53,903 nt of DNA, from the IMG/VR virus record IMGVR_UViG_3300027439_000001, positions 1 through 53,903 of that record; one strand, written 5' to 3'. A program made the translations under genes and the position numbers. The stretch is from a virus. Numbering within the stretch: the stretch's first letter is position 1; each line of letters begins with the position of its first letter. Shown here piece after piece: positions 1-53,903 of the stretch. Below the pieces are notes generated by a model. That model saw nothing but the letters and a program-made list of their open reading frames with translations, was not told the origin of the DNA and did no database searches.

Positions 1-99
1 GGCTGCGTTACCTGCCAGAAGGTCCCGGTCACGGGCGTTGTCGGCATCGTGGCGATAGAGACGGGCTGAGTCGATTGCCAAAACGTTCCGGTTACGGGA
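1..99. repeat. Terminal direct repeat copy A, an exact duplicate of 53805..53903 (contig circular-closure overlap)
   Basis: Direct comparison: bases 1-99 (ggctgcgttacctgccagaagg...ccggttacggga) equal the last 99 bases of the window. Confidence 0.95.
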
Positions 100-368
100 A
101 TCGAAGCGTTCTGGACGTTGACCCAGAGTGCCCCGGAAGTCTCTTGGAGCGGAACGAGGTTGGCCGCCCCATCGTAAGCCTGAATGCCGGTCGATTGCCC
201 CGCTCCTACTGCGGTGTTCCCACTACCGGGTAGCGGAAAGACCGTCGAGGCAGAGATCGTCCCGGTTATAGGGATGGGAACTGCACCCGCAATCCCTTGT
301 ATGGCTAGGGCACTTGCCCCCTGAACTCCGGGCAGATTATATGAGGGGAGCCCCTGATTTAGCGCCAT
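1..368 (-). CDS. N-terminal part of a wrap-around virion protein with PVTGTFW tandem repeats (ATG at 368; continues at 53321..53804 in the circle; 283 aa total)
   Basis: Hand translation of the minus strand from ATG 368 (MALNQGLPSYNLPGVQGAS...IPVTGTFWQSTQPVSIATMPTT) has no stop down to base 1. It is in frame with ORF 53321..53851 once 53805 is equated with 1. Confidence 0.65.
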   Translation of the reverse strand, partial: MALNQGLPSYNLPGVQGASALAIQGIAGAVPIPITGTISASTVFPLPGSGNTAVGAGQSTGIQAYDGAANLVPLQETSGALWVNVQNASIPVTGTFWQSTQPVSIATMPTTPVTGTFWQVTQ

Positions 369-383
369 AACGGCCGCAGCCCG

Positions 384-689
384 CTACGCATAGTGCAGGG
401 TTACTCCGGGGTTCGTTGCGCTGCCCACTACCACAAGACTTGTGAGAAAAGCATTCCCGCCGGGGATCGCGTAGTAGCCGAGTGCCGGACTCGCAGGGAA
501 GGCGAAGATCGTCGTTCCGCTCGGCCCGTCCGTGATGACCAGCGGGTTCGCGCCGGTCGCCGTAACCGTAACTCCGAACAATCTTCCGCGCGTGGATTTG
601 ACCGTAGCAGCGGTCGCGCTTACTGAGACGGCCGTGCTAGTGACCGGGCACGTCGCGTCAATGTCGGTGCTCAGTGTTCTATCAGGCAC
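384..689 (-). CDS. hypothetical small late protein (S/T/A/G-rich)
   Basis: ORF track 101 aa; packed in the late block; stop lies 15 nt before the next start; no motif recognised. Confidence 0.55.
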   Translation of the reverse strand: MPDRTLSTDIDATCPVTSTAVSVSATAATVKSTRGRLFGVTVTATGANPLVITDGPSGTTIFAFPASPALGYYAIPGGNAFLTSLVVVGSATNPGVTLHYA

Positions 690-692
690 GGC

Positions 693-950
693 TCACCGTT
701 GCGTCGTTTCTAGTCCGTAGGTGTTGGGCTGCGTAGCGGAATACTGCGTCCCGATTGCGACGTTGCTAGGACTTACCGCCGTGCTTAGGTTGGAGGCGTT
801 AGCGTTGACGCACTCTGCAAGCGCAATAACCGCTCCGCAGAGGTCAAAGATTTGGTTGTTGACGTCTTCGTAAATGCCATCGCTGATAGATTCCTGAAGG
901 GCTATCGCGATATTCAAGGCGTACTGCGATACGACCGCGGTTGTCGCCAC
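693..950 (-). CDS. hypothetical late protein, YEDV-motif paralog B
   Basis: 85 aa; SDGIYEDVNNQIFDLCGAVIALAECVN aligns with LGNYEDVYDYIQDLAAAINCLAQAGL of the neighbouring ORF. Confidence 0.6.
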   Translation of the reverse strand: MATTAVVSQYALNIAIALQESISDGIYEDVNNQIFDLCGAVIALAECVNANASNLSTAVSPSNVAIGTQYSATQPNTYGLETTQR

Positions 951-953
951 GAA

Positions 954-1244
954 TCACACCGCCGCAGTATTGATGTTTGTCGGAATGGCGGCGTTAGCCG
1001 CGTAGGCTGCCCGCACCGTAACAGTACCAACCGAAGAAGCCGTCGAGTTGTTCACCGTAAGCCCCGCTTGCGCGAGACAGTTGATTGCAGCCGCTAAGTC
1101 TTGGATGTAGTCGTAGACGTCCTCGTAGTTCCCAAGCTGACAATTCTTCCCGACCACCGTAGCAATATCAGCCGCAATCTGCGCGAGTTGCGCTGCGGTC
1201 GGAGTAGCGACGGGGTTGGTGACGGCTACGACTGAGCTTGCCAT
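954..1244 (-). CDS. hypothetical late protein, YEDV-motif paralog A
   Basis: 96 aa; tandem paralog of 693..950; 3-nt spacers to neighbours. Confidence 0.6.
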   Translation of the reverse strand: MASSVVAVTNPVATPTAAQLAQIAADIATVVGKNCQLGNYEDVYDYIQDLAAAINCLAQAGLTVNNSTASSVGTVTVRAAYAANAAIPTNINTAAV

Positions 1245-1523
1245 CTACTCTTCCTTCTCTTCCTCGGTAAGACCGCGCTTTTTTCTCATCGCGGCCCACG
1301 TATCTTCAGGGTAGCAGTCTTTCCAAGGCACGAGCCTTCCGGTCGTACTGCGGACCCCATGCTGTTCGCCGTGGGAACTTGGAGAGAACGGTTCGTTGAA
1401 GGTGTGGATGTGCCGGGGTAATTCCGCCGTCGAGGGGTCGGCAAAGCGGAGCGCGCCGATAGGCCGTGTGTCTTCCTCTGGCATTTGAAACGGGACCGGA
1501 ATGTTCCGACGACGCGCCATCAC
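1245..1523 (-). CDS. hypothetical protein
   Basis: 92 aa ORF; 4-nt overlap with upstream gene 1520..2239; abuts 954..1244. Confidence 0.55.
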   Translation of the reverse strand: MMARRRNIPVPFQMPEEDTRPIGALRFADPSTAELPRHIHTFNEPFSPSSHGEQHGVRSTTGRLVPWKDCYPEDTWAAMRKKRGLTEEEKEE

Positions 1524-2239
1524 GCCTCGACGAGATCGAGTGCGCTGAGATATTCTTTATCCAAGGCTTCAATCGTCTGCTTCTGCGTCTCGCGAATGAA
1601 CTCCAAGAATCCATACGGATTCTCGAGGTCGGTCGTCTCGCCGTCGTCGGTGAAACTCATCACGGGATTGTGGCGCGAGCGCCATGCAACCGCAAGCCGG
1701 GATTTTTCGTCCCCGACTACCGTAGCGTCGGGAGCCCCATTATCTTTGCGAACCGCGCGCATTCTCTGATAGTTCCCCAAGAAGAGGTCCCAAGCGCCTT
1801 CGCGCACTTCAACCCGAGGCGGAGGAGAATCCGTGGTACGGGCGGGTGGAATGGCGTAGGTCTGTCCGCCGACTTTGAACGAGAAGATCACCGGATGGAT
1901 CTCGGTCTTGTAGCGGTTCATATCCTTGCCCTGTTCGATTCGCTTGTAAAGCGTATCGACGTTGTAGATTTTGGCAAGTTCCCGATCGTAGATGAGCGCC
2001 TCTTCGGCACCGCGCGTTGAAGAAACCGCCACCACAATGCGCTTCCAGGCTTTGGTGCGCGACCAGTTCTGCACGTAGATTCTGGCCGGGGGAATCTGGT
2101 AGTTCATCGGGACATTGAAGTTCTCGCCCTGGCCTGTCCCAAGAGGGTGATTCTGCAGGTCTAAGTACGCTTGAAGCGTCTGCGCTCGAACTGCTGGATT
2201 CTTGAGTTGATGCCCAACTTCGCTTGTCTTTGGTTCCAC
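1520..2239 (-). CDS. hypothetical virion protein (position compatible with head-tail adaptor or tail tube, unverified)
   Basis: 239 aa ORF in the late block downstream of the capsid gene; no motif recognised. Confidence 0.55.
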   Translation of the reverse strand: MEPKTSEVGHQLKNPAVRAQTLQAYLDLQNHPLGTGQGENFNVPMNYQIPPARIYVQNWSRTKAWKRIVVAVSSTRGAEEALIYDRELAKIYNVDTLYKRIEQGKDMNRYKTEIHPVIFSFKVGGQTYAIPPARTTDSPPPRVEVREGAWDLFLGNYQRMRAVRKDNGAPDATVVGDEKSRLAVAWRSRHNPVMSFTDDGETTDLENPYGFLEFIRETQKQTIEALDKEYLSALDLVEA

Positions 2240-2275
2240 TACTTAACCTTTCTGTATTACCAACTAACGAATTAG

Positions 2276-2905
2276 TTAGTACCCGCCGACATACACGTTC
2301 AGAAGCGCCGGGATGGAGATCGCCGTCGCCAAGTTACCCGCTGCCGTTGCAAGCACGGTTCCGGCGTTGGTTACCGGCTGATTGAGCGCGGTGAGGTTTC
2401 CCGCACCGTCTGAGCCCAGCGGCATACCGGCTGAGATTGCAGCCGTGTTGACCGTTGAGGTACAGAAGGCTTGGATTGGGCCGTCGTACATGACCACGGC
2501 TTTTACGCCCGGACCTTCGTTGCCGCTTGAGGTGCTCACCGCAACTCCGGCGTCGGAAGCTAATCCCGCAGCTTGCACAATTCCGTACTGCCCGCGCGGA
2601 ATGGCCTGACTCTTGACCGAGTTCAGTTTCCAGCGTGACCCGAAGGCACCCTGAATCGGGTCCATGACCAAGAGTTTTCCGGCAATGGCTGGGGTAGCAG
2701 CCTGCGCTGCGGTACTCAGCCCGATCAACGACGGACCCGTAACGTCCAAGACTTCGATCGTCGACTCTTCGAGCCGAGGAGCCGACACCATGGGATTCGT
2801 TGAGGTACCGGCGGTCTGCACGCCCGCGCCACCCGGCAGAAGTCCCGTCAGGTACGACGGATTCCCCGAGCCTGTCGACACATTGTAAAGTCGGTGAAGA
2901 GGCAT
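2276..2905 (-). CDS. hypothetical capsid-associated protein (G/A/S/T-rich; possible decoration protein)
   Basis: 209 aa ORF two genes after the capsid-like gene; composition only. Confidence 0.5.
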   Translation of the reverse strand: MPLHRLYNVSTGSGNPSYLTGLLPGGAGVQTAGTSTNPMVSAPRLEESTIEVLDVTGPSLIGLSTAAQAATPAIAGKLLVMDPIQGAFGSRWKLNSVKSQAIPRGQYGIVQAAGLASDAGVAVSTSSGNEGPGVKAVVMYDGPIQAFCTSTVNTAAISAGMPLGSDGAGNLTALNQPVTNAGTVLATAAGNLATAISIPALLNVYVGGY

Positions 2906-3171
2906 TACGCTCCGCCTCTCTTGCGGTGCGTGCCCTTGACCATGCGCGTCCCGTGCTCCCAGTTCGAGTCATACGACTCGAGATCGTGCAAGGGACCAAC
3001 GCCCATTGCGCCTGGTGTATCGGTTGGGCCGGCAAGAGTTTTGTGCTCACGGCTGCCGTACACTTTGTCGATCCCGACGTTCCACGGATTGTCGTAGTTC
3101 TCGGCCGGGTAGTCTGGGCCAACCGACTTACTCTTACGAGTCTCTCCGCCCTTAGGGTGTCCGCGTTTCAT
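2905..3171 (-). CDS. hypothetical protein
   Basis: 88 aa ORF between the capsid-like gene and 2276..2905; 1-nt overlap downstream. Confidence 0.5.
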   Translation of the reverse strand: MKRGHPKGGETRKSKSVGPDYPAENYDNPWNVGIDKVYGSREHKTLAGPTDTPGAMGVGPLHDLESYDSNWEHGTRMVKGTHRKRGGA

Positions 3172-3202
3172 AATGGTTATTCTCCTAGAAGTTTATGAGA
3201 CT

Positions 3203-4225
3203 TTAAAGATTAAGAAGGTCGTTGCAAGGCCCGTAGAGCCCATTGAGGCGAGGGTTGTCGGTTGCGTTTGCAAGCCCGATCACGTACCGGCAGGTCTTCT
3301 CCAGCACGTTCGGCGTGTCGATCCACGGCACGAAGTCAAAGCCCTTTTCACCGAAGTAACGATACTTCGTGTGGTTGGCATTGACGTAGAAGAAGTTGTA
3401 CCCGATGTTGGTTCCGCTCGCGATGGTATCGAAGTGGTTATCGCCGATCCACTGAGCAGAGAGAAGATGGGGGTTTCCCAAGTACGGGTTGGCCGAATCT
3501 CCCGGCGAGACTCTTACCTGTGAGTCCAGCGTGAACATATAGCTAGAGACGGCTTGCTGATGCCCGAAGATGTGGGTGGGAGAAGCGTCTCCGACTACGC
3601 AGGCTGCCATGTTGCGGAGAATCTGCGATCTTGCAGCATCATTCGACGCGGTGCCAAGACCGCTTGTTGCCAAGACGATCGCCTGCCCTTGCCAATTCGC
3701 GAAAGAGTTGGTCCCGAGTCGCGCGATGTTCGCGTACACATCGAAGACCGCTCCATTGTCACACGCTTCTGGAATACCGACCAGCGGCATACCGTGATTG
3801 GTCGAACGCCCCTTGGTTGCAGAACAGGTGTCCTGACCCAGAAGGTCCGTGATGGAGCCGATGGCCGTCTCGATCTGAACCGTAAGGTTGTCGACCCGCA
3901 TGTTCGGGCCACGCACGAGTTTGACCGTGATGTAGTCGAGGCTGACCGCGGTTTGGTACCACGACCAGGGCATCGACGCTACGGAGTAGAGCGACTGTGG
4001 GCCGCTCGAAAGTGTATCGGACTGGCCGAACGATTCGGCTGTATCGTTCTTCGCCGTTAAGATCGGCAGGGCCAGGAAACGCCCTTCGTCATGCCGCTGC
4101 GCATTGTCCCAACAAACACGAACGATCCGATTGCCGATGAATACGGCGTCAGAAACGTATGGCGCGAACGATTCGGCCAAAATCGAACTCGACTGGTCAA
4201 AGCCGCCTAAACCGCTAGTCGGCAT
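3203..4225 (-). CDS. major capsid protein (candidate)
   Basis: 340 aa; third in a portal / A-E-Q-rich scaffold-like / capsid gene order; AGGAG 8 nt upstream of ATG 4225; no family motif verified. Confidence 0.6.
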   Translation of the reverse strand: MPTSGLGGFDQSSSILAESFAPYVSDAVFIGNRIVRVCWDNAQRHDEGRFLALPILTAKNDTAESFGQSDTLSSGPQSLYSVASMPWSWYQTAVSLDYITVKLVRGPNMRVDNLTVQIETAIGSITDLLGQDTCSATKGRSTNHGMPLVGIPEACDNGAVFDVYANIARLGTNSFANWQGQAIVLATSGLGTASNDAARSQILRNMAACVVGDASPTHIFGHQQAVSSYMFTLDSQVRVSPGDSANPYLGNPHLLSAQWIGDNHFDTIASGTNIGYNFFYVNANHTKYRYFGEKGFDFVPWIDTPNVLEKTCRYVIGLANATDNPRLNGLYGPCNDLLNL

Positions 4226-4952
4226 AAGCGTACTCCTGCTTGACTTGCTTGTACCCGATACCGCTCATGGCTTTTATTCCTTTGCTTGAATTGCACTGAA
4301 GGCAGAGCAGTTGAAGGTTGTCGGGGGCATTGCTACCACCGACTGAGGCCGGAACGATGTGATCGACCGTCAGTTTCTTCCGAAGTCCGCACATGGCGCA
4401 GCGCCCGTCTTGTAACAAGCGCAGAAGAAAAATGTCGTGCTCTGTCCAGGTACCAGGATTCCCGAGAATCCGGGCCCGGCGGGTGTGAAAATCGCGAACG
4501 CCTAAGAAGCGTCCGCGCTCGCTCGTCTTGTAACGGTGAACTTGCTCCGCAAACCTTATCGGGTCCTCAGTCTTGTAACGACGCTTGTTCGCGGCAAGAC
4601 GAGCCCGCTGCGCTGGATTGGCGGCGTACCAGCGACTTAGATAGACACTCCGACACGGCTTGCAGCGTGTGCGTTCGGGACGCGGAACTCCACAGGTGTT
4701 GCACACCCCGTGTAGATTCTTTGAGCCGACCGTTAGGCCGATGAGATTCTCCAAGTCGGAAGCGTTTGCTACGCCTCTACGGATTTGGAGTCCGTCGCTT
4801 CTTCGTGGCCGAGGTCCGAAGGGGAGTCCCGACCGGAGCGCCAGGTCTATTCCGAGGGGTCTATTTTTCTTTGTCCGCAGTGCCGGATTGCCTTGCGACG
4901 TCCGACGTGCTTTCGTCACCATACTATCACATCCGCGCAAGTCCTCCTGCAC
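4215..4952 (-). CDS. HNH homing-type endonuclease with N-terminal CxxCG...CxxC zinc ribbon
   Basis: C-terminal CAMCGLRKKLTVDHIVPASVGGSNAPDNLQLLCLQCNSSKG (HNH); N-terminal CNTCGVPRPERTRCKPC; AGGAGG RBS; inserted between scaffold and capsid genes. Confidence 0.85.
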   Translation of the reverse strand: MQEDLRGCDSMVTKARRTSQGNPALRTKKNRPLGIDLALRSGLPFGPRPRRSDGLQIRRGVANASDLENLIGLTVGSKNLHGVCNTCGVPRPERTRCKPCRSVYLSRWYAANPAQRARLAANKRRYKTEDPIRFAEQVHRYKTSERGRFLGVRDFHTRRARILGNPGTWTEHDIFLLRLLQDGRCAMCGLRKKLTVDHIVPASVGGSNAPDNLQLLCLQCNSSKGIKAMSGIGYKQVKQEYAYAD

Positions 4953-4960
4953 AAGCGAAA

Positions 4961-4992
4961 GCCCCGTTGCAACCGCGAAGCAGAAACGGGGC
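4961..4992 (-). terminator. hairpin downstream of the scaffold gene (possible attenuator or terminator)
   Basis: Minus strand GCCCCGTT-16 nt-AACGGGGC followed by TTTCGCTT; the T tract is weak. Confidence 0.35.
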
Positions 4993-5014
4993 CTCCACTC
5001 ACATACTTTGCTTT

Positions 5015-6406
5015 TTAGGCGGGCTGTCCTTGTGCAGCCATATAGGCTTGCTGCTCCCGAAGATACTGACCGGGAGGCTTCATCGTCCCATCGGGGTTTT
5101 TCGTGGACGGCTTTTGAACAGGTGGAGGTGGAGCGGATTGTGTTGGAGCGCCTCCGCCAACGGTTCTTGACGCGGCGATCGCTTGCGTTCGTGCCAATTC
5201 CCCATGCTTCTGCTCCGCTTGCTGAAGAGCGGTCGCCGTAGGACTCGAGGTAGCGGCTAATCTCTCGGACTCGTTCTGCATAGCGACCTGCCCCCCGAAT
5301 ACAATTCCTGCTCGAATCCCGTAAGCGTCGGCGTACCCACCCTCTCTCGTCTGCTGGACGGCCTTCTGCCAGAATGGATCCTGCGCTCCGAGATCGAGCC
5401 GAACGTGCCCAGGGAACATCCTGTCAAGGTCTTTATGGGCGTCCTGCATAGCGTTCGCTGTTCTGGTTTGCTCCTGCTGCTGTTGCCGGGCTCGTTCCGC
5501 TGCGGTCTGGTCGCGCTGTTCGAGTGCGGTGAACTTCTGCTCCAAAGATTCGTACTTGGCAACCAGCGGCTTGACTCGTTCGGCGAAGAACGGGTCCTCG
5601 GCATCGAGGTCAAATCCCGTCTCGGGAGTCGGAGTCCCGGCGGCGGCGGCCTCTTGGCGAGCCTGCTCGATCAAGGGTAAGCCCCTCTGCATCCGATCGT
5701 ACCCTTGGGCGACGTAATTCCCGTAGGCGTCGTTTTCAATAGCGGCCTGGATGAGCGGGAGGACCCGGTTGATGCGCCCGTCCTCGATCATCTGCCGCAG
5801 AACAGGGTCGGCGTTCTTGAGATAGGACACGGTGCGGTCGTAGGTAGCCCGGCGCTTGTACCCGTTCTTGGCCGAGGGGGCAAAGTTCTTCGGGACTCTA
5901 ACGGGGTATTTTAGCTCTAGGTCCGGGTCCTCGACTTCAAACTCTTCGTAGTCGGCAAAAGCATCGACCACAGCTTGAGCGGCGGCTTCAGCGGCCTGTG
6001 AGCCGGCCTCCTGAACAGCGGGAGCGCCCTTATCCTCCGGTGGGGCGACGGCACCGGCGATGAACGCCTGATGCTCGGTAATGAGTTGTTCGGCTGTTTT
6101 GCCCGGAACCGTCCCTACTTCGGGAGAGGGTTCTGCGGGGGCTCCTGCAATCGGCCCGGCGGCCTGCTCCCCTTCGGGGATGGCGACCCCACCTTCTGAG
6201 AACTCCGGGGTCTTGGGGGCCTTGCCTCTCGGATGGACCGGCTGGCCGGTGTTCTCATCGAGGGTGACTGTGCCTTTGGAGAAGGTGGGAATCCCCGCTG
6301 CAAGGGTCGCCGCGTCGGCGTCCGGGGAGATTTTTCCCTCTTTGACCATATCGGCCATAAGAGCGGTCGCATGGTCGCGAACTGATGGAAGAGTTTTCTC
6401 GGCCAT
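5015..6406 (-). CDS. scaffolding protein (candidate)
   Basis: 463 aa, A/E/Q/P-rich with predicted helical stretches; located between the portal-like and capsid-like genes. Confidence 0.55.
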   Translation of the reverse strand: MAEKTLPSVRDHATALMADMVKEGKISPDADAATLAAGIPTFSKGTVTLDENTGQPVHPRGKAPKTPEFSEGGVAIPEGEQAAGPIAGAPAEPSPEVGTVPGKTAEQLITEHQAFIAGAVAPPEDKGAPAVQEAGSQAAEAAAQAVVDAFADYEEFEVEDPDLELKYPVRVPKNFAPSAKNGYKRRATYDRTVSYLKNADPVLRQMIEDGRINRVLPLIQAAIENDAYGNYVAQGYDRMQRGLPLIEQARQEAAAAGTPTPETGFDLDAEDPFFAERVKPLVAKYESLEQKFTALEQRDQTAAERARQQQQEQTRTANAMQDAHKDLDRMFPGHVRLDLGAQDPFWQKAVQQTREGGYADAYGIRAGIVFGGQVAMQNESERLAATSSPTATALQQAEQKHGELARTQAIAASRTVGGGAPTQSAPPPPVQKPSTKNPDGTMKPPGQYLREQQAYMAAQGQPA

Positions 6407-6409
6407 AGG

Positions 6410-6649
6410 TTACTTGAGTCCTGCGGCGATAACGGCTTCAGCCTTCTTGCGAAGCGACGGCGAGACGCCTTTCGCTCCTAGCACCGCAAGGGCCAGCGTG
6501 TACTGAACAGACAACGGTATCGTGTAGTAGTACGGGTACTGTTGCGTGTACGGGTACGGAATACAATTTTGCAGGTTGCTAGCAGTACCGCCAATAGTAT
6601 TCACGGCTTGGTTAAGGGACTCGTTGACTTGCTGCGCAGTTCCGTTCAT
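6410..6649 (-). CDS. hypothetical protein (Y/P/Q-rich centre, C-terminal hydrophobic helix)
   Basis: 79 aa ORF immediately upstream of the scaffold gene. Confidence 0.5.
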   Translation of the reverse strand: MNGTAQQVNESLNQAVNTIGGTASNLQNCIPYPYTQQYPYYYTIPLSVQYTLALAVLGAKGVSPSLRKKAEAVIAAGLK

Positions 6650-6807
6650 CGTGCTCGCTTTCTCTGGTAATGGTTGCGGGACGAGGTGCCGCCCCTCGTT
6701 GCCTCGGGTTATGGGCCCGGGTCTGATCTGACCAGCCTCCCGCGATGAGCCGCCCCTGGTTCACAAATGGCGAAGTAAACCAGGAACGGCAACCCTAACG
6801 CCTTGCG

Positions 6808-6936
6808 CTAGTGTTTCTTAGAGCGTTTCTTTCCGCCCTTGTGGTGGCGCTTCTTGCCTCCGCCCTTCTTGAAAGCGGCGATGTGATGCGCCAGTCCTTT
6901 CTTCGCGTGTTTCTTGGACTTACGTCTACGAGCCAT
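6808..6936 (-). CDS. 42-aa extremely basic (protamine-like) peptide
   Basis: Hand translation: MARRRKSKKHAKKGLAHHIAAFKKGGGKKRHHKGGKKRSKKH; AAGGAG upstream; below the ORF-track size cut-off; shares an AHH-x3-(F/W)-(K/R)-KG core with 52513..52698. Confidence 0.55.
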   Translation of the reverse strand: MARRRKSKKHAKKGLAHHIAAFKKGGGKKRHHKGGKKRSKKH

Positions 6937-6979
6937 CTTGTAAAATCAACTCCTTTCCCTTCATCTTGCGCTTCAAAGA

Positions 6980-7022
6980 AGGCGGTAACGCCTGGATTGA
7001 GCGTTCCTCGCCCGAAGGCGAG
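6980..7022 (-). terminator. two stem-loops just after the Pro-rich gene stop
   Basis: Minus strand CTCGCC-TTCG-GGCGAG (7007..7022), then AGGCG-TTAC-CGCCT followed by TCTTT (6980..6993). Confidence 0.3.
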
Positions 7023-7027
7023 AAAGT

Positions 7028-7540
7028 TTATGGGGCATCGTCGCCCCCTGTAGCTACCGGTTGAGCGTCGGCGTCGGCTGAGTTCTCACCACCGCTCGTT
7101 GCCCCGTTCATAGACGGTTCCGGCGAGACAGTCGGGGAAGCCGAACCACCCATGGTCCCTGCCGTGTAACTTGAAAGGAGTTCGGTTTGCGTGTTCAGGC
7201 ACGATTGAAGAACGGCGACGACGGCGGGGATCTTCTGAAAATCGACGCTCCGTAACGCCGTTTTCAGTGCCCGCACTGATAAATCTACAGCCTGCCATCC
7301 AGGACCGTGCGTAGGGGAGAGGTCTGAAAGCATCCCGGCAAGAGGAGACATCGGGCCAAGTCCACCAGGGCCAGGTTGTGAAGCCCCTGGCGGTGGGCCT
7401 GGAGGGGGCATAGGAGGCGGCGGTGCCGCCGGAGGCTGCATGGGCGGTGGTGCCATTCCAGGGAGAGCACCCATAGGTGGCCTTGGAGGTGGCGGAACGC
7501 CTGCCCCCGGCCCGAGTGCGCCTGGCGGTATCCCCGCCAC
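7028..7540 (-). CDS. hypothetical protein with N-terminal poly-proline/glycine low-complexity region
   Basis: 170 aa; PPPPRPPMGALPGMAPPPMQPPAAPPPPMPPPGPPPG; located between portal/HNH and the scaffold gene. Confidence 0.55.
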   Translation of the reverse strand: MAGIPPGALGPGAGVPPPPRPPMGALPGMAPPPMQPPAAPPPPMPPPGPPPGASQPGPGGLGPMSPLAGMLSDLSPTHGPGWQAVDLSVRALKTALRSVDFQKIPAVVAVLQSCLNTQTELLSSYTAGTMGGSASPTVSPEPSMNGATSGGENSADADAQPVATGGDDAP

Positions 7541-7601
7541 GCTTAGTGCGGCCTCACGCTTGGCCCGACATGGACTCTATGATAGCACAGTCCCTGCATG
7601 A

Positions 7602-8282
7602 TTATCCTGCCGCCTTCCCAAGAGGCAGTCCAATTTGCGTTCCGGGCTCAATACGATTGCGCTTCCGAGAGTTGCAACTTAAACAAAGGCCCTGCATATT
7701 ATAAGCAGCGTGAACACCGCCTTCACTGATCGGGTCTACATGGTCCATCGTGAGTTTGGTTTTCTTACCACAACCGTTGCACTGACCGCGCTGATTAGCA
7801 ACGATTGCTTCCCACTCTGTTTGAGTTATGCCTATTTGCCATGATAATCCAGCATTACGCGCTCGAAGCCAGGCGGCACGGCTCCCCTTATTTTTCTCGA
7901 ACCAGGCATGCCAAAAAGCCTTGCGTTTACCAGGGTGTTTGGCAAAGTATCGCAACGTAGCCGCCTTCATTTTGTCGCGATTTTCGGCGTACCACTCGCG
8001 CATATAATCAGCATGAGCCTCGCGCCATCTTTTATCCTTTGAGTAGCGAGCCTTGCGCCAACAAACCTTACAATACGATCCTCTTTTTCCGTTAGCAGGA
8101 TCACCGCAAGTTGGGCAGACAGCAGGCTGTTTTGGATGCAACTCCATTTTCCGCGAGTACTCTTTAATCCAGTCACGATTACGAGGGTGCGCTAGTCTCC
8201 ATTTTCGGTGGTAAACGCGCATACACGGACTGCAATTATTCCGAACCAAACCGTGGTCGCAACGCTTTTTAGCCGGCACCAC
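7602..8282 (-). CDS. HNH homing-type endonuclease with zinc-ribbon/basic repeats (start uncertain; ORF is open to 8459)
   Basis: CNGCGKKTKLTMDHVDPISEGGVHAAYNMQGLCLSCNSRK (HNH); CPTCGDPANGKRGSYCKVC ribbon; GTG 8282 is preceded by GAAAGAG and limits overlap with the portal 3' end; a 60-nt line at 7801 has 26/60 GC. Confidence 0.8.
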   Translation of the reverse strand: MVPAKKRCDHGLVRNNCSPCMRVYHRKWRLAHPRNRDWIKEYSRKMELHPKQPAVCPTCGDPANGKRGSYCKVCWRKARYSKDKRWREAHADYMREWYAENRDKMKAATLRYFAKHPGKRKAFWHAWFEKNKGSRAAWLRARNAGLSWQIGITQTEWEAIVANQRGQCNGCGKKTKLTMDHVDPISEGGVHAAYNMQGLCLSCNSRKRNRIEPGTQIGLPLGKAAG

Positions 8283-10335
8283 TACTCTTTCGCTGTCTCT
8301 TGCTCCCAGGCTTCTTTGAAGCATTTGGTTTCTGCGGCGGAGGATAGCCCAAGAGCTTCCACTTTTGCAGAGGATCATTTTTATAGAGTTCGATCTGACG
8401 TATCGCGGCACTCGCACTCGGAATGGACCCGAGTTCTTCGAGCAACCCATACACCACATCCAGAGTCGTCGGCACGCCAGCTTGCGTTAGATTCAAGAGT
8501 GTATTCAGCCTCGCAGACGGCCCTGAAGGTTGACGGCTCCCGGCTTTTGCCTCAACGATGAATGGGTCGGTGAGGTACGACCCGAGCATCGGAGTTGGTT
8601 CGGGAACGCCTGCCTCGTTCTTGATCTGAACGATGATCGGACTCGTATAGAACCGCGCCATGAGTTCCAAAAACTGCTCGCCTAAGGTTCGCATACACCG
8701 CGATAATCCGCCGAGCGAATCCCGGAATCGTACCCCAGACGCCTCTTGCCCAAGGGTCATCGTCTCGGTAGAAATCTGCGGCTTCGGAGGCATCTTTCCG
8801 AGCATGATGTCCGAAAGCCCCGATAAGTCTTTGATTTGATCGACCAGAAACTTAATGTGTGGGATGACATATCCAGGCAATTCTGGGGCTGGTTCTCGCT
8901 TCGAGTACCGAAGCGATTGAATCGTCTCGCGCAAAATCCCGCCTGGAGCGTTCGTGAAATCGTCGTTAGAAAGCGGGTCGCCTTCCCACACTCTCCAGAT
9001 GTTGTTTCCAGTGAGATTGCCCGTATCGAAAACAATCGACACGAACCTGACTAATTGTTCGTAGACGTCGGCTATGAGGTCGACGTCGGAAGGGCCGGGG
9101 TTCTTCCCCCCAGGGTCGGAGTTAGCGACGATCTCAGCAAACGGGAAATACCCTAAAGGGTTCATCCGGTCGTCAATGTCGATGTCCTCGTCCACGATGG
9201 TCACAAGGCGGCCCTGCGGATAGAGCGGGTACCTCACCTTATGCGTGATGGCTTCGAGGGCGGGCTGGTCGGAGAGAATCTTGATTCCCCCACCCTCCAT
9301 CGCATCGTACATCGCCGATACCAAAGACTCGGGGAGTTCGTAAATAACGTCCCCTTCGGTCACGACTCTCCGCAGAGGCTCCGTATCGTAGGAGTCCATC
9401 GTCTCGTACATTTTTGGCTGGGTCGCCGGTTCGCCCGAGGTTAAAAACTGGACCTCATCGACTTCGATTGTCTTGTGAGGGCGGGTCCAGTATTCCCGAA
9501 CGAGGATCCCTGACGACCCGGAAGCCGAGTCCGGGGGATTCGGAGAGGCGGTGTACGCCGGGGTGTAATAGGTCTGCCCGCCGGCCGATTGCGGCATGGT
9601 GTAGGCCGCAGGCGGGGCCATGACGGTCTGATTGTCGTCCCGAGCGTCTCTAGGCTGATCGTATTTGTGAGCTAACTTACCTCGCAACCCATCGAACCGG
9701 GCGCAGAGGGAACCGTAAGACTCACGGTACTCGTACAAGACGATCTCAGCGTCGTCGATGCAAGTCGAGTTCTGATCTCTCCAGACCTGCTCTCCGAGAA
9801 CATAGGCGAGTTTAGGCCGTCCTCTCCCACCTTGGGCCAGAGAATCGAAGGTTAGGCGAAGATAGGATACCTTCTGGACTCGAGAGACAAGTACGGCGTC
9901 GTGGATCTTCTGCTCCCAGTCGCCGGTTGTGTACGCTTGGTTCCAGGCAGCCGTGGCAATATCGGCCCGCTTCTGCTTGTCCCGGTTGACCGCTGTGTAA
10001 CTTACCGAGGGCTTTGCATCGCAGAGAATGGCCGTCCACGTGAGGGGAACTGTCGCCGTATAGTTGAGGCGGGTTCCGATCTTCCACTTCGGTCTGTCGC
10101 CCCACCAAGGGCAGCCACCTCGGGAAAGTTCGGTGTTTTTCCGCATCTCCTCATGGACTTTCTCGCCCTCGCGCTTGAGGGTACCGTTGACCCTCCTCCC
10201 CCAAGCCACCATTTTACTCTCTGGGCCAGTGCGGGTCTTTTGAGACTTGGGTGGCTCGTCGGGCCCCCCGCCAAACCACTTCCCGGCTGCTGCGCCGGGG
10301 CCGAGTTCACTAGCGTCTGCGCCAAATACGCTCAT
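8269..10335 (-). CDS. portal protein (candidate)
   Basis: 688 aa; size and position upstream of the scaffold and capsid genes; no motif verified. Confidence 0.55.
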   Translation of the reverse strand: MSVFGADASELGPGAAAGKWFGGGPDEPPKSQKTRTGPESKMVAWGRRVNGTLKREGEKVHEEMRKNTELSRGGCPWWGDRPKWKIGTRLNYTATVPLTWTAILCDAKPSVSYTAVNRDKQKRADIATAAWNQAYTTGDWEQKIHDAVLVSRVQKVSYLRLTFDSLAQGGRGRPKLAYVLGEQVWRDQNSTCIDDAEIVLYEYRESYGSLCARFDGLRGKLAHKYDQPRDARDDNQTVMAPPAAYTMPQSAGGQTYYTPAYTASPNPPDSASGSSGILVREYWTRPHKTIEVDEVQFLTSGEPATQPKMYETMDSYDTEPLRRVVTEGDVIYELPESLVSAMYDAMEGGGIKILSDQPALEAITHKVRYPLYPQGRLVTIVDEDIDIDDRMNPLGYFPFAEIVANSDPGGKNPGPSDVDLIADVYEQLVRFVSIVFDTGNLTGNNIWRVWEGDPLSNDDFTNAPGGILRETIQSLRYSKREPAPELPGYVIPHIKFLVDQIKDLSGLSDIMLGKMPPKPQISTETMTLGQEASGVRFRDSLGGLSRCMRTLGEQFLELMARFYTSPIIVQIKNEAGVPEPTPMLGSYLTDPFIVEAKAGSRQPSGPSARLNTLLNLTQAGVPTTLDVVYGLLEELGSIPSASAAIRQIELYKNDPLQKWKLLGYPPPQKPNASKKPGSKRQRKSSGAG

Positions 10336-10535
10336 TGAATGGACCGAACGTGCGTAGAGAGGTACCGCAAACTGAAGTTCCCTTCAGCCGTGACGGCGAG
10401 GGCGTAAACGGCTACGCTCACCTCCATCGTCTGCCAGTCAATCGTCTCGAAGTTCACGGTCTTGCCGGGCCGAATGTAGACCCTCGCCCCGTCTTGAGGA
10501 CCTCCCATGACCGGAACCTCAAGTAAATCGTTCAA
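10332..10535 (-). CDS. hypothetical protein
   Basis: 67 aa; 4-nt overlaps with both neighbours. Confidence 0.55.
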   Translation of the reverse strand: MNDLLEVPVMGGPQDGARVYIRPGKTVNFETIDWQTMEVSVAVYALAVTAEGNFSLRYLSTHVRSIQ

Positions 10536-11275
10536 ACCGCAGACCGTCTATCAACCCGAGGATTCGCCAGGAGGCGGCGCATCGGAAGGCACTCGCCCTT
10601 GACCCGTTCGAGGTTCGCCTTCACGTTCCGAACCGGCCTAGACTCCAATTCCGCCTGTGCTGCCAACCGCTCCCGCACATATCCCTTGTCCCAGAGTACC
10701 ATGTTCTTAGTTTTGGAGCGATAGTCGGTGCGCCCATTGACTTGTGTTCCGCCCCGGATAATCGTCCCATCCTGAGCCCGAAGAATCTCTCCATCCAAGA
10801 TCACCGGGTCGTTGCCCGGAATCGTCTCGTAGTAGCCCGCGTAGAACTCATCACTTGCTTGGATGTTGGCGCTCTGTAAGACCTCTTGGAACTGCTCGGC
10901 GCTCTGAACGTGACGGCTCGCCTGGCTCTGTCTCTGCGTGACCTTCCAGCCTATCTGCTGCTGAGAAGTGAGTAGAATCGTGGCAATGTCGGTTGAGTCG
11001 GTCTTTTGCATGACCGGCTGCCAGTGTTCTTCCACGAAGGCCGAGACCTGACGCACCCGGTCTTTCGGAACCGACGTCGCCTCGGACATCGAAACAAACC
11101 GGGGGGCTGCGAGGGTCGCTTCGAGGTGGGCCGGGGCGGGAAGGTTCGCTCGAGCCGAATGCGGGGCGGCGATCGGGAGCCCAGTTCGTTCCTTCCAAAA
11201 CGAATCCGTCGAGAGGACGTCCGAGGCGGGGCCTCGGGGGTCCAGTAGTTTGTTGAGCGCGCTCCAAAGCCCCAT
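10532..11275 (-). CDS. hypothetical protein (first gene of the late block; function unknown)
   Basis: 247 aa; GC-rich third codon positions from the first codon; ATG lies 8 nt from the divergent terL ATG. Confidence 0.55.
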   Translation of the reverse strand: MGLWSALNKLLDPRGPASDVLSTDSFWKERTGLPIAAPHSARANLPAPAHLEATLAAPRFVSMSEATSVPKDRVRQVSAFVEEHWQPVMQKTDSTDIATILLTSQQQIGWKVTQRQSQASRHVQSAEQFQEVLQSANIQASDEFYAGYYETIPGNDPVILDGEILRAQDGTIIRGGTQVNGRTDYRSKTKNMVLWDKGYVRERLAAQAELESRPVRNVKANLERVKGECLPMRRLLANPRVDRRSAV

Positions 11276-11283
11276 GAAGCAAA

Positions 11284-13323
11284 ATGCGCCCCTCCGACGA
11301 AAGGTCCTCCTCGTTGAAGAGTCTCTACGCCCCTAACGAACGTATGAGCGTCCCCGAGTTTTTCGTCAACAAGTACGGCTCGGATACCCCCGAGCCCGGC
11401 CACGAAAACATCTGGCGCGTGGCATTGACCAAGCAAATGCACGACTCGTATGTGTTCACCGCCGAGAACTTTCTGTATATCGCGGACAAAAGCGGCAACC
11501 TGACCACCATGAAGCCCTTTGTCGGACAGGCCATCCTGGACTACACCCTCGACAGCCAACTCCGCAACAACCTTCCTGGACGAGTCGGAGAGGTCAAGGT
11601 TCGGCAGATCGGTTGGACCCTCCGTAACATCGGACGGGGACTGCATTTCTGCCTAGACGAGAACCGCCGTTCGCTGCTCTTGGTAGACGATGAGGACGTG
11701 GCAAACGAACAAGCCACCCGCCTCGGCACGATGCTTAATGGACTACCTGGTTGGATGCAACCGATGCGTCGCATCCAAAATATGAAACATTATGTACTGG
11801 ATAACCCGAACCCAAAAGACCGGCTTGCCAATCCCGGCCTGAACTCGGCCATTCAAATAACCGTTCCGTCGTCTTTCCGTGGCGTCCCGACCGGCTTTGT
11901 GTGCATCATGGAATACGCTCACATGGATTCGCAACGGCAATCGGATGTTATGTCCGGTATCATCTCGGCTATGCCGCTTTCTCCTCACTCCATTCTCATC
12001 ATCGACACGACCCCCGCTGGAATTGATGACTCATATTACCCGATGATTATGGAGGCAATCGAAGATAATCCAAAATGGACGAGACGAATTGAGAATTGGA
12101 AAGGCGAGCTTACCGCTCAAGAAGTCTATGACGGCATCTTAGGCGTCCCCGATACCGTCTCCAAGGGCTATCCGGGAGTAATGATTCCCGCCGTGTGCCC
12201 GTGGAGACTGCACGAAGAGTACGACGTGCGCTCCAAGGTCAATCCAAAAGGCGAAATCAAGAGGCCTTTTAGTAAAGAACAGCAAGCCGAAACTTTGAGC
12301 ACGCTCGGGCAGATCGCAAAGTACGGGGCTGAAGAAGAGTTCGAGTTACGCGATAAGTACGGCGTCTCGCTTTCCCGCCTCTTCTGGCGGCGTCGGAAAA
12401 TAGACGGCTACAAAATGCCGACCGACGAAATGAAACTCCTGACTTTTCGACAGGAGTTCTTCGGCTGCACCATCGCCGAAGCGTTTATTGAATCAGGTTC
12501 TGCGCCATTTGACCGTGCCTCACTCGACACCATCTCTCGTCAGGAGAAAGAGCCTGTAGCAGTCGGACTTTTCAGAGGTGAAGACGAGTTCGACCACCAC
12601 GCAGCAAACCAGTGGCAAGAAATCCGCATCTATGCTCCACCCCAAAACGGCGAGAAATACACGATGGGTGTGGACACAGATATTGCCTACGAGTCACCGG
12701 ACTCCGATGCTACCGTCGCCCAAGTCGTGCGCTTCCGTGACAACAAAATCGTTCTAACCTACGAGGCTCGTGTTCCGTCGTACCTGCTTCGCCAGCAACT
12801 ACTGTTCATCTACCGCTGGTACTTCAACTGCTACTACGCTATAGAAACGATGGGGATAGGCTACGAACTCGTACGAACCTGTATGGACCAGGGGATGAGT
12901 AACGTCCACTACTGGAAACGCTACGACGCCGACTACCCAGAGCCGTCAAAGTATCCCGGCTGGCAGACCGATGCGAAGACTCGGCCCCTCATGGACCAAA
13001 CTTTCACCGAACTCGCCTGCTACCGTAACAGAGAAACTGGCAAACCGGAGCCCGACATCATCATCCCCGACGCTAAGACGATACGCGAGATTCGCGGTCT
13101 GTCGCGAACTCCAACCGGCGCGTACAAGTCCTCACGCGGCAAGGACGATCACTACGATGCGCTGTGCATCGCTCTCTGCATAGCGCGGGATCCGTATTCT
13201 GGTCTGCATCGCAAGAACGAAGAAGAAGAGGCTGAGAAGAAAAAGGAGTTCGAGGAACGGTTTATTGCGATGACTCGGATGGGAGTTTCAGATCGCAACC
13301 ATCCATCTTTGAGTGAATTGTAG
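11284..13323 (+). CDS. terL: terminase large subunit
   Basis: KVRQIGWT (K-x-RQ-x-G-x-T/S Walker-A-type box seen in P2-like terminases), LLLVDDED Walker B, nuclease acidic boxes MGVDTDIA and GKDDHYDALCIA. Confidence 0.8.
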   Translation: MRPSDERSSSLKSLYAPNERMSVPEFFVNKYGSDTPEPGHENIWRVALTKQMHDSYVFTAENFLYIADKSGNLTTMKPFVGQAILDYTLDSQLRNNLPGRVGEVKVRQIGWTLRNIGRGLHFCLDENRRSLLLVDDEDVANEQATRLGTMLNGLPGWMQPMRRIQNMKHYVLDNPNPKDRLANPGLNSAIQITVPSSFRGVPTGFVCIMEYAHMDSQRQSDVMSGIISAMPLSPHSILIIDTTPAGIDDSYYPMIMEAIEDNPKWTRRIENWKGELTAQEVYDGILGVPDTVSKGYPGVMIPAVCPWRLHEEYDVRSKVNPKGEIKRPFSKEQQAETLSTLGQIAKYGAEEEFELRDKYGVSLSRLFWRRRKIDGYKMPTDEMKLLTFRQEFFGCTIAEAFIESGSAPFDRASLDTISRQEKEPVAVGLFRGEDEFDHHAANQWQEIRIYAPPQNGEKYTMGVDTDIAYESPDSDATVAQVVRFRDNKIVLTYEARVPSYLLRQQLLFIYRWYFNCYYAIETMGIGYELVRTCMDQGMSNVHYWKRYDADYPEPSKYPGWQTDAKTRPLMDQTFTELACYRNRETGKPEPDIIIPDAKTIREIRGLSRTPTGAYKSSRGKDDHYDALCIALCIARDPYSGLHRKNEEEEAEKKKEFEERFIAMTRMGVSDRNHPSLSEL

Positions 13324-13609
13324 ACACGTCAACACCCGCTTCTCGGAGTAGGTCTTCAAGGGACGCCAACGCAATCTCGCACTGTACCCTCACTAGTTCT
13401 GCAAGTTGGCTTTTGTCATTTCCACAGCGTTCTATGTCCGAAAGGGAAATCTCAGCAGTTGATTGGGCAGAAGTCTTAGGTGGCGGAAAAACGTCCATCA
13501 CTACGAAGCGCGCCATGTAGTATGGCTCCCTTGTGTATGTTTCCCCGCTTTCCGGGTCTGTCCAGGTTGAGGGCGCAACGAACACCCACGGAATAAACTC
13601 AATTTCCAA
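13262..13609 (-). CDS. hypothetical protein (last gene of the leftward block)
   Basis: 115 aa ORF; start overlaps the stop of 13599..14126; its 3' end overlaps the convergent terL by 62 nt. Confidence 0.45.
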   Translation of the reverse strand: MEIEFIPWVFVAPSTWTDPESGETYTREPYYMARFVVMDVFPPPKTSAQSTAEISLSDIERCGNDKSQLAELVRVQCEIALASLEDLLREAGVDVSTIHSKMDGCDLKLPSESSQ

Positions 13610-14126
13610 GCGAGTAGTCCATCTGGTCCTCGTGTTTCATCTTCTTGAAGTCCATGAACCAGCTTTGCTTCTCTGACGCAGCCTCAATGAGCGCCAGTTC
13701 CTCTGCGTGTGTCGGAGAAGATGGGTCGAGCCAAAAGAACGTCGGCTCCCACAGTTTCGGGATGATCTCGCGTAAGAACGTCATGGCGTCTCCATCGTAT
13801 ATCTCGAAGTCAGGGAACCTTCTGGCAATCTCCGCCGCGTATTCGGTGTCTGACTCGCAAGCGTAGCCGGTGAGTTGCAGGCGGGCCGCAGCGTCCATCC
13901 CAGCCATGCTCCTGTTAGACTGCGGCTCTACAAAGAACTTGATCCCCTTCTGGGCTACGAGATTCGCAAGCGGCATGAAACTGGCTGGTTCTTGCACGTT
14001 TTTCTCATCTGGAACAGCAAGAATATCATCTAGGCGTTTAATGACATCGTGCCACGAACGCGACCCGCTACTTAGGTCGTTCCGCAATTCCTGCACCTTG
14101 GAACGAAGAGTATCCGGCTGCGTCAT
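13599..14126 (-). CDS. methyltransferase-like protein, degenerate paralog of 14123..14695
   Basis: 175 aa; shares the FFWLD(P/A) block (TFFWLDPSS vs VFFWLDAHF) and layout with its neighbour, but the glycine motif is degenerate. Confidence 0.35.
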   Translation of the reverse strand: MTQPDTLRSKVQELRNDLSSGSRSWHDVIKRLDDILAVPDEKNVQEPASFMPLANLVAQKGIKFFVEPQSNRSMAGMDAAARLQLTGYACESDTEYAAEIARRFPDFEIYDGDAMTFLREIIPKLWEPTFFWLDPSSPTHAEELALIEAASEKQSWFMDFKKMKHEDQMDYSLGN

Positions 14127-14695
14127 TTTGGTTCCTTCGGGGTGAAGCGTAAGACCGTACCAACGATCAAGGCGGTGTGCGTGTCAAGAAAAGGGGAAAC
14201 GTATTCCACGATTGGGTGAGTAGTATCCCCCGGCCAAACCGTTCCATCGGGGAGATCGAATCCTACGCGCTGGTCCCTTATCGGGTTGAGCGGGTCGGCG
14301 ACGTGCTGCATATCGTCGCACCATATCACGTCTCGCGAACAGTCTCGATTGTCTCTAAGCGTTTCTAGTTCGGCAAAGAGCGGCCAGAGATAAACGCCGC
14401 TATCTGAAAAGTGGGCATCTAGCCAAAAGAACACAGACTCTCTCATGGACTGTTTACAGACGTTTCTTAAAAAGGCGGTACTCTCCATTTGAACGACAAT
14501 GGCTTCGGGATACATTGTACTAGCGTTCTCCACACACGCCTCAGACACGTCGCATGAATACGCCGATAGTCCCATAGCATCGGCAACCCGCAAGCCGTGC
14601 GAGTTCTTTCCGGTTCCGGTCTCTACGAGATAACCGAATCCAAACCGCTTTTGAAGCGACTTGATCTCGGGCAGGAAGTCGGTAAGGTCAGACAC
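14123..14695 (-). CDS. putative class I SAM-dependent methyltransferase
   Basis: 190 aa; YLVETGTGKNSHG resembles SAM motif I; FFWLDAHF block. Confidence 0.45.
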   Translation of the reverse strand: MSDLTDFLPEIKSLQKRFGFGYLVETGTGKNSHGLRVADAMGLSAYSCDVSEACVENASTMYPEAIVVQMESTAFLRNVCKQSMRESVFFWLDAHFSDSGVYLWPLFAELETLRDNRDCSRDVIWCDDMQHVADPLNPIRDQRVGFDLPDGTVWPGDTTHPIVEYVSPFLDTHTALIVGTVLRFTPKEPK

Positions 14696-15335
14696 TTAAG
14701 TACCTCCGGGCTAGTTCGATTCTTCGCTCATACGGCAGGCCCGCAAAATGCAGGATCCAGTCCCCCTCCTCATACTCGCTCCAAGGGTACAGATAGATCG
14801 GGTACTCTTTGCGGAGGTAACTGTTCATCGTTCTCTGCGGCATGATACGGCACAAGTCCCGGTTTACCGTGACGAACGCATTGAGAATGGGCTGGTCCTT
14901 GTTCATATTCGGGTTCTTGGTCGCGTCGGCGTAGATGTCGTCCCTCAACGCCCAGTCCAAGAACTCAATGGTTTCCGGGCAGTGTTCCATGAGAAAGACG
15001 CCGGAGTTCACACTTGGTACCCCGTCGTTCTGCCCATCGCGAGTTATGGTCAGAACCTTTGGGCCGTCGATGCGGTCGATCAGAGCCTCGACCTTGGAGG
15101 TCGGGTTCATAAAGAGTGCATCGCAGTCAATCCACAATACCGCATCGTGCTTCTCGATCAGCATCCTTACCAGCCTGAACTTATCGTAGGGCTGCCACCC
15201 TTCCCGCATATCGAACACTCCGTTGTACCCATGCCGGCGACAGTACGCCTCTTTGTTCGGCACGGTCAGTTCTGCGAGTTCTTGGAAATTAGGAGTATGG
15301 AAACTGCACACGGCGATCTCAAATGCGGACGGCAT
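14688..15335 (-). CDS. GT-A fold (DxD) glycosyltransferase, paralog 1 (Mnn10/Gma12- or DUF273-like layout)
   Basis: NKEAYCRRHGY, WIDCDALFMN (DxD), NSGVFLM, LHFAG. Confidence 0.6.
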   Translation of the reverse strand: MPSAFEIAVCSFHTPNFQELAELTVPNKEAYCRRHGYNGVFDMREGWQPYDKFRLVRMLIEKHDAVLWIDCDALFMNPTSKVEALIDRIDGPKVLTITRDGQNDGVPSVNSGVFLMEHCPETIEFLDWALRDDIYADATKNPNMNKDQPILNAFVTVNRDLCRIMPQRTMNSYLRKEYPIYLYPWSEYEEGDWILHFAGLPYERRIELARRYLSV

Positions 15336-15972
15336 GAAACGACCCCGACATCGGCGGCGGAGTCGGAGGACGAAACTGCGTGTGGAAGCCCACGTCTTGT
15401 AAGTATTGCTGAAGCGTAAGGTAGTCGTAGTTCGGGTGCCTGGGATTCTGTCTCAGTCCCCAATAGGTCCGAGAAGGCTGGTGGTACTCGCCGATAATCT
15501 CTTGAATCTGTCTAAACATCACATCTGGAAGTGAGTAGAGAATCTCCCACTCCGAACCTTCAACGTCGATCTTGAGGTACCGCACGTTGCCTACACTGCA
15601 AATGAGTTCATGCAGAGTGATCGTCTCCACATCCACCGTTTCGTGTTCCTGGATAAAGAAACTGTTGTTGCCAACTGGGAAAGGCAAGAAGTCCGGGTTA
15701 TGGTCGCCCACCACGGCCTTGTGGTAGAGGTGTACCCCTTCAAGCGCGCCGACGTTCATGTTTGCAATCGCAATGTTCTGCGGACACGCCTCGAATGAAT
15801 AGATGCTCCGGGAGCCTTGGTCCCATGCTTTCATGGTGAACGCCCCGATGTTAAGGCCGATGTCGAGAACCGTATCGTTAGACGTGAACTTGGGGACGCG
15901 GTACTCGTCATTGGTGTAAACACTCTTCCAGCAAGACTCATCACCCGTCCCTAGACGAAAGGTGTAGGTCAC
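15319..15972 (-). CDS. FkbM-family methyltransferase
   Basis: VLDIGLNIGAFT (SAM motif), SFEACPQN, YLKIDVEGSEWEIL; this order is typical of FkbM-type methyltransferases. Confidence 0.65.
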   Translation of the reverse strand: MTYTFRLGTGDESCWKSVYTNDEYRVPKFTSNDTVLDIGLNIGAFTMKAWDQGSRSIYSFEACPQNIAIANMNVGALEGVHLYHKAVVGDHNPDFLPFPVGNNSFFIQEHETVDVETITLHELICSVGNVRYLKIDVEGSEWEILYSLPDVMFRQIQEIIGEYHQPSRTYWGLRQNPRHPNYDYLTLQQYLQDVGFHTQFRPPTPPPMSGSFHAVRI

Positions 15973-16742
15973 GCCTTTGCCAGAGCACGCGCAGAGAACT
16001 CACGCATCTTCGCGAGCTTCTCCTCAAACGACATACCGGGGAAAGTCACGATCCAGTCGCTCGGTTTGTAGTCTTGCCACTTGTAGCAGATGCCCACACT
16101 CTCGGCCTCAAAGCAGTTCCCGAAGGTCGCGCTGAATGGGGGGATACCCATGAGGTCGCGCATGGAGTCTTGGTCGGAGATACCGCCAAGTTCGATCTTT
16201 CCGTGGCGCACGTTGTTCTCGGTCTTGGCTCGTTCGTAGGCGAAGCGCAGATGGCGTTCGGTTGTATCGTCGGTACGGGCTATGAGGAGGGACGAGTTCG
16301 GGCCGTTCTCATCGTATGTCCAAAGGAAAGAAGACAGGTCCCCCACGTAGGGACTTTCTTTGTTCGATAGCACGGACTCAATTCGCACATCCGTGTTCAT
16401 TATGATCGAGTCGACGTCCAGGTACATGACCACATCGAACAGCCCACGAATGTCGTAGTAGAGTTTGAACTTCTCCCGATCGCCGTCTACAATATCTGTC
16501 CCTGAGTCCTCGTAGGCTCCGGGGAACATCCTTAGCGCGTACTTGTGGCGTTCGCAGTACGCTTGCCAGTTCGCTTCAGCAATCTCTGCAATCGAGTCGT
16601 ACTTGCGGTTGTAGTAGCCGTACAGGCAGACCTTAAAGCCTGGAAGCGGCTTGTCGTCGTCCCAACCATAGATGTTCTTGCGGATGAGCCCTATGCCTGA
16701 GATGAACCACTCGGCTCTGCTCTGCGGGCGGATGATTCTCAT
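15969..16742 (-). CDS. GT-A fold (DxD) glycosyltransferase, paralog 2
   Basis: NWQAYCERHKY, YLDVDSIIMN (DxD), WIVTFPG. Confidence 0.55.
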   Translation of the reverse strand: MRIIRPQSRAEWFISGIGLIRKNIYGWDDDKPLPGFKVCLYGYYNRKYDSIAEIAEANWQAYCERHKYALRMFPGAYEDSGTDIVDGDREKFKLYYDIRGLFDVVMYLDVDSIIMNTDVRIESVLSNKESPYVGDLSSFLWTYDENGPNSSLLIARTDDTTERHLRFAYERAKTENNVRHGKIELGGISDQDSMRDLMGIPPFSATFGNCFEAESVGICYKWQDYKPSDWIVTFPGMSFEEKLAKMREFSARALAKA

Positions 16743-17005
16743 AGACCTGGACTCAATGCCCCCTCTTCGTGGAATCGTGCGTCGTAGTACGGCCTGTCAG
16801 GGTACACCGGAAACGGGCCCTCTTTCTTGCCGCGAATGGATGGGAACGGAACGCCGTGCGACATGCTCGCCACGCTGCGCGCCTCCTCCGGTTCTACATG
16901 AGGATTCTTCTTCAGCCACTCTCCAAGTGCATCCGAAGATTCGAGACAGTAGCCGTGAACGCGGCGGATCTCCGAAGCGAGCCCCCCTTTTTCTGAGCGA
17001 GTCAT
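16739..17005 (-). CDS. hypothetical protein inside the glycosylation island
   Basis: 88 aa; ATGA overlaps at both ends. Confidence 0.5.
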   Translation of the reverse strand: MTRSEKGGLASEIRRVHGYCLESSDALGEWLKKNPHVEPEEARSVASMSHGVPFPSIRGKKEGPFPVYPDRPYYDARFHEEGALSPGL

Positions 17006-17175
17006 GTACTTGAATCTTTCTTCGACGAATCATCCGAGGAGTAGCTAAAGGCGACAAGCACAATGAGAACAATGCTCGACACGAACACTCCCATCCATTC
17101 CCATAAGTGAAAACTCGCAACAACCACCACGGCCGCAAGCAACCAATTCCCTATGTTGTCGATTACCTTGTTCAT
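17002..17175 (-). CDS. 57-aa two-helix membrane peptide inside the glycosylation island
   Basis: Hand translation: MNKVIDNIGNWLLAAVVVVASFHLWEWMGVFVSSIVLIVLVAFSYSSDDSSKKDSST; ATGA overlaps at both ends; below the ORF-track cut-off. Confidence 0.6.
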   Translation of the reverse strand: MNKVIDNIGNWLLAAVVVVASFHLWEWMGVFVSSIVLIVLVAFSYSSDDSSKKDSST

Positions 17176-17813
17176 GTAGCCTTCGCTGCGTACTCGCGCA
17201 AGGTATTCGAGCGAGTAGGTTCTTCTACACCGGCCAGGTGGAGCACAAAGTCTCCCGGCTCATATTGATTAACGTAGTTCCCGTACTCTCCGAAGTCCCA
17301 GCCTTTCAAGGCATAGAGGTTGCAGTTGAAAACTTTACCCGGAACCTCTCTGTAGATTTCCTTGTGCGGAGACTTAATAGCCGTCTGGATGAGCCCCTCT
17401 TGATCTGCCCAGCCTGATACTATGCTCATTGAGGTAGCGACCGTCATAAACAGCATAGCCTCAGGAGAGAAGCGGGCAATGAATACGCCGCTGTTTAGCC
17501 CGTTGACGTCGGTGCCGATAAGGTAGTGAATACTGCGCGGCATCATCCAGTACACAATGTCGGTGATCTTCTTGTCAGAGTTCATTATGATCGCGTCTGT
17601 ATCGACCCAAACGAACACATCGTCTGCCCCGTACCTTCCGGTTTTGTACGCCTCTTGGTATAAAGAAACTTTACAGGCATCTTTATCCGTGCGGTTCTGG
17701 TCGTACAGGAAGTCGTAGTCCCATTTTTCACAGTAGCGTTCAAGGCTCGGGCGCGTGATGTCCGCAAGGCTTTGGTACTCCGGACCGTGCGCGGTACACA
17801 TAACCACCTTCAC
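17172..17813 (-). CDS. GT-A fold (DxD) glycosyltransferase, paralog 3
   Basis: SLERYCEKWDY, WVDTDAIIMN (DxD), NSGVFIA, LHLAG. Confidence 0.6.
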   Translation of the reverse strand: MKVVMCTAHGPEYQSLADITRPSLERYCEKWDYDFLYDQNRTDKDACKVSLYQEAYKTGRYGADDVFVWVDTDAIIMNSDKKITDIVYWMMPRSIHYLIGTDVNGLNSGVFIARFSPEAMLFMTVATSMSIVSGWADQEGLIQTAIKSPHKEIYREVPGKVFNCNLYALKGWDFGEYGNYVNQYEPGDFVLHLAGVEEPTRSNTLREYAAKAT

Positions 17814-18505
17814 AGCAGTTTGTGATCGTCAACGAATGCAGTAGCCATCTTAATGCGCGCTTCCAAAGTAAGTGCCGATAAGTGCAGCGACCACGAGGTT
17901 TCATCCCACTCGTACTGAGAACGAATGTCTGGGGGAATGGGGTACACTCCGGGCGGCATAGCGCACAGTTCTTTGGCCGAGTAGTAGCGCATGAGTTTGT
18001 CGTAAGGAGGCGTGGCAGAGAAGAAGCGTAAACAAAGATTGTCTGACCAGTCGTGTGTTGCGAAAAGGGTGCGGCCGGCGGAATTGCAAGCCCACATAAG
18101 TCCGCGTGTCAGCAAAGAGTTCCGCACGATGATAACGGTCGGGTGCAAGGCGTTCACGTCCCAGGCCGTTACCACGTCCCCAAGCCAGGTTGAAAGTGGG
18201 AGGTCGTAGCGTGACACGATGCAATCAGAGTCAATCCAGGCCACCGTATCGTACTCCTTGAGGCAGGAGTTCTTGTCCAGGTAATGTTCGAGAAGGGCGA
18301 ACTTGATGAAGTAGCGGGTCGGCCAGTACCCTGACTTTGGCTGATCGGTCCAGGGGGACTTTAGGGGCATCGACGTCTCGGAGCAATCTGCGAAAAACTC
18401 GTATCCTTGCGCCTCGCAGTATTTCCGCATCGTCGCCGTAGTAATATCGGCCAAACCTTGCCAGGCTGGGGGAAACGAAGTTAGCAGCAAGGTACGCTCG
18501 CTCAC
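17810..18505 (-). CDS. GT-A fold (DxD) glycosyltransferase, paralog 4 (GTG start preferred; ORF is open to 18541)
   Basis: TMRKYCEAQGY, WIDSDCIV (DxD); GTG 18505 forms a GTGA overlap with the upstream stop, the genome-wide pattern. Confidence 0.5.
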   Translation of the reverse strand: MSERTLLLTSFPPAWQGLADITTATMRKYCEAQGYEFFADCSETSMPLKSPWTDQPKSGYWPTRYFIKFALLEHYLDKNSCLKEYDTVAWIDSDCIVSRYDLPLSTWLGDVVTAWDVNALHPTVIIVRNSLLTRGLMWACNSAGRTLFATHDWSDNLCLRFFSATPPYDKLMRYYSAKELCAMPPGVYPIPPDIRSQYEWDETSWSLHLSALTLEARIKMATAFVDDHKLL

Positions 18506-19395
18506 CCGCGAGCCCGCATCTGTTGCAGAGATATGGCGCATCTGAGATCATAAGCGTGGTTCACCATCTCGTGCGGGAAGTGCCAATCCGAAGAATGGTC
18601 TTGGCAGAACTGCGTGTCCCGATAACCAACTCCTGAAAAAACGTAGCCACGGTCATTGTGGGTCTGCGGAGTTATACACACTCTGACTTCAGGCCGCACG
18701 TCGTACTCTGTCGCTAGATGCTCTCCGCGAACCGCCGCAGCAAGGGACTGCCCACCGGCTTCGGAGCCAATCCATCCTCTACAAGCCGCAAGCATATCGA
18801 GGTACATATAGATTCCATCCACTTGCACCGATTCGCACGCAATCTCGGCTGGGTGCAAGGAAGCCCACTTCGGCATGAGGAGTTGAAGGAAAGGGGCGTT
18901 GCGAAACTTGCCTTTCATCGCACGCATAAACTCCGAGATTCCCTTGTTGTCAATCTGCGACGATGTAGCGGAGAAGTCTAGGAGTACGTGCTGCGAAAGG
19001 TCGATGTGAAACGGCTTCGGAGCGTAGTTGATATACGGGGCGATTGAATACGGTGGGGGGAGTCCGTGCGCGCGTTCCATCGCCTCAATCGAACCGCTCT
19101 CATCGAAGCGGTTGGCAACCTCATAGAAGAGGCCCTGGCGCACATATCCGGCGTTTGCTTTACGGTCGGTCAGCCCGTCGATGTAGGGGTTACGCATCCA
19201 GAAGGCTTCGAGGATCTGATCGTTGCGGGCCCCGATGTCTTTGTCGATGTATACTTTGCGCCCGATATCTTTGAAACGCTTGGGGAGCGTACTATAGATT
19301 GCATGATCCCCCAAACCTACCAAGTTGTGAGTCGTGAGCACAACATCGCCTTCTGGCAACGCGATGTTGCCCTGCAAATCCACAATCGGTTTCAT
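18502..19395 (-). CDS. GT-B glycosyltransferase, GT9 (heptosyltransferase)-like
   Basis: N-terminal LVGLGDHAIYSTLPKRFK and C-terminal WIGSEAGGQSLAAAV resemble the GT9 GD-x-(I/V) and DSG-x-x-HLAAA boxes. Confidence 0.45.
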   Translation of the reverse strand: MKPIVDLQGNIALPEGDVVLTTHNLVGLGDHAIYSTLPKRFKDIGRKVYIDKDIGARNDQILEAFWMRNPYIDGLTDRKANAGYVRQGLFYEVANRFDESGSIEAMERAHGLPPPYSIAPYINYAPKPFHIDLSQHVLLDFSATSSQIDNKGISEFMRAMKGKFRNAPFLQLLMPKWASLHPAEIACESVQVDGIYMYLDMLAACRGWIGSEAGGQSLAAAVRGEHLATEYDVRPEVRVCITPQTHNDRGYVFSGVGYRDTQFCQDHSSDWHFPHEMVNHAYDLRCAISLQQMRARG

Positions 19396-19757
19396 AGAAC
19401 TCTGCCGGTGTTCGTTTCAACGAGTACGTTGCGGTCGTCCCAAAACTCAACCATCCAGCGGTGTTTGGTTGCCGTCACGTAGAGCCGTTCGCCGATGTGC
19501 TTCTCACACCACGCATGCACCCTGGCGTACACCTCGGGGTCCGTCTCCTCAGCAACACGGGAAGTGAAGATGCAGACCACATCCCCCTTGGCAAGCCACT
19601 CCTTCACCCTTGTAACCATCGCAGGTATGGGCTCGCCGATGTGCTCTCTTCCCCTCCACTTATCGTAGAAGGCTAACGTACCGTCGAGGTCGACGGCTAA
19701 AAATCTGCGGCCTTTAACGGGAGGCTTACGGACGATGCCCTGCTGGTCCGCCGTCAC
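19392..19757 (-). CDS. small HAD-superfamily phosphatase
   Basis: FLAVDLDGTLA (DxDxT motif I), CIFTSR (motif II S/T); 121 aa. Confidence 0.5.
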   Translation of the reverse strand: MTADQQGIVRKPPVKGRRFLAVDLDGTLAFYDKWRGREHIGEPIPAMVTRVKEWLAKGDVVCIFTSRVAEETDPEVYARVHAWCEKHIGERLYVTATKHRWMVEFWDDRNVLVETNTGRVL

Positions 19758-19951
19758 TCCTCCTCCGATTCTTCAGGATGCGGTTTCGGTAAGTCCTCAG
19801 ACGCCCAGCGTTCCGGGATCAGAATCGGCCCTTCGCCCCTTTGGCCGCGCAACCAAACACGCCCGGCACGACTGCCCTTTACAACGGCAACGAACGGCTC
19901 TGGAGGGGTAACGAGAACCTTTGTCCCGATCTTCACTCTATTCTTTCCCAA
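19754..19951 (-). CDS. hypothetical protein with acidic tail
   Basis: 65 aa; ATGA overlap downstream. Confidence 0.5.
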   Translation of the reverse strand: MGKNRVKIGTKVLVTPPEPFVAVVKGSRAGRVWLRGQRGEGPILIPERWASEDLPKPHPEESEEE

Positions 19952-20598
19952 TCTCCGTCGTCGTTACGTCGCACTCGAATACCGTTGACCCGTGCAAGAA
20001 TGTCAATCTGCCCAACGATACGGTACTCGCGGCCCACGATTTTCAGAGCGCGCCCTTTCGCATTGTGGTCAATTAGAACAACGTCGCCCGGTTTGAAGAA
20101 CATGGGAACGTCGGCGGGAACGCGCGTCAATAAATCTCCCATTGGCGCGCCATGAGGACCCTGTTTCGTCACGGCAACGCCCGGATCTGGCAATCCGAGA
20201 AGATGCCCGTTCCCAGCGGTTATAATAATCCCCGCAATCACGCCTCGGCGCTCAATCGTTGGGTCAGCCTGCGGGTGACTGTCGGGGATCTCCCGCCCGT
20301 ATTCATCTTTTTGCGGCACCGGCTGGGTGATAACCAGCAGTGAACCAAGTTCAATGGTTTCATCGAAATCTATCGCCTCAATGCAATAGCGATCCCCATT
20401 AGGCTCAATGTCTTCCGGTTTGATCTCATGTATTTTTAGCTGGACGCGCGGCTTCGTTGCAGCCAAGAGTGCACGGGCTTTCGGGTCTATCATGTTCTCT
20501 CTAGTCTCCGGCCCAAGGGCCAAGGGCATTGAACCACCAGAAGGCGTCTCGCCCGACTGGTGTACTGAGTACAAGTACGATAACCAGAATGAGCGCAA
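19933..20598 (-). CDS. GroES/Gp31-like co-chaperonin with enlarged loop (start uncertain: M1, M24 or M36)
   Basis: Aligns by eye to GroES: IKPEDIEPNGDRYCIEA, RRGVIAGIIITAGNGHLLG, FKPGDVVLIDHNAKGRALKIVGREYRIVGQIDILARV. Confidence 0.5.
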   Translation of the reverse strand: MRSFWLSYLYSVHQSGETPSGGSMPLALGPETRENMIDPKARALLAATKPRVQLKIHEIKPEDIEPNGDRYCIEAIDFDETIELGSLLVITQPVPQKDEYGREIPDSHPQADPTIERRGVIAGIIITAGNGHLLGLPDPGVAVTKQGPHGAPMGDLLTRVPADVPMFFKPGDVVLIDHNAKGRALKIVGREYRIVGQIDILARVNGIRVRRNDDGDWERIE

Positions 20599-20646
20599 AG
20601 AAGAGGAGCCAGTCTACGGCATGATCGGCGAACGTGCGAATGCTTT

Positions 20647-21231
20647 TCACCCTTTACTAGACTTCGCCAAACGCAAGAAGTCCTCAAATGACCCCAGGCC
20701 GGAATGTTCACCATCGAGATCGGCCACCATGTCCAGAGCTTTCAAAGAGGCGGCAGGGATAGCGGAGTAGGCGTGCTTCCGAAGGAGATTCGCCCGGGCG
20801 ACTTGCCCTAAGTCGTTGCGTTCCAGAACGTCGGCAAGGGTAGTCGACCCAAGCCCGCTCCTAACCTCAGCGTGCAGTTCTAGCCGACGCAAGCGTACCT
20901 CTTCGATCTGAAGCCCAAAGATAATCGCAAGGGCCTGCTCTTGGTTACCATTCTGATCGGTCAACTCTTCCAAGTACCTAGCATACCTCTCGGCCTTCAT
21001 GGCTCGTTCTTTGCGGGCCGCGTTACGGGCTTCGAGGTCGGCCTTGGTCATTTTTCTCTTGAGCGGAGAAGTTGACTCGGAACGGAGGCGAACGGGAACG
21101 GCTCCTGGCGGAGACTGGTACGGGTCCACCTCATGCTCATGCCGGTGCGTTGGGCGCGGAGAGGGCAGCATAAGGGGCGGCGCTTCTACGTCGATGAGTT
21201 GGTCGTCTCCGATCGGGCGGCGGCGCGGCAT
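20647..21231 (-). CDS. hypothetical protein (basic/helical)
   Basis: 194 aa ORF; no motif recognised. Confidence 0.55.
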   Translation of the reverse strand: MPRRRPIGDDQLIDVEAPPLMLPSPRPTHRHEHEVDPYQSPPGAVPVRLRSESTSPLKRKMTKADLEARNAARKERAMKAERYARYLEELTDQNGNQEQALAIIFGLQIEEVRLRRLELHAEVRSGLGSTTLADVLERNDLGQVARANLLRKHAYSAIPAASLKALDMVADLDGEHSGLGSFEDFLRLAKSSKG

Positions 21232-21566
21232 TAGTTCACAATCTCCAGGTTCTCTGAGGAATCAGGCTGCTCACCCACGGGCTCAATAGCACCTTGTCCG
21301 AAGAGTTCGGTTATCGGGTTTACGCGGGCTGCACCACTTGTCTCTTTCTGCTGTGGCTGCGTTGCCTGTAACACAGAACGTTTGTCCTCGCGTTCCCGGA
21401 TACGCTGCACGACCCGCATGATGCGGTCGTCAATCACCGAGTCCACTTTATTTAACACGCCCAAGGCATTCGCCATTGGTAAGAGACTGCGGCTGAGAAG
21501 GACGAGTACGGTGGTCCAACCCGCGAGAGCTAGGATCGCGACGGCGGCCCAGAGGTGTTCAGACAT
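21231..21566 (-). CDS. hypothetical membrane-anchored protein
   Basis: 111 aa; N-terminal hydrophobic helix LWAAVAILALAGWTTVLVLL. Confidence 0.55.
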   Translation of the reverse strand: MSEHLWAAVAILALAGWTTVLVLLSRSLLPMANALGVLNKVDSVIDDRIMRVVQRIREREDKRSVLQATQPQQKETSGAARVNPITELFGQGAIEPVGEQPDSSENLEIVN

Positions 21567-21858
21567 ACATTCCCTCTAGCGCGTCCGAAAGATCAACAGT
21601 GAACAGCCCTCCTTCAGGGGCAGGAAAGGAACCCGTCAGCCTCACATACCGATTCGCGTGCAGGTCCCAGGCTCCGTAGAGATTCCCGCAGGCGCGCGGA
21701 CCCCACATGACGTCAACACCCGTAAAGGTCGGTCGATTGAGTACGCCGAGCAGGTGTTGCTCTAAGCATTGCAGGCCGCACTCCATTCCCTCATGGCCGC
21801 GAATCTTGTGCGGTTCCCGAACGAGCAATCTCGCTTGCGTCAGCAAATCGTCGTTCAT
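21559..21858 (-). CDS. hypothetical protein
   Basis: 99 aa ORF; 8-nt overlap downstream. Confidence 0.55.
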   Translation of the reverse strand: MNDDLLTQARLLVREPHKIRGHEGMECGLQCLEQHLLGVLNRPTFTGVDVMWGPRACGNLYGAWDLHANRYVRLTGSFPAPEGGLFTVDLSDALEGMYV

Positions 21859-22016
21859 CCTTCAGGCTCCACGTTTGCTTCGTGGACTTCTTCCACGAGT
21901 TCGGCAATCAAGAGCCTCATATCCAGTAAGACCTCAAGGATGAGTTCCTGGCAGGTTTCAGGTTTGCCGTACTTGGCTTCCCGGAGTTCGGCTAAGATGG
22001 TTGCGGGGGTTCTCAT
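21855..22016 (-). CDS. 53-aa hypothetical protein
   Basis: Hand translation: [53 protein letters not shown]; ATGA overlaps at both ends. Confidence 0.55.
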
Positions 22017-22270
22017 GCGCCCACCGCTTCATACGTCGCCTCGAAGATGTCCGGCTTGCACGGGTAGAACTCGCCCTTGACGCCTTTGATTATCCAATCG
22101 CCAGGATTTGCTGACATAATCCCTTCGAGTGTCTCGATACGGTAAACGTGAGAATCGCAACAGAGGTCGTCGTCCTCGTGCGTTTCCCCAACAAACTCGG
22201 CGGCACTACGACAGTTTTCCCCGTCGTACTGAAACGCCTCAATGACCACGGGACGCTTACGGTATTTCAT
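22013..22270 (-). CDS. hypothetical protein (small beta-rich phage protein)
   Basis: 85 aa; [26 protein letters not shown]. Confidence 0.55.
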
Positions 22271-22437
22271 TTCCTCACCACCTGATCGCTGAAGGCGAAC
22301 TTATTGAGCACTTTGAGCACCAAGGCAGAAAGCCGCATATCGGACTTGAAAGCCTTCTCTTTGAGCCGAGAGACCATTCCTTCAGGGCACTCCTTGAGGT
22401 CGATCTGAAGGCGGGTATCGTTGGTTCGGATTCTCAT
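22267..22437 (-). CDS. ribbon-helix-helix-like small DNA-binding protein (candidate)
   Basis: Start at internal M (ATGA overlap with the upstream stop); [44 protein letters not shown] fits a strand-helix-helix pattern. Confidence 0.4.
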
Positions 22438-22637
22438 TCCGGCTGTACCTCGCACCACCAAGCATGGTTACCGCTGCTGTCCCTCCCGCAAGCCCAGCAC
22501 GCTTTACCAGCGCAGTCGTGTTCTCTAGCATCATCCGGGAACCACTTCTCACAGACCGGGCACTGCCAGGGCCAGGGCTCTACCTTCTGCTCACTCATGC
22601 TTGAGTCGGCGCGGGCCGCGTCGTCGGTTGCTTTCAT
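22434..22637 (-). CDS. small zinc-finger protein
   Basis: CPVCEKW...HDCAGKACWACG; start chosen at the ATGA overlap (M12 of the ORF). Confidence 0.5.
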   Translation of the reverse strand: MKATDDAARADSSMSEQKVEPWPWQCPVCEKWFPDDAREHDCAGKACWACGRDSSGNHAWWCEVQPE

Positions 22638-23092
22638 GCCGTCCTCGCGTCGATCTTCTCGTAAGCGCACTTTTCACAGCAGCCGTGCTTCTCGCACCAG
22701 CCCATCGCTGGCGGGTGGTCGCTCGGCTTCACAATAAGTTCAGCCTCAAAGTCCCCGAACATATACGACGGCGTTTGACGACGCATCGAACCCCAAATCT
22801 TGGAGTCAATGAACGCCTCAAAAATCTTGATATCGCCGCGCAAAAGCAAAGAGCGCCCTGTCGTCTTGGCCCATGTTTCTGCAGTAGCGGCCCCCATGAC
22901 CTTACGCAACTCGACCAACTGTCCGTGAATGGTCTTTAGTTTGCGGACGGTTTGAGGGTGATGCGGAGCGCCCTTTTTGGTCGCGTTGACGACCGTGGTG
23001 GGCGACAAGTCTAGGCAAGCGGCTAATTCGTCAACGGAAACGGCAAGCCAGGCTTGAAGATCGCGCCGAACTCCAGAAAGAGCCACCTTCAC
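22634..23092 (-). CDS. HTH DNA-binding protein, first gene of the leftward block (Cro/regulator-like)
   Basis: LAVSVDELAACLDLSPTTVVNATKKG helix-turn-helix; GTG start; C-terminal Cys cluster CEKHGCCEKC. Confidence 0.5.
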   Translation of the reverse strand: MKVALSGVRRDLQAWLAVSVDELAACLDLSPTTVVNATKKGAPHHPQTVRKLKTIHGQLVELRKVMGAATAETWAKTTGRSLLLRGDIKIFEAFIDSKIWGSMRRQTPSYMFGDFEAELIVKPSDHPPAMGWCEKHGCCEKCAYEKIDARTA

Positions 23093-23510
23093 AACAGACT
23101 TCCAACCCGGCGCAACCCCGAAGCGTATTTCACCTCCCCATGATTCCAGGAAAAGCCTAATAAGTCAATAGGACTCTGAGCAACAGGACTTTCGGCCCTT
23201 GCAACTTAAAAAGAGCAAACGCTCCGAACCTGCAAGAACTATGCTCCCGTCCTCCCTCCCCACCCGGTCAGCCGCTTTATCAAGCAGCAAGGGTTGTGGG
23301 TCAGGAGAGGGTAGAGGCTCAAGGGCCTGCCAACCGTTTCAGTCTTTTCCTGGAAGGTTCTTACGGCGCTATGCCCGTATATACGTCCCAGAGGCGAAGG
23401 CTTACTTGGGTTCGGAGACCCAGTGCTTGCAAAAGCAAGAAGCGCGTTCCTGCAAAGGGGCGCGTTTTCTTATGCAGGATCCGTCCAGGCGCGGCGTTGA
23501 AGTCCTCACC
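23093..23510. promoter_or_regulatory. 418-bp divergent control region without credible ORF
   Basis: Possible leftward promoter: TTGACT (rc of 23163..23168), 17 nt, AATCAT. Hairpin CTTGC-AAAA-GCAAG (23426..23439). Direct GCGCGTT x2. (C)CTGCAAG-type words at 23198, 23229 and 23449. Confidence 0.45.
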
Positions 23511-23951
23511 ATGAAGACTGAGCACAACAAGTTCCACGCCGGGAACGGAGCAGACGGCAAGCACTACTGGCTCACCCCGCCGGCCCTTTACGATGACCTC
23601 AACCGCCAATACGAGTTCAACTTCGACCCTTGCCCCTATCCCAAGCCCGAGGGTTTCGACGGCTTGACTGACGACTGGGGTACCTCGAGCTATGTCAACC
23701 CGCCGTTCGGCAGCATCATCCACCAGGGACGAAAGAAAGGCCCTACTGCTTGGGTACGCAAGGCCCTCGCAGAACATAAGAAAGGCAAACGAGTCGTCCT
23801 GGTCTACCCGATCGACAAGTGGGTGCTCATGTTGCTCGCTGCGGGCGCAAAAGTCACGAATCTCGGCGACGTCCGCTGGCTCGCTACCGAAGATCGGCTT
23901 CCAGGACTCGGCACAGGCCGACACATCGCCTGCTTCGTACTGGAACCATAG
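23511..23951 (+). CDS. phage-type DNA N6-adenine methyltransferase (orphan; Dam/pfam05869-like layout)
   Basis: YWLTPPALYDDLNRQYEFNFDPCPYP then SSYVNPPFG (NPPF catalytic box) then RVVLVYP; ATG 23511 chosen because the upstream 104 codons are R/S-rich and not protein-like. Confidence 0.65.
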   Translation: MKTEHNKFHAGNGADGKHYWLTPPALYDDLNRQYEFNFDPCPYPKPEGFDGLTDDWGTSSYVNPPFGSIIHQGRKKGPTAWVRKALAEHKKGKRVVLVYPIDKWVLMLLAAGAKVTNLGDVRWLATEDRLPGLGTGRHIACFVLEP

Positions 23952-24398
23952 TCGCTTGCTTGCCTTACTTTCTTTTTCTAATTTCTTAGGGCTTCGTAGA
24001 TTCTGAGGAGGTTGGGTTGGGCTGGAGCACTGAGGCCCTAGGGCAGGGGATTACCACCCCTGCCTGCCGGCGAGCAAGCGTCCGGGCTGCCAGGAAGTGC
24101 ATAAGCGGGAGGGGCCTGCAAGACTATGCAAGTCTGCCTCGTGCATCCTCGTCCCTGGCAACGCATAAGTATTGTTATGCACCCTCGGCCTCGTGGATCC
24201 TAGCCCTGCGTGCTTGCGGGCCCTGAGATCGTTGCCCAGCAGTCCGGTAAGCACTCGGTTCTGAGTGCTCCACGAGGGCTCAGAAGCCTACGGAGGGGGC
24301 GGGGCGGATTCGCTTCGTCTCTGCTCGGACAGTCGTTCTAGGTGCTCTGTGGCTAGTAATACCTAGGACCTCGCAGGTACACGCTCACGAGCGAGCTA
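23952..24398 (+). other. 447-bp structured non-coding region (candidate ncRNA, long 5' leader or origin)
   Basis: Perfect hairpins GGCAGGGG-7-CCCCTGCC (24042..24064), GCATAA-6-TTATGC (24163..24180), AGCACTC-6-GAGTGCT (24250..24269), CTAGGT-16-ACCTAG (24339..24366). Only short R/C-rich ORFs on either strand. Confidence 0.4.
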
Positions 24399-24830
24399 GT
24401 GCCTTGGATGACCAGGAAAGGGCCCTTCCTTTGGCCCTGGAACCTGTCCGCCGTGCGGAAGCCCCGTAACCCTCGAGGCCGCCCGAAGTGGGTCCTAGCG
24501 AAGTGCATACGCTTCTGTCGGCTGTTTGGCTACTGGCCCTCGGCAACTGAGCTCTCGAGTTACCTTGGGCGCGGATCCCAGCGCACGATGAGGCGGGACC
24601 TTCTACGCTTGGTTAGTCAGGGGCTCGTCGCTCGAGCTCGCTTTTACCGCTGGGAGGTAACGGAGGATGGGTTCGGATTCGCCGGGCTACCGATCGTCGC
24701 TCCGAAGAAGGTCGCTCCCCCGGTGACTCGTCCGAAGCCGGCGCGAACCAAGCGCGAAAAGGCGCTCGAGCGTCTTAGACGTCAGGTGGCGGCCCATAAG
24801 GTCTATGACTCTCTAGAGACGGTCGACTGA
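24399..24830 (+). CDS. winged-helix DNA-binding protein, DeoR-type HTH (start GTG 24399 or ATG 24408)
   Basis: PSATELSSYLGRGSQRTMRRDLLRLVSQGLV matches the DeoR-type (S/T)-x-R-T-(I/M)-RRDL box; basic C-terminal tail. Confidence 0.55.
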   Translation: MPWMTRKGPFLWPWNLSAVRKPRNPRGRPKWVLAKCIRFCRLFGYWPSATELSSYLGRGSQRTMRRDLLRLVSQGLVARARFYRWEVTEDGFGFAGLPIVAPKKVAPPVTRPKPARTKREKALERLRRQVAAHKVYDSLETVD

Positions 24831-24961
24831 GGGGATAGAAAAAGCCCGACCTTGCGATCGAGCTGCGCTCACTGCTGGAGCGCCGGCCTCCGGTGTTCGC
24901 TTCCAGGATAACACGGCGCGTCAAGGTTTCCACGATGCGGAAGAGACAAAGGCCTGCGCGC

Positions 24962-24991
24962 TTGACTCTGTCTAAGCGGGTGCGCTATACT
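24962..24991 (+). promoter_or_regulatory. sigma70-like promoter P1
   Basis: TTGACT (24962-67), 18 nt, TATACT (24986-91), then AGGAGG (24999-25004) and ATG 25013. Confidence 0.6.
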
Positions 24992-25012
24992 CTGTCCTAG
25001 GAGGAAATGAAC

Positions 25013-25171
25013 ATGGCGAACCAAATCGCTCTCCGCATCCTAACCCTACGCACCCTGATTTACGACTACGTTGGATACCTCGGCGGCGCGAGCAATAAAG
25101 AAGTCGCACTCCGCGGCATCCAGCATGGCGGCAAGGCTAGAATCGCTGGAACTGAGCTTCTCTCCCTATGA
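25013..25171 (+). CDS. 52-aa hypothetical protein (first gene after P1)
   Basis: Hand translation: MANQIALRILTLRTLIYDYVGYLGGASNKEVALRGIQHGGKARIAGTELLSL; AGGAGG 8 nt upstream; ATGA overlap with the next gene. Confidence 0.55.
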   Translation: MANQIALRILTLRTLIYDYVGYLGGASNKEVALRGIQHGGKARIAGTELLSL

Positions 25172-25641
25172 GACGCTTTTTGGACCTCTTCACGGACCAA
25201 TACACTTCGGCTAGAATAGCCGAGCGCGACGCCGCTCGCGCTACGCTTAATCGTCTTCGTGGCGTTCTCAACGCTGGCCCAACTGGAGACGTTTTCGAGA
25301 CAGCCGTTGCTATCGTGAGACAGCGAGACGAGTTCCGCGATCATATACTTTACCTTGAGGCAGCCCCCATCGCCGAACTGCGCGAACTGCGCGAGGCGGT
25401 AGCACGCATTGAGAAATACCGTGAAGAACGCGAGCAATTGTTTTTCGGGCTTGCTGCGGCGCTTGAAAAGGTCACGCACGAACGCGACGAACTCGAACGG
25501 CAGATCACGAACGTCGAGGCCCAGCGTGACGAAGCCAGAAAGCGGCTTGCCGAGGCTGTCGAGCGAGTCAAAGCGGTCGCTCCAGAGATGGAAACCGAGC
25601 GAAGCGAACGGCGACTTATTCGCGCTCTTGGCGAAGAGTAA
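25168..25641 (+). CDS. coiled-coil protein
   Basis: 157 aa, E/R/A-rich heptad-like sequence; no motif. Confidence 0.55.
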   Translation: MRRFLDLFTDQYTSARIAERDAARATLNRLRGVLNAGPTGDVFETAVAIVRQRDEFRDHILYLEAAPIAELRELREAVARIEKYREEREQLFFGLAAALEKVTHERDELERQITNVEAQRDEARKRLAEAVERVKAVAPEMETERSERRLIRALGEE

Positions 25642-25644
25642 TTT

Positions 25645-25824
25645 ATGACAATCCGCACCCAGCGCGCTCGCTGGCGTAAGGACGCGGCCTCGAAGGTCGC
25701 ACGCCGCCGGGCCGCCGGCCTGTGCATCGTGTGCGGCCACTCGGCACCGAAGAAACGAGCAACCTGCCCAGACTGCGGCCGAGCCGCGAACCTGCGAACC
25801 AAGCGGCGCAAAGCAACCGCCTAA
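25645..25824 (+). CDS. small basic zinc-ribbon protein, paralog A
   Basis: Hand translation: MTIRTQRARWRKDAASKVARRRAAGLCIVCGHSAPKKRATCPDCGRAANLRTKRRKATA; paralog of 27292..27486. Confidence 0.6.
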   Translation: MTIRTQRARWRKDAASKVARRRAAGLCIVCGHSAPKKRATCPDCGRAANLRTKRRKATA

Positions 25825-25827
25825 CTC

Positions 25828-25860
25828 GAAGCCCTCGTCGCAAGGCGGGGGCTTCTTCTT
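25828..25860 (+). terminator. intrinsic terminator after operon 1
   Basis: GAAGCCCTCG (25828-37) pairs with CGGGGGCTTC (25846-55, one G-U), followed by TTCTT. Confidence 0.55.
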
Positions 25861-25989
25861 GCCGTCAAGACTCAGGCTATCCTACCACCTGGCCGTCTGC
25901 TAGGATGCGTCCTGGGGCTCGCCTGACGCGCTCGAACCCCACTTTCGCCCCTCTCTGCCGCACCTCGGAGAGAATCTGCGGCTCGGCTA

Positions 25990-26018
25990 TTGACAGGGTG
26001 TGGCGGATAGAGTATCGT
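25990..26018 (+). promoter_or_regulatory. sigma70-like promoter P2
   Basis: TTGACA (25990-95), 17 nt, TATCGT (26013-18), AGGAGG (26037-42), ATG 26050. Confidence 0.5.
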
Positions 26019-26049
26019 TAGCGGAGATAGAGGCACAGGAGGAAACACT

Positions 26050-26802
26050 ATGAGAAACCGCCGTAAGCCCCTCGCGTTCGAGGCCGTTCGCTTCCTCGGA
26101 CCCGACCCCGCTTCGTCGCCGTTCCAGCGCCTCTTCACCGCCGCTCTGTCAGAAGCCAAGGCGTTCCTTCAGCAGCCCGGGACTACGTTCGGTGTCGTTT
26201 CGGACACTAAGACCGGAGCGCGCCTTTTCGAGTTTCCGCCAAGACAGACCGAACTCGACGCGCTTGTGGCGGAGTTGCGCGCTTGCGGCTACAGCCGACT
26301 TCTATCAGATCAAGCCGCCAACGCCATTGAGAGCCTTCGTGAGCGCGTGGCTAAGGCTGAAGCCGAGTGCGCTACTCTCCGAAATAAACTCGACGGGGCG
26401 CTCGCCCTTAGTTCCGCGCTCGGCTCAGAAAACGACCACCTCCGAGCAGAATTAGCAAACTTGAAACCGCAAGACGGCTGGATTGCCTTCCATGCGATGC
26501 GCGAGGAACTATCCAAGACGCAAGCGGAGCGAGACGAGTTTAGGGACGAACTCAACGACCATGACTGCTCCGAACTCGCGGAAGAACGCGATGCTGCGCT
26601 GCAAGAGCGTGACGACCTGCGACGCAGCATCGGGCGAATTGTGGAAGTCAAGGCCCGAGCGCATGGCCGCACCCAGGCCGCAAGAGTCCTAGCTGAAGTC
26701 GATCGCCTAGAACGAGAGCGCGCCGCGTGTTCGAATAACCTCGCGGCGAAGATCGAACGCGCCAGGACGGATCCAATGAGCGCGTGGGAAGTGAGAGAAT
26801 GA
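26050..26802 (+). CDS. coiled-coil protein with globular N-terminal domain
   Basis: 250 aa; long E/R/L/A-rich region; no enzymatic motif. Confidence 0.6.
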   Translation: MRNRRKPLAFEAVRFLGPDPASSPFQRLFTAALSEAKAFLQQPGTTFGVVSDTKTGARLFEFPPRQTELDALVAELRACGYSRLLSDQAANAIESLRERVAKAEAECATLRNKLDGALALSSALGSENDHLRAELANLKPQDGWIAFHAMREELSKTQAERDEFRDELNDHDCSELAEERDAALQERDDLRRSIGRIVEVKARAHGRTQAARVLAEVDRLERERAACSNNLAAKIERARTDPMSAWEVRE

Positions 26803-26915
26803 GCATCCAAGTTTGGATTGTCTTTGGAGTCGGCGTTGCAGTCGGGCTCGTAATCTCGTATTTATTGCTCGTTTTGGCCCTCTGGTACGGAGAGCGGGCG
26901 AACAAGAAAGGGTGA
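26799..26915 (+). CDS. 38-aa single-pass membrane peptide
   Basis: Hand translation: MSIQVWIVFGVGVAVGLVISYLLLVLALWYGERANKKG; ATGA overlap upstream. Confidence 0.5.
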   Translation: MSIQVWIVFGVGVAVGLVISYLLLVLALWYGERANKKG

Positions 26916-26918
26916 CAC

Positions 26919-27101
26919 ATGAGCGTCCTTTGGATTTGCCTTGCCGTGGTCGTAGGTGTACCGATAGCGGCCCTGGCCCTATTCTGCGCTTGGATGCTGC
27001 TAACGGGAGTCGTGATGTTCTGGCTCGGCGTAGCGGCTTGCTTCATCCCACGCTTGCGCCCGGTAGCGGAGAGGTACTCCGCATGGATGAGCACGCTATG
27101 A
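26919..27101 (+). CDS. 60-aa two-helix membrane protein
   Basis: ORF track; WICLAVVVGVPIAALALFCAWMLLTGVVMFWLGVAACFI. Confidence 0.55.
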   Translation: MSVLWICLAVVVGVPIAALALFCAWMLLTGVVMFWLGVAACFIPRLRPVAERYSAWMSTL

Positions 27102-27295
27102 GCCACCCTAATCCGACGTACTATTTCTCCGGTTTCTCCTTCGTAGGAACAGGGGAACGGTGCTCAGAGTGCGGCGGCACAATCGCGGAGCATGAGTCGA
27201 TCACGTTCACGGCTACGTTCACCGAGGCCGAACTCGCTAACCCGGAAAACCCCTATCACGAGCAGTATCTTCGGTGGAAGAAGGCCCAGGCATGA
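27098..27295 (+). CDS. small protein with CxxC motif
   Basis: MSHPNPTYYFSGFSFVGTGERCSECGGTIAEHE...; ATGA overlaps at both ends. Confidence 0.5.
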   Translation: MSHPNPTYYFSGFSFVGTGERCSECGGTIAEHESITFTATFTEAELANPENPYHEQYLRWKKAQA

Positions 27296-27486
27296 GTACA
27301 TCGTCGCAGCGAGCCAAGTGGCGCAAGTCGGCAAACGCCAAGTACGCCCGACGTCGCGCCGCTGGCCTGTGCATTACCTGCGGGCGCAAGGCACAGAAGG
27401 GGCGCGCGACCTGCGAGAACTGCAGCTCTTCCGCCACTCAGCGTAACCGCGACCGTCGCGCCGCTATCACGAGCAAGGGAGCATAG
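27292..27486 (+). CDS. small basic zinc-ribbon protein, paralog B
   Basis: MSTSSQRAKWRKSANAKYARRRAAGLCITCGRKAQKGRATCENC... aligns with 25645..25824. Confidence 0.6.
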   Translation: MSTSSQRAKWRKSANAKYARRRAAGLCITCGRKAQKGRATCENCSSSATQRNRDRRAAITSKGA

Positions 27487-27567
27487 TTACCTTCTCATCG
27501 TTCGCGAGCACCTTCAGCCGCGTGGCAAGAAACTTCTCTCGCTTGCAAGACGGGCACAACGCGGTCG

Positions 27568-27993
27568 TCATGCTTTGAATTCTACCACGGGCTGCCGCCT
27601 TCGCTGCCGTGCCTCAGCCGATAGCCAGTCAAAGGTCCGCGGCTTGCAGTAACGCGCCTTTATTAAGACCTTACTTTGCCTGCGAGCACGGATTAACTGC
27701 GAGTGACTCCCTAATCGTGTTGCTAGTTTCTTAGAACTGCCGATGTATACCAAAACCCTGTCAAGATAAATCGCGTAAACCGCAGGTAGCGGGAGCCCTA
27801 ATACTATTTCATGCCAGCCCCGTACGAAAGTTGGCGCGACCAGGCAGACTTGTTGTGCCTGGTTATGCTGGTTACACAGCCCAGCCCTTATCGCGACGCT
27901 TGCGCAACGGACCCCAGACGTCTGCGCAATGGCCTTACAGCGATCCTCGTCACGAACCACACCTAAATTATACCTTACTTGACTTGGGGGCAC
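27568..27993 (-). CDS. GIY-YIG family nuclease (homing-type), antisense to the early block
   Basis: AVYAIYLDRVLVYIGSSKKLATRLGSH (GIY...YIG...R...H pattern); N-terminal Cys cluster RCKAI...VRCAS...LCNQH. Confidence 0.65.
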   Translation of the reverse strand: MPPSQVRYNLGVVRDEDRCKAIAQTSGVRCASVAIRAGLCNQHNQAQQVCLVAPTFVRGWHEIVLGLPLPAVYAIYLDRVLVYIGSSKKLATRLGSHSQLIRARRQSKVLIKARYCKPRTFDWLSAEARQRRRQPVVEFKA

Positions 27994-28008
27994 AATAGGG
28001 ACTATAAT
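27979..28008 (+). promoter_or_regulatory. near-consensus sigma70 promoter P3
   Basis: TTGACT (27979-84), 18 nt, TATAAT (28003-08); ATG 28016 lies about 8 nt after the -10 box with no room for an SD (leaderless candidate). Confidence 0.65.
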
Positions 28009-28015
28009 GGGGGCG

Positions 28016-28225
28016 ATGGCTCAGGTGAAGGTGCGCGACCTAACGAACAAAACCGTTGTAGGGCTCAAGGCCCGCGCAAGGCGCAACCGCCGCTCGCTCG
28101 AAGCCGAACTGCGGACGATCCTAGACGAAGCCGCACAGACAACGAAAGGACCCATCGCAAATGATTCTTGCGACAAGCCCCTCATCGAAGATTCTATCAC
28201 ACCTGTCGCGCCCGAGCGAGGCTGA
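28016..28225 (+). CDS. ribbon-helix-helix (Arc/FitA-like) DNA-binding protein
   Basis: MAQVKVRDLTNKTVVGLKARARRNRRSLEAELRTILDEAA fits the FitA/Arc-type RHH N-terminus; an alternative ATG at 28007 lies inside the -10 box. Confidence 0.6.
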   Translation: MAQVKVRDLTNKTVVGLKARARRNRRSLEAELRTILDEAAQTTKGPIANDSCDKPLIEDSITPVAPERG

Positions 28226-28226
28226 C

Positions 28227-28544
28227 GTGCGCCCTGGAAACGCCGACTTCCCGATCGTCCAGCGCGAGGTGGCGATCTACGAAGAAACGTCCTTGCGATA
28301 CGTGCGTAGCGACTTTGAGCCCGTCCTCGACGTCGACCTGACCCTCGCCAACATCGCCGAGGAGCAGGCCGCACTTACCGCCTTTGAGCACGACTTCTAC
28401 GACCGTCTCTCCGCGCGCCGGCACAGACTGGATATGCTCAAGATCGACCTTAAAGTGGGGGAGCCCATCTACAAGGCACCCGCAAGGGACCAGCGGTACA
28501 TCATCGGCGCAGACATCGCAGATAGCGATGAGGTGCAGCCATGA
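28227..28544 (+). CDS. hypothetical protein
   Basis: GTG 28227 is 1 nt after the RHH stop, preceded by GAGCGAGG; 105 aa; no motif. Confidence 0.45.
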   Translation: MRPGNADFPIVQREVAIYEETSLRYVRSDFEPVLDVDLTLANIAEEQAALTAFEHDFYDRLSARRHRLDMLKIDLKVGEPIYKAPARDQRYIIGADIADSDEVQP

Positions 28545-28846
28545 GCGACAAGACGCCGATCGACGCCTGCCCGGTGCCCGAGGGCTGGGTTGAGCGGTGC
28601 GCCCGCCCTCGTTGCTCTGACTCCGACCAAACCATACGCGCGCATATCCTCATCGGAATGCAAGCCCTCCCTGTCTGCGCGGGGTGCGCCCGGGCCGCCG
28701 AAGGCGAGGGCGTTGGTGAGGTTGTGTGGATTCTGCGGCCGCGCGCCCCCTCTGAAGCCGTCTCCGACGCGGACGTGGCCGAGAAGGCCATCAGCCTGCG
28801 CGGCGACCGTGGCGCGGAGTTTGATCCGCTCGGCCACCATGAGTAG
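28541..28846 (+). CDS. hypothetical Cys-rich protein
   Basis: 101 aa; ATGA overlap upstream. Confidence 0.5.
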   Translation: MSDKTPIDACPVPEGWVERCARPRCSDSDQTIRAHILIGMQALPVCAGCARAAEGEGVGEVVWILRPRAPSEAVSDADVAEKAISLRGDRGAEFDPLGHHE

Positions 28847-29534
28847 CGCGCCCTCGCTGACCGACATCCTCTTTGCCGAGCGCAGCAAGCCGCGTGGCGA
28901 CGAAGCGGCTGCTCACATCGGAGATTTGTACAAGTGTCTGCGCGCCGTTTGGTATCGCCGCAACGGCTTCGAGGAAGAAGCGCCCGATCGCGAACTGCTC
29001 GCCAAGTTTCAGATCGGACACGACTACGAGCACGGCGTGGCGGCCACACTGCGCGCCGCGGGCCACGATGTCGTGGAAGGCGCGGAGGTCGAGTTCTTGG
29101 GGCTCAAAGGGCACCCCGACCTTATCGTTGGTGAGATAGAGAATGTCGGATGGAAATCCGACTGGCAGTATCTCATCGAAACCAAGACGACCGACGCGCG
29201 CAAGCCGAAGGACGAGGTTCAGCCGCATCACCGCGTCCAAGCGGCGGCCTACGCGCTCGCCCTCGGCCTCTCTGAAGCCGTGGTCCTGGTCAAACACGCG
29301 GGCTCGCACGTCGAAACAGAATACTGGATACAGCCGGAAGCCTCGCGGGCGCTGATCGAACGCAAGGCCGCAGAGATTCACGCGCAGACCGGGCCGGGCG
29401 CGCCAATGCCGCCTGCCGTGCCGAGCGACGTTCCGCCGTATGACGAGTGTCAGTATTGCAGATTCCGTCAATGCGAGCGCAACCCGAAGCATGACCGGTA
29501 CGCGCGGCTCGTCCAAGAGGAGGTCCCGTTTTGA
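28839..29534 (+). CDS. PD-(D/E)XK exonuclease, Cas4/RecB-like with Fe-S cysteines
   Basis: GHPDLIV (D), LIETKT (ExK), QAAAYAL (QxxxY); Cys at LYKCL plus CQYCRFRQC. Confidence 0.7.
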   Translation: MSSAPSLTDILFAERSKPRGDEAAAHIGDLYKCLRAVWYRRNGFEEEAPDRELLAKFQIGHDYEHGVAATLRAAGHDVVEGAEVEFLGLKGHPDLIVGEIENVGWKSDWQYLIETKTTDARKPKDEVQPHHRVQAAAYALALGLSEAVVLVKHAGSHVETEYWIQPEASRALIERKAAEIHAQTGPGAPMPPAVPSDVPPYDECQYCRFRQCERNPKHDRYARLVQEEVPF

Positions 29535-30391
29535 ACGCGCGCGACCCAGCCGATGTCTTTGAGGACGAAATGGACGAAATGATCGAAAGCGCCGCGAACG
29601 AGCAGCGCCGTTTGCGGGACCCGCAGGCCGTAGAAACCTCGGGAATCGAGTTCTCGCCTACCCTCGCGCCCATCGCCAAGGCGCTCCTCATCGCCCAGGG
29701 CAACATGGACGAGGTTTTCAAGTCCTCCACGAATCCACACTTTCGCTCGAAGTACGCCGACCTGCCATCGTGCATCAACGCCGTCAAGCCGGCGCTTCAG
29801 GCCGCCGGTATCGCGCTTCTCCAAGCCGCGACCTCAAGCGCCGACGCCTCGGTCGTGTTCGTGGAGACGATGTTCCTGCACGAAAGCGGCGAGTGGGTCC
29901 GATCAAGGCTCGGCCTGCGCCCGGTCAAGACCGACCCGCAAGGCGCTGGTTCGGCCATCACCTATGGGCGACGGTACACGGTGCTGGCGATGTGCGGGGT
30001 CGCGCCCGAGGAGGACGACGACGGGAACCGCGCCTCCGGGCGCGCCCAAACGAGCGTAGAACCCCCTTCCAGGCCCGCCCCGCGCCCGCAGCCCGCTTCG
30101 CCGCCCCGCAGGCCACCCGTACCGCCTCCGGCCCCGCCAGCGCACCCGGAGCCCGAACTCCCGCCCTCTGAGCCCGTCGGCCCGAGTCCGGCCCAGCGCA
30201 AGCAGTTGTTCGCGCTCGCAGACGAGTTGAAGATGGACGAACGCGCCCGGCACCAGTTCGGCGAAATCCAGTTCCGCAAGCCGTCGAGCAAGACGTGGAG
30301 CCGCGAGGAAGTTTCGCGCGCGATCGACGTTTTGAATCGCAGGCTCGATGCCCGAAATGCGGCAGTCGCGGACGCGCAGGCCGGGCCATGA
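29531..30391 (+). CDS. erf: ERF-family single-strand annealing protein
   Basis: NPHFRSKYADLPS, HESGEW, GSAITYGRRYT, EEDDDGN; Pro-rich C-terminal half; TTG start in a TTGA overlap. Confidence 0.8.
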   Translation: MNARDPADVFEDEMDEMIESAANEQRRLRDPQAVETSGIEFSPTLAPIAKALLIAQGNMDEVFKSSTNPHFRSKYADLPSCINAVKPALQAAGIALLQAATSSADASVVFVETMFLHESGEWVRSRLGLRPVKTDPQGAGSAITYGRRYTVLAMCGVAPEEDDDGNRASGRAQTSVEPPSRPAPRPQPASPPRRPPVPPPAPPAHPEPELPPSEPVGPSPAQRKQLFALADELKMDERARHQFGEIQFRKPSSKTWSREEVSRAIDVLNRRLDARNAAVADAQAGP

Positions 30392-30720
30392 ACGCCCTCG
30401 ACCTCGACGCGCTCGAACACGCAGCGTCAGATACGTTTCATTTGTCACACGAGGAGTATTATGCCCTCATCGCCGAGTGCCGCGAACTACGCGAGCGGTT
30501 GGCAGCGAAAGATGCTCAGACGACAACCGCGGCGATACAAGTGAGAGACTCGGCGGAGCGCGCCGAGAAAGCCGAAGCCGAGGTCACGCGCCTGAGGGCT
30601 ACGGTCGAGCGGGTACGGGCGGTGCGCGGTAAGGCGGTCCGTTTCCCGCACACGCAGCAACCTTCTTGGCGCGTGTACGACGCTGACGAAATAGACGCCG
30701 CGCTGGATGAGAAGCCATGA
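30388..30720 (+). CDS. hypothetical coiled-coil protein, WRVYDADE paralog 1
   Basis: 110 aa from the ATGA overlap; C-terminus PSWRVYDADEIDAALDEKP. Confidence 0.55.
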   Translation: MNALDLDALEHAASDTFHLSHEEYYALIAECRELRERLAAKDAQTTTAAIQVRDSAERAEKAEAEVTRLRATVERVRAVRGKAVRFPHTQQPSWRVYDADEIDAALDEKP

Positions 30721-30803
30721 GGGCGCTGTGGAACCCGAGCGTCCTGCTGTTCCTCTTTGCCGTCTTTGCAGTCTGGGCTGGCTGCCGGGCGGGGACGCCA
30801 TGA
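30717..30803 (+). CDS. 28-aa hydrophobic peptide
   Basis: Hand translation: MRALWNPSVLLFLFAVFAVWAGCRAGTP; ATGA overlaps at both ends. Confidence 0.4.
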   Translation: MRALWNPSVLLFLFAVFAVWAGCRAGTP

Positions 30804-31039
30804 CGGCTGCTGAGTTATCGGCGCTTGTGCGCGACTTGCGCCGTATTTACGTTGCTGGAAGTTCTCATCCCACGCTTGAGCATTTGTGGCTAGAACGCGC
30901 CGCCGACGCTATCGAGAGCCTGAAGGCCACGTTAGACCGCATGGCTACGGTGCAGCCTAGATGGGCTTACCCGTCGCGCATGGATAGCAACGATTGGCGC
31001 GTGTACGACGCCGATGAAATGGATATGGCTCGAAAATGA
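30800..31039 (+). CDS. hypothetical protein, WRVYDADE paralog 2
   Basis: 79 aa; C-terminus NDWRVYDADEMDMARK; a 20-nt near-identical stretch is shared with 30388..30720. Confidence 0.55.
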   Translation: MTAAELSALVRDLRRIYVAGSSHPTLEHLWLERAADAIESLKATLDRMATVQPRWAYPSRMDSNDWRVYDADEMDMARK

Positions 31040-31275
31040 CGGCAACAGAGTTACGTGAACTTGCCCGAAGTGCGTTCGCAGCAAAGAACGGCGAAAGCGG
31101 TATGGTAGCCAAAGCCTGCGACCTCGCCGCCGACGTACTGGAACCGAGTGAGGAGTTGATGGAGCAGTTAGCAATCCTAGGATTCGACGAGAACCAACGC
31201 GGAATGCAGGTCGGGCTAAAGCGAGCCCGCGCCATCCTCGCCGCTCTCGCAGCGCGTCTTGAGGCCCAGCCGTGA
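31036..31275 (+). CDS. hypothetical protein
   Basis: 79 aa; ATGA overlap upstream, GTGA overlap downstream. Confidence 0.55.
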   Translation: MTATELRELARSAFAAKNGESGMVAKACDLAADVLEPSEELMEQLAILGFDENQRGMQVGLKRARAILAALAARLEAQP

Positions 31276-31430
31276 CTTGGAAGCAAGAACTCGCGATTAT
31301 TCTAGCGCGACAAGCAGATGAATTGAAGAGGAACCCGACGACGAGCGCGGACTTAGCGGTAAGCAGAGCGTTGACTAAAATTTCCGAGCAATTAGTGCCC
31401 CGCGATACCGCGCCAGAGGCCAAGCCGTGA
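31272..31430 (+). CDS. 52-aa hypothetical protein
   Basis: Hand translation from GTG: (M)TWKQELAIILARQADELKRNPTTSADLAVSRALTKISEQLVPRDTAPEAKP. Confidence 0.45.
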   Translation: MTWKQELAIILARQADELKRNPTTSADLAVSRALTKISEQLVPRDTAPEAKP

Positions 31431-31519
31431 GGTGGTACGAGGACCCGATGCTGGCGCTTACGTGGCCGCTCATGGTCGCGCTTATCGCGGTGATAATTTT
31501 TGCGATAGCGACTCGATAA
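31427..31519 (+). CDS. 30-aa membrane peptide
   Basis: GTGA overlap; (M)RWYEDPMLALTWPLMVALIAVIIFAIATR. Confidence 0.4.
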   Translation: MRWYEDPMLALTWPLMVALIAVIIFAIATR

Positions 31520-31743
31520 TGAACGGCATCGGTGTTTTCCTCCTTGCCGCCGGAATCATGGGGCTCGCGCTCGCGTGGTCCGCGCTCATGGACGCGCTGG
31601 CCCGGCGCAAACTTCGGGGCGCACAGTCCGTCGCGTCCGACCAGCGCGCCCGTGCGCAAGCCGACGCGCGCCGCCTCCTTTCTCCGCACGAGCGCACGAC
31701 CTGGGACGCCGAGGCCGCGCGAAGAGCAAGGAGGGTGAAGTGA
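31519..31743 (+). CDS. 74-aa membrane-anchored protein
   Basis: MNGIGVFLLAAGIMGLALAWSALM... followed by a basic tail; TAATG junction. Confidence 0.5.
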   Translation: MNGIGVFLLAAGIMGLALAWSALMDALARRKLRGAQSVASDQRARAQADARRLLSPHERTTWDAEAARRARRVK

Positions 31744-31757
31744 GCGAAGGAGTAGCG

Positions 31758-32081
31758 ATGGCGTTGCCGTGTGTCGTCTGCGGACACGCCGAGCGCGACC
31801 ATCAATGGAAATCGGTGAATAGCACCATCGGGCTGACTATGACTGATCGTTGTGCTTACGCAACGCGTCTACCGCGAAGCGGAGACGAGCCTAATGTGCG
31901 TTACGAAATGTGTGATTGCGAGCAATACGAACCCGACGCGGACCATCCGCGCCACCACGGGATGCACCCGGTATCGGGATTCTGCCCGTCATGTCCTATC
32001 TGCGAAGAACTCGGAGTCGAAGCCGTGCGCGCCGCCCAACAGCCAGCCAGCATCGACCGCCAGGAGGGACAGAATCCATGA
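31758..32081 (+). CDS. Cys/His-rich putative zinc-binding protein
   Basis: GAAGGAG RBS; MALPCVVCGHAERDH...CDCEQY...CPSCPIC. Confidence 0.55.
   Translation: MALPCVVCGHAERDHQWKSVNSTIGLTMTDRCAYATRLPRSGDEPNVRYEMCDCEQYEPDADHPRHHGMHPVSGFCPSCPICEELGVEAVRAAQQPASIDRQEGQNP
32041..32066 (+). repeat. 26-bp exact direct repeat, copy 1
   Basis: agccagccagcatcgaccgccaggag also occurs at 32505..32530. Confidence 0.9.
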
Positions 32082-32284
32082 CTGACTTTGAAGCCCTAAA
32101 GCAGATGATGAACAAGGGGGCAAATTACGGCATTAGGATTGCGCCCGGACCTCCAAAGATACTGTTTGCTCCGGTTGCAATAACGAGTCCCGAGGGTGGC
32201 TCGGCAACCGTGCAATTCTCGTTCGATGCTAACGACTCGCTGGTCAGAATATCTGTGTTGATGGGAGTAGCCGATGAAACTTAA
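32078..32284 (+). CDS. hypothetical protein
   Basis: 68 aa from the ATGA overlap. Confidence 0.5.
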   Translation: MTDFEALKQMMNKGANYGIRIAPGPPKILFAPVAITSPEGGSATVQFSFDANDSLVRISVLMGVADET

Positions 32285-32504
32285 GCAGCAAGAGAGCAAC
32301 TTACGCGCAGAGAACGCACGACTGCGCTCTGGGATTGAGGCGATTATGAGGGAGTTGTCTCTTGACCGCAATACCGTCGAACGTCTCGGCGCGTTGCTCA
32401 ACCCGCGCAACGGTTTGGAAGCGATGAACCGCGACATGGATAAACGCGACCGGGCAAGAGTCCGCCTCAATGCCGAGGTCCGTCGTGCCGGAGAGAAGCG
32501 ATGA
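32274..32504 (+). CDS. hypothetical coiled-coil protein
   Basis: 76 aa ORF. Confidence 0.5.
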   Translation: MKLKQQESNLRAENARLRSGIEAIMRELSLDRNTVERLGALLNPRNGLEAMNRDMDKRDRARVRLNAEVRRAGEKR

Positions 32505-32530
32505 AGCCAGCCAGCATCGACCGCCAGGAG
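32505..32530 (+). repeat. 26-bp exact direct repeat, copy 2
   Basis: Identical to 32041..32066; lies inside a 13-codon bridging micro-ORF (32501..32542, MKPASIDRQEPGL). Confidence 0.9.
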
Positions 32531-32538
32531 CCGGGGCT

Positions 32539-32856
32539 GTGAATAGCCTAGCCCGTATTGTAGTTGAAGGCGAACTTCAGCGTTCAAATGTTGCAAAGTG
32601 CGATACGCTGGGATGTCTCGGGCAAATGTGGATACGGGTCTGTGGCATCTCTTACTGCGTAATATGTCGCCCGCCGCCTCCTCCACTGCGTATGTATGCT
32701 TGCCCTTGCGGGTTCTTCGAGACTGCCGAGAATCCGCCAACCTGTCCAAACGGTAAGGGGCACGCTGCCAAACCATGTGCCGACCCTCGGACGTGGAGGC
32801 ACACAAACCAGGAGTATGCACCTAGCGAATCGCCTCTAGGCGAAAAGCAGTTATGA
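32539..32856 (+). CDS. Cys-rich hypothetical protein
   Basis: GTG in a GTGA overlap; 105 aa with multiple CxxC. Confidence 0.5.
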   Translation: MNSLARIVVEGELQRSNVAKCDTLGCLGQMWIRVCGISYCVICRPPPPPLRMYACPCGFFETAENPPTCPNGKGHAAKPCADPRTWRHTNQEYAPSESPLGEKQL

Positions 32857-32996
32857 GTCGTCAGCATCCATGGCGGCGCTTCGTCCGTTGGCTGAAGTGG
32901 AAAACGAAGCGGTGCACGGTTGGCGGATGCTGGGACGCCCTCCTCATTCGCGGCCCGTACTGTGAACGCCATATCGGGCTGCTGAAGCGCGCATGA
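32853..32996 (+). CDS. 47-aa basic Cys-containing protein
   Basis: Hand translation: MSRQHPWRRFVRWLKWKTKRCTVGGCWDALLIRGPYCERHIGLLKRA. Confidence 0.45.
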   Translation: MSRQHPWRRFVRWLKWKTKRCTVGGCWDALLIRGPYCERHIGLLKRA

Positions 32997-33024
32997 AACG
33001 GCCTCGCTCGCTCGGCAACCGCCT

Positions 33025-33405
33025 GTGATCGCCTTCACAATCGAAGGCCGCCCGCCGTCGGGGAACCGTTCGGCCAGGATGGGCCGGCGCATGTATACGC
33101 CGCCCGAGGTCAAGGAATACCGCGAGCGGGTCGCGTCCCACGCCTTTGCGGCCATGAGGGCGAAGCGCCTGAAACCGTTCGAGTACGCGTGGGTGATTGT
33201 GACCGTGTACAACGTGCGCCTGGACCTAGACAACGCCGTGGCCGAACTCCTAGACGGCATGAACGGCATTGTGTACCCAAATGATGGGCGCATTGTAGTC
33301 CTGCACCTATACAAGAACCGCGACAAGTGCGGCCCGCGCGCAAGAGTCACCGTCAAGGCCGTCGATGCCGACCTCGTCGCGACAGCGGCAGCGAGGGCGA
33401 CGTGA
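33025..33405 (+). CDS. rusA: RusA-family Holliday junction resolvase
   Basis: RLDLDNAVAELLDGMNGIVYPNDGRIV (the D-x-D-N...D-G...Y-x-D-D pattern of RusA); GTG start. Confidence 0.75.
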   Translation: MIAFTIEGRPPSGNRSARMGRRMYTPPEVKEYRERVASHAFAAMRAKRLKPFEYAWVIVTVYNVRLDLDNAVAELLDGMNGIVYPNDGRIVVLHLYKNRDKCGPRARVTVKAVDADLVATAAARAT

Positions 33406-33581
33406 AAGTCTTTGTTGTGAGCGCCGATAGCTCAGGCTACGAAGGCGATTATACGACGCGCGTTTTCGGCGTCTTTTCGACGGAAGAAAAAGCAGAAGCG
33501 TACAAGGAAACTCTTTCTGGAATGTACCGACACGAAGCCGAGATTTCTGATTACGAACTAGATGATGGAGAAGCCGAATGA
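33402..33581 (+). CDS. 59-aa acidic hypothetical protein
   Basis: GTGA overlap; (M)KVFVVSADSSGYEGDYTTRVFGVFSTEEKAEAYKE... Confidence 0.5.
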   Translation: MKVFVVSADSSGYEGDYTTRVFGVFSTEEKAEAYKETLSGMYRHEAEISDYELDDGEAE

Positions 33582-33910
33582 CCGCGCCCGAACTGCCCCT
33601 CTTTAGCCGCGTCAAAAGCCCTGTGCGGCGCTCGGACCCGGAGACGAGCCGAGAGGCCGCGAGGGTGGCGTCCGCCCGCACCACAGCCACGCAGCGTGCC
33701 GTCCTAGCCGTTTTACGAGCGCACGGGCCGCTGACGGACGAGCAAATATGGCACGACGTAAACGCGGTCTGGGCCCCCTTCTCTAGCCCGTCCGGGTGCC
33801 GCACGCGCCGCAAGGAGTTGGTGAACCTCGGGCTCGTGCGCGCGGTGCCGGGCAAGTTTGGGCGCACCGCCGCCGGAAACAAATGTCAGATTTGGCAGAT
33901 TTGTGAATGA
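33578..33910 (+). CDS. winged-helix (MarR-like) DNA-binding protein
   Basis: SDPETSREAA...QRAVLAVLRAHGPLTDEQI...RRKELVNLGLV, a pattern common in phage wHTH proteins. Confidence 0.5.
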   Translation: MTAPELPLFSRVKSPVRRSDPETSREAARVASARTTATQRAVLAVLRAHGPLTDEQIWHDVNAVWAPFSSPSGCRTRRKELVNLGLVRAVPGKFGRTAAGNKCQIWQICE

Positions 33911-33923
33911 AAGGGAACCTAAA

Positions 33924-34451
33924 ATGGCAAGCACCTTAGCACCTAACCCCTCGGGTATCCTCGGGAATCTCGAGTCCGTCGACGACGACTCGCTCATATC
34001 TCTCTATGCTGATAACCGGGCAGAGAGAGAAGAGACTGTCGCGGTATACGATAATGTTGCGGACGTTCTTAAAGCAGAGATCGAACGCCGGCTCAGAGAA
34101 CGTCGCGCCCAAGAACCCGCCGGTACCGAGACGATCGCTATTCCGCACGACCGGGTAGAGATCACCCTCAAAGCCCAATACGCTCCTTACGCCTTCGACG
34201 TCGATAAACTCCGTGAAGCCGCGAAGTTCCTCAAGTCCGAGGAAGCGGCGAAGGTTCTGGTTCACGTTCCAGAACAGGTAATCCCCGCAAAAGACATCCC
34301 AGGAAACACCGCCTCTATTAAGGCCATGCAAACGCTCTACCGTGGAAGTGACGTCGGAAAACTCCTGGCTGAAGCCATGACGCATCCACGGCTCGAAGAC
34401 AAACTCACGATCCGGCCAATCACAGCCGAGCCAAAAAACATTACGCCTTAG
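33924..34451 (+). CDS. hypothetical protein (possibly Gam/Gp157-like recombination accessory; unverified)
   Basis: 175 aa; helical N-terminus then beta-rich C-terminus; sits inside the recombination neighbourhood. Confidence 0.3.
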   Translation: MASTLAPNPSGILGNLESVDDDSLISLYADNRAEREETVAVYDNVADVLKAEIERRLRERRAQEPAGTETIAIPHDRVEITLKAQYAPYAFDVDKLREAAKFLKSEEAAKVLVHVPEQVIPAKDIPGNTASIKAMQTLYRGSDVGKLLAEAMTHPRLEDKLTIRPITAEPKNITP

Positions 34452-34481
34452 GCGAAACTGCCTTACTGAAAGGAAAGCATT

Positions 34482-35144
34482 ATGGGCGCATTAGACGCCG
34501 CACTTCCCCGCGATAGAACATCAACGGTTTCCGAACATCCTGTAAAATCCGGGACGGGATCTTACCGAGCATACTTCATCGGAATCACCGAACCATATAC
34601 CGTCGTCTCGGAACACGGCGACAAGTGCCGTGCCTGTAAAGGCGTTGGGACCTACCAGGATAGCGGGAACGATTGCCGGGCTTGCTCCGGTACGGGCAAA
34701 AGAACCGATACACAGACCCTCTTGCGCTACCATCTTGAAAACGGCAACATCGAAGAAGAAGAGGTCCGGTTTTATCTCACGCCTCCCAAGATGGGAACAG
34801 ACGGAACGCCGCATAGCCCATCTACTTTTTTCATTCGCCTTCGGTCGCTCTCTGGAATAAAAGACGCCACTCCCGCCTCTTTGAATGCGTGGTTCACGGG
34901 ACTGCCGGAACCGATTAAGGTACCATGCTTTGTGAATATCGGAGACAATAAGTTTGGCACGGCTCTCCGAATCACGGACGTTCTCCGCCGCGTACAGCCT
35001 GGGGCTGCGGCTGCTAAACCTGCACCGGCTGCAAAGCCGAGGCCTGTGGTGCAAGAGCAGAAGCCGATCACCGAAGCGGACTTCGCAGACGAGGATTTTA
35101 GTAGGCCAAGCGGCTCTGATGATTCGGTCGAGATTCCTTTTTGA
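34482..35144 (+). CDS. SSB-like protein candidate: DnaJ-type zinc finger plus acidic C-terminal IPF tail
   Basis: CRACKGVG and CRACSGTG (CxxCxGxG twice); A/P-rich linker; C-terminus GSDDSVEIPF resembles the bacterial SSB DDDIPF tip. Confidence 0.4.
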   Translation: MGALDAALPRDRTSTVSEHPVKSGTGSYRAYFIGITEPYTVVSEHGDKCRACKGVGTYQDSGNDCRACSGTGKRTDTQTLLRYHLENGNIEEEEVRFYLTPPKMGTDGTPHSPSTFFIRLRSLSGIKDATPASLNAWFTGLPEPIKVPCFVNIGDNKFGTALRITDVLRRVQPGAAAAKPAPAAKPRPVVQEQKPITEADFADEDFSRPSGSDDSVEIPF

Positions 35145-35485
35145 TGAGCACTCCGACCGAATCTTGGTCGATTGCGTTGAGAGAGGAAGTGCGCGTGGTT
35201 TGGAACCTAGAACTGCGCGCACTCTCTCCTCCACAAAGGGTCGTTGTGGCCCGTTGGTTTGCCCACGAGTTTTCGAACTGTCGCAAGTCTGAAACAAAGA
35301 ACCGCAATTCAGGAGCGAAGGCCGCTGCTGCGTTTGCGAAGATGGCCGAAGCAAAGAAGTGGCGAGATTTTACTGTAGGCGACTATTTTTCAGTCGCAAG
35401 AGAACATCATAAAGTCGCCCGGAATGAAGGTCCTTGGTACGACCCATTCGAGGCCAGGGCCATGCTTGAAGCGTCCAATGCTTAA
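35141..35485 (+). CDS. hypothetical protein (TTG 35141 or ATG 35144)
   Basis: 114 aa ORF overlapping the upstream stop. Confidence 0.5.
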   Translation: MMSTPTESWSIALREEVRVVWNLELRALSPPQRVVVARWFAHEFSNCRKSETKNRNSGAKAAAAFAKMAEAKKWRDFTVGDYFSVAREHHKVARNEGPWYDPFEARAMLEASNA

Positions 35486-35500
35486 TATGAAAGGATACTC

Positions 35501-36037
35501 ATGAAACGCAAGCCTGCAAAACCTGTACGGCGTAAACCGAAGAAGAAACCTGCTCCGACATCGCCAGTTTACAATCTCGACGAACTCGACAAATTGCTGG
35601 AACCCATTGGCAAGGAGCTTCCGCCAATCCCGTCCTCACCATTCTTCAACGCCGCTCCTGAGAAGGTTGAGCGCAGTTATTTTTGGCCTGTTTTGATGTT
35701 CTTTGCGACGGTCATTTTTGTCGTTGTAGGTTCTATGTTCGTCGGACAGGCTTTGGCGCGCACGAATGCTCTGCTTGTGCGCTTCAGCGCAGATGATATG
35801 CAAAGTGTTCGTTACTCTCAATTACAACAAGCCGAACAGTGCCGCAAGGAACGCGAACTCTGGAAGATCGTTGCCAACAAGGACTTCGTGGTATCCAGTG
35901 TCGATATTGCGGCTGCGAAACTCCAGCGCGCAAACGGCTTATCGTCCAAGGTAGACGATCTGTTTGCCCAAGGTGTTAAGACTGAGAGGGATGCTGCTAC
36001 GGCGGTTGCGGCGAAACTCGGTAAACTGTGCCAGTGA
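35501..36037 (+). CDS. membrane-anchored hypothetical protein
   Basis: 178 aa; basic N-terminus, one TM helix (YFWPVLMFFATVIFVVVGSMFVG), helical C-terminal domain. Confidence 0.55.
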   Translation: MKRKPAKPVRRKPKKKPAPTSPVYNLDELDKLLEPIGKELPPIPSSPFFNAAPEKVERSYFWPVLMFFATVIFVVVGSMFVGQALARTNALLVRFSADDMQSVRYSQLQQAEQCRKERELWKIVANKDFVVSSVDIAAAKLQRANGLSSKVDDLFAQGVKTERDAATAVAAKLGKLCQ

Positions 36038-36465
36038 ACCTTCAGCGCCCCTTCGAGTCGACCGACTTCTGGGCTGCTGTCTCTGAAGTCTGGAGGATCC
36101 CAAAGTCCGAAGGCCGCCTTTTTTTGGAGTTTGCGGAATGGAATAGGCTCGCTCATGCGGCTATCGACTGCGGGCTCATCGAGAAAACGGACTTTCAACT
36201 CCCTGCCCCAAGCGAACGAGACATCTGGCGCGCAAACGGCCTTCTTTCCGGCACAGGACTAAGACTTGCACTCCTGCGACGGTTCAATGCCATTGCAGAA
36301 GCCAAAGCCGCCGGCAAGAGCGCGCAAGCAGCACAAGAAGAATGGGACGATCTGGTTCAAGCCGACGTCGCCGCGAGAAGACTGGTGCGGAAGATGCGGG
36401 ACGAAGAGTACGCTCGGTCTCGGCAAGGAACGCGCGTTCGGCGTGGGAGTGAGGAGGGTCCATAA
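36034..36465 (+). CDS. hypothetical protein
   Basis: GTGA overlap (ORF open from 36028); about 143 aa. Confidence 0.5.
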   Translation: MNLQRPFESTDFWAAVSEVWRIPKSEGRLFLEFAEWNRLAHAAIDCGLIEKTDFQLPAPSERDIWRANGLLSGTGLRLALLRRFNAIAEAKAAGKSAQAAQEEWDDLVQADVAARRLVRKMRDEEYARSRQGTRVRRGSEEGP

Positions 36466-36581
36466 TGGAACTCTTTTGCCCGAAGTGTCTGCGGGTCTAC
36501 TTCATGGATAGATTCACCCTAAAGATTCTCGGGAAGAACGGCTACTGGGCTTTCTGCCCTGATGGGACGCTGTTGCGTTGA
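36465..36581 (+). CDS. 38-aa zinc-ribbon-like peptide
   Basis: MELFCPKCLRVYFMDRFTLKILGKNGYWAFCPDGTLLR; TAATG and TTGA junctions. Confidence 0.45.
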   Translation: MELFCPKCLRVYFMDRFTLKILGKNGYWAFCPDGTLLR

Positions 36582-36928
36582 GCCGCCCGCTCCTCGCACG
36601 AGTCGATACGAAGTCGGCTGAGTCTAAGCAACGGCGCGAGGTTCTAAGGCGAGACAACTTCCTTTGCCGCTTTGAGATTGAGTACCGAGGAAAAGGAAAC
36701 CCGCGTTGGCTGATGTGCGGTCGCAACGCCACCGACACCGCGCACATCGTCCGCCGCCACCTTTGCGGAAAAGCGCGCTTCCACGCCGACGTTGCGTTAC
36801 GCGCTTGCCGTCAATGCCACGATAAGTACGATCGGCATGAACCTGGCGTCCGCGTCCCACTTGACCGGATGAAGCGAGCATTAGCGGCCATCGACGCGAA
36901 CTCCAAAGTCCCGCTGAAGCGAGTCTAG
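36578..36928 (+). CDS. small HNH-type nuclease
   Basis: REVLRRDNFLCRF...TDTAHIVRR...CRQCHDKYD (phage HNH layout); last gene of the plus block. Confidence 0.6.
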   Translation: MSRPLLARVDTKSAESKQRREVLRRDNFLCRFEIEYRGKGNPRWLMCGRNATDTAHIVRRHLCGKARFHADVALRACRQCHDKYDRHEPGVRVPLDRMKRALAAIDANSKVPLKRV

Positions 36929-39765
36929 CGGACGCTGATTCCGGCAGCCTGCTGCAAGAGTTCTTTTCCGGTACGCTCGAGTGGCGTTCCGGTTCTCGGC
37001 TTGAACTGCCCAGCACCGAGTTGATTGAGCGCGGCTCGAGCCTCGAGAACCCCGGCCGAAGCGGCTGAGAGGAGCCAGCGCAGGTCAATGGCGTTACCGT
37101 AGTTCAGGTACCGCGCTACCCGCATCTTCACGGCGTCTGCGTACTTGGAGGGTTTCGGAGGAGTGCCGATCTGCTTCCATTGGCCCTTCGAAACTTGCCT
37201 TGGGAGAGCCGCAATTTCGGAAGCCGTGTCTTTGATTGACTGTCCAGGCTTCCCAGCCAGCGCCTCGAGTCCCAAGGTCCCTGCGGCTTGTATCGGAGCG
37301 CCCAGTGTTGCACGGAGGTACTCTTGTGGAGCCTCTATTCCGCGCGAAACGTCTTCGGTCGGGCCGTAAGCCTCGAGCCCGTGCTGGCCTGGCTGCGGCT
37401 TCCCGCCGTACATGAGCCCTCCGGTAGCGCGGTTCCAGGCCGCAGCCCGCACGGGGTTACGAGCAATTCCGCCCATTACGGCTCCGGGGATACTGCCCCT
37501 AAAGGTCCCGAACGGGGCGACGTGGCGAAGAACGTCCGTGAGGGGAGAACGATGCGCGTAGTCCACCAGTCGCTCCGAGGCGAGAGCCCCGGCCCGTAGT
37601 CCCGTCGCCTCGCCGCTTTCGGCGATGATCTTCATGTAGGTCTGCTTTGCGGCGGTATCTATCGCCCAGACCAAACGGTTGTTCATGCGCGTCCAGGCTC
37701 CAAGGGGACCTGTGCTCTTGCCCTCGAGGGGGCCGATCAGCGACTTCCCGGCCACAGCCTTTGGCATCTTCCAATCCGTGAAGGGGACGTTTTCGGGGAT
37801 CTTGGCGGAGAACTTCTGGAAGAACGGCTGCCGCTCCCGAAACTCCCCCGAGAGTGCCCCGCCTTCGCGCCCGGCCTGCGTCAGGGCCGCGTACTCCCGC
37901 TCGGTCTTTGCCGCGAGGATTTTGACTGTAAGAGCTGTGACGTCTTTGAAGAACTGCGGCTGTTTCTCGAGCGGGACGGTGTTCGCCGCCAGGTCCAAAA
38001 TGTTCGCACCGTGCCGAGGAAAGAGCGAGACGGTGGCCGCTCTGGGGTAGCCCACGACTTTCAGCCACGCATCCTGGGCCTTCTCAACGTCGGTACGATA
38101 GGCACCCGTCGCCCGGATGGTCGACTCGAACAGTTTTTTGATCTCGGGGTGGTCCATAAGGTCGCCCAGGGCCTTGTGAACTACGTCGGTCTTAACTTGC
38201 CGCCCGACGTTTTTTGCCATAGCGGCGAAGCCTTCTCTGCCCTGCGCGGCACTCTGAACCGGCAGGTCGGGGCGTTCTTGGGCTCGAGGATCGTAGTGCT
38301 CGCCCGTGTCAATGGTCCTGGCCGGGCGGCCTTTGGTTTCGTCGAGCCTGTGCGCAAACGGCATGTAGTTCTCGCGGCGCGGCACGGCCTTCTCGACGTT
38401 GCCGGCGATCTGGTGGTACTTCTCGTTGAGCATCGTTGCGTGGTCGATTGCGGCCTGGTTACCGGGCTGAAAATTGTAGCGGGGCTTTGGCTTGAGTTCT
38501 TGGTGCTCGAAAGCGCCCACACCGAAGGAACCTCGGTTCCCCTTTTGTAGCGTCTGAAGCCGGACTTTGAGGTCCGGGGAGATTGCGTCGGGGAACGCAG
38601 GAGGCGGCTTCGCCCCGGTCGGGTCGGTTTGCCATGCCTTGCGGAGTGCCGAAGCGTCCTCTTCTACGAGCCCCTCCATCTGCTTGTCGAACACCGTCTT
38701 GAGGTCAACCGACTCTTGGCCGGGGACGGCTCTCGAGCGTGGTTGCGGCTCTCCGTAGGGCTTCTTGACCCGTTTGGTCGGCTTGGGAATGACCGGCTCT
38801 TTGCCCTCACGGAGCGCCTTGGCGAGTGTGGCGCGGTCTTCGGTGGAGAGGCCAGTGCCCAGTTCCCGCAGGCCGTTACTGAGTGCGGCCTGATGCCGAA
38901 TGCGATAGTCATAATCGCTAAGGCCACGGAGTCTCTTATAGGCGAGGGCTTCTTTGGGCGTGAACGTGGTGGGCGCTTCAAGAGGCGTGGGGATCTCGCC
39001 GTTGAGCGCCTGGTAAACGTGCTTCTGCTCCTCGTCGGTCAACTTCGCGCCGGGCATCTTCTTGCCGGTCTTGAGGTCGACGCCGTTGATAATGCGTTTG
39101 GTATAGGACTCGAACTTCTTGGTGACTTGGGCTCCGGTCTCGCTCCCGAGGTTCAGCCCGCCTCGCACGGTTTGGAGGGTCTCGACCCCTTCGGTGCGGG
39201 CGACTTTTCCGCCCCAATGGGTAGCGTCGTAGATGATACGGCCTGGCATCGTGCCGCTCATCGCCTTCATTCCGGCAGCCCCGACCTTCGCAAGCGTCTT
39301 CGGGACTGCTCCGACCATGAGCGTCTCGGCGGTGAGTGGGTCCTGGAGCGTATCCAGTCCGACGTCCATCGCCCCTTGGACGGCGTGCCCGACCCCAGGG
39401 ATGGTTCCGGCCACCTTGTAGTAGGTTTCGACGTCGCCGAGTGCTGCTCGAGCGCGGGCTCTGTTCTCGTCGGGGGACCCGCCGTGGTAGGTCATCTCCC
39501 GCGTTGTATCCAGTTGGACGTTGGTGGCCCATCCTACGGGTCCAGCGAGTTGTTTCGCTAGGTGGATGGCTGGAGCCGCCGGAGTGGACTCAAGGGCCGT
39601 ACCAAGCCCGCTGACCACCGCTGCGAAGGGATTGGTTGACGGTGCCGGGGCATCGAACGGGTTACGCTTGGCTGGAGTAGGCGTGGCCTTTTTCGCAGGC
39701 GTGTCAAAAGGGTTGTGCGCCGCGGCTACAGGCGCGGGCGTATCGAACGGATTGGGGCTTGCCAT
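36925..39765 (-). CDS. large internal virion/ejection protein (candidate) with N-terminal NPFD repeats
   Basis: 946 aa; NPFDTPAP / NPFDTPAK / NPFDAPAP / NPFAAV at the N-terminus; adjacent to the transglycosylase protein at the end of the late block. Confidence 0.45.
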   Translation of the reverse strand: MASPNPFDTPAPVAAAHNPFDTPAKKATPTPAKRNPFDAPAPSTNPFAAVVSGLGTALESTPAAPAIHLAKQLAGPVGWATNVQLDTTREMTYHGGSPDENRARARAALGDVETYYKVAGTIPGVGHAVQGAMDVGLDTLQDPLTAETLMVGAVPKTLAKVGAAGMKAMSGTMPGRIIYDATHWGGKVARTEGVETLQTVRGGLNLGSETGAQVTKKFESYTKRIINGVDLKTGKKMPGAKLTDEEQKHVYQALNGEIPTPLEAPTTFTPKEALAYKRLRGLSDYDYRIRHQAALSNGLRELGTGLSTEDRATLAKALREGKEPVIPKPTKRVKKPYGEPQPRSRAVPGQESVDLKTVFDKQMEGLVEEDASALRKAWQTDPTGAKPPPAFPDAISPDLKVRLQTLQKGNRGSFGVGAFEHQELKPKPRYNFQPGNQAAIDHATMLNEKYHQIAGNVEKAVPRRENYMPFAHRLDETKGRPARTIDTGEHYDPRAQERPDLPVQSAAQGREGFAAMAKNVGRQVKTDVVHKALGDLMDHPEIKKLFESTIRATGAYRTDVEKAQDAWLKVVGYPRAATVSLFPRHGANILDLAANTVPLEKQPQFFKDVTALTVKILAAKTEREYAALTQAGREGGALSGEFRERQPFFQKFSAKIPENVPFTDWKMPKAVAGKSLIGPLEGKSTGPLGAWTRMNNRLVWAIDTAAKQTYMKIIAESGEATGLRAGALASERLVDYAHRSPLTDVLRHVAPFGTFRGSIPGAVMGGIARNPVRAAAWNRATGGLMYGGKPQPGQHGLEAYGPTEDVSRGIEAPQEYLRATLGAPIQAAGTLGLEALAGKPGQSIKDTASEIAALPRQVSKGQWKQIGTPPKPSKYADAVKMRVARYLNYGNAIDLRWLLSAASAGVLEARAALNQLGAGQFKPRTGTPLERTGKELLQQAAGISVR

Positions 39766-41790
39766 TTAGGGCAGCGCATTCATCTGCTGGATAGCCTGCT
39801 GCTGCTGCTGCGGGTTCATGGCCTTTGCGGAGTCAGAGGACAGGAAAAGTTGCGTCCGCTGTTCCTTCGGGATGGCACGGGCCTTCTCGACGGCCTCTTG
39901 TACCTTTGCGTCCGCTCCGCCGCCTGCCCCGGAACCGCCCGATACGCCAAGCGGTCCACTACCCGCAGGCTTCTTCGCATAAGAGTGTGGGAGAATCGGA
40001 AGGCCCTTCGCCCGTCTCGTGAGGTCGGCTGCGCGTCCCCGAGCCAAGATGAGTTCTTTCTCCTCCGGTTTTAGGTTCGGTGCGCTTGAGGCGTAGTGCT
40101 GAGCAGTCCCGCCAGGATCCGAGTCTCGGTCGATCATTGAGAACATCTTACTGAGCGTCTGAGCCATTTGCGGGGAGATGATGGCAGGGAGAGGAGTACC
40201 GTCAGCGTTCACGCGAGGGTTGCCGTTTGAATCCAAAGGAGCTTTTAATGCCTTGGCCCACGCAGTATAAAACTCTTGGCCCGCCTTGAGGGACTGCTCT
40301 TGAAGGGCCGACCGCTTCGTACCGTCTGCCATAAGGGCTCGAGCATCTTCATGCGCCAGGCGTCTTGCATCTCGGGCATCCGCCGCGTCCTCCCGGCTTG
40401 CCTCCCTACCGGCTGCGGCGTTCTCCCTACTCGTCTCTCGCGCATTCTGATTTTGCTGAGAGTACATGGCGATTGCCAGGGCACGAGCGTTGTTCGCGTC
40501 GTCGATCACCTGCTTGTGGTAGTCCTGGGCCGCGGTCATGTGTTGCTTGGCAATATCGGTTGCCCCGACGCTCGTATAGAATTGAGCTAATTGAGCCTCG
40601 TGGTTCGCGTAGTCCCCAGCTGTAGCGGCGCGGTTCTGCCCAGGAGGGAGAACGCGCTGAAGGCCAGGTGGGACGACGAACGGCCTGCCGGTCTTAGGGT
40701 CTATCCCTCCTGCTCGAACCTGCTGGTGCTGCTCGTAGAGCATCTTTGCGTTCTCAAAAGCGACCTTCTGCGCTTCAATCTTCGCCGTCCGCTCCGCCTC
40801 AGCGTTCTGTGAATCAGCCAGGGCTTGTGCTTGGGTCGTCTTGTACTGCTGCTCCGCCTGCTGTTCTCGACGCTGGTAGGACTGCTGCGCCCCCTCTCCC
40901 AAGCCGCCGGCAAACCCCGCAGCCAGCCGAGAAATCGGCGCACCTGGGAACAAGAGCCCAATCCCCAGGGCCAGGTACTCGAGCCCCTTATTCGGGGCTT
41001 TGTACTGAGCAGGAGTAAAGGGCGGGACCGATTCTCTGTTCGCAGGAGGAGGAGCGGCGAGTTGAGGGAGTTGGTCGGACGTCGAGTTCTGCGGAGACGC
41101 ACCCGGCACCGGATTGGGTCTTTGAGCAGGCGGGGGCTTGACGCCATTCCCCCAAGCAATCCCGGAATCAGGAGGGATGGTAGCCGACCCAGGTTTCCCC
41201 GGAGGGGAGAACGACGCAGCGATCCTCTGGGCATACGCTTGAGTTTCTGGAGAGAGTGCGGCCATCGGGGTAGCCATATTCCCCGGCCCGGCGTTGTAGC
41301 CGATCGCAGCCTTAACCGGATCCCCACCGCTTTTCTGAAGGAGGTCTTTGAGAATCTTCATCCCGCCTGCAACGTTGTAGGCTTGGTCGTTCAGGCGAGA
41401 AGGGTCGAGCCCGTAGGTACGGGCTGTATCGGGGGTGATCTGCATGACCCCCATTGCCCCGGCTGAAGACGTGACGGGATTCCTCCCCCCGGACGATTCT
41501 ATCCCCGCAACGATCTTTCCGAGCCGGTCGAGTTTCTGGTCTCCTCCGGCGTACTGAGTTATTAAGGCCGCGACTTGCGGAGTCGCTCCAGGGACCGGAG
41601 ACTGGGCTGGCCCTGCGGCAGGAGGAGGCGGAGGGGGTCCACCCTTAAGGACCGCTGCCCCGACCTTTCTCTCTTGGTCCTTCTTTGCGTCGTGCTTCTT
41701 ACGGGCGTTGACAGCAGGGGGCTGTGGTGTAGGCGGCTGCGGGAGGGGGACGGCAGGCCAGAGCGGCTGTGTCTGCGGTGCAAACGACAT
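39766..41790 (-). CDS. internal virion protein with lytic transglycosylase (SLT) domain
   Basis: GIESSGGRNPVTSSAGAMGVMQITPDTA...AIGYNAGPGN (E-S...GxMQ...AYNAG pattern). Confidence 0.75.
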   Translation of the reverse strand: MSFAPQTQPLWPAVPLPQPPTPQPPAVNARKKHDAKKDQERKVGAAVLKGGPPPPPPAAGPAQSPVPGATPQVAALITQYAGGDQKLDRLGKIVAGIESSGGRNPVTSSAGAMGVMQITPDTARTYGLDPSRLNDQAYNVAGGMKILKDLLQKSGGDPVKAAIGYNAGPGNMATPMAALSPETQAYAQRIAASFSPPGKPGSATIPPDSGIAWGNGVKPPPAQRPNPVPGASPQNSTSDQLPQLAAPPPANRESVPPFTPAQYKAPNKGLEYLALGIGLLFPGAPISRLAAGFAGGLGEGAQQSYQRREQQAEQQYKTTQAQALADSQNAEAERTAKIEAQKVAFENAKMLYEQHQQVRAGGIDPKTGRPFVVPPGLQRVLPPGQNRAATAGDYANHEAQLAQFYTSVGATDIAKQHMTAAQDYHKQVIDDANNARALAIAMYSQQNQNARETSRENAAAGREASREDAADARDARRLAHEDARALMADGTKRSALQEQSLKAGQEFYTAWAKALKAPLDSNGNPRVNADGTPLPAIISPQMAQTLSKMFSMIDRDSDPGGTAQHYASSAPNLKPEEKELILARGRAADLTRRAKGLPILPHSYAKKPAGSGPLGVSGGSGAGGGADAKVQEAVEKARAIPKEQRTQLFLSSDSAKAMNPQQQQQAIQQMNALP

Positions 41791-41793
41791 CGA

Positions 41794-42756
41794 CTAGCCC
41801 CCGAAGGCCAGGGCAAGCCCTTGACCCATTTGCTGTTGTGTCTGCATCTGAGCTTGGTTCGCCTGACCGTAGACATTTCCGTAGGTGCTGTCCTGCCCGC
41901 TCATTCCGGTATTGTACGCACTCGTCACGCCCGTATTCGGACCGTACGAATTGAGGTACGCCGCCTGAATAGCAGCCTGGTTCTGAGCCCCGTACCCTAG
42001 AAGGGCCATGTTGTAGTTGTTGTAGGCGTTGGCGTTCCCGGTTAGCGCCTCGTTGTAGTACCCGGCGTTCGTCGAAGTGGCCGCATTCGCGGCGTTCGCG
42101 TTCCCGGTAATGTCTTGCTGCCCGTACCCGTACCCCTGCTGAACGATCGGTGCCGTCGCCCCGGCTAAAGCCGCGTCCTGCTGACCTTTGAGTTGGTTCA
42201 TCGAATACGCCGCAGAACCGGAATTAGAGATTCCCCGGGCAGCGAGTTGGTCTTGCATCTGCTGGTCTTGAGCCTGAAACTGCGGCTGCATCGACTGAGC
42301 CATGAGTTGTTCGTACTGCTGCATGTACGCTTGGTTTTGGGTCGGGTCAACGTAGGTAGGCGAAACCTGCGGTAGCCCGCCGAAGGCTTGAAGTGGGAGC
42401 GGAGCGGTACTAGCGATACCTCCGGGCTGCCCAGTCGGCGTTGGAGCAGCAGTTCCGATAGTTGGGCCACCCGTAGCCGTTCCACCCACCTGAGCGCCAG
42501 GATCGCCCATTACAGCCCCGGCCGGAGGCGGTTGCCCTGGCGCGGGGCCTGCCGGGTACCCGAAACCATAAGATGGGACAGGTGCAGTCGGGTCTACTGG
42601 CGGTACCTGCGTCGGGTCAGTCTGCCCAGGAGTCGGAGGTGGAGCAGTTCCCCAAGAGTAGCCCGAAGGGTCAGGCGGTATCACCGTAGGATCTCCGAAT
42701 CCTGCATTCGGATTGCTCGGATCCAACTGCCTCATGGCCCCGCCCGCAAACGACAT
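41794..42756 (-). CDS. Q/N/G/Y/A-rich low-complexity virion protein
   Basis: 320 aa; P/G-rich N-terminus then Q/N-rich stretches (QQYEQLMAQSMQPQFQAQDQQMQDQ; NANAYNNYN). Confidence 0.55.
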   Translation of the reverse strand: MSFAGGAMRQLDPSNPNAGFGDPTVIPPDPSGYSWGTAPPPTPGQTDPTQVPPVDPTAPVPSYGFGYPAGPAPGQPPPAGAVMGDPGAQVGGTATGGPTIGTAAPTPTGQPGGIASTAPLPLQAFGGLPQVSPTYVDPTQNQAYMQQYEQLMAQSMQPQFQAQDQQMQDQLAARGISNSGSAAYSMNQLKGQQDAALAGATAPIVQQGYGYGQQDITGNANAANAATSTNAGYYNEALTGNANAYNNYNMALLGYGAQNQAAIQAAYLNSYGPNTGVTSAYNTGMSGQDSTYGNVYGQANQAQMQTQQQMGQGLALAFGG

Positions 42757-43229
42757 TACAAGGGCTGCCTAGCAAACGGGTTACGAGCGTTTCCTGGCCC
42801 GAATGGAGACGCCGTTGTCTGCGGAGAGAACGGCCGTGGCGGGAAGGCCGGAATCGTTCCACCCCCACCATCGGGAGCGGGAACCTGCGTCGGCGTCCCG
42901 GAGCCTGTTCCGCGCGTCTTGGCCGGGTCGGAAGCAGGAGCCTTACCCGAAGTTCCACCCATTGTGCCGGTCATGCCTAACTCGGTGCCCGGTCCGCTCG
43001 AACCGAAGTTCACCGTGTCAGTCGGGTCAACCGTAGTCGGCGAGAGGCTCCCTGCGGCCTGAAAGTACGGGTTGGGCCCAAGCCCGCTAATCGCGCTGCG
43101 TAAATCGGTTTGCTGCTTGCCGACGTAGCCTTCGAGTGCAGTGATGTCGTCCTTATTGATCTGACCAACAGCCTGTGCACCAGCCTGTGCCTGCTTTTGC
43201 GGGGAACTGAAGAGCCCGCTTAACGACAT
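42756..43229 (-). CDS. hypothetical virion protein (start moved to M31 of the ORF)
   Basis: MSLSGLFSSPQKQ...; the ATG 43229 start reduces overlap with the upstream gene to 10 nt. Confidence 0.5.
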   Translation of the reverse strand: MSLSGLFSSPQKQAQAGAQAVGQINKDDITALEGYVGKQQTDLRSAISGLGPNPYFQAAGSLSPTTVDPTDTVNFGSSGPGTELGMTGTMGGTSGKAPASDPAKTRGTGSGTPTQVPAPDGGGGTIPAFPPRPFSPQTTASPFGPGNARNPFARQPL

Positions 43230-43621
43230 GCGGGAATGTCCTTTGCGAGAACGTGGGCTACGACGATATAACCGCGCTTTTGCAAGGCAGCGTAGTGCGT
43301 CGGATTGTCGAGCCTGCAAATGCCCCCGAGAGGCAAGGTGTCCACTCCTCGTTCAGATGCGATTCGTGCAATCGTGGATTCTATCCAGCGAGCAAGTTTG
43401 CCTAGCGCGAGGTGCCCGCTCTTGCTTTTGAGGCCCCATAACTCGTCGATCACGAAACCGTAGTCCATTTCGCGCAAGAGCGCCCAGGCTTGAACCCGAC
43501 CTTCGTTGCGTACTACCGCTCCGTGTGCTCCTGGCGCAATCACGATAGGCCCGGCTTGCCAGTCTCGCATCATTTCTACCAGGTCGTCGGCGTCCTCGGG
43601 CTTCAGAGGCTCTATCGTCAT
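43220..43621 (-). CDS. GNAT-like acetyltransferase (candidate)
   Basis: 133 aa; the strand-helix layout and DNPTHYAALQKRGY resemble the GNAT C-terminal N-x2-A-x3-Y-x2-GF box; the Q/RxxGxG/A motif is not clear. Confidence 0.4.
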   Translation of the reverse strand: MTIEPLKPEDADDLVEMMRDWQAGPIVIAPGAHGAVVRNEGRVQAWALLREMDYGFVIDELWGLKSKSGHLALGKLARWIESTIARIASERGVDTLPLGGICRLDNPTHYAALQKRGYIVVAHVLAKDIPACR

Positions 43622-43624
43622 GCA

Positions 43625-43807
43625 CTAGATGTGGCCTAACCCGAGTGCCCCTCCGAAGCGTTGATACGTTGCGTACAGCGCAATGACCGCAATGAGCAGC
43701 AGGATGAGCGTCTTTACTGGCTGTGGGAGTGTGAGGTAGTTGAGCACCGTGTAGATCGCGTAAAGCACGATGCACAGGATGATGAGGAAGAATAGAAAAC
43801 TAATCAT
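43625..43807 (-). CDS. 60-aa two-TM membrane protein (holin-class candidate)
   Basis: MISFLFFLIILCIVLYAIYTVL...LILLLIAVIALYATY. Confidence 0.5.
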   Translation of the reverse strand: MISFLFFLIILCIVLYAIYTVLNYLTLPQPVKTLILLLIAVIALYATYQRFGGALGLGHI

Positions 43808-43817
43808 GATGTCTCCT

Positions 43818-44210
43818 TTACCTGATGAAGTGTCCGACTACTGCGCCCAAAAATCCCCCTACTGCGATCGCAACCGTGCAAAGGGCGTAAACCTCACCTC
43901 GGGTGATGAAGCGGGATTGCTGATCTTTCATGGCCTCTTTGATTTCGTTGCCAGCCGTGAAGCGATCGTTCGAGTTCTGCTCTGCCTTGTTGGTAGCCTT
44001 ATCGGCTGCTTGAAGGGCGTTTGAGACCTCTTTTTGCGAGTCCATGAAGCGTTGGTTGAGATACTGCATGTCGGCTGTTCGCAGCCGATCGTCGGCAGCT
44101 CGCAGTTCGCGAATATGGTCAACGAAGGCCCCAAGGGACCAAGCGTTCCCGTTACCGTCCCGTGGCTGTACCGGCATAGTGTGGTCAGTTTCCCTTAAAG
44201 TATCTATCAT
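43818..44210 (-). CDS. tail-anchored membrane protein with coiled coil
   Basis: 130 aa; C-terminal TM VYALCTVAIAVGGFLGAVVG. Confidence 0.5.
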   Translation of the reverse strand: MIDTLRETDHTMPVQPRDGNGNAWSLGAFVDHIRELRAADDRLRTADMQYLNQRFMDSQKEVSNALQAADKATNKAEQNSNDRFTAGNEIKEAMKDQQSRFITRGEVYALCTVAIAVGGFLGAVVGHFIR

Positions 44211-44234
44211 CGCACCGTAAAGCGCCGATAGTTG

Positions 44235-44573
44235 TTACGCTGCCGGAGGGGTGAGAGCGGCCGTGGCTGCTACGACTGGAGGCGCAGCAACGGGAGAGAT
44301 CGCGGTGAGCGCCGCTGCGAGGCCCGCAGTCGCTGTCGCCACCGTGGCGTCTTGGGCAGAGAAGTCGGTCGCAGGCGGAGCGACGGCTTTGAGTGCCGCT
44401 ATCTGTGCGTTGGCGGCGGTAACATACGCCGTCTGTGCCGTAACGAGTGCTGCGAGGTCTGAATCGAAGGTTGCTTGGAAAACTGCCATGGTGAGTATTG
44501 CCTTTCTAAGTGAGAAGTAAAATAATCCGGTTACTACGGCGAGGAGGATGATCGAAGCCGAAAGCCACTCCAT
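44235..44573 (-). CDS. N-terminally anchored A/T-rich membrane protein (spanin-like candidate)
   Basis: 112 aa; N-terminal TM WLSASIILLAVVTGLFYF then an alanine-rich helical region. Confidence 0.4.
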   Translation of the reverse strand: MEWLSASIILLAVVTGLFYFSLRKAILTMAVFQATFDSDLAALVTAQTAYVTAANAQIAALKAVAPPATDFSAQDATVATATAGLAAALTAISPVAAPPVVAATAALTPPAA

Positions 44574-44866
44574 TAGCCACCGAGGGCTTTGACTTCCGCC
44601 GCGATTGCGCGATCGAGAAACTCGTACACGATTTCCGGCCCCTGCGTAGCCACGAGGTTCTTGACGTAGGCTTCGAGTTGCGGTCGGAGGCTCTTGAAGA
44701 GCATGCCGAGGATGCCGCCCGGCGCGGGCGCGCCCTCGATTGCCGCGATGATGACGTTCTCGACGCCGCCTTCGGACTGCTGAATAAGCGCAAGAACTGC
44801 GGGCTTGTTGGCTTCGTACTCTTGCTTTACGAAGTCTGCGATGGTACCAGGAATGCTTACTGCCAT
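44573..44866 (-). CDS. hypothetical protein
   Basis: 97 aa ORF in the lysis neighbourhood. Confidence 0.5.
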   Translation of the reverse strand: MAVSIPGTIADFVKQEYEANKPAVLALIQQSEGGVENVIIAAIEGAPAPGGILGMLFKSLRPQLEAYVKNLVATQGPEIVYEFLDRAIAAEVKALGG

Positions 44867-44867
44867 G

Positions 44868-45086
44868 TTATGGTCCTTGCTGTGCCGGGGGCACGGTGGG
44901 TGACGTGAGTGAGTTCGGGGGCGCGAGTACGGTTGCGATCACGCCGCCGACGATCGGTAAGCCGCCTTCGATTGCGACAGGCAACGGATGACCTGCGACG
45001 ATGAAAACCCAACTGATAAGCTGACCGACGCCGGTTCCGCCGAGCGCGCCGATCGCCTTAGAGAACCGAGCGCAGAAAACTTTCAT
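44868..45086 (-). CDS. holin candidate (two TM helices)
   Basis: 72 aa; immediately downstream of the endolysin gene; GALGGTGVGQLISWVFIVAG and LPIVGGVIATVLA. Confidence 0.45.
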   Translation of the reverse strand: MKVFCARFSKAIGALGGTGVGQLISWVFIVAGHPLPVAIEGGLPIVGGVIATVLAPPNSLTSPTVPPAQQGP

Positions 45087-45087
45087 G

Positions 45088-45507
45088 TCAATAGCCCACG
45101 ACTTGAACGTGAATGTGGTCGGAGTTGTTGTCCTCGAACAGTTTGGACTCAGGACTATACCCGCCCAGGGCCGCCGCGTACTGCTGATACGAGCCGCCAG
45201 CGCCGATACCGCGCGCGTTCGGGCATTTCTGCACGTCGGCGAGAAGGTGCTCGGGCGCGCCCAGGTTGTCCACGAAGTCGATTGCGTTTCCGCCTGGATT
45301 GTGCCCGTCTGGGCCGTCGATGGTCGGATGATCTGAGTGAACCGAGGTAACTAGGACGCTCTGTGGCTGCGGACGATAGACGCGCAACTGCACCAAGAAC
45401 TCGATGAGGTCGGTCGTGGTGAGGTTTGGGTCCATGAGGTCCGCGCGCTGCGAATCTGCGCTGAACGCCAACCAATCGCAAATGGAGGCCCGCGTCTCTA
45501 TGCTCAT
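45088..45507 (-). CDS. endolysin, zinc peptidase of LAS/M15 (VanY-like) type
   Basis: SVHSDHP...GNAIDF (H-x6-D type) and NSDHIHVQV (HxH). Confidence 0.6.
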   Translation of the reverse strand: MSIETRASICDWLAFSADSQRADLMDPNLTTTDLIEFLVQLRVYRPQPQSVLVTSVHSDHPTIDGPDGHNPGGNAIDFVDNLGAPEHLLADVQKCPNARGIGAGGSYQQYAAALGGYSPESKLFEDNNSDHIHVQVVGY

Positions 45508-45544
45508 GGTCCTCCACTACTACGGCTGTACATGATTTTCCGCT

Positions 45545-45877
45545 TTAACCCACGAGCAGACTGACAACGGTTGCCGATACAGAGGAACGCAGCGTGATGG
45601 AGTTCGGGTTTGCCAGGGCCTTGTCTGCGGCAGTACGGTAGAGAATTGCGTTGGTGTTGTTATCGACAACGATCCAAGCACTCGGGACCCGAGGGAGTTG
45701 AATCGGAATAGAAATCCCGGCAACCGGGATACTGACCCCGACTCGGACCCAGAAACTCCCAAGCGGGGTTTTATCCACCAGGGGAAGCGTAAGGGGGATG
45801 CCTGTGCCCTGCGTGGCCTGAAGAGCCTGGGTAGCCACGTTGAGCGCATGAGCGGCGATCTCATTTGGATTCGGCAC
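45545..45877 (-). CDS. hypothetical protein
   Basis: 110 aa ORF downstream of the fibre genes. Confidence 0.5.
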   Translation of the reverse strand: MPNPNEIAAHALNVATQALQATQGTGIPLTLPLVDKTPLGSFWVRVGVSIPVAGISIPIQLPRVPSAWIVVDNNTNAILYRTAADKALANPNSITLRSSVSATVVSLLVG

Positions 45878-46043
45878 TTGGTTCTACAGGCGGTTCTAGG
45901 AGTTGGCGCAGGGCGATTATAGCTCCGTGCCGTTGGTGAATGCCGATCTGGGTCTGCTGGAGGGCGTTCTGGTTCTGTGCCTGCTGCTTCTCCAGGGCTT
46001 CTAACTCGGCGATGAGGGTGTCGATTTTGGCCTGAATGTCCAC
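45861..46043 (-). CDS. 60-aa coiled-coil protein
   Basis: ORF track; IDTLIAELEALEKQQAQNQNALQQ. Confidence 0.5.
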   Translation of the reverse strand: MDIQAKIDTLIAELEALEKQQAQNQNALQQTQIGIHQRHGAIIALRQLLEPPVEPSAESK

Positions 46044-46324
46044 TAACGGTTGAACCTCACGAGAATGCGGATGTTGCGCGCTACAAAACTTGCGTCGACA
46101 ATGGCTATAGCCTTATAGGCACCGTTCCGATCTTTCCTTGGGAAAAGCCGAACGGCTTCAACAAGACCAACCGCCCCGACCGTACAGCGAACCGGGTCAA
46201 CGCGCGGCCCGTCAAGAGCCCGAATGACCGGGTTTATCTCGTATCCTCCCTGCCTGGTTGTTATCATCCGGGTAGTTACACAGTCTGCAAAGAGCGTTGC
46301 AAGGGCGATAGATGAAGCGTCCAT
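46043..46324 (-). CDS. 93-aa hypothetical protein (fibre-associated; possible assembly factor)
   Basis: Start at M52 of the ORF (TAATG junction with the fibre gene stop). Confidence 0.5.
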   Translation of the reverse strand: MDASSIALATLFADCVTTRMITTRQGGYEINPVIRALDGPRVDPVRCTVGAVGLVEAVRLFPRKDRNGAYKAIAIVDASFVARNIRILVRFNR

Positions 46325-47217
46325 TAGGTTCCGATAGCTACCCAGTAGACTGTTGCTGTTATAGTTGGTGCGGTGCCATTGGCACAATCTGCCGTTGTTA
46401 GCGTGAAGGCAGAACCGCTGCCATATGACGGAGCAATGATGACTTCGTGAGTTGCATTGACAGTCGTGAATGAGCAATATACTTGGTAACTCGTAGAACT
46501 TGCGAATACCGCTGCGCCTGAGAGTGTTACGGCAACATTGTTTACTCCTGAAAACACCGCAGATCCAAAGACGGCATGGCCCGTTGAGGCGACCGCGGCT
46601 CCTGCGGCTGTATAAAAGGGCAGCAGATAGGTGTTGGTTGCGCCGTCTGAAGCGCCTTTTACCGTGCCAGTCCCGGCAGTCAATCCAGAGAACGTGCCAA
46701 GCCCTGTTGCCCCGATACTAGCAACGCCTACCCCATTGACCGCAAAAGAGTAACTCTGTCCAGTTGGAACATTGAAGAGCATCGAGTTACCGGTGTTACC
46801 AGAAACAAAAGTTGCGGAACTTCCGCCGCCACTCGTGCCAGTAATAAGGATAGGTCCAAGGATGGTCGCCGAACCGGAAAAGGTCGCTCCCCCAGTAGCC
46901 GCAATGGCAAACGCCTTTGTGCCGCCGCTCGTAAGCGTAACATCGAACAGGTCTGCCGTCTGTGCTGCAACGCCACTAACGGTAAGTGGTACCTGCCCAG
47001 TTGAGGCTGGATAGAACTTGTAGCCGAACGCCCCACCAAAAGTGGCGGTTGCCGTTGACACCGGAATGAGGTTTGTCGCGTATAGCCCAGCCGCGCCGAT
47101 ATTCGTATTGTCTATGTTGTTGACGGCGGTAGCGACGGCCGAGAAGTTGGCATCGACAAGCGCCGACTGAATAGTCGTCAGTGGCGAAAAGTTGTTTGGT
47201 ATCGACAGAAGGCTCAT
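46324..47217 (-). CDS. tail fibre protein (short)
   Basis: 297 aa, G/A/S/T-rich; shares the NVPTG...FAVNxVxVAxIxxxGLGTFxG module and a Cys-containing distal domain with 50237..52516. Confidence 0.6.
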   Translation of the reverse strand: MSLLSIPNNFSPLTTIQSALVDANFSAVATAVNNIDNTNIGAAGLYATNLIPVSTATATFGGAFGYKFYPASTGQVPLTVSGVAAQTADLFDVTLTSGGTKAFAIAATGGATFSGSATILGPILITGTSGGGSSATFVSGNTGNSMLFNVPTGQSYSFAVNGVGVASIGATGLGTFSGLTAGTGTVKGASDGATNTYLLPFYTAAGAAVASTGHAVFGSAVFSGVNNVAVTLSGAAVFASSTSYQVYCSFTTVNATHEVIIAPSYGSGSAFTLTTADCANGTAPTITATVYWVAIGT

Positions 47218-48857
47218 GTGCGCCCACGCTGGCTAAAAACACCCGATCCGCCAGCCCATATCCAGGGAGCAAGGGCGGTCGTCATGTTGAAACCAAAGGC
47301 GAAGCTCTCTGCTTGGAGCCCTGGTAAATCAATTCTTGAGTACGGCGCTCCGAATGGAACGAAAGCAGAGAGTCCTCCCCATACGCCGACGTCCCAAAGC
47401 GAAACATCCCACTCCCCGATATTCGAGATAGACAGCGGGTTCGCCAAGACCGTGTTGGTTGTCGTCAGCCCGTAGTCGGTTGAGATAATGAAGCTCCCCT
47501 GAAAATTGCCTGCGATCTGGAACTCGGGATAGAATCGCTGCATGGCTTTGTTCGAGCCAGGGACACCGATCTTGAAATATTTGGACTGTACCTGGGCAAG
47601 CACTGGAGTCGTTCCATCCAGCACCGTATTGGTTGTCGTCGAGGTTATGGCGTCCCAAGTATACACCTGCCCTGTCGTGGCAGACCCAACCAAACAGACA
47701 TAAGGGTTCGGGTCACTCGGAGCGTCGAGGAGAATCATCGACGCGATGCCTGGGGTCGGGGCAAGTACCGTCCAGCCGTTCACAAAAAGGTCGTAGCAGA
47801 GAATTGTATTTTGCGTGGTGGAGTTGCTACAGTACCCAAGGTGGATTCTATTATTGTAGACCTGAGCCCAAGAGAGATTCCAGTTCTGCGTCATGGGGTA
47901 GCCTGGAGTCAGGGGGTCGTTCAGGATCCACGGCTCGATCTTGGTAGAGATTTGCCTCGGTACACTCTGCCCATCGAAGGCATAGAACCCCATGTGCCCA
48001 AGGAAATAGACGACTCCGTTGGTCGAGATCATCGTGCGGCCCGAAGTCACACCGTCCTGGAAGGGCACGTCTTGCAAGAAGAACGTGGAGGGTCCGGTTC
48101 CGTAAAGGACTGAGAGTCCAGAGTTGCGCCCGATTACAAGGGTCGCCGTTGCTCCCGAGCCTTGAGCGACGAGTCCCGTAACTGGGAAGGAAAGCACGAA
48201 GTTACGGTAGCCCGGGAGCGTCTCCATTGAGGCGATGATACCGTCGCCCGTTCCGAAGACTTGATTCGGGGTTGCTTTGATACCCCCGAACCAAACGATA
48301 CCGTTGACGGCTGCAACCCAAGACGCTCCGGACGCCGCACTCCAGCCAGCCGGCGTGTAGAGGTTCGTGCCGTCGTAGATGTACGGCCCGTTGACCCCCG
48401 TGCAGATCACCATGCAGTCGGTTAGGCCAGAGGTATAATTCGGGTCGTTGGGATTCTGGATTCGCACCCAAGTCATCGGCATAGCCGTTGCGCCACCGAT
48501 TGACCCGATACTCGTCCATGCTCCAGAGGACGGAACGCTATAGAGCGTCCCGTCGAACTGCGCGAGCAGCGCAACCGTCTCTGCTCCTTGAGTTCCGTTA
48601 ACGACATCTTGATAGAATCTAGCAAGAATTGTTGGGTGCGCTCCAGCCTGAGAGTTGCCGTAAGTCGCCATTCCGTTTCTGAGTTGCGCCGCGCCATCAG
48701 GACGTAGGTAGACATCCTTTCCGATGGTTAGGGAGTTATCGCTAACTAACTGTGGTGCAGAGCGGACATCCAAGCCGTTTTGGAAGCCATAAAAGGCAAA
48801 CTCATCGGATTGCAGTTGCCCAGTCTGGAGCTTCCCGAGCCGCTGGAGTGTCGGCAC
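47214..48857 (-). CDS. tail/virion structural protein
   Basis: 547 aa, beta-rich with W/G/Y-rich repeats; between two fibre genes; no motif verified. Confidence 0.5.
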   Translation of the reverse strand: MPTLQRLGKLQTGQLQSDEFAFYGFQNGLDVRSAPQLVSDNSLTIGKDVYLRPDGAAQLRNGMATYGNSQAGAHPTILARFYQDVVNGTQGAETVALLAQFDGTLYSVPSSGAWTSIGSIGGATAMPMTWVRIQNPNDPNYTSGLTDCMVICTGVNGPYIYDGTNLYTPAGWSAASGASWVAAVNGIVWFGGIKATPNQVFGTGDGIIASMETLPGYRNFVLSFPVTGLVAQGSGATATLVIGRNSGLSVLYGTGPSTFFLQDVPFQDGVTSGRTMISTNGVVYFLGHMGFYAFDGQSVPRQISTKIEPWILNDPLTPGYPMTQNWNLSWAQVYNNRIHLGYCSNSTTQNTILCYDLFVNGWTVLAPTPGIASMILLDAPSDPNPYVCLVGSATTGQVYTWDAITSTTTNTVLDGTTPVLAQVQSKYFKIGVPGSNKAMQRFYPEFQIAGNFQGSFIISTDYGLTTTNTVLANPLSISNIGEWDVSLWDVGVWGGLSAFVPFGAPYSRIDLPGLQAESFAFGFNMTTALAPWIWAGGSGVFSQRGRT

Positions 48858-50236
48858 TAACGCATCCAGAACGGGCTAGAAGCGAATGAGCGATTCCGTA
48901 CATCTCTAACTTGCCCAGATCGAGGCACTGTGCGCCGCTGTACGCTCTCTTGCATACTCGTGATAAGGGCTTCGTACTCGGTTCTCCAAGGAGCGTTCTC
49001 AGCCGCCCGCCCCCTGTTCGAGAGTACCCGCATAACCGCAAACAGAACAACTGCCTCCTGGGCTGAGGTGTCCAGGTTCGTCCAGGAGTTTGCTGTGGTA
49101 TCGGCCCAGAGCATCGGGCGGGCGCGGTAGTAGATATTGACTTGCCCGATCATCGCCGCCGGATAGAGTTGCATCCAGAGCGCCCCACCCGTCCCTGCGC
49201 CTGTCGCCGTATTATTACTCGGGGCTTGGGCCGTTCCGGTCAGGAGCGGGTTAGGAAGCGTGAACGGAGTCCCAAGAGCTACCGGAGCGGAGTTCTGCAA
49301 GTAGTACGGTCCGCCGATTGCGCCAGCATACGCATTGTAGCCGGTTGCATTAGAAACTCCAGGCGGAGACTGTGCTTGCCCCTGGTCGCCCGCATCGAAG
49401 GTAACGTCTGCAACCGTCGAGAGTGGAGTCTCGCCATAGGCATTGACGTAGGTAACCCCAGCCTCAATCGTCGCACCGCTCCCCGCACCTTCGACAAAAG
49501 CGAGTTGCACCTGGGGCGGAACCGGGAGAACCGTTGTCGGAGCCGTGCCGGTATCTTGGTAGACGAAGTACGCTTGCGGAGGCCCGAACCCAACCGCCGG
49601 AAACCCAGCCGCAGCGTCCATGAACATCTTTTGCTCGAGTTGCTCCATCGGGTAAACGAGCGCCCCTTGTGCAAAGGGAGACGCGCTTCCGGTACTCGCA
49701 GCGTTGGCGTTTCCCATCGAGAAATTAGCCGAGATGATGTCTTGTACGTCGTCGTTCAGTTGCACCGTCGATTGCATAGAGACGGTCGGGTACGGAGCCC
49801 ATAGTCGTATTCCGCCGATGCGCCGTACCACTTCCTCAACGCCTTTGTTTAAGAAGGTAAGAATCGTTGCGGGAGTCGGGAGGGTGGGTTCGTTCGCGTA
49901 GTTCTGGACTTCGGTGATCGCAGCGAGTCCCGATAGTCCCTGGGGCGTACTTCCAGCAGTAGAGGTTACCGATGGTGCAGCCCCGGAGGCTTGCCACATA
50001 ACCGAAACAGTCGAAGCCGCCGCCCCACCTGAAACGATAACATTAAAACCCAGATTCGTCGGCGTTCCGACGAGGGCTATGGAGAGCTGGTAGCCGTCCC
50101 AGGTACTCGGGTTAAGGATCGTCAGAGAGACGTTTGGGGTACTGCCGGAGGCGAAGGGGACAGGAAACGTGCCAGCCGCCGTTGCGGCCGAGTCGGCTGG
50201 GACATTGGCGATGGTTCCCGATTGGACTTGGCTCAT
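48857..50236 (-). CDS. tail/virion structural protein
   Basis: 459 aa ORF abutting both neighbours. Confidence 0.5.
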   Translation of the reverse strand: MSQVQSGTIANVPADSAATAAGTFPVPFASGSTPNVSLTILNPSTWDGYQLSIALVGTPTNLGFNVIVSGGAAASTVSVMWQASGAAPSVTSTAGSTPQGLSGLAAITEVQNYANEPTLPTPATILTFLNKGVEEVVRRIGGIRLWAPYPTVSMQSTVQLNDDVQDIISANFSMGNANAASTGSASPFAQGALVYPMEQLEQKMFMDAAAGFPAVGFGPPQAYFVYQDTGTAPTTVLPVPPQVQLAFVEGAGSGATIEAGVTYVNAYGETPLSTVADVTFDAGDQGQAQSPPGVSNATGYNAYAGAIGGPYYLQNSAPVALGTPFTLPNPLLTGTAQAPSNNTATGAGTGGALWMQLYPAAMIGQVNIYYRARPMLWADTTANSWTNLDTSAQEAVVLFAVMRVLSNRGRAAENAPWRTEYEALITSMQESVQRRTVPRSGQVRDVRNRSFASSPFWMR

Positions 50237-52516
50237 TTATGTTCCAAGGCAGTTGAACATGAGGTTTGCCGTTCCGCTGACAAGAGTCAGACCGACCACG
50301 GTTCCCGTCACACTCGTGTTCGACGTATTCACAACCGTTGTTCCCGACGCCGAGCCCGTGAGAGAGTCCCCGTTCGTCGAATAGCTCATTCCACAAGCGT
50401 AGCTCGTCGCAGACGTATACGCAACGGTTGCCGAGCAAGTAATGAGTCCGGCAGAAGAATCGGCGCACGTTGCAAACGTAGGGAATCCGGCAACCGTTGT
50501 GACTCTCCCGGAAAATGAGCCGGTCGTCGCCGTCGTAATCGGCCCACCCGCAGCGACTCCAACGAATGTACCGAGCCCAGCGTTACTAATTTTAGCAACA
50601 GCGACGTTGTTGACTGCAAACGTAAATCCATTTGTCGAGCCGGTTGGGACGTTGAGTTGCAAGCCTTTGGTAGCGGCGTTATCGTTAGCTGCGTAGACGT
50701 TGGTGCCACCTGGAACCGCGGCGGCTACAAAGATATTCCCAATGGACGAAAGCTGTCCCGCTATTCCGACATCACCTGAGGTATCAATGGCAAGCATAGA
50801 CAGCACACCAGGAGTACGCATTTCCAAGAACGTCGATGAAACGCCGCTTACCGTTTGGGCGCTCGCACCGTAAAGCGCGCCGACTTGCGTACCGCCTCCA
50901 GCGAGTCCCCAAACCAAAAGAGTATTGTTCCATGCCGATCCACGAGTGCCAAGGTTTAAGCCAAGGCCAAAGTTTGCCTGAACCGTGCCACCATCCCCGA
51001 AGTTACCATTCGTCGCGTTCACCTGACTCGCCGTGAGTGTCCCCATCGAGAAGTTTCCAGAGCTATCGCGAGCCACGATAGTCGAGGCGGTGTTCGCGCT
51101 TGTCGCGTCAGTCGTGAGCGAAATTGCCGCACTCCCGTTATACGCGCCACCTGCGAGATGAGTACCAGGCGTCAGGCTAAAGAGGTTCGAGCCAAGAGCA
51201 ACGCCAGAGATGGTCGAGTTTGAGAGCGCGCTATTCGGAATTGAGGTTAGGTTTGCGCCGGACCCGGAGAACGTCGTGGCTGTAGCGGTACCTGTTACGG
51301 TAAGTGCTCCGGTTGCAACCGCCCCAGTGGTCGTTATGGTTCCACCAGTCTTTAGGTTGATCGAACCATTGTCACCAAACCACGTTAGGCCAGCCCCTGC
51401 TTCTATGGTCGGTAGGCTAGCACTACAGCACGTTTGATAGGCGTAGATGACATCGTTCGTTGTTACGCCTCCGGTTAGACCAGTGCAAAAAGCCGTGCCT
51501 TTCGCAAGAACCGAGACAGCAGGTGACGTACTGCCAAGATAATCATGTATGTAGATCGCATTAGAGTTGCAGCTAAGGAGGACCCCCGCTCCAGTGCCTC
51601 CTGAGGTAACTGAGCCCCATGATCTATAGAGGGAAACGGTATCGGATTCGTCGTTTGCGGTAACTCCGCCACCAAACTTGAAACCGTTTCCGTTTGTGAC
51701 GGTTACGTGAGAGTCCAGTACAAGGGAATTATAGGAACCGTCGAACCAAATACCATTTCCAGCAGCCGCTAGGTTCAATCCGTTTATACTCTGGAACGTT
51801 TGGTAGGATGAACCACCAATAGTAAGGCGAGAATCAAACGTAGACCAAATAACATTCGCGCTGAAGTTTCCATCTGACACGAAGGTGATATTTTTGAAGG
51901 TCTGAAGCCACCCACCCTTTGTAACAACGCCATTTGCCGCGGAGCCAGCGTTAGATTTTAGTTCAACATTTGAGAGGCCTCCGCCGTAAGGATTGCAGGT
52001 GACGCATGGGCTCGCCCCCGCAATCCAGGTGATGATCGTTCCGCCTGCTGACCCGTCATATTTCAATGCCGTTCCAGTTGTCGGAAGTGTAGAGTCAACC
52101 GGCGACGAGACGCCAGCCCCTTGGATGAAGACATTGTTGTAGTTCACGGCAAGACCGTGGACATTGCAAGTTCCGGGAGGCAGGACAACGGTACCGCCCG
52201 ATGCAGTTCCGGCAGTATTTATCACAGCTTGAATCGCCGCCGAATCTGAAGATGCTCCAGCACAGGGGGTAGTGACCTGATAATAATTTAGGGATCCTTG
52301 CCCAAAGCAGGATCCGCCTCCAACGAGCGTCCCAGAGCCATTCGAGGAAAGGCATGGTTCATTCGGGAGCGATGAAAACGTGGGTGCGCCAGCAAACGTA
52401 GCTGTACCGCCGGCGGGAACGTTGATCGAGCCTGTATAGAGCGGGATGGTTGCGCTAGAGACAACGCCGATGCTGACCAAGAACGCGAAGACCCCCGCAA
52501 CAACGAAACGCCTCAA
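50237..52516 (-). CDS. beta-helix (pectate-lyase-like) fibre/depolymerase with signal-peptide-like N-terminus
   Basis: SDSAAIQAVINTAGTASGGTVVLPPGTCNV (pectate_lyase_3-type opening), fibre-type repeats (IVARDSSGNFSMGTLTA), N-terminus (M)RRFVVAGVFAFLVSIGVVSSA; TTG start in a TTGA overlap. Confidence 0.6.
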   Translation of the reverse strand: MRRFVVAGVFAFLVSIGVVSSATIPLYTGSINVPAGGTATFAGAPTFSSLPNEPCLSSNGSGTLVGGGSCFGQGSLNYYQVTTPCAGASSDSAAIQAVINTAGTASGGTVVLPPGTCNVHGLAVNYNNVFIQGAGVSSPVDSTLPTTGTALKYDGSAGGTIITWIAGASPCVTCNPYGGGLSNVELKSNAGSAANGVVTKGGWLQTFKNITFVSDGNFSANVIWSTFDSRLTIGGSSYQTFQSINGLNLAAAGNGIWFDGSYNSLVLDSHVTVTNGNGFKFGGGVTANDESDTVSLYRSWGSVTSGGTGAGVLLSCNSNAIYIHDYLGSTSPAVSVLAKGTAFCTGLTGGVTTNDVIYAYQTCCSASLPTIEAGAGLTWFGDNGSINLKTGGTITTTGAVATGALTVTGTATATTFSGSGANLTSIPNSALSNSTISGVALGSNLFSLTPGTHLAGGAYNGSAAISLTTDATSANTASTIVARDSSGNFSMGTLTASQVNATNGNFGDGGTVQANFGLGLNLGTRGSAWNNTLLVWGLAGGGTQVGALYGASAQTVSGVSSTFLEMRTPGVLSMLAIDTSGDVGIAGQLSSIGNIFVAAAVPGGTNVYAANDNAATKGLQLNVPTGSTNGFTFAVNNVAVAKISNAGLGTFVGVAAGGPITTATTGSFSGRVTTVAGFPTFATCADSSAGLITCSATVAYTSATSYACGMSYSTNGDSLTGSASGTTVVNTSNTSVTGTVVGLTLVSGTANLMFNCLGT

Positions 52517-52698
52517 CGCCGCCTCGCCATCTTGCGCGAGCGTTTCAGGGTACGCTTGTGCTTCATGCGTCCCTTACGCCAGAGGCGAGCGTGGTGAGCC
52601 ATCTTCCGGCATTTAGCACGCTTCTTTGGGTTCTTCCCCGCCGCACCATAGCATCCCCTGACCGCATTGCGCGACTTAGCATCTGAGGACCACGGCAC
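52513..52698 (-). CDS. 61-aa extremely basic peptide, relative of 6808..6936
   Basis: ...KNPKKRAKCRKMAHHARLWRKGRMKHKRTLKRSRKMARRR; GTG start overlapping the upstream stop. Confidence 0.55.
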   Translation of the reverse strand: MPWSSDAKSRNAVRGCYGAAGKNPKKRAKCRKMAHHARLWRKGRMKHKRTLKRSRKMARRR

Positions 52699-53306
52699 TA
52701 TTGATTATTTTCCTCCCAGGTGAAGGAGCAGAATCCAGCCGCCGCCGCGTTCCCCTGGATGACGACATACCCACCAGGCGGAATGATGATGCTGCCTGCG
52801 TACTCTTTCGAGACGACTGGTGGAGTGATTGCACTAGCCGCTTCAATGCTGACGAGCGGATCGAAAACAACTGGCACTGTCGGCAATGTCGCTACTGTAT
52901 CAACCTTGCCCACCGCTTGAGCCGATGTATTGAGGAAGTTCGAGCGAACCGTAACGGCCGTTGTGTGCGTGACGTTCGTACCGGCGTTGAACTGCCCAGC
53001 CAGAAATACCACCGCCGCCGCAGCCGGGGCTGTAGCAAACGCATACGAAGCATTGAGTAACGCGAGGTTCTTTCCCGAGCCGGAATCGTTCGAGAGAGAA
53101 AGGGTCGCAACCGTGGTAGAGAGACCGACTCCGACTGAAACCGTTGCCTGATTCGATGCCGAAAAGACGTTGCCACGATAGGTCTGCTCGTAGTACCGAC
53201 CGTGAAGTTCCTGGACGATCGCTTCGCCTGCTTTACCGCCTCGTGCGGTTACGGGCGTTCCATCGCTTGCCGGGACCGGGCCGACCTGAAGTTGATTAAG
53301 TGGCAT
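52698..53306 (-). CDS. hypothetical virion protein (beta-rich, A/T/S/V-rich)
   Basis: 202 aa ORF. Confidence 0.55.
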   Translation of the reverse strand: MPLNQLQVGPVPASDGTPVTARGGKAGEAIVQELHGRYYEQTYRGNVFSASNQATVSVGVGLSTTVATLSLSNDSGSGKNLALLNASYAFATAPAAAAVVFLAGQFNAGTNVTHTTAVTVRSNFLNTSAQAVGKVDTVATLPTVPVVFDPLVSIEAASAITPPVVSKEYAGSIIIPPGGYVVIQGNAAAAGFCSFTWEENNQ

Positions 53307-53320
53307 GGTGTCCTATTCTC

Positions 53321-53903
53321 CTAAAGCGGGGCGGGTCCGCCGTAACCTGGGTCGCTACGCATGAGTTCGAGATTTTTGTAACTCGAGTTGAGGCCATCCA
53401 TGAGAATGGCGTTCTGAATCCTAATTTCTACTAGCGTTGCGAGCATGAGGTCACGAGTCGTATTGTCCGCTGTGATTTGCTCGCCGGAACTGGAAACGAA
53501 GGCAGTATTCAGGGGGAAGTTCGGGTCCGACATTGAGATGTCTACGTCGTCCGAATCGCTCGCCATAGTAACGGGAACTGAGGCGCTTTTGGTGGTCTGC
53601 CCGAGTGCTAGAGACGCGCCTCCAACCTGAGTCACATTGACCGACTGATTCGCCGGCAATGCTTGCTGCGTGAAACTCACCGGGAGAGCCCCTTGGTCCG
53701 AAGCCACCGTAACCGGAACGCTGTTTGCCATAACATTCGTCCCGAGCGAATACGGCCAAAAGGTGCCCGTTACCGGGGTTGAGGGCATCGAGGCTATAGA
53801 TACCGGCTGCGTTACCTGCCAGAAGGTCCCGGTCACGGGCGTTGTCGGCATCGTGGCGATAGAGACGGGCTGAGTCGATTGCCAAAACGTTCCGGTTACG
53901 GGA
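53321..53903 (-). CDS. C-terminal part of the wrap-around virion protein (see 1..368)
   Basis: ORF track shows 53321..53851; the reading frame stays open to the window end and continues in frame at 100..368. Confidence 0.65.
   Translation of the reverse strand, partial: PVTGTFWQSTQPVSIATMPTTPVTGTFWQVTQPVSIASMPSTPVTGTFWPYSLGTNVMANSVPVTVASDQGALPVSFTQQALPANQSVNVTQVGGASLALGQTTKSASVPVTMASDSDDVDISMSDPNFPLNTAFVSSSGEQITADNTTRDLMLATLVEIRIQNAILMDGLNSSYKNLELMRSDPGYGGPAPL
53756..53902 (-). repeat. 2.3 tandem copies of a 63-nt (21-aa) unit inside the wrap-around gene
   Basis: PVTGTFWQSTQPVSIATMPTT / PVTGTFWQVTQPVSIASMPST / PVTGTFW; the units are clearly diverged at nucleotide level. Confidence 0.8.
53805..53903. 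repeat. Terminal direct repeat copy B (identical to 1..99)
   Basis: Direct comparison with the first 99 bases. Confidence 0.95.

Follow-up and report, generated by a model that had tools for sequence, protein, structure and literature searches.

The chlorovirus PBCV-1 encodes A064R, which builds the capsid glycan and itself carries a fused methyltransferase domain (PMC9614988). Mycobacteriophages, according to the summary of Freeman et al. (2023) given in PMC12363180, self-glycosylate capsid and tail proteins. In other phages GT-A and GT-B glycosyltransferases repurposed from LPS-type enzymes act on DNA, adding mono- to trisaccharides, including heptose, to 5hmC, and clusters of such DNA-modifying enzymes can adjoin terminase and structural genes (Pyle et al., 10.1101/2023.12.21.572611). 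A phage-made, methyl-capped sugar chain on a phage's own particle proteins is a little-studied trait, and the enzyme families described below have no earlier tie to phage particle glycosylation.

The phage analysed here is uncultivated, comes from soil or peat and has a 54-kb genome. The window, the whole stretch of 53,903 nt, is a complete genome, its first 50 nt or more recurring at 53804. A tightly packed row of minus-strand genes at 13599-19757 makes up 11.4% of it, matching the roughly 11 percent given in a first-pass annotation whose open reading frames and quoted motifs were all found at their coordinates. That annotation had the co-oriented genes joined by 4-nt overlaps, which is exact for eight of the twelve junctions; the other four measure 8, 17, 19 and 40 nt. 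Directly upstream, and kept there in relatives, is a GroES-like co-chaperonin gene outside the glycan machinery (profile of 14 orthologs against the PDB: GroES 4v4o_O, 5.7e-5; 1wnr, 6.2e-5); directly downstream is the terminase gene, inverted relative to all neighbouring genes. Lying between this co-chaperonin and terminase/portal, the cassette is inside the morphogenesis region. The long leftward gene row that includes it begins near 23.1 kb, where the genes diverge; promoter and terminator scans gave results at chance level. The features are:

11284..13323, plus strand: large terminase, context (tblastn matches to annotated terminase large subunits)
13599..14126, minus strand: truncated paralog of the 190-aa protein, 175 aa (BLASTP; FFWLDP)
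14123..14695, minus strand: class I (Rossmann-fold) SAM methyltransferase-like protein, 190 aa (AlphaFold2 and Foldseek; VETGTG, FFWLDA)
14688..15335, minus strand: GT-A1, GT34-type DxD glycosyltransferase, 215 aa (PF05637; WIDCDALFMN)
15319..15972, minus strand: FkbM-family SAM-dependent methyltransferase, 217 aa (PF05050, TIGR01444)
15969..16742, minus strand: GT-A2, DxD glycosyltransferase, 257 aa (paralogy; YLDVDSIIMN)
16739..17005, minus strand: conserved cassette protein, 88 aa (motifs PFPSI, PYYDAR)
17002..17175, minus strand: predicted two-helix membrane peptide, 57 aa (Kyte-Doolittle)
17172..17813, minus strand: GT-A3, GT34-type DxD glycosyltransferase, 213 aa (PF05637; WVDTDAIIMN)
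17810..18541, minus strand: GT-A4, DxD glycosyltransferase, 243 aa as listed (paralogy; WIDSDCIV)
18502..19395, minus strand: GT9-like GT-B glycosyltransferase, 297 aa (AlphaFold2 model and Foldseek)
19392..19757, minus strand: minimal cap-less HAD phosphatase, 121 aa (DLDGT; conserved motifs)
19933..20598, minus strand: GroES-like co-chaperonin, context (profile of 14 orthologs against the PDB)

The four GT-A proteins, previously grouped by their DxD motifs, are paralogs by BLASTP (A1/A3 1e-19, A1/A2 2e-15, A2/A3 2e-9, A3/A4 5e-9, A1/A4 3e-6), with Y31, C32, Y37, D70 and D72 invariant. Two of them pass the Pfam GT34 cut-off of 23 bits for PF05637, GT-A1 (E 1.7e-17, 64.4 bits) and GT-A3 (E 6.9e-8, 33 bits); E-values for GT-A2 (0.68) and GT-A4 (0.11) are weak. 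In the PDB the closest sequence match of the family profile is domain 1 of PBCV-1 A064R (E 1.7e-7), and plant XXT is also matched, each with the DxD aligned. GT-A4, whose real start is probably downstream of the listed one, directly follows the GT9-like gene as its conserved partner; about 20 loci have an ortholog in this place (35-50% identity, DxD kept). Relatives also hold orthologs of GT-A3 (35-77% identity) and GT-A2. No GT-A1 ortholog was found in relatives, the best match being at most 30% identical and to GT-A3 orthologs, and GT-A1 is an extra copy particular to this genome.

The cassette has two to three methylating enzymes. The FkbM assignment is confirmed by PF05050 (E 6e-12, 46.4 bits, cut-off 22.7) and TIGR01444 (E 1e-15, 58.5 bits, cut-off 37.7), with a further match to the methyltransferase family phrog_8156 (3.5e-15) and orthologs in at least seven relatives. 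The 190-aa protein has no Pfam match; its AlphaFold2 model (pLDDT 90.1) gave 393 Foldseek matches in the PDB at E<=1e-3. The best 50 of these are without exception SAM-dependent enzymes of the class I fold, and nearly every one is a methyltransferase. Matches include AzeJ (4e-7), HemK and the sugar methyltransferases TylM1, DesVI and KijD1, and the family keeps the motifs E-T-G-x-G, CD and WLDAH. The 175-aa protein had been paired with it as a second methyltransferase-like paralog, and the paralogy stands (BLASTP 2e-9). Activity is unsupported because the GxG motif is missing and the protein truncated: it has VEPQSN where ETGxG is expected, DPS for DAH, and lacks the C-terminal strands, so it is probably catalytically dead, judging by sequence.

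Orthologs of the 88-aa protein lie between GT-A3 and GT-A2 in at least 11 relatives (36-76% identity), with no family match in Pfam, PHROG or NCBIfam. The predicted 57-aa membrane peptide (Kyte-Doolittle maximum 2.21 in a 19-residue window; GC 46%) is specific to this genome, tblastn finding no homolog in any related locus. The HAD protein, first read as a minimal phosphatase, keeps motifs I-IV, with D23, D25, T27, T65, K98, D107 and D108 invariant or nearly so in 37 homologs; its reading as an integral part of the cassette is not supported, since in relatives its place varies or, in several, it is absent nearby. It is PNKP-type and only loosely tied to the cassette: its profile matches 1xpj (6.6e-5) and the T4 polynucleotide kinase phosphatase domain (1.8e-3) in the PDB, and PF25109 HAD_PNKP matches 7 of the 37 homologs, this genome's own protein falling below the Pfam cut-off.

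The same gene order recurs in about 30 metagenomic relatives on independent contigs, with identities of cassette proteins similar to those of terminase and portal. Rather than a recent import, the cassette is therefore a core module, kept in synteny throughout a clade of uncultivated podophages some 50-54 kb in size. Low GC had been read as pointing to horizontal acquisition of the island. The six spot counts behind that claim are exact on recount, and GC is 54.1% in the cassette and 58.3% in the rest of the genome, which is no more extreme than the bottom 5% of windows of equal size; the lowest-GC windows (53.9%) also take in the terminase gene, and this, with the clade-wide synteny and terminase-like divergence, leaves the claim unsupported. 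Two more distant relatives, L034 and L035, lack the cassette, which makes a single gain probable, deep in the lineage and together with inversion of the terminase gene: terminase is inverted beside the cassette in relatives and co-directional in L034 and L035.

Several of these genes are naturally fused. In relatives GT-A2 is joined to FkbM (L004, 527 aa; L014, 488 aa) and the 175-aa ortholog to the FkbM N-terminus (L001, 349 aa), while wider-family fusions comprise GT34 with GT9-like, FkbM with GT9-like, GT2 with GT9-like, and RmlD with HAD and GT9-like domains. Such Rosetta-stone fusions appear to join the parts of the cassette into one pathway. With the motif-based assignments largely borne out, the earlier suggestion of a phage able to build an oligosaccharide and methylate it is reasonable, and the fusions lend it further support.

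The 297-aa protein, called a GT9-like GT-B enzyme from its motifs, is GT9-like in fold and not by formal membership. It matched nothing in Pfam, NCBIfam or PHROG, PF01075 included, so membership of GT9 fails by sequence; it is the founding member here of a family outside Pfam coverage (127 close homologs, 534 cluster representatives; G27, G29, D30, E212 and G214 invariant or nearly so). An AlphaFold2 model built on 45 homologs (pLDDT 93.6, pTM 0.91) had as top PDB matches in Foldseek the GT9 protein 3tov (3e-6), TibC (4rb4/4rap, 6e-6 and weaker), WaaC and WaaF, a likeness to GT9 that is only moderate (TM about 0.5); phage proteins named 'RfaF', 'Aah/TibC' and 'GT9' led the BFVD matches. GT9 likeness suggests heptose as a candidate donor, and the RmlD fusion and the deoxysugar/methyltransferase glycan clusters in which distant family members reside suggest 6-deoxyhexoses.

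The matches to WaaC and WaaF, which are LPS-core heptosyltransferases, and these glycan clusters would also fit remodelling, during infection and on the cytoplasmic side, of a glycan of the host envelope (LPS core, O-antigen, S-layer or another surface glycoconjugate). Receptors would thereby be masked, and neither superinfecting phages nor released progeny would adsorb to infected cells and debris. O-antigen and glycolipid clusters typically hold FkbM-type and class I methyltransferases and GT-A enzymes, GT9 and FkbM enzymes classically serve envelope glycans, and the cassette enzymes are soluble, as peripheral inner-leaflet glycosyltransferases are. We nevertheless consider an envelope target unlikely. 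Apart from the genome-specific 57-aa peptide the cassette has no flippase, polymerase, GtrA/GtrC-like or other membrane protein; it sits among morphogenesis genes as a conserved core module; and a lytic cycle leaves little time for an altered glycan to reach the cell surface. Among the ORFs scanned with Pfam no integrase or other lysogeny module was detected, which makes a role in lysogenic seroconversion unlikely; known seroconverting phages are temperate. PADLOC returned zero matches.

All cassette enzymes lack a hydrophobic segment (Kyte-Doolittle maximum below 1.6), so the acceptor would be reached from the cytoplasm. The structural match to the protein heptosyltransferase TibC and bacterial TPR and GT9-like fusions that adjoin a TPR-GT41 (OGT-like) gene are pointers to a protein acceptor. 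Given the observed folds and families, catalytic motifs, synteny, fusions and absence of machinery that the alternatives require, we favour, at somewhat under even odds, soluble glycosylation of virion proteins by a self-contained cytoplasmic assembly line. We infer its order of action: the GT9-like enzyme would place the first sugar on a phage structural protein; GT-A4, GT-A3 and GT-A2, and here GT-A1, would extend it singly, sugar by sugar, by DxD/metal-dependent chemistry; and the FkbM and 190-aa enzymes would cap the glycan by O-methylation, sugar being the presumed methylation target, with the 175-aa paralog as a putative non-catalytic accessory domain. The resulting methylated oligosaccharide coat may benefit the phage by altering virion surface properties (adsorption, stability or recognition). 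The kinship of the GT-A family with A064R, maker of a capsid glycan, and the documented self-glycosylation of mycobacteriophage particles also speak for this reading.

Solubility also fits action on a host cytoplasmic protein, or formation of a free small-molecule glycoside, that would help the phage to take over the host or redirect its metabolism; those relatives that are TibC-like or fused to TPR glycosylate cellular proteins, and the gene row begins at the early/late divergent region. We regard this as improbable, since four to five sequential transferases with capping methyltransferases point to a defined oligosaccharide, unusual for takeover effectors, and since morphogenesis genes accompany the cassette across this clade. 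The portal gene of L038, a contig from an unrelated phage with an SU10 portal, is followed closely downstream by a canonical GT9 gene and a GT34-GT9-like fusion, an arrangement that likewise favours a virion target.

Adjacency to terminase recalls the LPS-type phage glycosyltransferases known to glycosylate 5hmC near terminase and structural genes, and the enzymes might decorate hydroxymethylated pyrimidines of phage DNA with a short glycan, possibly methylated, as protection from host nucleases. This is very improbable. Pfam scans, covering larger ORFs genome-wide and, within 21-37 kb, all ORFs of 75 aa or more on either strand, found no thymidylate-synthase-like hydroxymethylase, TET/JBP (5mYOX) or C5-cytosine methyltransferase, which disfavours DNA glycosylation. 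Nor did any gene for a DNA polymerase or for nucleotide metabolism turn up. The families also differ, the DNA-modifying clusters having JGT/TarP-like GT-A and T4 beta-GT-like GT-B enzymes in contrast to the GT34-type GT-A and GT9-like GT-B here, and contigs that carry glycosyltransferases but neither ThyS nor 5mYOX are regarded as unlikely DNA modifiers (Pyle et al., 10.1101/2023.12.21.572611).

Against glycosylation of virion proteins, the candidate for the major capsid protein (3203-4225) shares 70-81% identity between cassette-bearing and cassette-less relatives, and no clade-specific extension was seen in it. Proteins rich in serine and threonine are present, for example that at 50237-52516 (25% S+T), a composition typical of tail fibres.

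The row at 13599-19757 (-) holds eleven ORFs without a break. The first-pass annotation had read it as a glycan-building island, with every gene joined to the next by a 4-nt overlap; exact 4-nt overlaps occur at eight of the 12 gene junctions, and the remaining four overlap by 8, 17, 19 and 40 nt. Every motif quoted in that annotation is present in the ORFs, and its six 60-nt GC spot counts were reproduced exactly. The genes of the cassette, with the terminase and the GroES-like gene on either side, are:

11284-13323 (+), large terminase
13599-14126 (-), 175-aa ORF, probably non-catalytic paralog of the 190-aa ORF
14123-14695 (-), 190-aa ORF, predicted class I methyltransferase fold
14688-15335 (-), GT-A1, DxD paralog
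15319-15972 (-), FkbM methyltransferase, 217 aa
15969-16742 (-), GT-A2, DxD paralog
16739-17005 (-), g88, 88-aa ORF
17002-17175 (-), 57-aa ORF
17172-17813 (-), GT-A3, DxD paralog
17810-18541 (-), GT-A4, DxD paralog
18502-19395 (-), predicted GT9-like GT-B enzyme, 297 aa
19392-19757 (-), HAD protein, 121 aa
19933-20598 (-), GroES-like gene

We compared 36 related loci from metagenomes, MAGs and IMG/VR. Counting recovered genes only, about 30 of the 36 share one order: g111, g194, the GroES-like gene and (HAD); a core of the GT9-like gene, GT-A4, GT-A3, g88 and GT-A2; a variable tail of FkbM, a 190-aa-type methyltransferase and a hexapeptide acetyltransferase; and lastly the terminase, encoded on the other strand, then g247 and portal. 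The glycosyltransferases of these relatives are 35-77% identical to those of the window, similar to terminase and portal (59-76%). Two loci of more distant relatives, L034 and L035 (terminase 44-47% identical), are without the cassette, and there the terminase is co-directional and lies between g194 and the GroES-like gene. From the shared order and the cassette-less loci we conclude that the cassette is an ancestral, vertically kept module and no recent island, and that it was probably gained once, together with inversion of the terminase. Neither the horizontal origin suspected at first nor the supposed rarity of the cassette stands: some 30 relatives are syntenic, and the GC dip (cassette 54.1%, versus 58.3%) is modest and common to the terminase (53.9%) and to fibre-like genes, which rules out reading recent transfer from GC.

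The window is a complete genome, because its first 50 nt, at least, recur at 53804 (1-100 versus 53804-53903); the repeat is a direct terminal repeat or else results from overlap in the assembly of a genome that is circular or terminally redundant. Chimeric assembly is ruled out by this repeat, by independent samples that repeat the gene order, and by an identical 190-aa protein on four contigs, the longest of 53,945 nt. The cassette DNA had no match in GenBank phages or the phage collection, and for the terminase, identity to known phages reaches only 22-24%. Among 185,579 species genomes just two matched, L005 (JBEKBR010000026.1) and L006 (CAVTCS010000006.1), contigs binned in Vulcanimicrobiota/Eremiobacterota MAGs (Ca. 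Aquilonibacter, a SPRUCE isolate, and Ca. Eremiobacteraeota); the 51.9-kb contig of this pair has the same protein matches as the IMG/VR viral contig L036 (51,861 nt). This gives a weak hint that the host phylum is Vulcanimicrobiota (Eremiobacterota).

The four DxD enzymes proved to be paralogs, as first proposed: BLASTP E-values between pairs run from 1e-19 to 3e-6, with GT-A2 and GT-A4 linked only via the other two, and all four have Y31, C32, Y37, D70 and D72 (GT-A1 numbering). GT-A1 (64.4 bits) and GT-A3 (33.0 bits) exceed the cut-off of 23 for Pfam PF05637 (Glyco_transf_34, Gma12/Mnn10/XXT); GT-A2 (10.1 bits) and GT-A4 (12.7 bits) fall under it, and tie to GT34 only through paralogy and the joint family profile. 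In that profile, built from 28 members (the four paralogs and their orthologs from related contigs), the DxD of D70 and D72 is nearly invariant and ends a hydrophobic strand. Searched against all PDB sequences, the profile matched domain 1 of A064R from chlorovirus PBCV-1 best (2p6w, E 1.7e-7); next in rank were the plant xylosyltransferases of GT34, XXT5, XXT2 and XXT1 (E 1e-3 to 3e-3). The DxD of the profile aligns with WLDSD of A064R-D1 and WMDSD of the XXT enzymes. From the 2p6w match we infer a GT-A fold for the four paralogs. Neither GT-A3 nor the GT9-like protein, each used as a single query sequence, matched anything in IMG/VR.

A064R joins a GT-A domain 1, a rhamnosyltransferase domain 2 and a methyltransferase domain 3, and A061L is another methyltransferase; A064R-D1, of GT34-like fold, assembles the glycan carried by the major capsid protein of chloroviruses, and in PBCV-1 the terminal sugars bear O-methyl groups (PMC9614988). 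The PBCV-1 system resembles the cassette in being virus-encoded, soluble and cytoplasmic, in its GT34-like DxD GT-A, and in coupling glycosyltransferase to methyltransferase, by fusion in A064R as in the GT-A2+FkbM proteins of the related loci L004 (527 aa) and L014 (488 aa). It differs in belonging to a giant virus with a eukaryotic host and an N-linked glycan on Vp54, in lacking a GT9-like GT-B partner, and in its domain 3, described as class I SAM-dependent and not specifically as FkbM.

The 297-aa protein had been called a GT9-like GT-B, and this holds for its predicted fold and not for GT9 membership by sequence. Its AlphaFold model, built with 45 homologs (pLDDT 93.6), predicts a two-Rossmann GT-B fold; the PDB entries closest to it all belong to GT9 (3tov, TibC, WaaC and WaaF; E 3e-6 to 1e-3, TM about 0.5), and so do the 21 best matches (3tov, TibC, WaaC; E 3e-6 to 5e-4, TM 0.43-0.52); in a viral structure library the top matches were uncultured-phage proteins named RfaF, Aah/TibC and GT9. 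These structural neighbours belong to the GT-B-fold CAZy family GT9, with the LPS-core enzymes WaaC/WaaF and the protein O-heptosyltransferases TibC/Aah. By sequence the protein falls outside GT9: it had no Pfam (E<=1), NCBIfam or PHROG match, PF01075 matched neither it nor any of ten distant family members, and hhalign of the GT9-like profile with a canonical PF01075 protein gave a probability of 0.2%, not significant. It is also shorter than GT9 enzymes (about 240 aa in many relatives) and lacks the TibC-type Cys cluster. We set it apart as a separate GT-B family, GT9-like, because its structural neighbours are GT9 and GT9 membership fails by sequence.

This family has 534 cluster representatives (E<=1e-3), and the 297-aa protein has 127 close metagenomic homologs, many from contigs of 44-53 kb. 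G27, G29, D30, E212, G214 and A219 are invariant or nearly so. Conserved in the 297-aa protein are GLGD in the N-terminal part (G-x-G-D motif, LVGLGDHAIYSTLP) and SEAGGQSLAAA in the C-terminal part (motif E-A-G-G-x-S-L-A-A-A). Canonical GT9 enzymes carry an N-terminal GD (the catalytic Asp in WaaC) and a C-terminal D/E-S-G-x-x-H-x-A-A-A. The motifs of the new family look like these 'GD' and 'D-S-G-x-x-H-x-A-A-A' signatures when compared by eye, with no significant alignment; the canonical GT9 of L038, an unrelated phage contig, has GGFGDLLFLTP and PDSSLLHVAGALG. The window has no heptose-pathway genes, and the donor may not be ADP-heptose, because distant relatives are fused to RmlD or located in deoxysugar clusters.

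The FkbM assignment of the 217-aa ORF was right and is secure by profile: PF05050 scores 46.4 bits (cut-off 22.7) over profile positions 1-171 of 173, and TIGR01444 58.5 bits (cut-off 37.7), both above curated cut-offs. The two ORFs read as methyltransferase-like paralogs are indeed related (BLASTP 2e-9), and one of them appears to be such an enzyme. The 190-aa ORF had no Pfam family match; its AlphaFold model (pLDDT 90.1) had 393 PDB matches at E<=1e-3, the best 50 all SAM-dependent class I folds and nearly all methyltransferases, and the nucleotide-sugar methyltransferases TylM1, DesVI and KijD1 are among the matches. It keeps E-T-G-x-G, the glycine-rich motif I, and C-D-V/I with the acidic residue after strand 2, in keeping with a class I SAM methyltransferase fold. 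The 175-aa paralog is probably non-catalytic, because VEPQSN replaces ETGxG and the C-terminal third is missing, leaving the seven-strand core incomplete; DPS also replaces DAH, and its orthologs in the related loci L001 and L032 show the same losses. The end of the cassette varies between relatives: in L002 it holds a hexapeptide-repeat acyltransferase (PF00132, 6799-7260), which suggests that glycan decoration, methyl or acetyl, differs between members of the clade.

The minimal HAD phosphatase of the first-pass annotation keeps motifs I (DxDGT), II (S/T), III (K/R) and IV (DD), with D23, D25, T27, T65, K98, D107 and D108 invariant or nearly so in 37 homologs; the window protein itself scores under the Pfam and NCBIfam cut-offs. 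A role as GmhB-type heptose phosphatase, for which the phrog_1238 label 'phosphoheptose isomerase' was considered, is unsupported: the solved structures closest to it are 1xpj (6.6e-5) and the T4 polynucleotide kinase phosphatase domain (1.8e-3), not a sugar-phosphate phosphatase, and several relatives have the gene at another position or lack it near the cassette. The 57-aa ORF is hydrophobic and has no homolog in any relative; this peptide and GT-A1 are additions specific to the window genome. The 88-aa ORF, left unnamed at first, is conserved throughout the clade, is flanked by GT-A3 and GT-A2 in 11 or more relatives and carries PFPSI and PYYDAR motifs with no detectable family; its product may be a pathway adaptor or specificity factor. 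Directly upstream of the cassette, the gene at 19933-20598 (-) had no match in a Pfam search alone; a profile of 14 orthologs matches Thermus GroES (4v4o_O, 5.7e-5; 1wnr, 6.2e-5), and both the N-terminal and C-terminal GroES motifs are present. The gene would give a small podophage its own co-chaperonin, comparable to T4 gp31.

Natural fusions join parts of the cassette functionally. Besides the GT-A2+FkbM proteins, L001 fuses a 175-aa-like domain to FkbM (349 aa), and the wider GT9-like family includes GT34+GT9-like, FkbM+GT9-like, GT2+GT9-like, RmlD+HAD+GT9-like and TPR+GT9-like proteins. The TPR fusion comes from a bacterial context, where its neighbour is a TPR-GT41 (OGT-like) gene, and deoxysugar and sugar-methyltransferase genes abound in the clusters that contain the RmlD and FkbM fusions. 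L038 (47.8 kb, SU10-type portal) carries its canonical PF01075 GT9 and a 475-aa GT34-GT9-like fusion near and downstream of the portal (6626-9428). The canonical GT9 there has a CxxC...C...C cysteine cluster, which we take to be reminiscent of the TibC iron finger; the same contig has a called gene of 6,656 residues.

No cassette enzyme has a hydrophobic segment, and the pathway would therefore work in the cytoplasm. We suggest that the GT9-like GT-B enzyme would initiate on the acceptor, the GT-A enzymes would extend, and the methyltransferases would cap. GT34 enzymes act on glycan acceptors. A064R-D1 likewise uses one (PMC9614988), and the GT-As are placed as extenders because of these two precedents.

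Gtr-type seroconversion modules comprise the flippase GtrA, the GT2 enzyme GtrB and the membrane protein GtrC, in temperate phages with an integrase. The cassette has no multi-pass membrane protein, and the ORFs scanned gave no Pfam match to GT2 or integrase. Remodelling of a host-envelope glycan, one of the two targets first proposed, would fit the classical roles of GT9 and FkbM enzymes, but the lack of a flippase or membrane component and of a lysogeny module makes it unlikely. A defence or superinfection-exclusion system is unsupported, with no PADLOC match.

Glycan hypermodification of DNA is a real phenomenon in phages. The clusters of Pyle et al. use GT-A and GT-B enzymes in series, derived from LPS-type enzymes, to make di- and trisaccharides; like the cassette they combine several phage GT-A and GT-B genes, some adjoining terminase or structural genes, but their glycosyltransferase families differ, and they need a ThyS homolog or C5-MT plus 5mYOX, none of which was detected in the window (bioRxiv 10.1101/2023.12.21.572611). 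Our Pfam scans, covering 57 larger ORFs genome-wide, 10 further large ORFs and, within 21-37 kb, all ORFs of 75 aa or more on either strand, found no 5hmC/5hmU-forming enzyme (ThyS-like hydroxymethylase, or C5-MT with 5mYOX/TET), and in 21-37 kb no polymerase, integrase or nucleotide-modification gene. These missing prerequisites rule against DNA glycosylation, which we regard as very improbable.

Virion proteins are the acceptor we favour, on contextual grounds and at a little short of an even chance. The cassette lies within the morphogenesis region, beside the GroES-like co-chaperonin; its GT-As are homologous to the capsid-glycan enzyme A064R-D1; its GT-B enzyme resembles TibC, and family members have TPR fusions, which are typical of protein glycosyltransferases; L038 has a parallel arrangement near the portal; no lysogeny genes were detected in the ORFs scanned; and, in the summary of Freeman et al. 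2023 given by PMC12363180, the mycobacteriophages Che8, Corndog and Myrna glycosylate capsid and tail-tube proteins with their own glycosyltransferases. Comparison of cassette-bearing with cassette-less relatives found no clade-specific extension in the 340-aa capsid candidate or the portal, and only fibre-like proteins stand out for S/T density in the window. Glycosylation of a host protein or small molecule seems improbable. Taken jointly, and tentatively, with rather less than even confidence, the data may describe a widespread, uncultivated soil and peat podophage clade, possibly of Vulcanimicrobiota (Eremiobacterota), whose virions would be coated by a methyl-capped hetero-oligosaccharide made by phage enzymes only, an unclassified GT-B with a distant relationship to the GT9 protein and LPS heptosyltransferases initiating and A064R-D1-homologous GT-As extending.

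Virus-encoded virion glycosylation is established for giant algal viruses; in tailed phages the demonstration is recent and comes from mycobacteriophages (Freeman et al. 2023, Cell Host Microbe 31:1216), where it changes antibody recognition. Those phages are siphoviruses and myoviruses of Actinobacteria with other glycosyltransferase families, and some have fewer glycosyltransferases per cassette, the Che8 relative Maravista being reported with two; the proposed function is the same, shown experimentally there and inferred here. PHROG scans of the cassette proteins found no glycosyltransferase family. Phage multi-glycosyltransferase clusters and virus self-glycosylation are thus already known. 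New are the combination of enzymes (a GT9-like family outside existing classifications, with three to four GT34-like enzymes and with methyltransferases of the FkbM and class I kinds), its place as a core module in a clade of podophages not described before, and a link between phage GT-As and chlorovirus A064R-D1 that is statistically supported at the level of profile matches; the literature searched held no description of such a cassette.

If the virion reading is true, virion glycosylation would extend to an unrelated podophage clade, common in the environment, that relies on other enzymes: several GT34-like transferases, a GT9-like family that Pfam does not cover, and methyltransferases of the FkbM and class I kinds. 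The clade would be just the second phage lineage with glycosylated virions that can be worked on experimentally, and the first among podophages. Its pathway would be a bacterial-virus counterpart of the autonomous glycosylation of giant viruses, with homology tying phage and chlorovirus glycan enzymes. The cassette offers glyco-engineering a compact, soluble, co-evolved set of glycosyltransferases and sugar methyltransferases, and CAZy-type classification a defined new glycosyltransferase family. Because sister phages with and without the cassette both exist, they provide a natural comparison for finding the acceptor.

Promoter and terminator scans for a transcription unit gave chance-level results. 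To the right of the cassette, 21-37 kb is largely a (+) gene row from about 23.2 kb, with Pfam matches to ERF, RusA, a PD-(D/E)XK nuclease, two HNH endonucleases, endonuclease VII, GIY-YIG, an AlkZ-like DNA glycosylase domain and DUF7336. On the other side, the large terminase at 11284-13323 (+) is inverted within the (-) morphogenesis row in all cassette-bearing relatives; its start lies 8 nt from that of the divergent g247 (11275), and transcription running from the cassette into the downstream portal and capsid genes would cross the antisense terminase.
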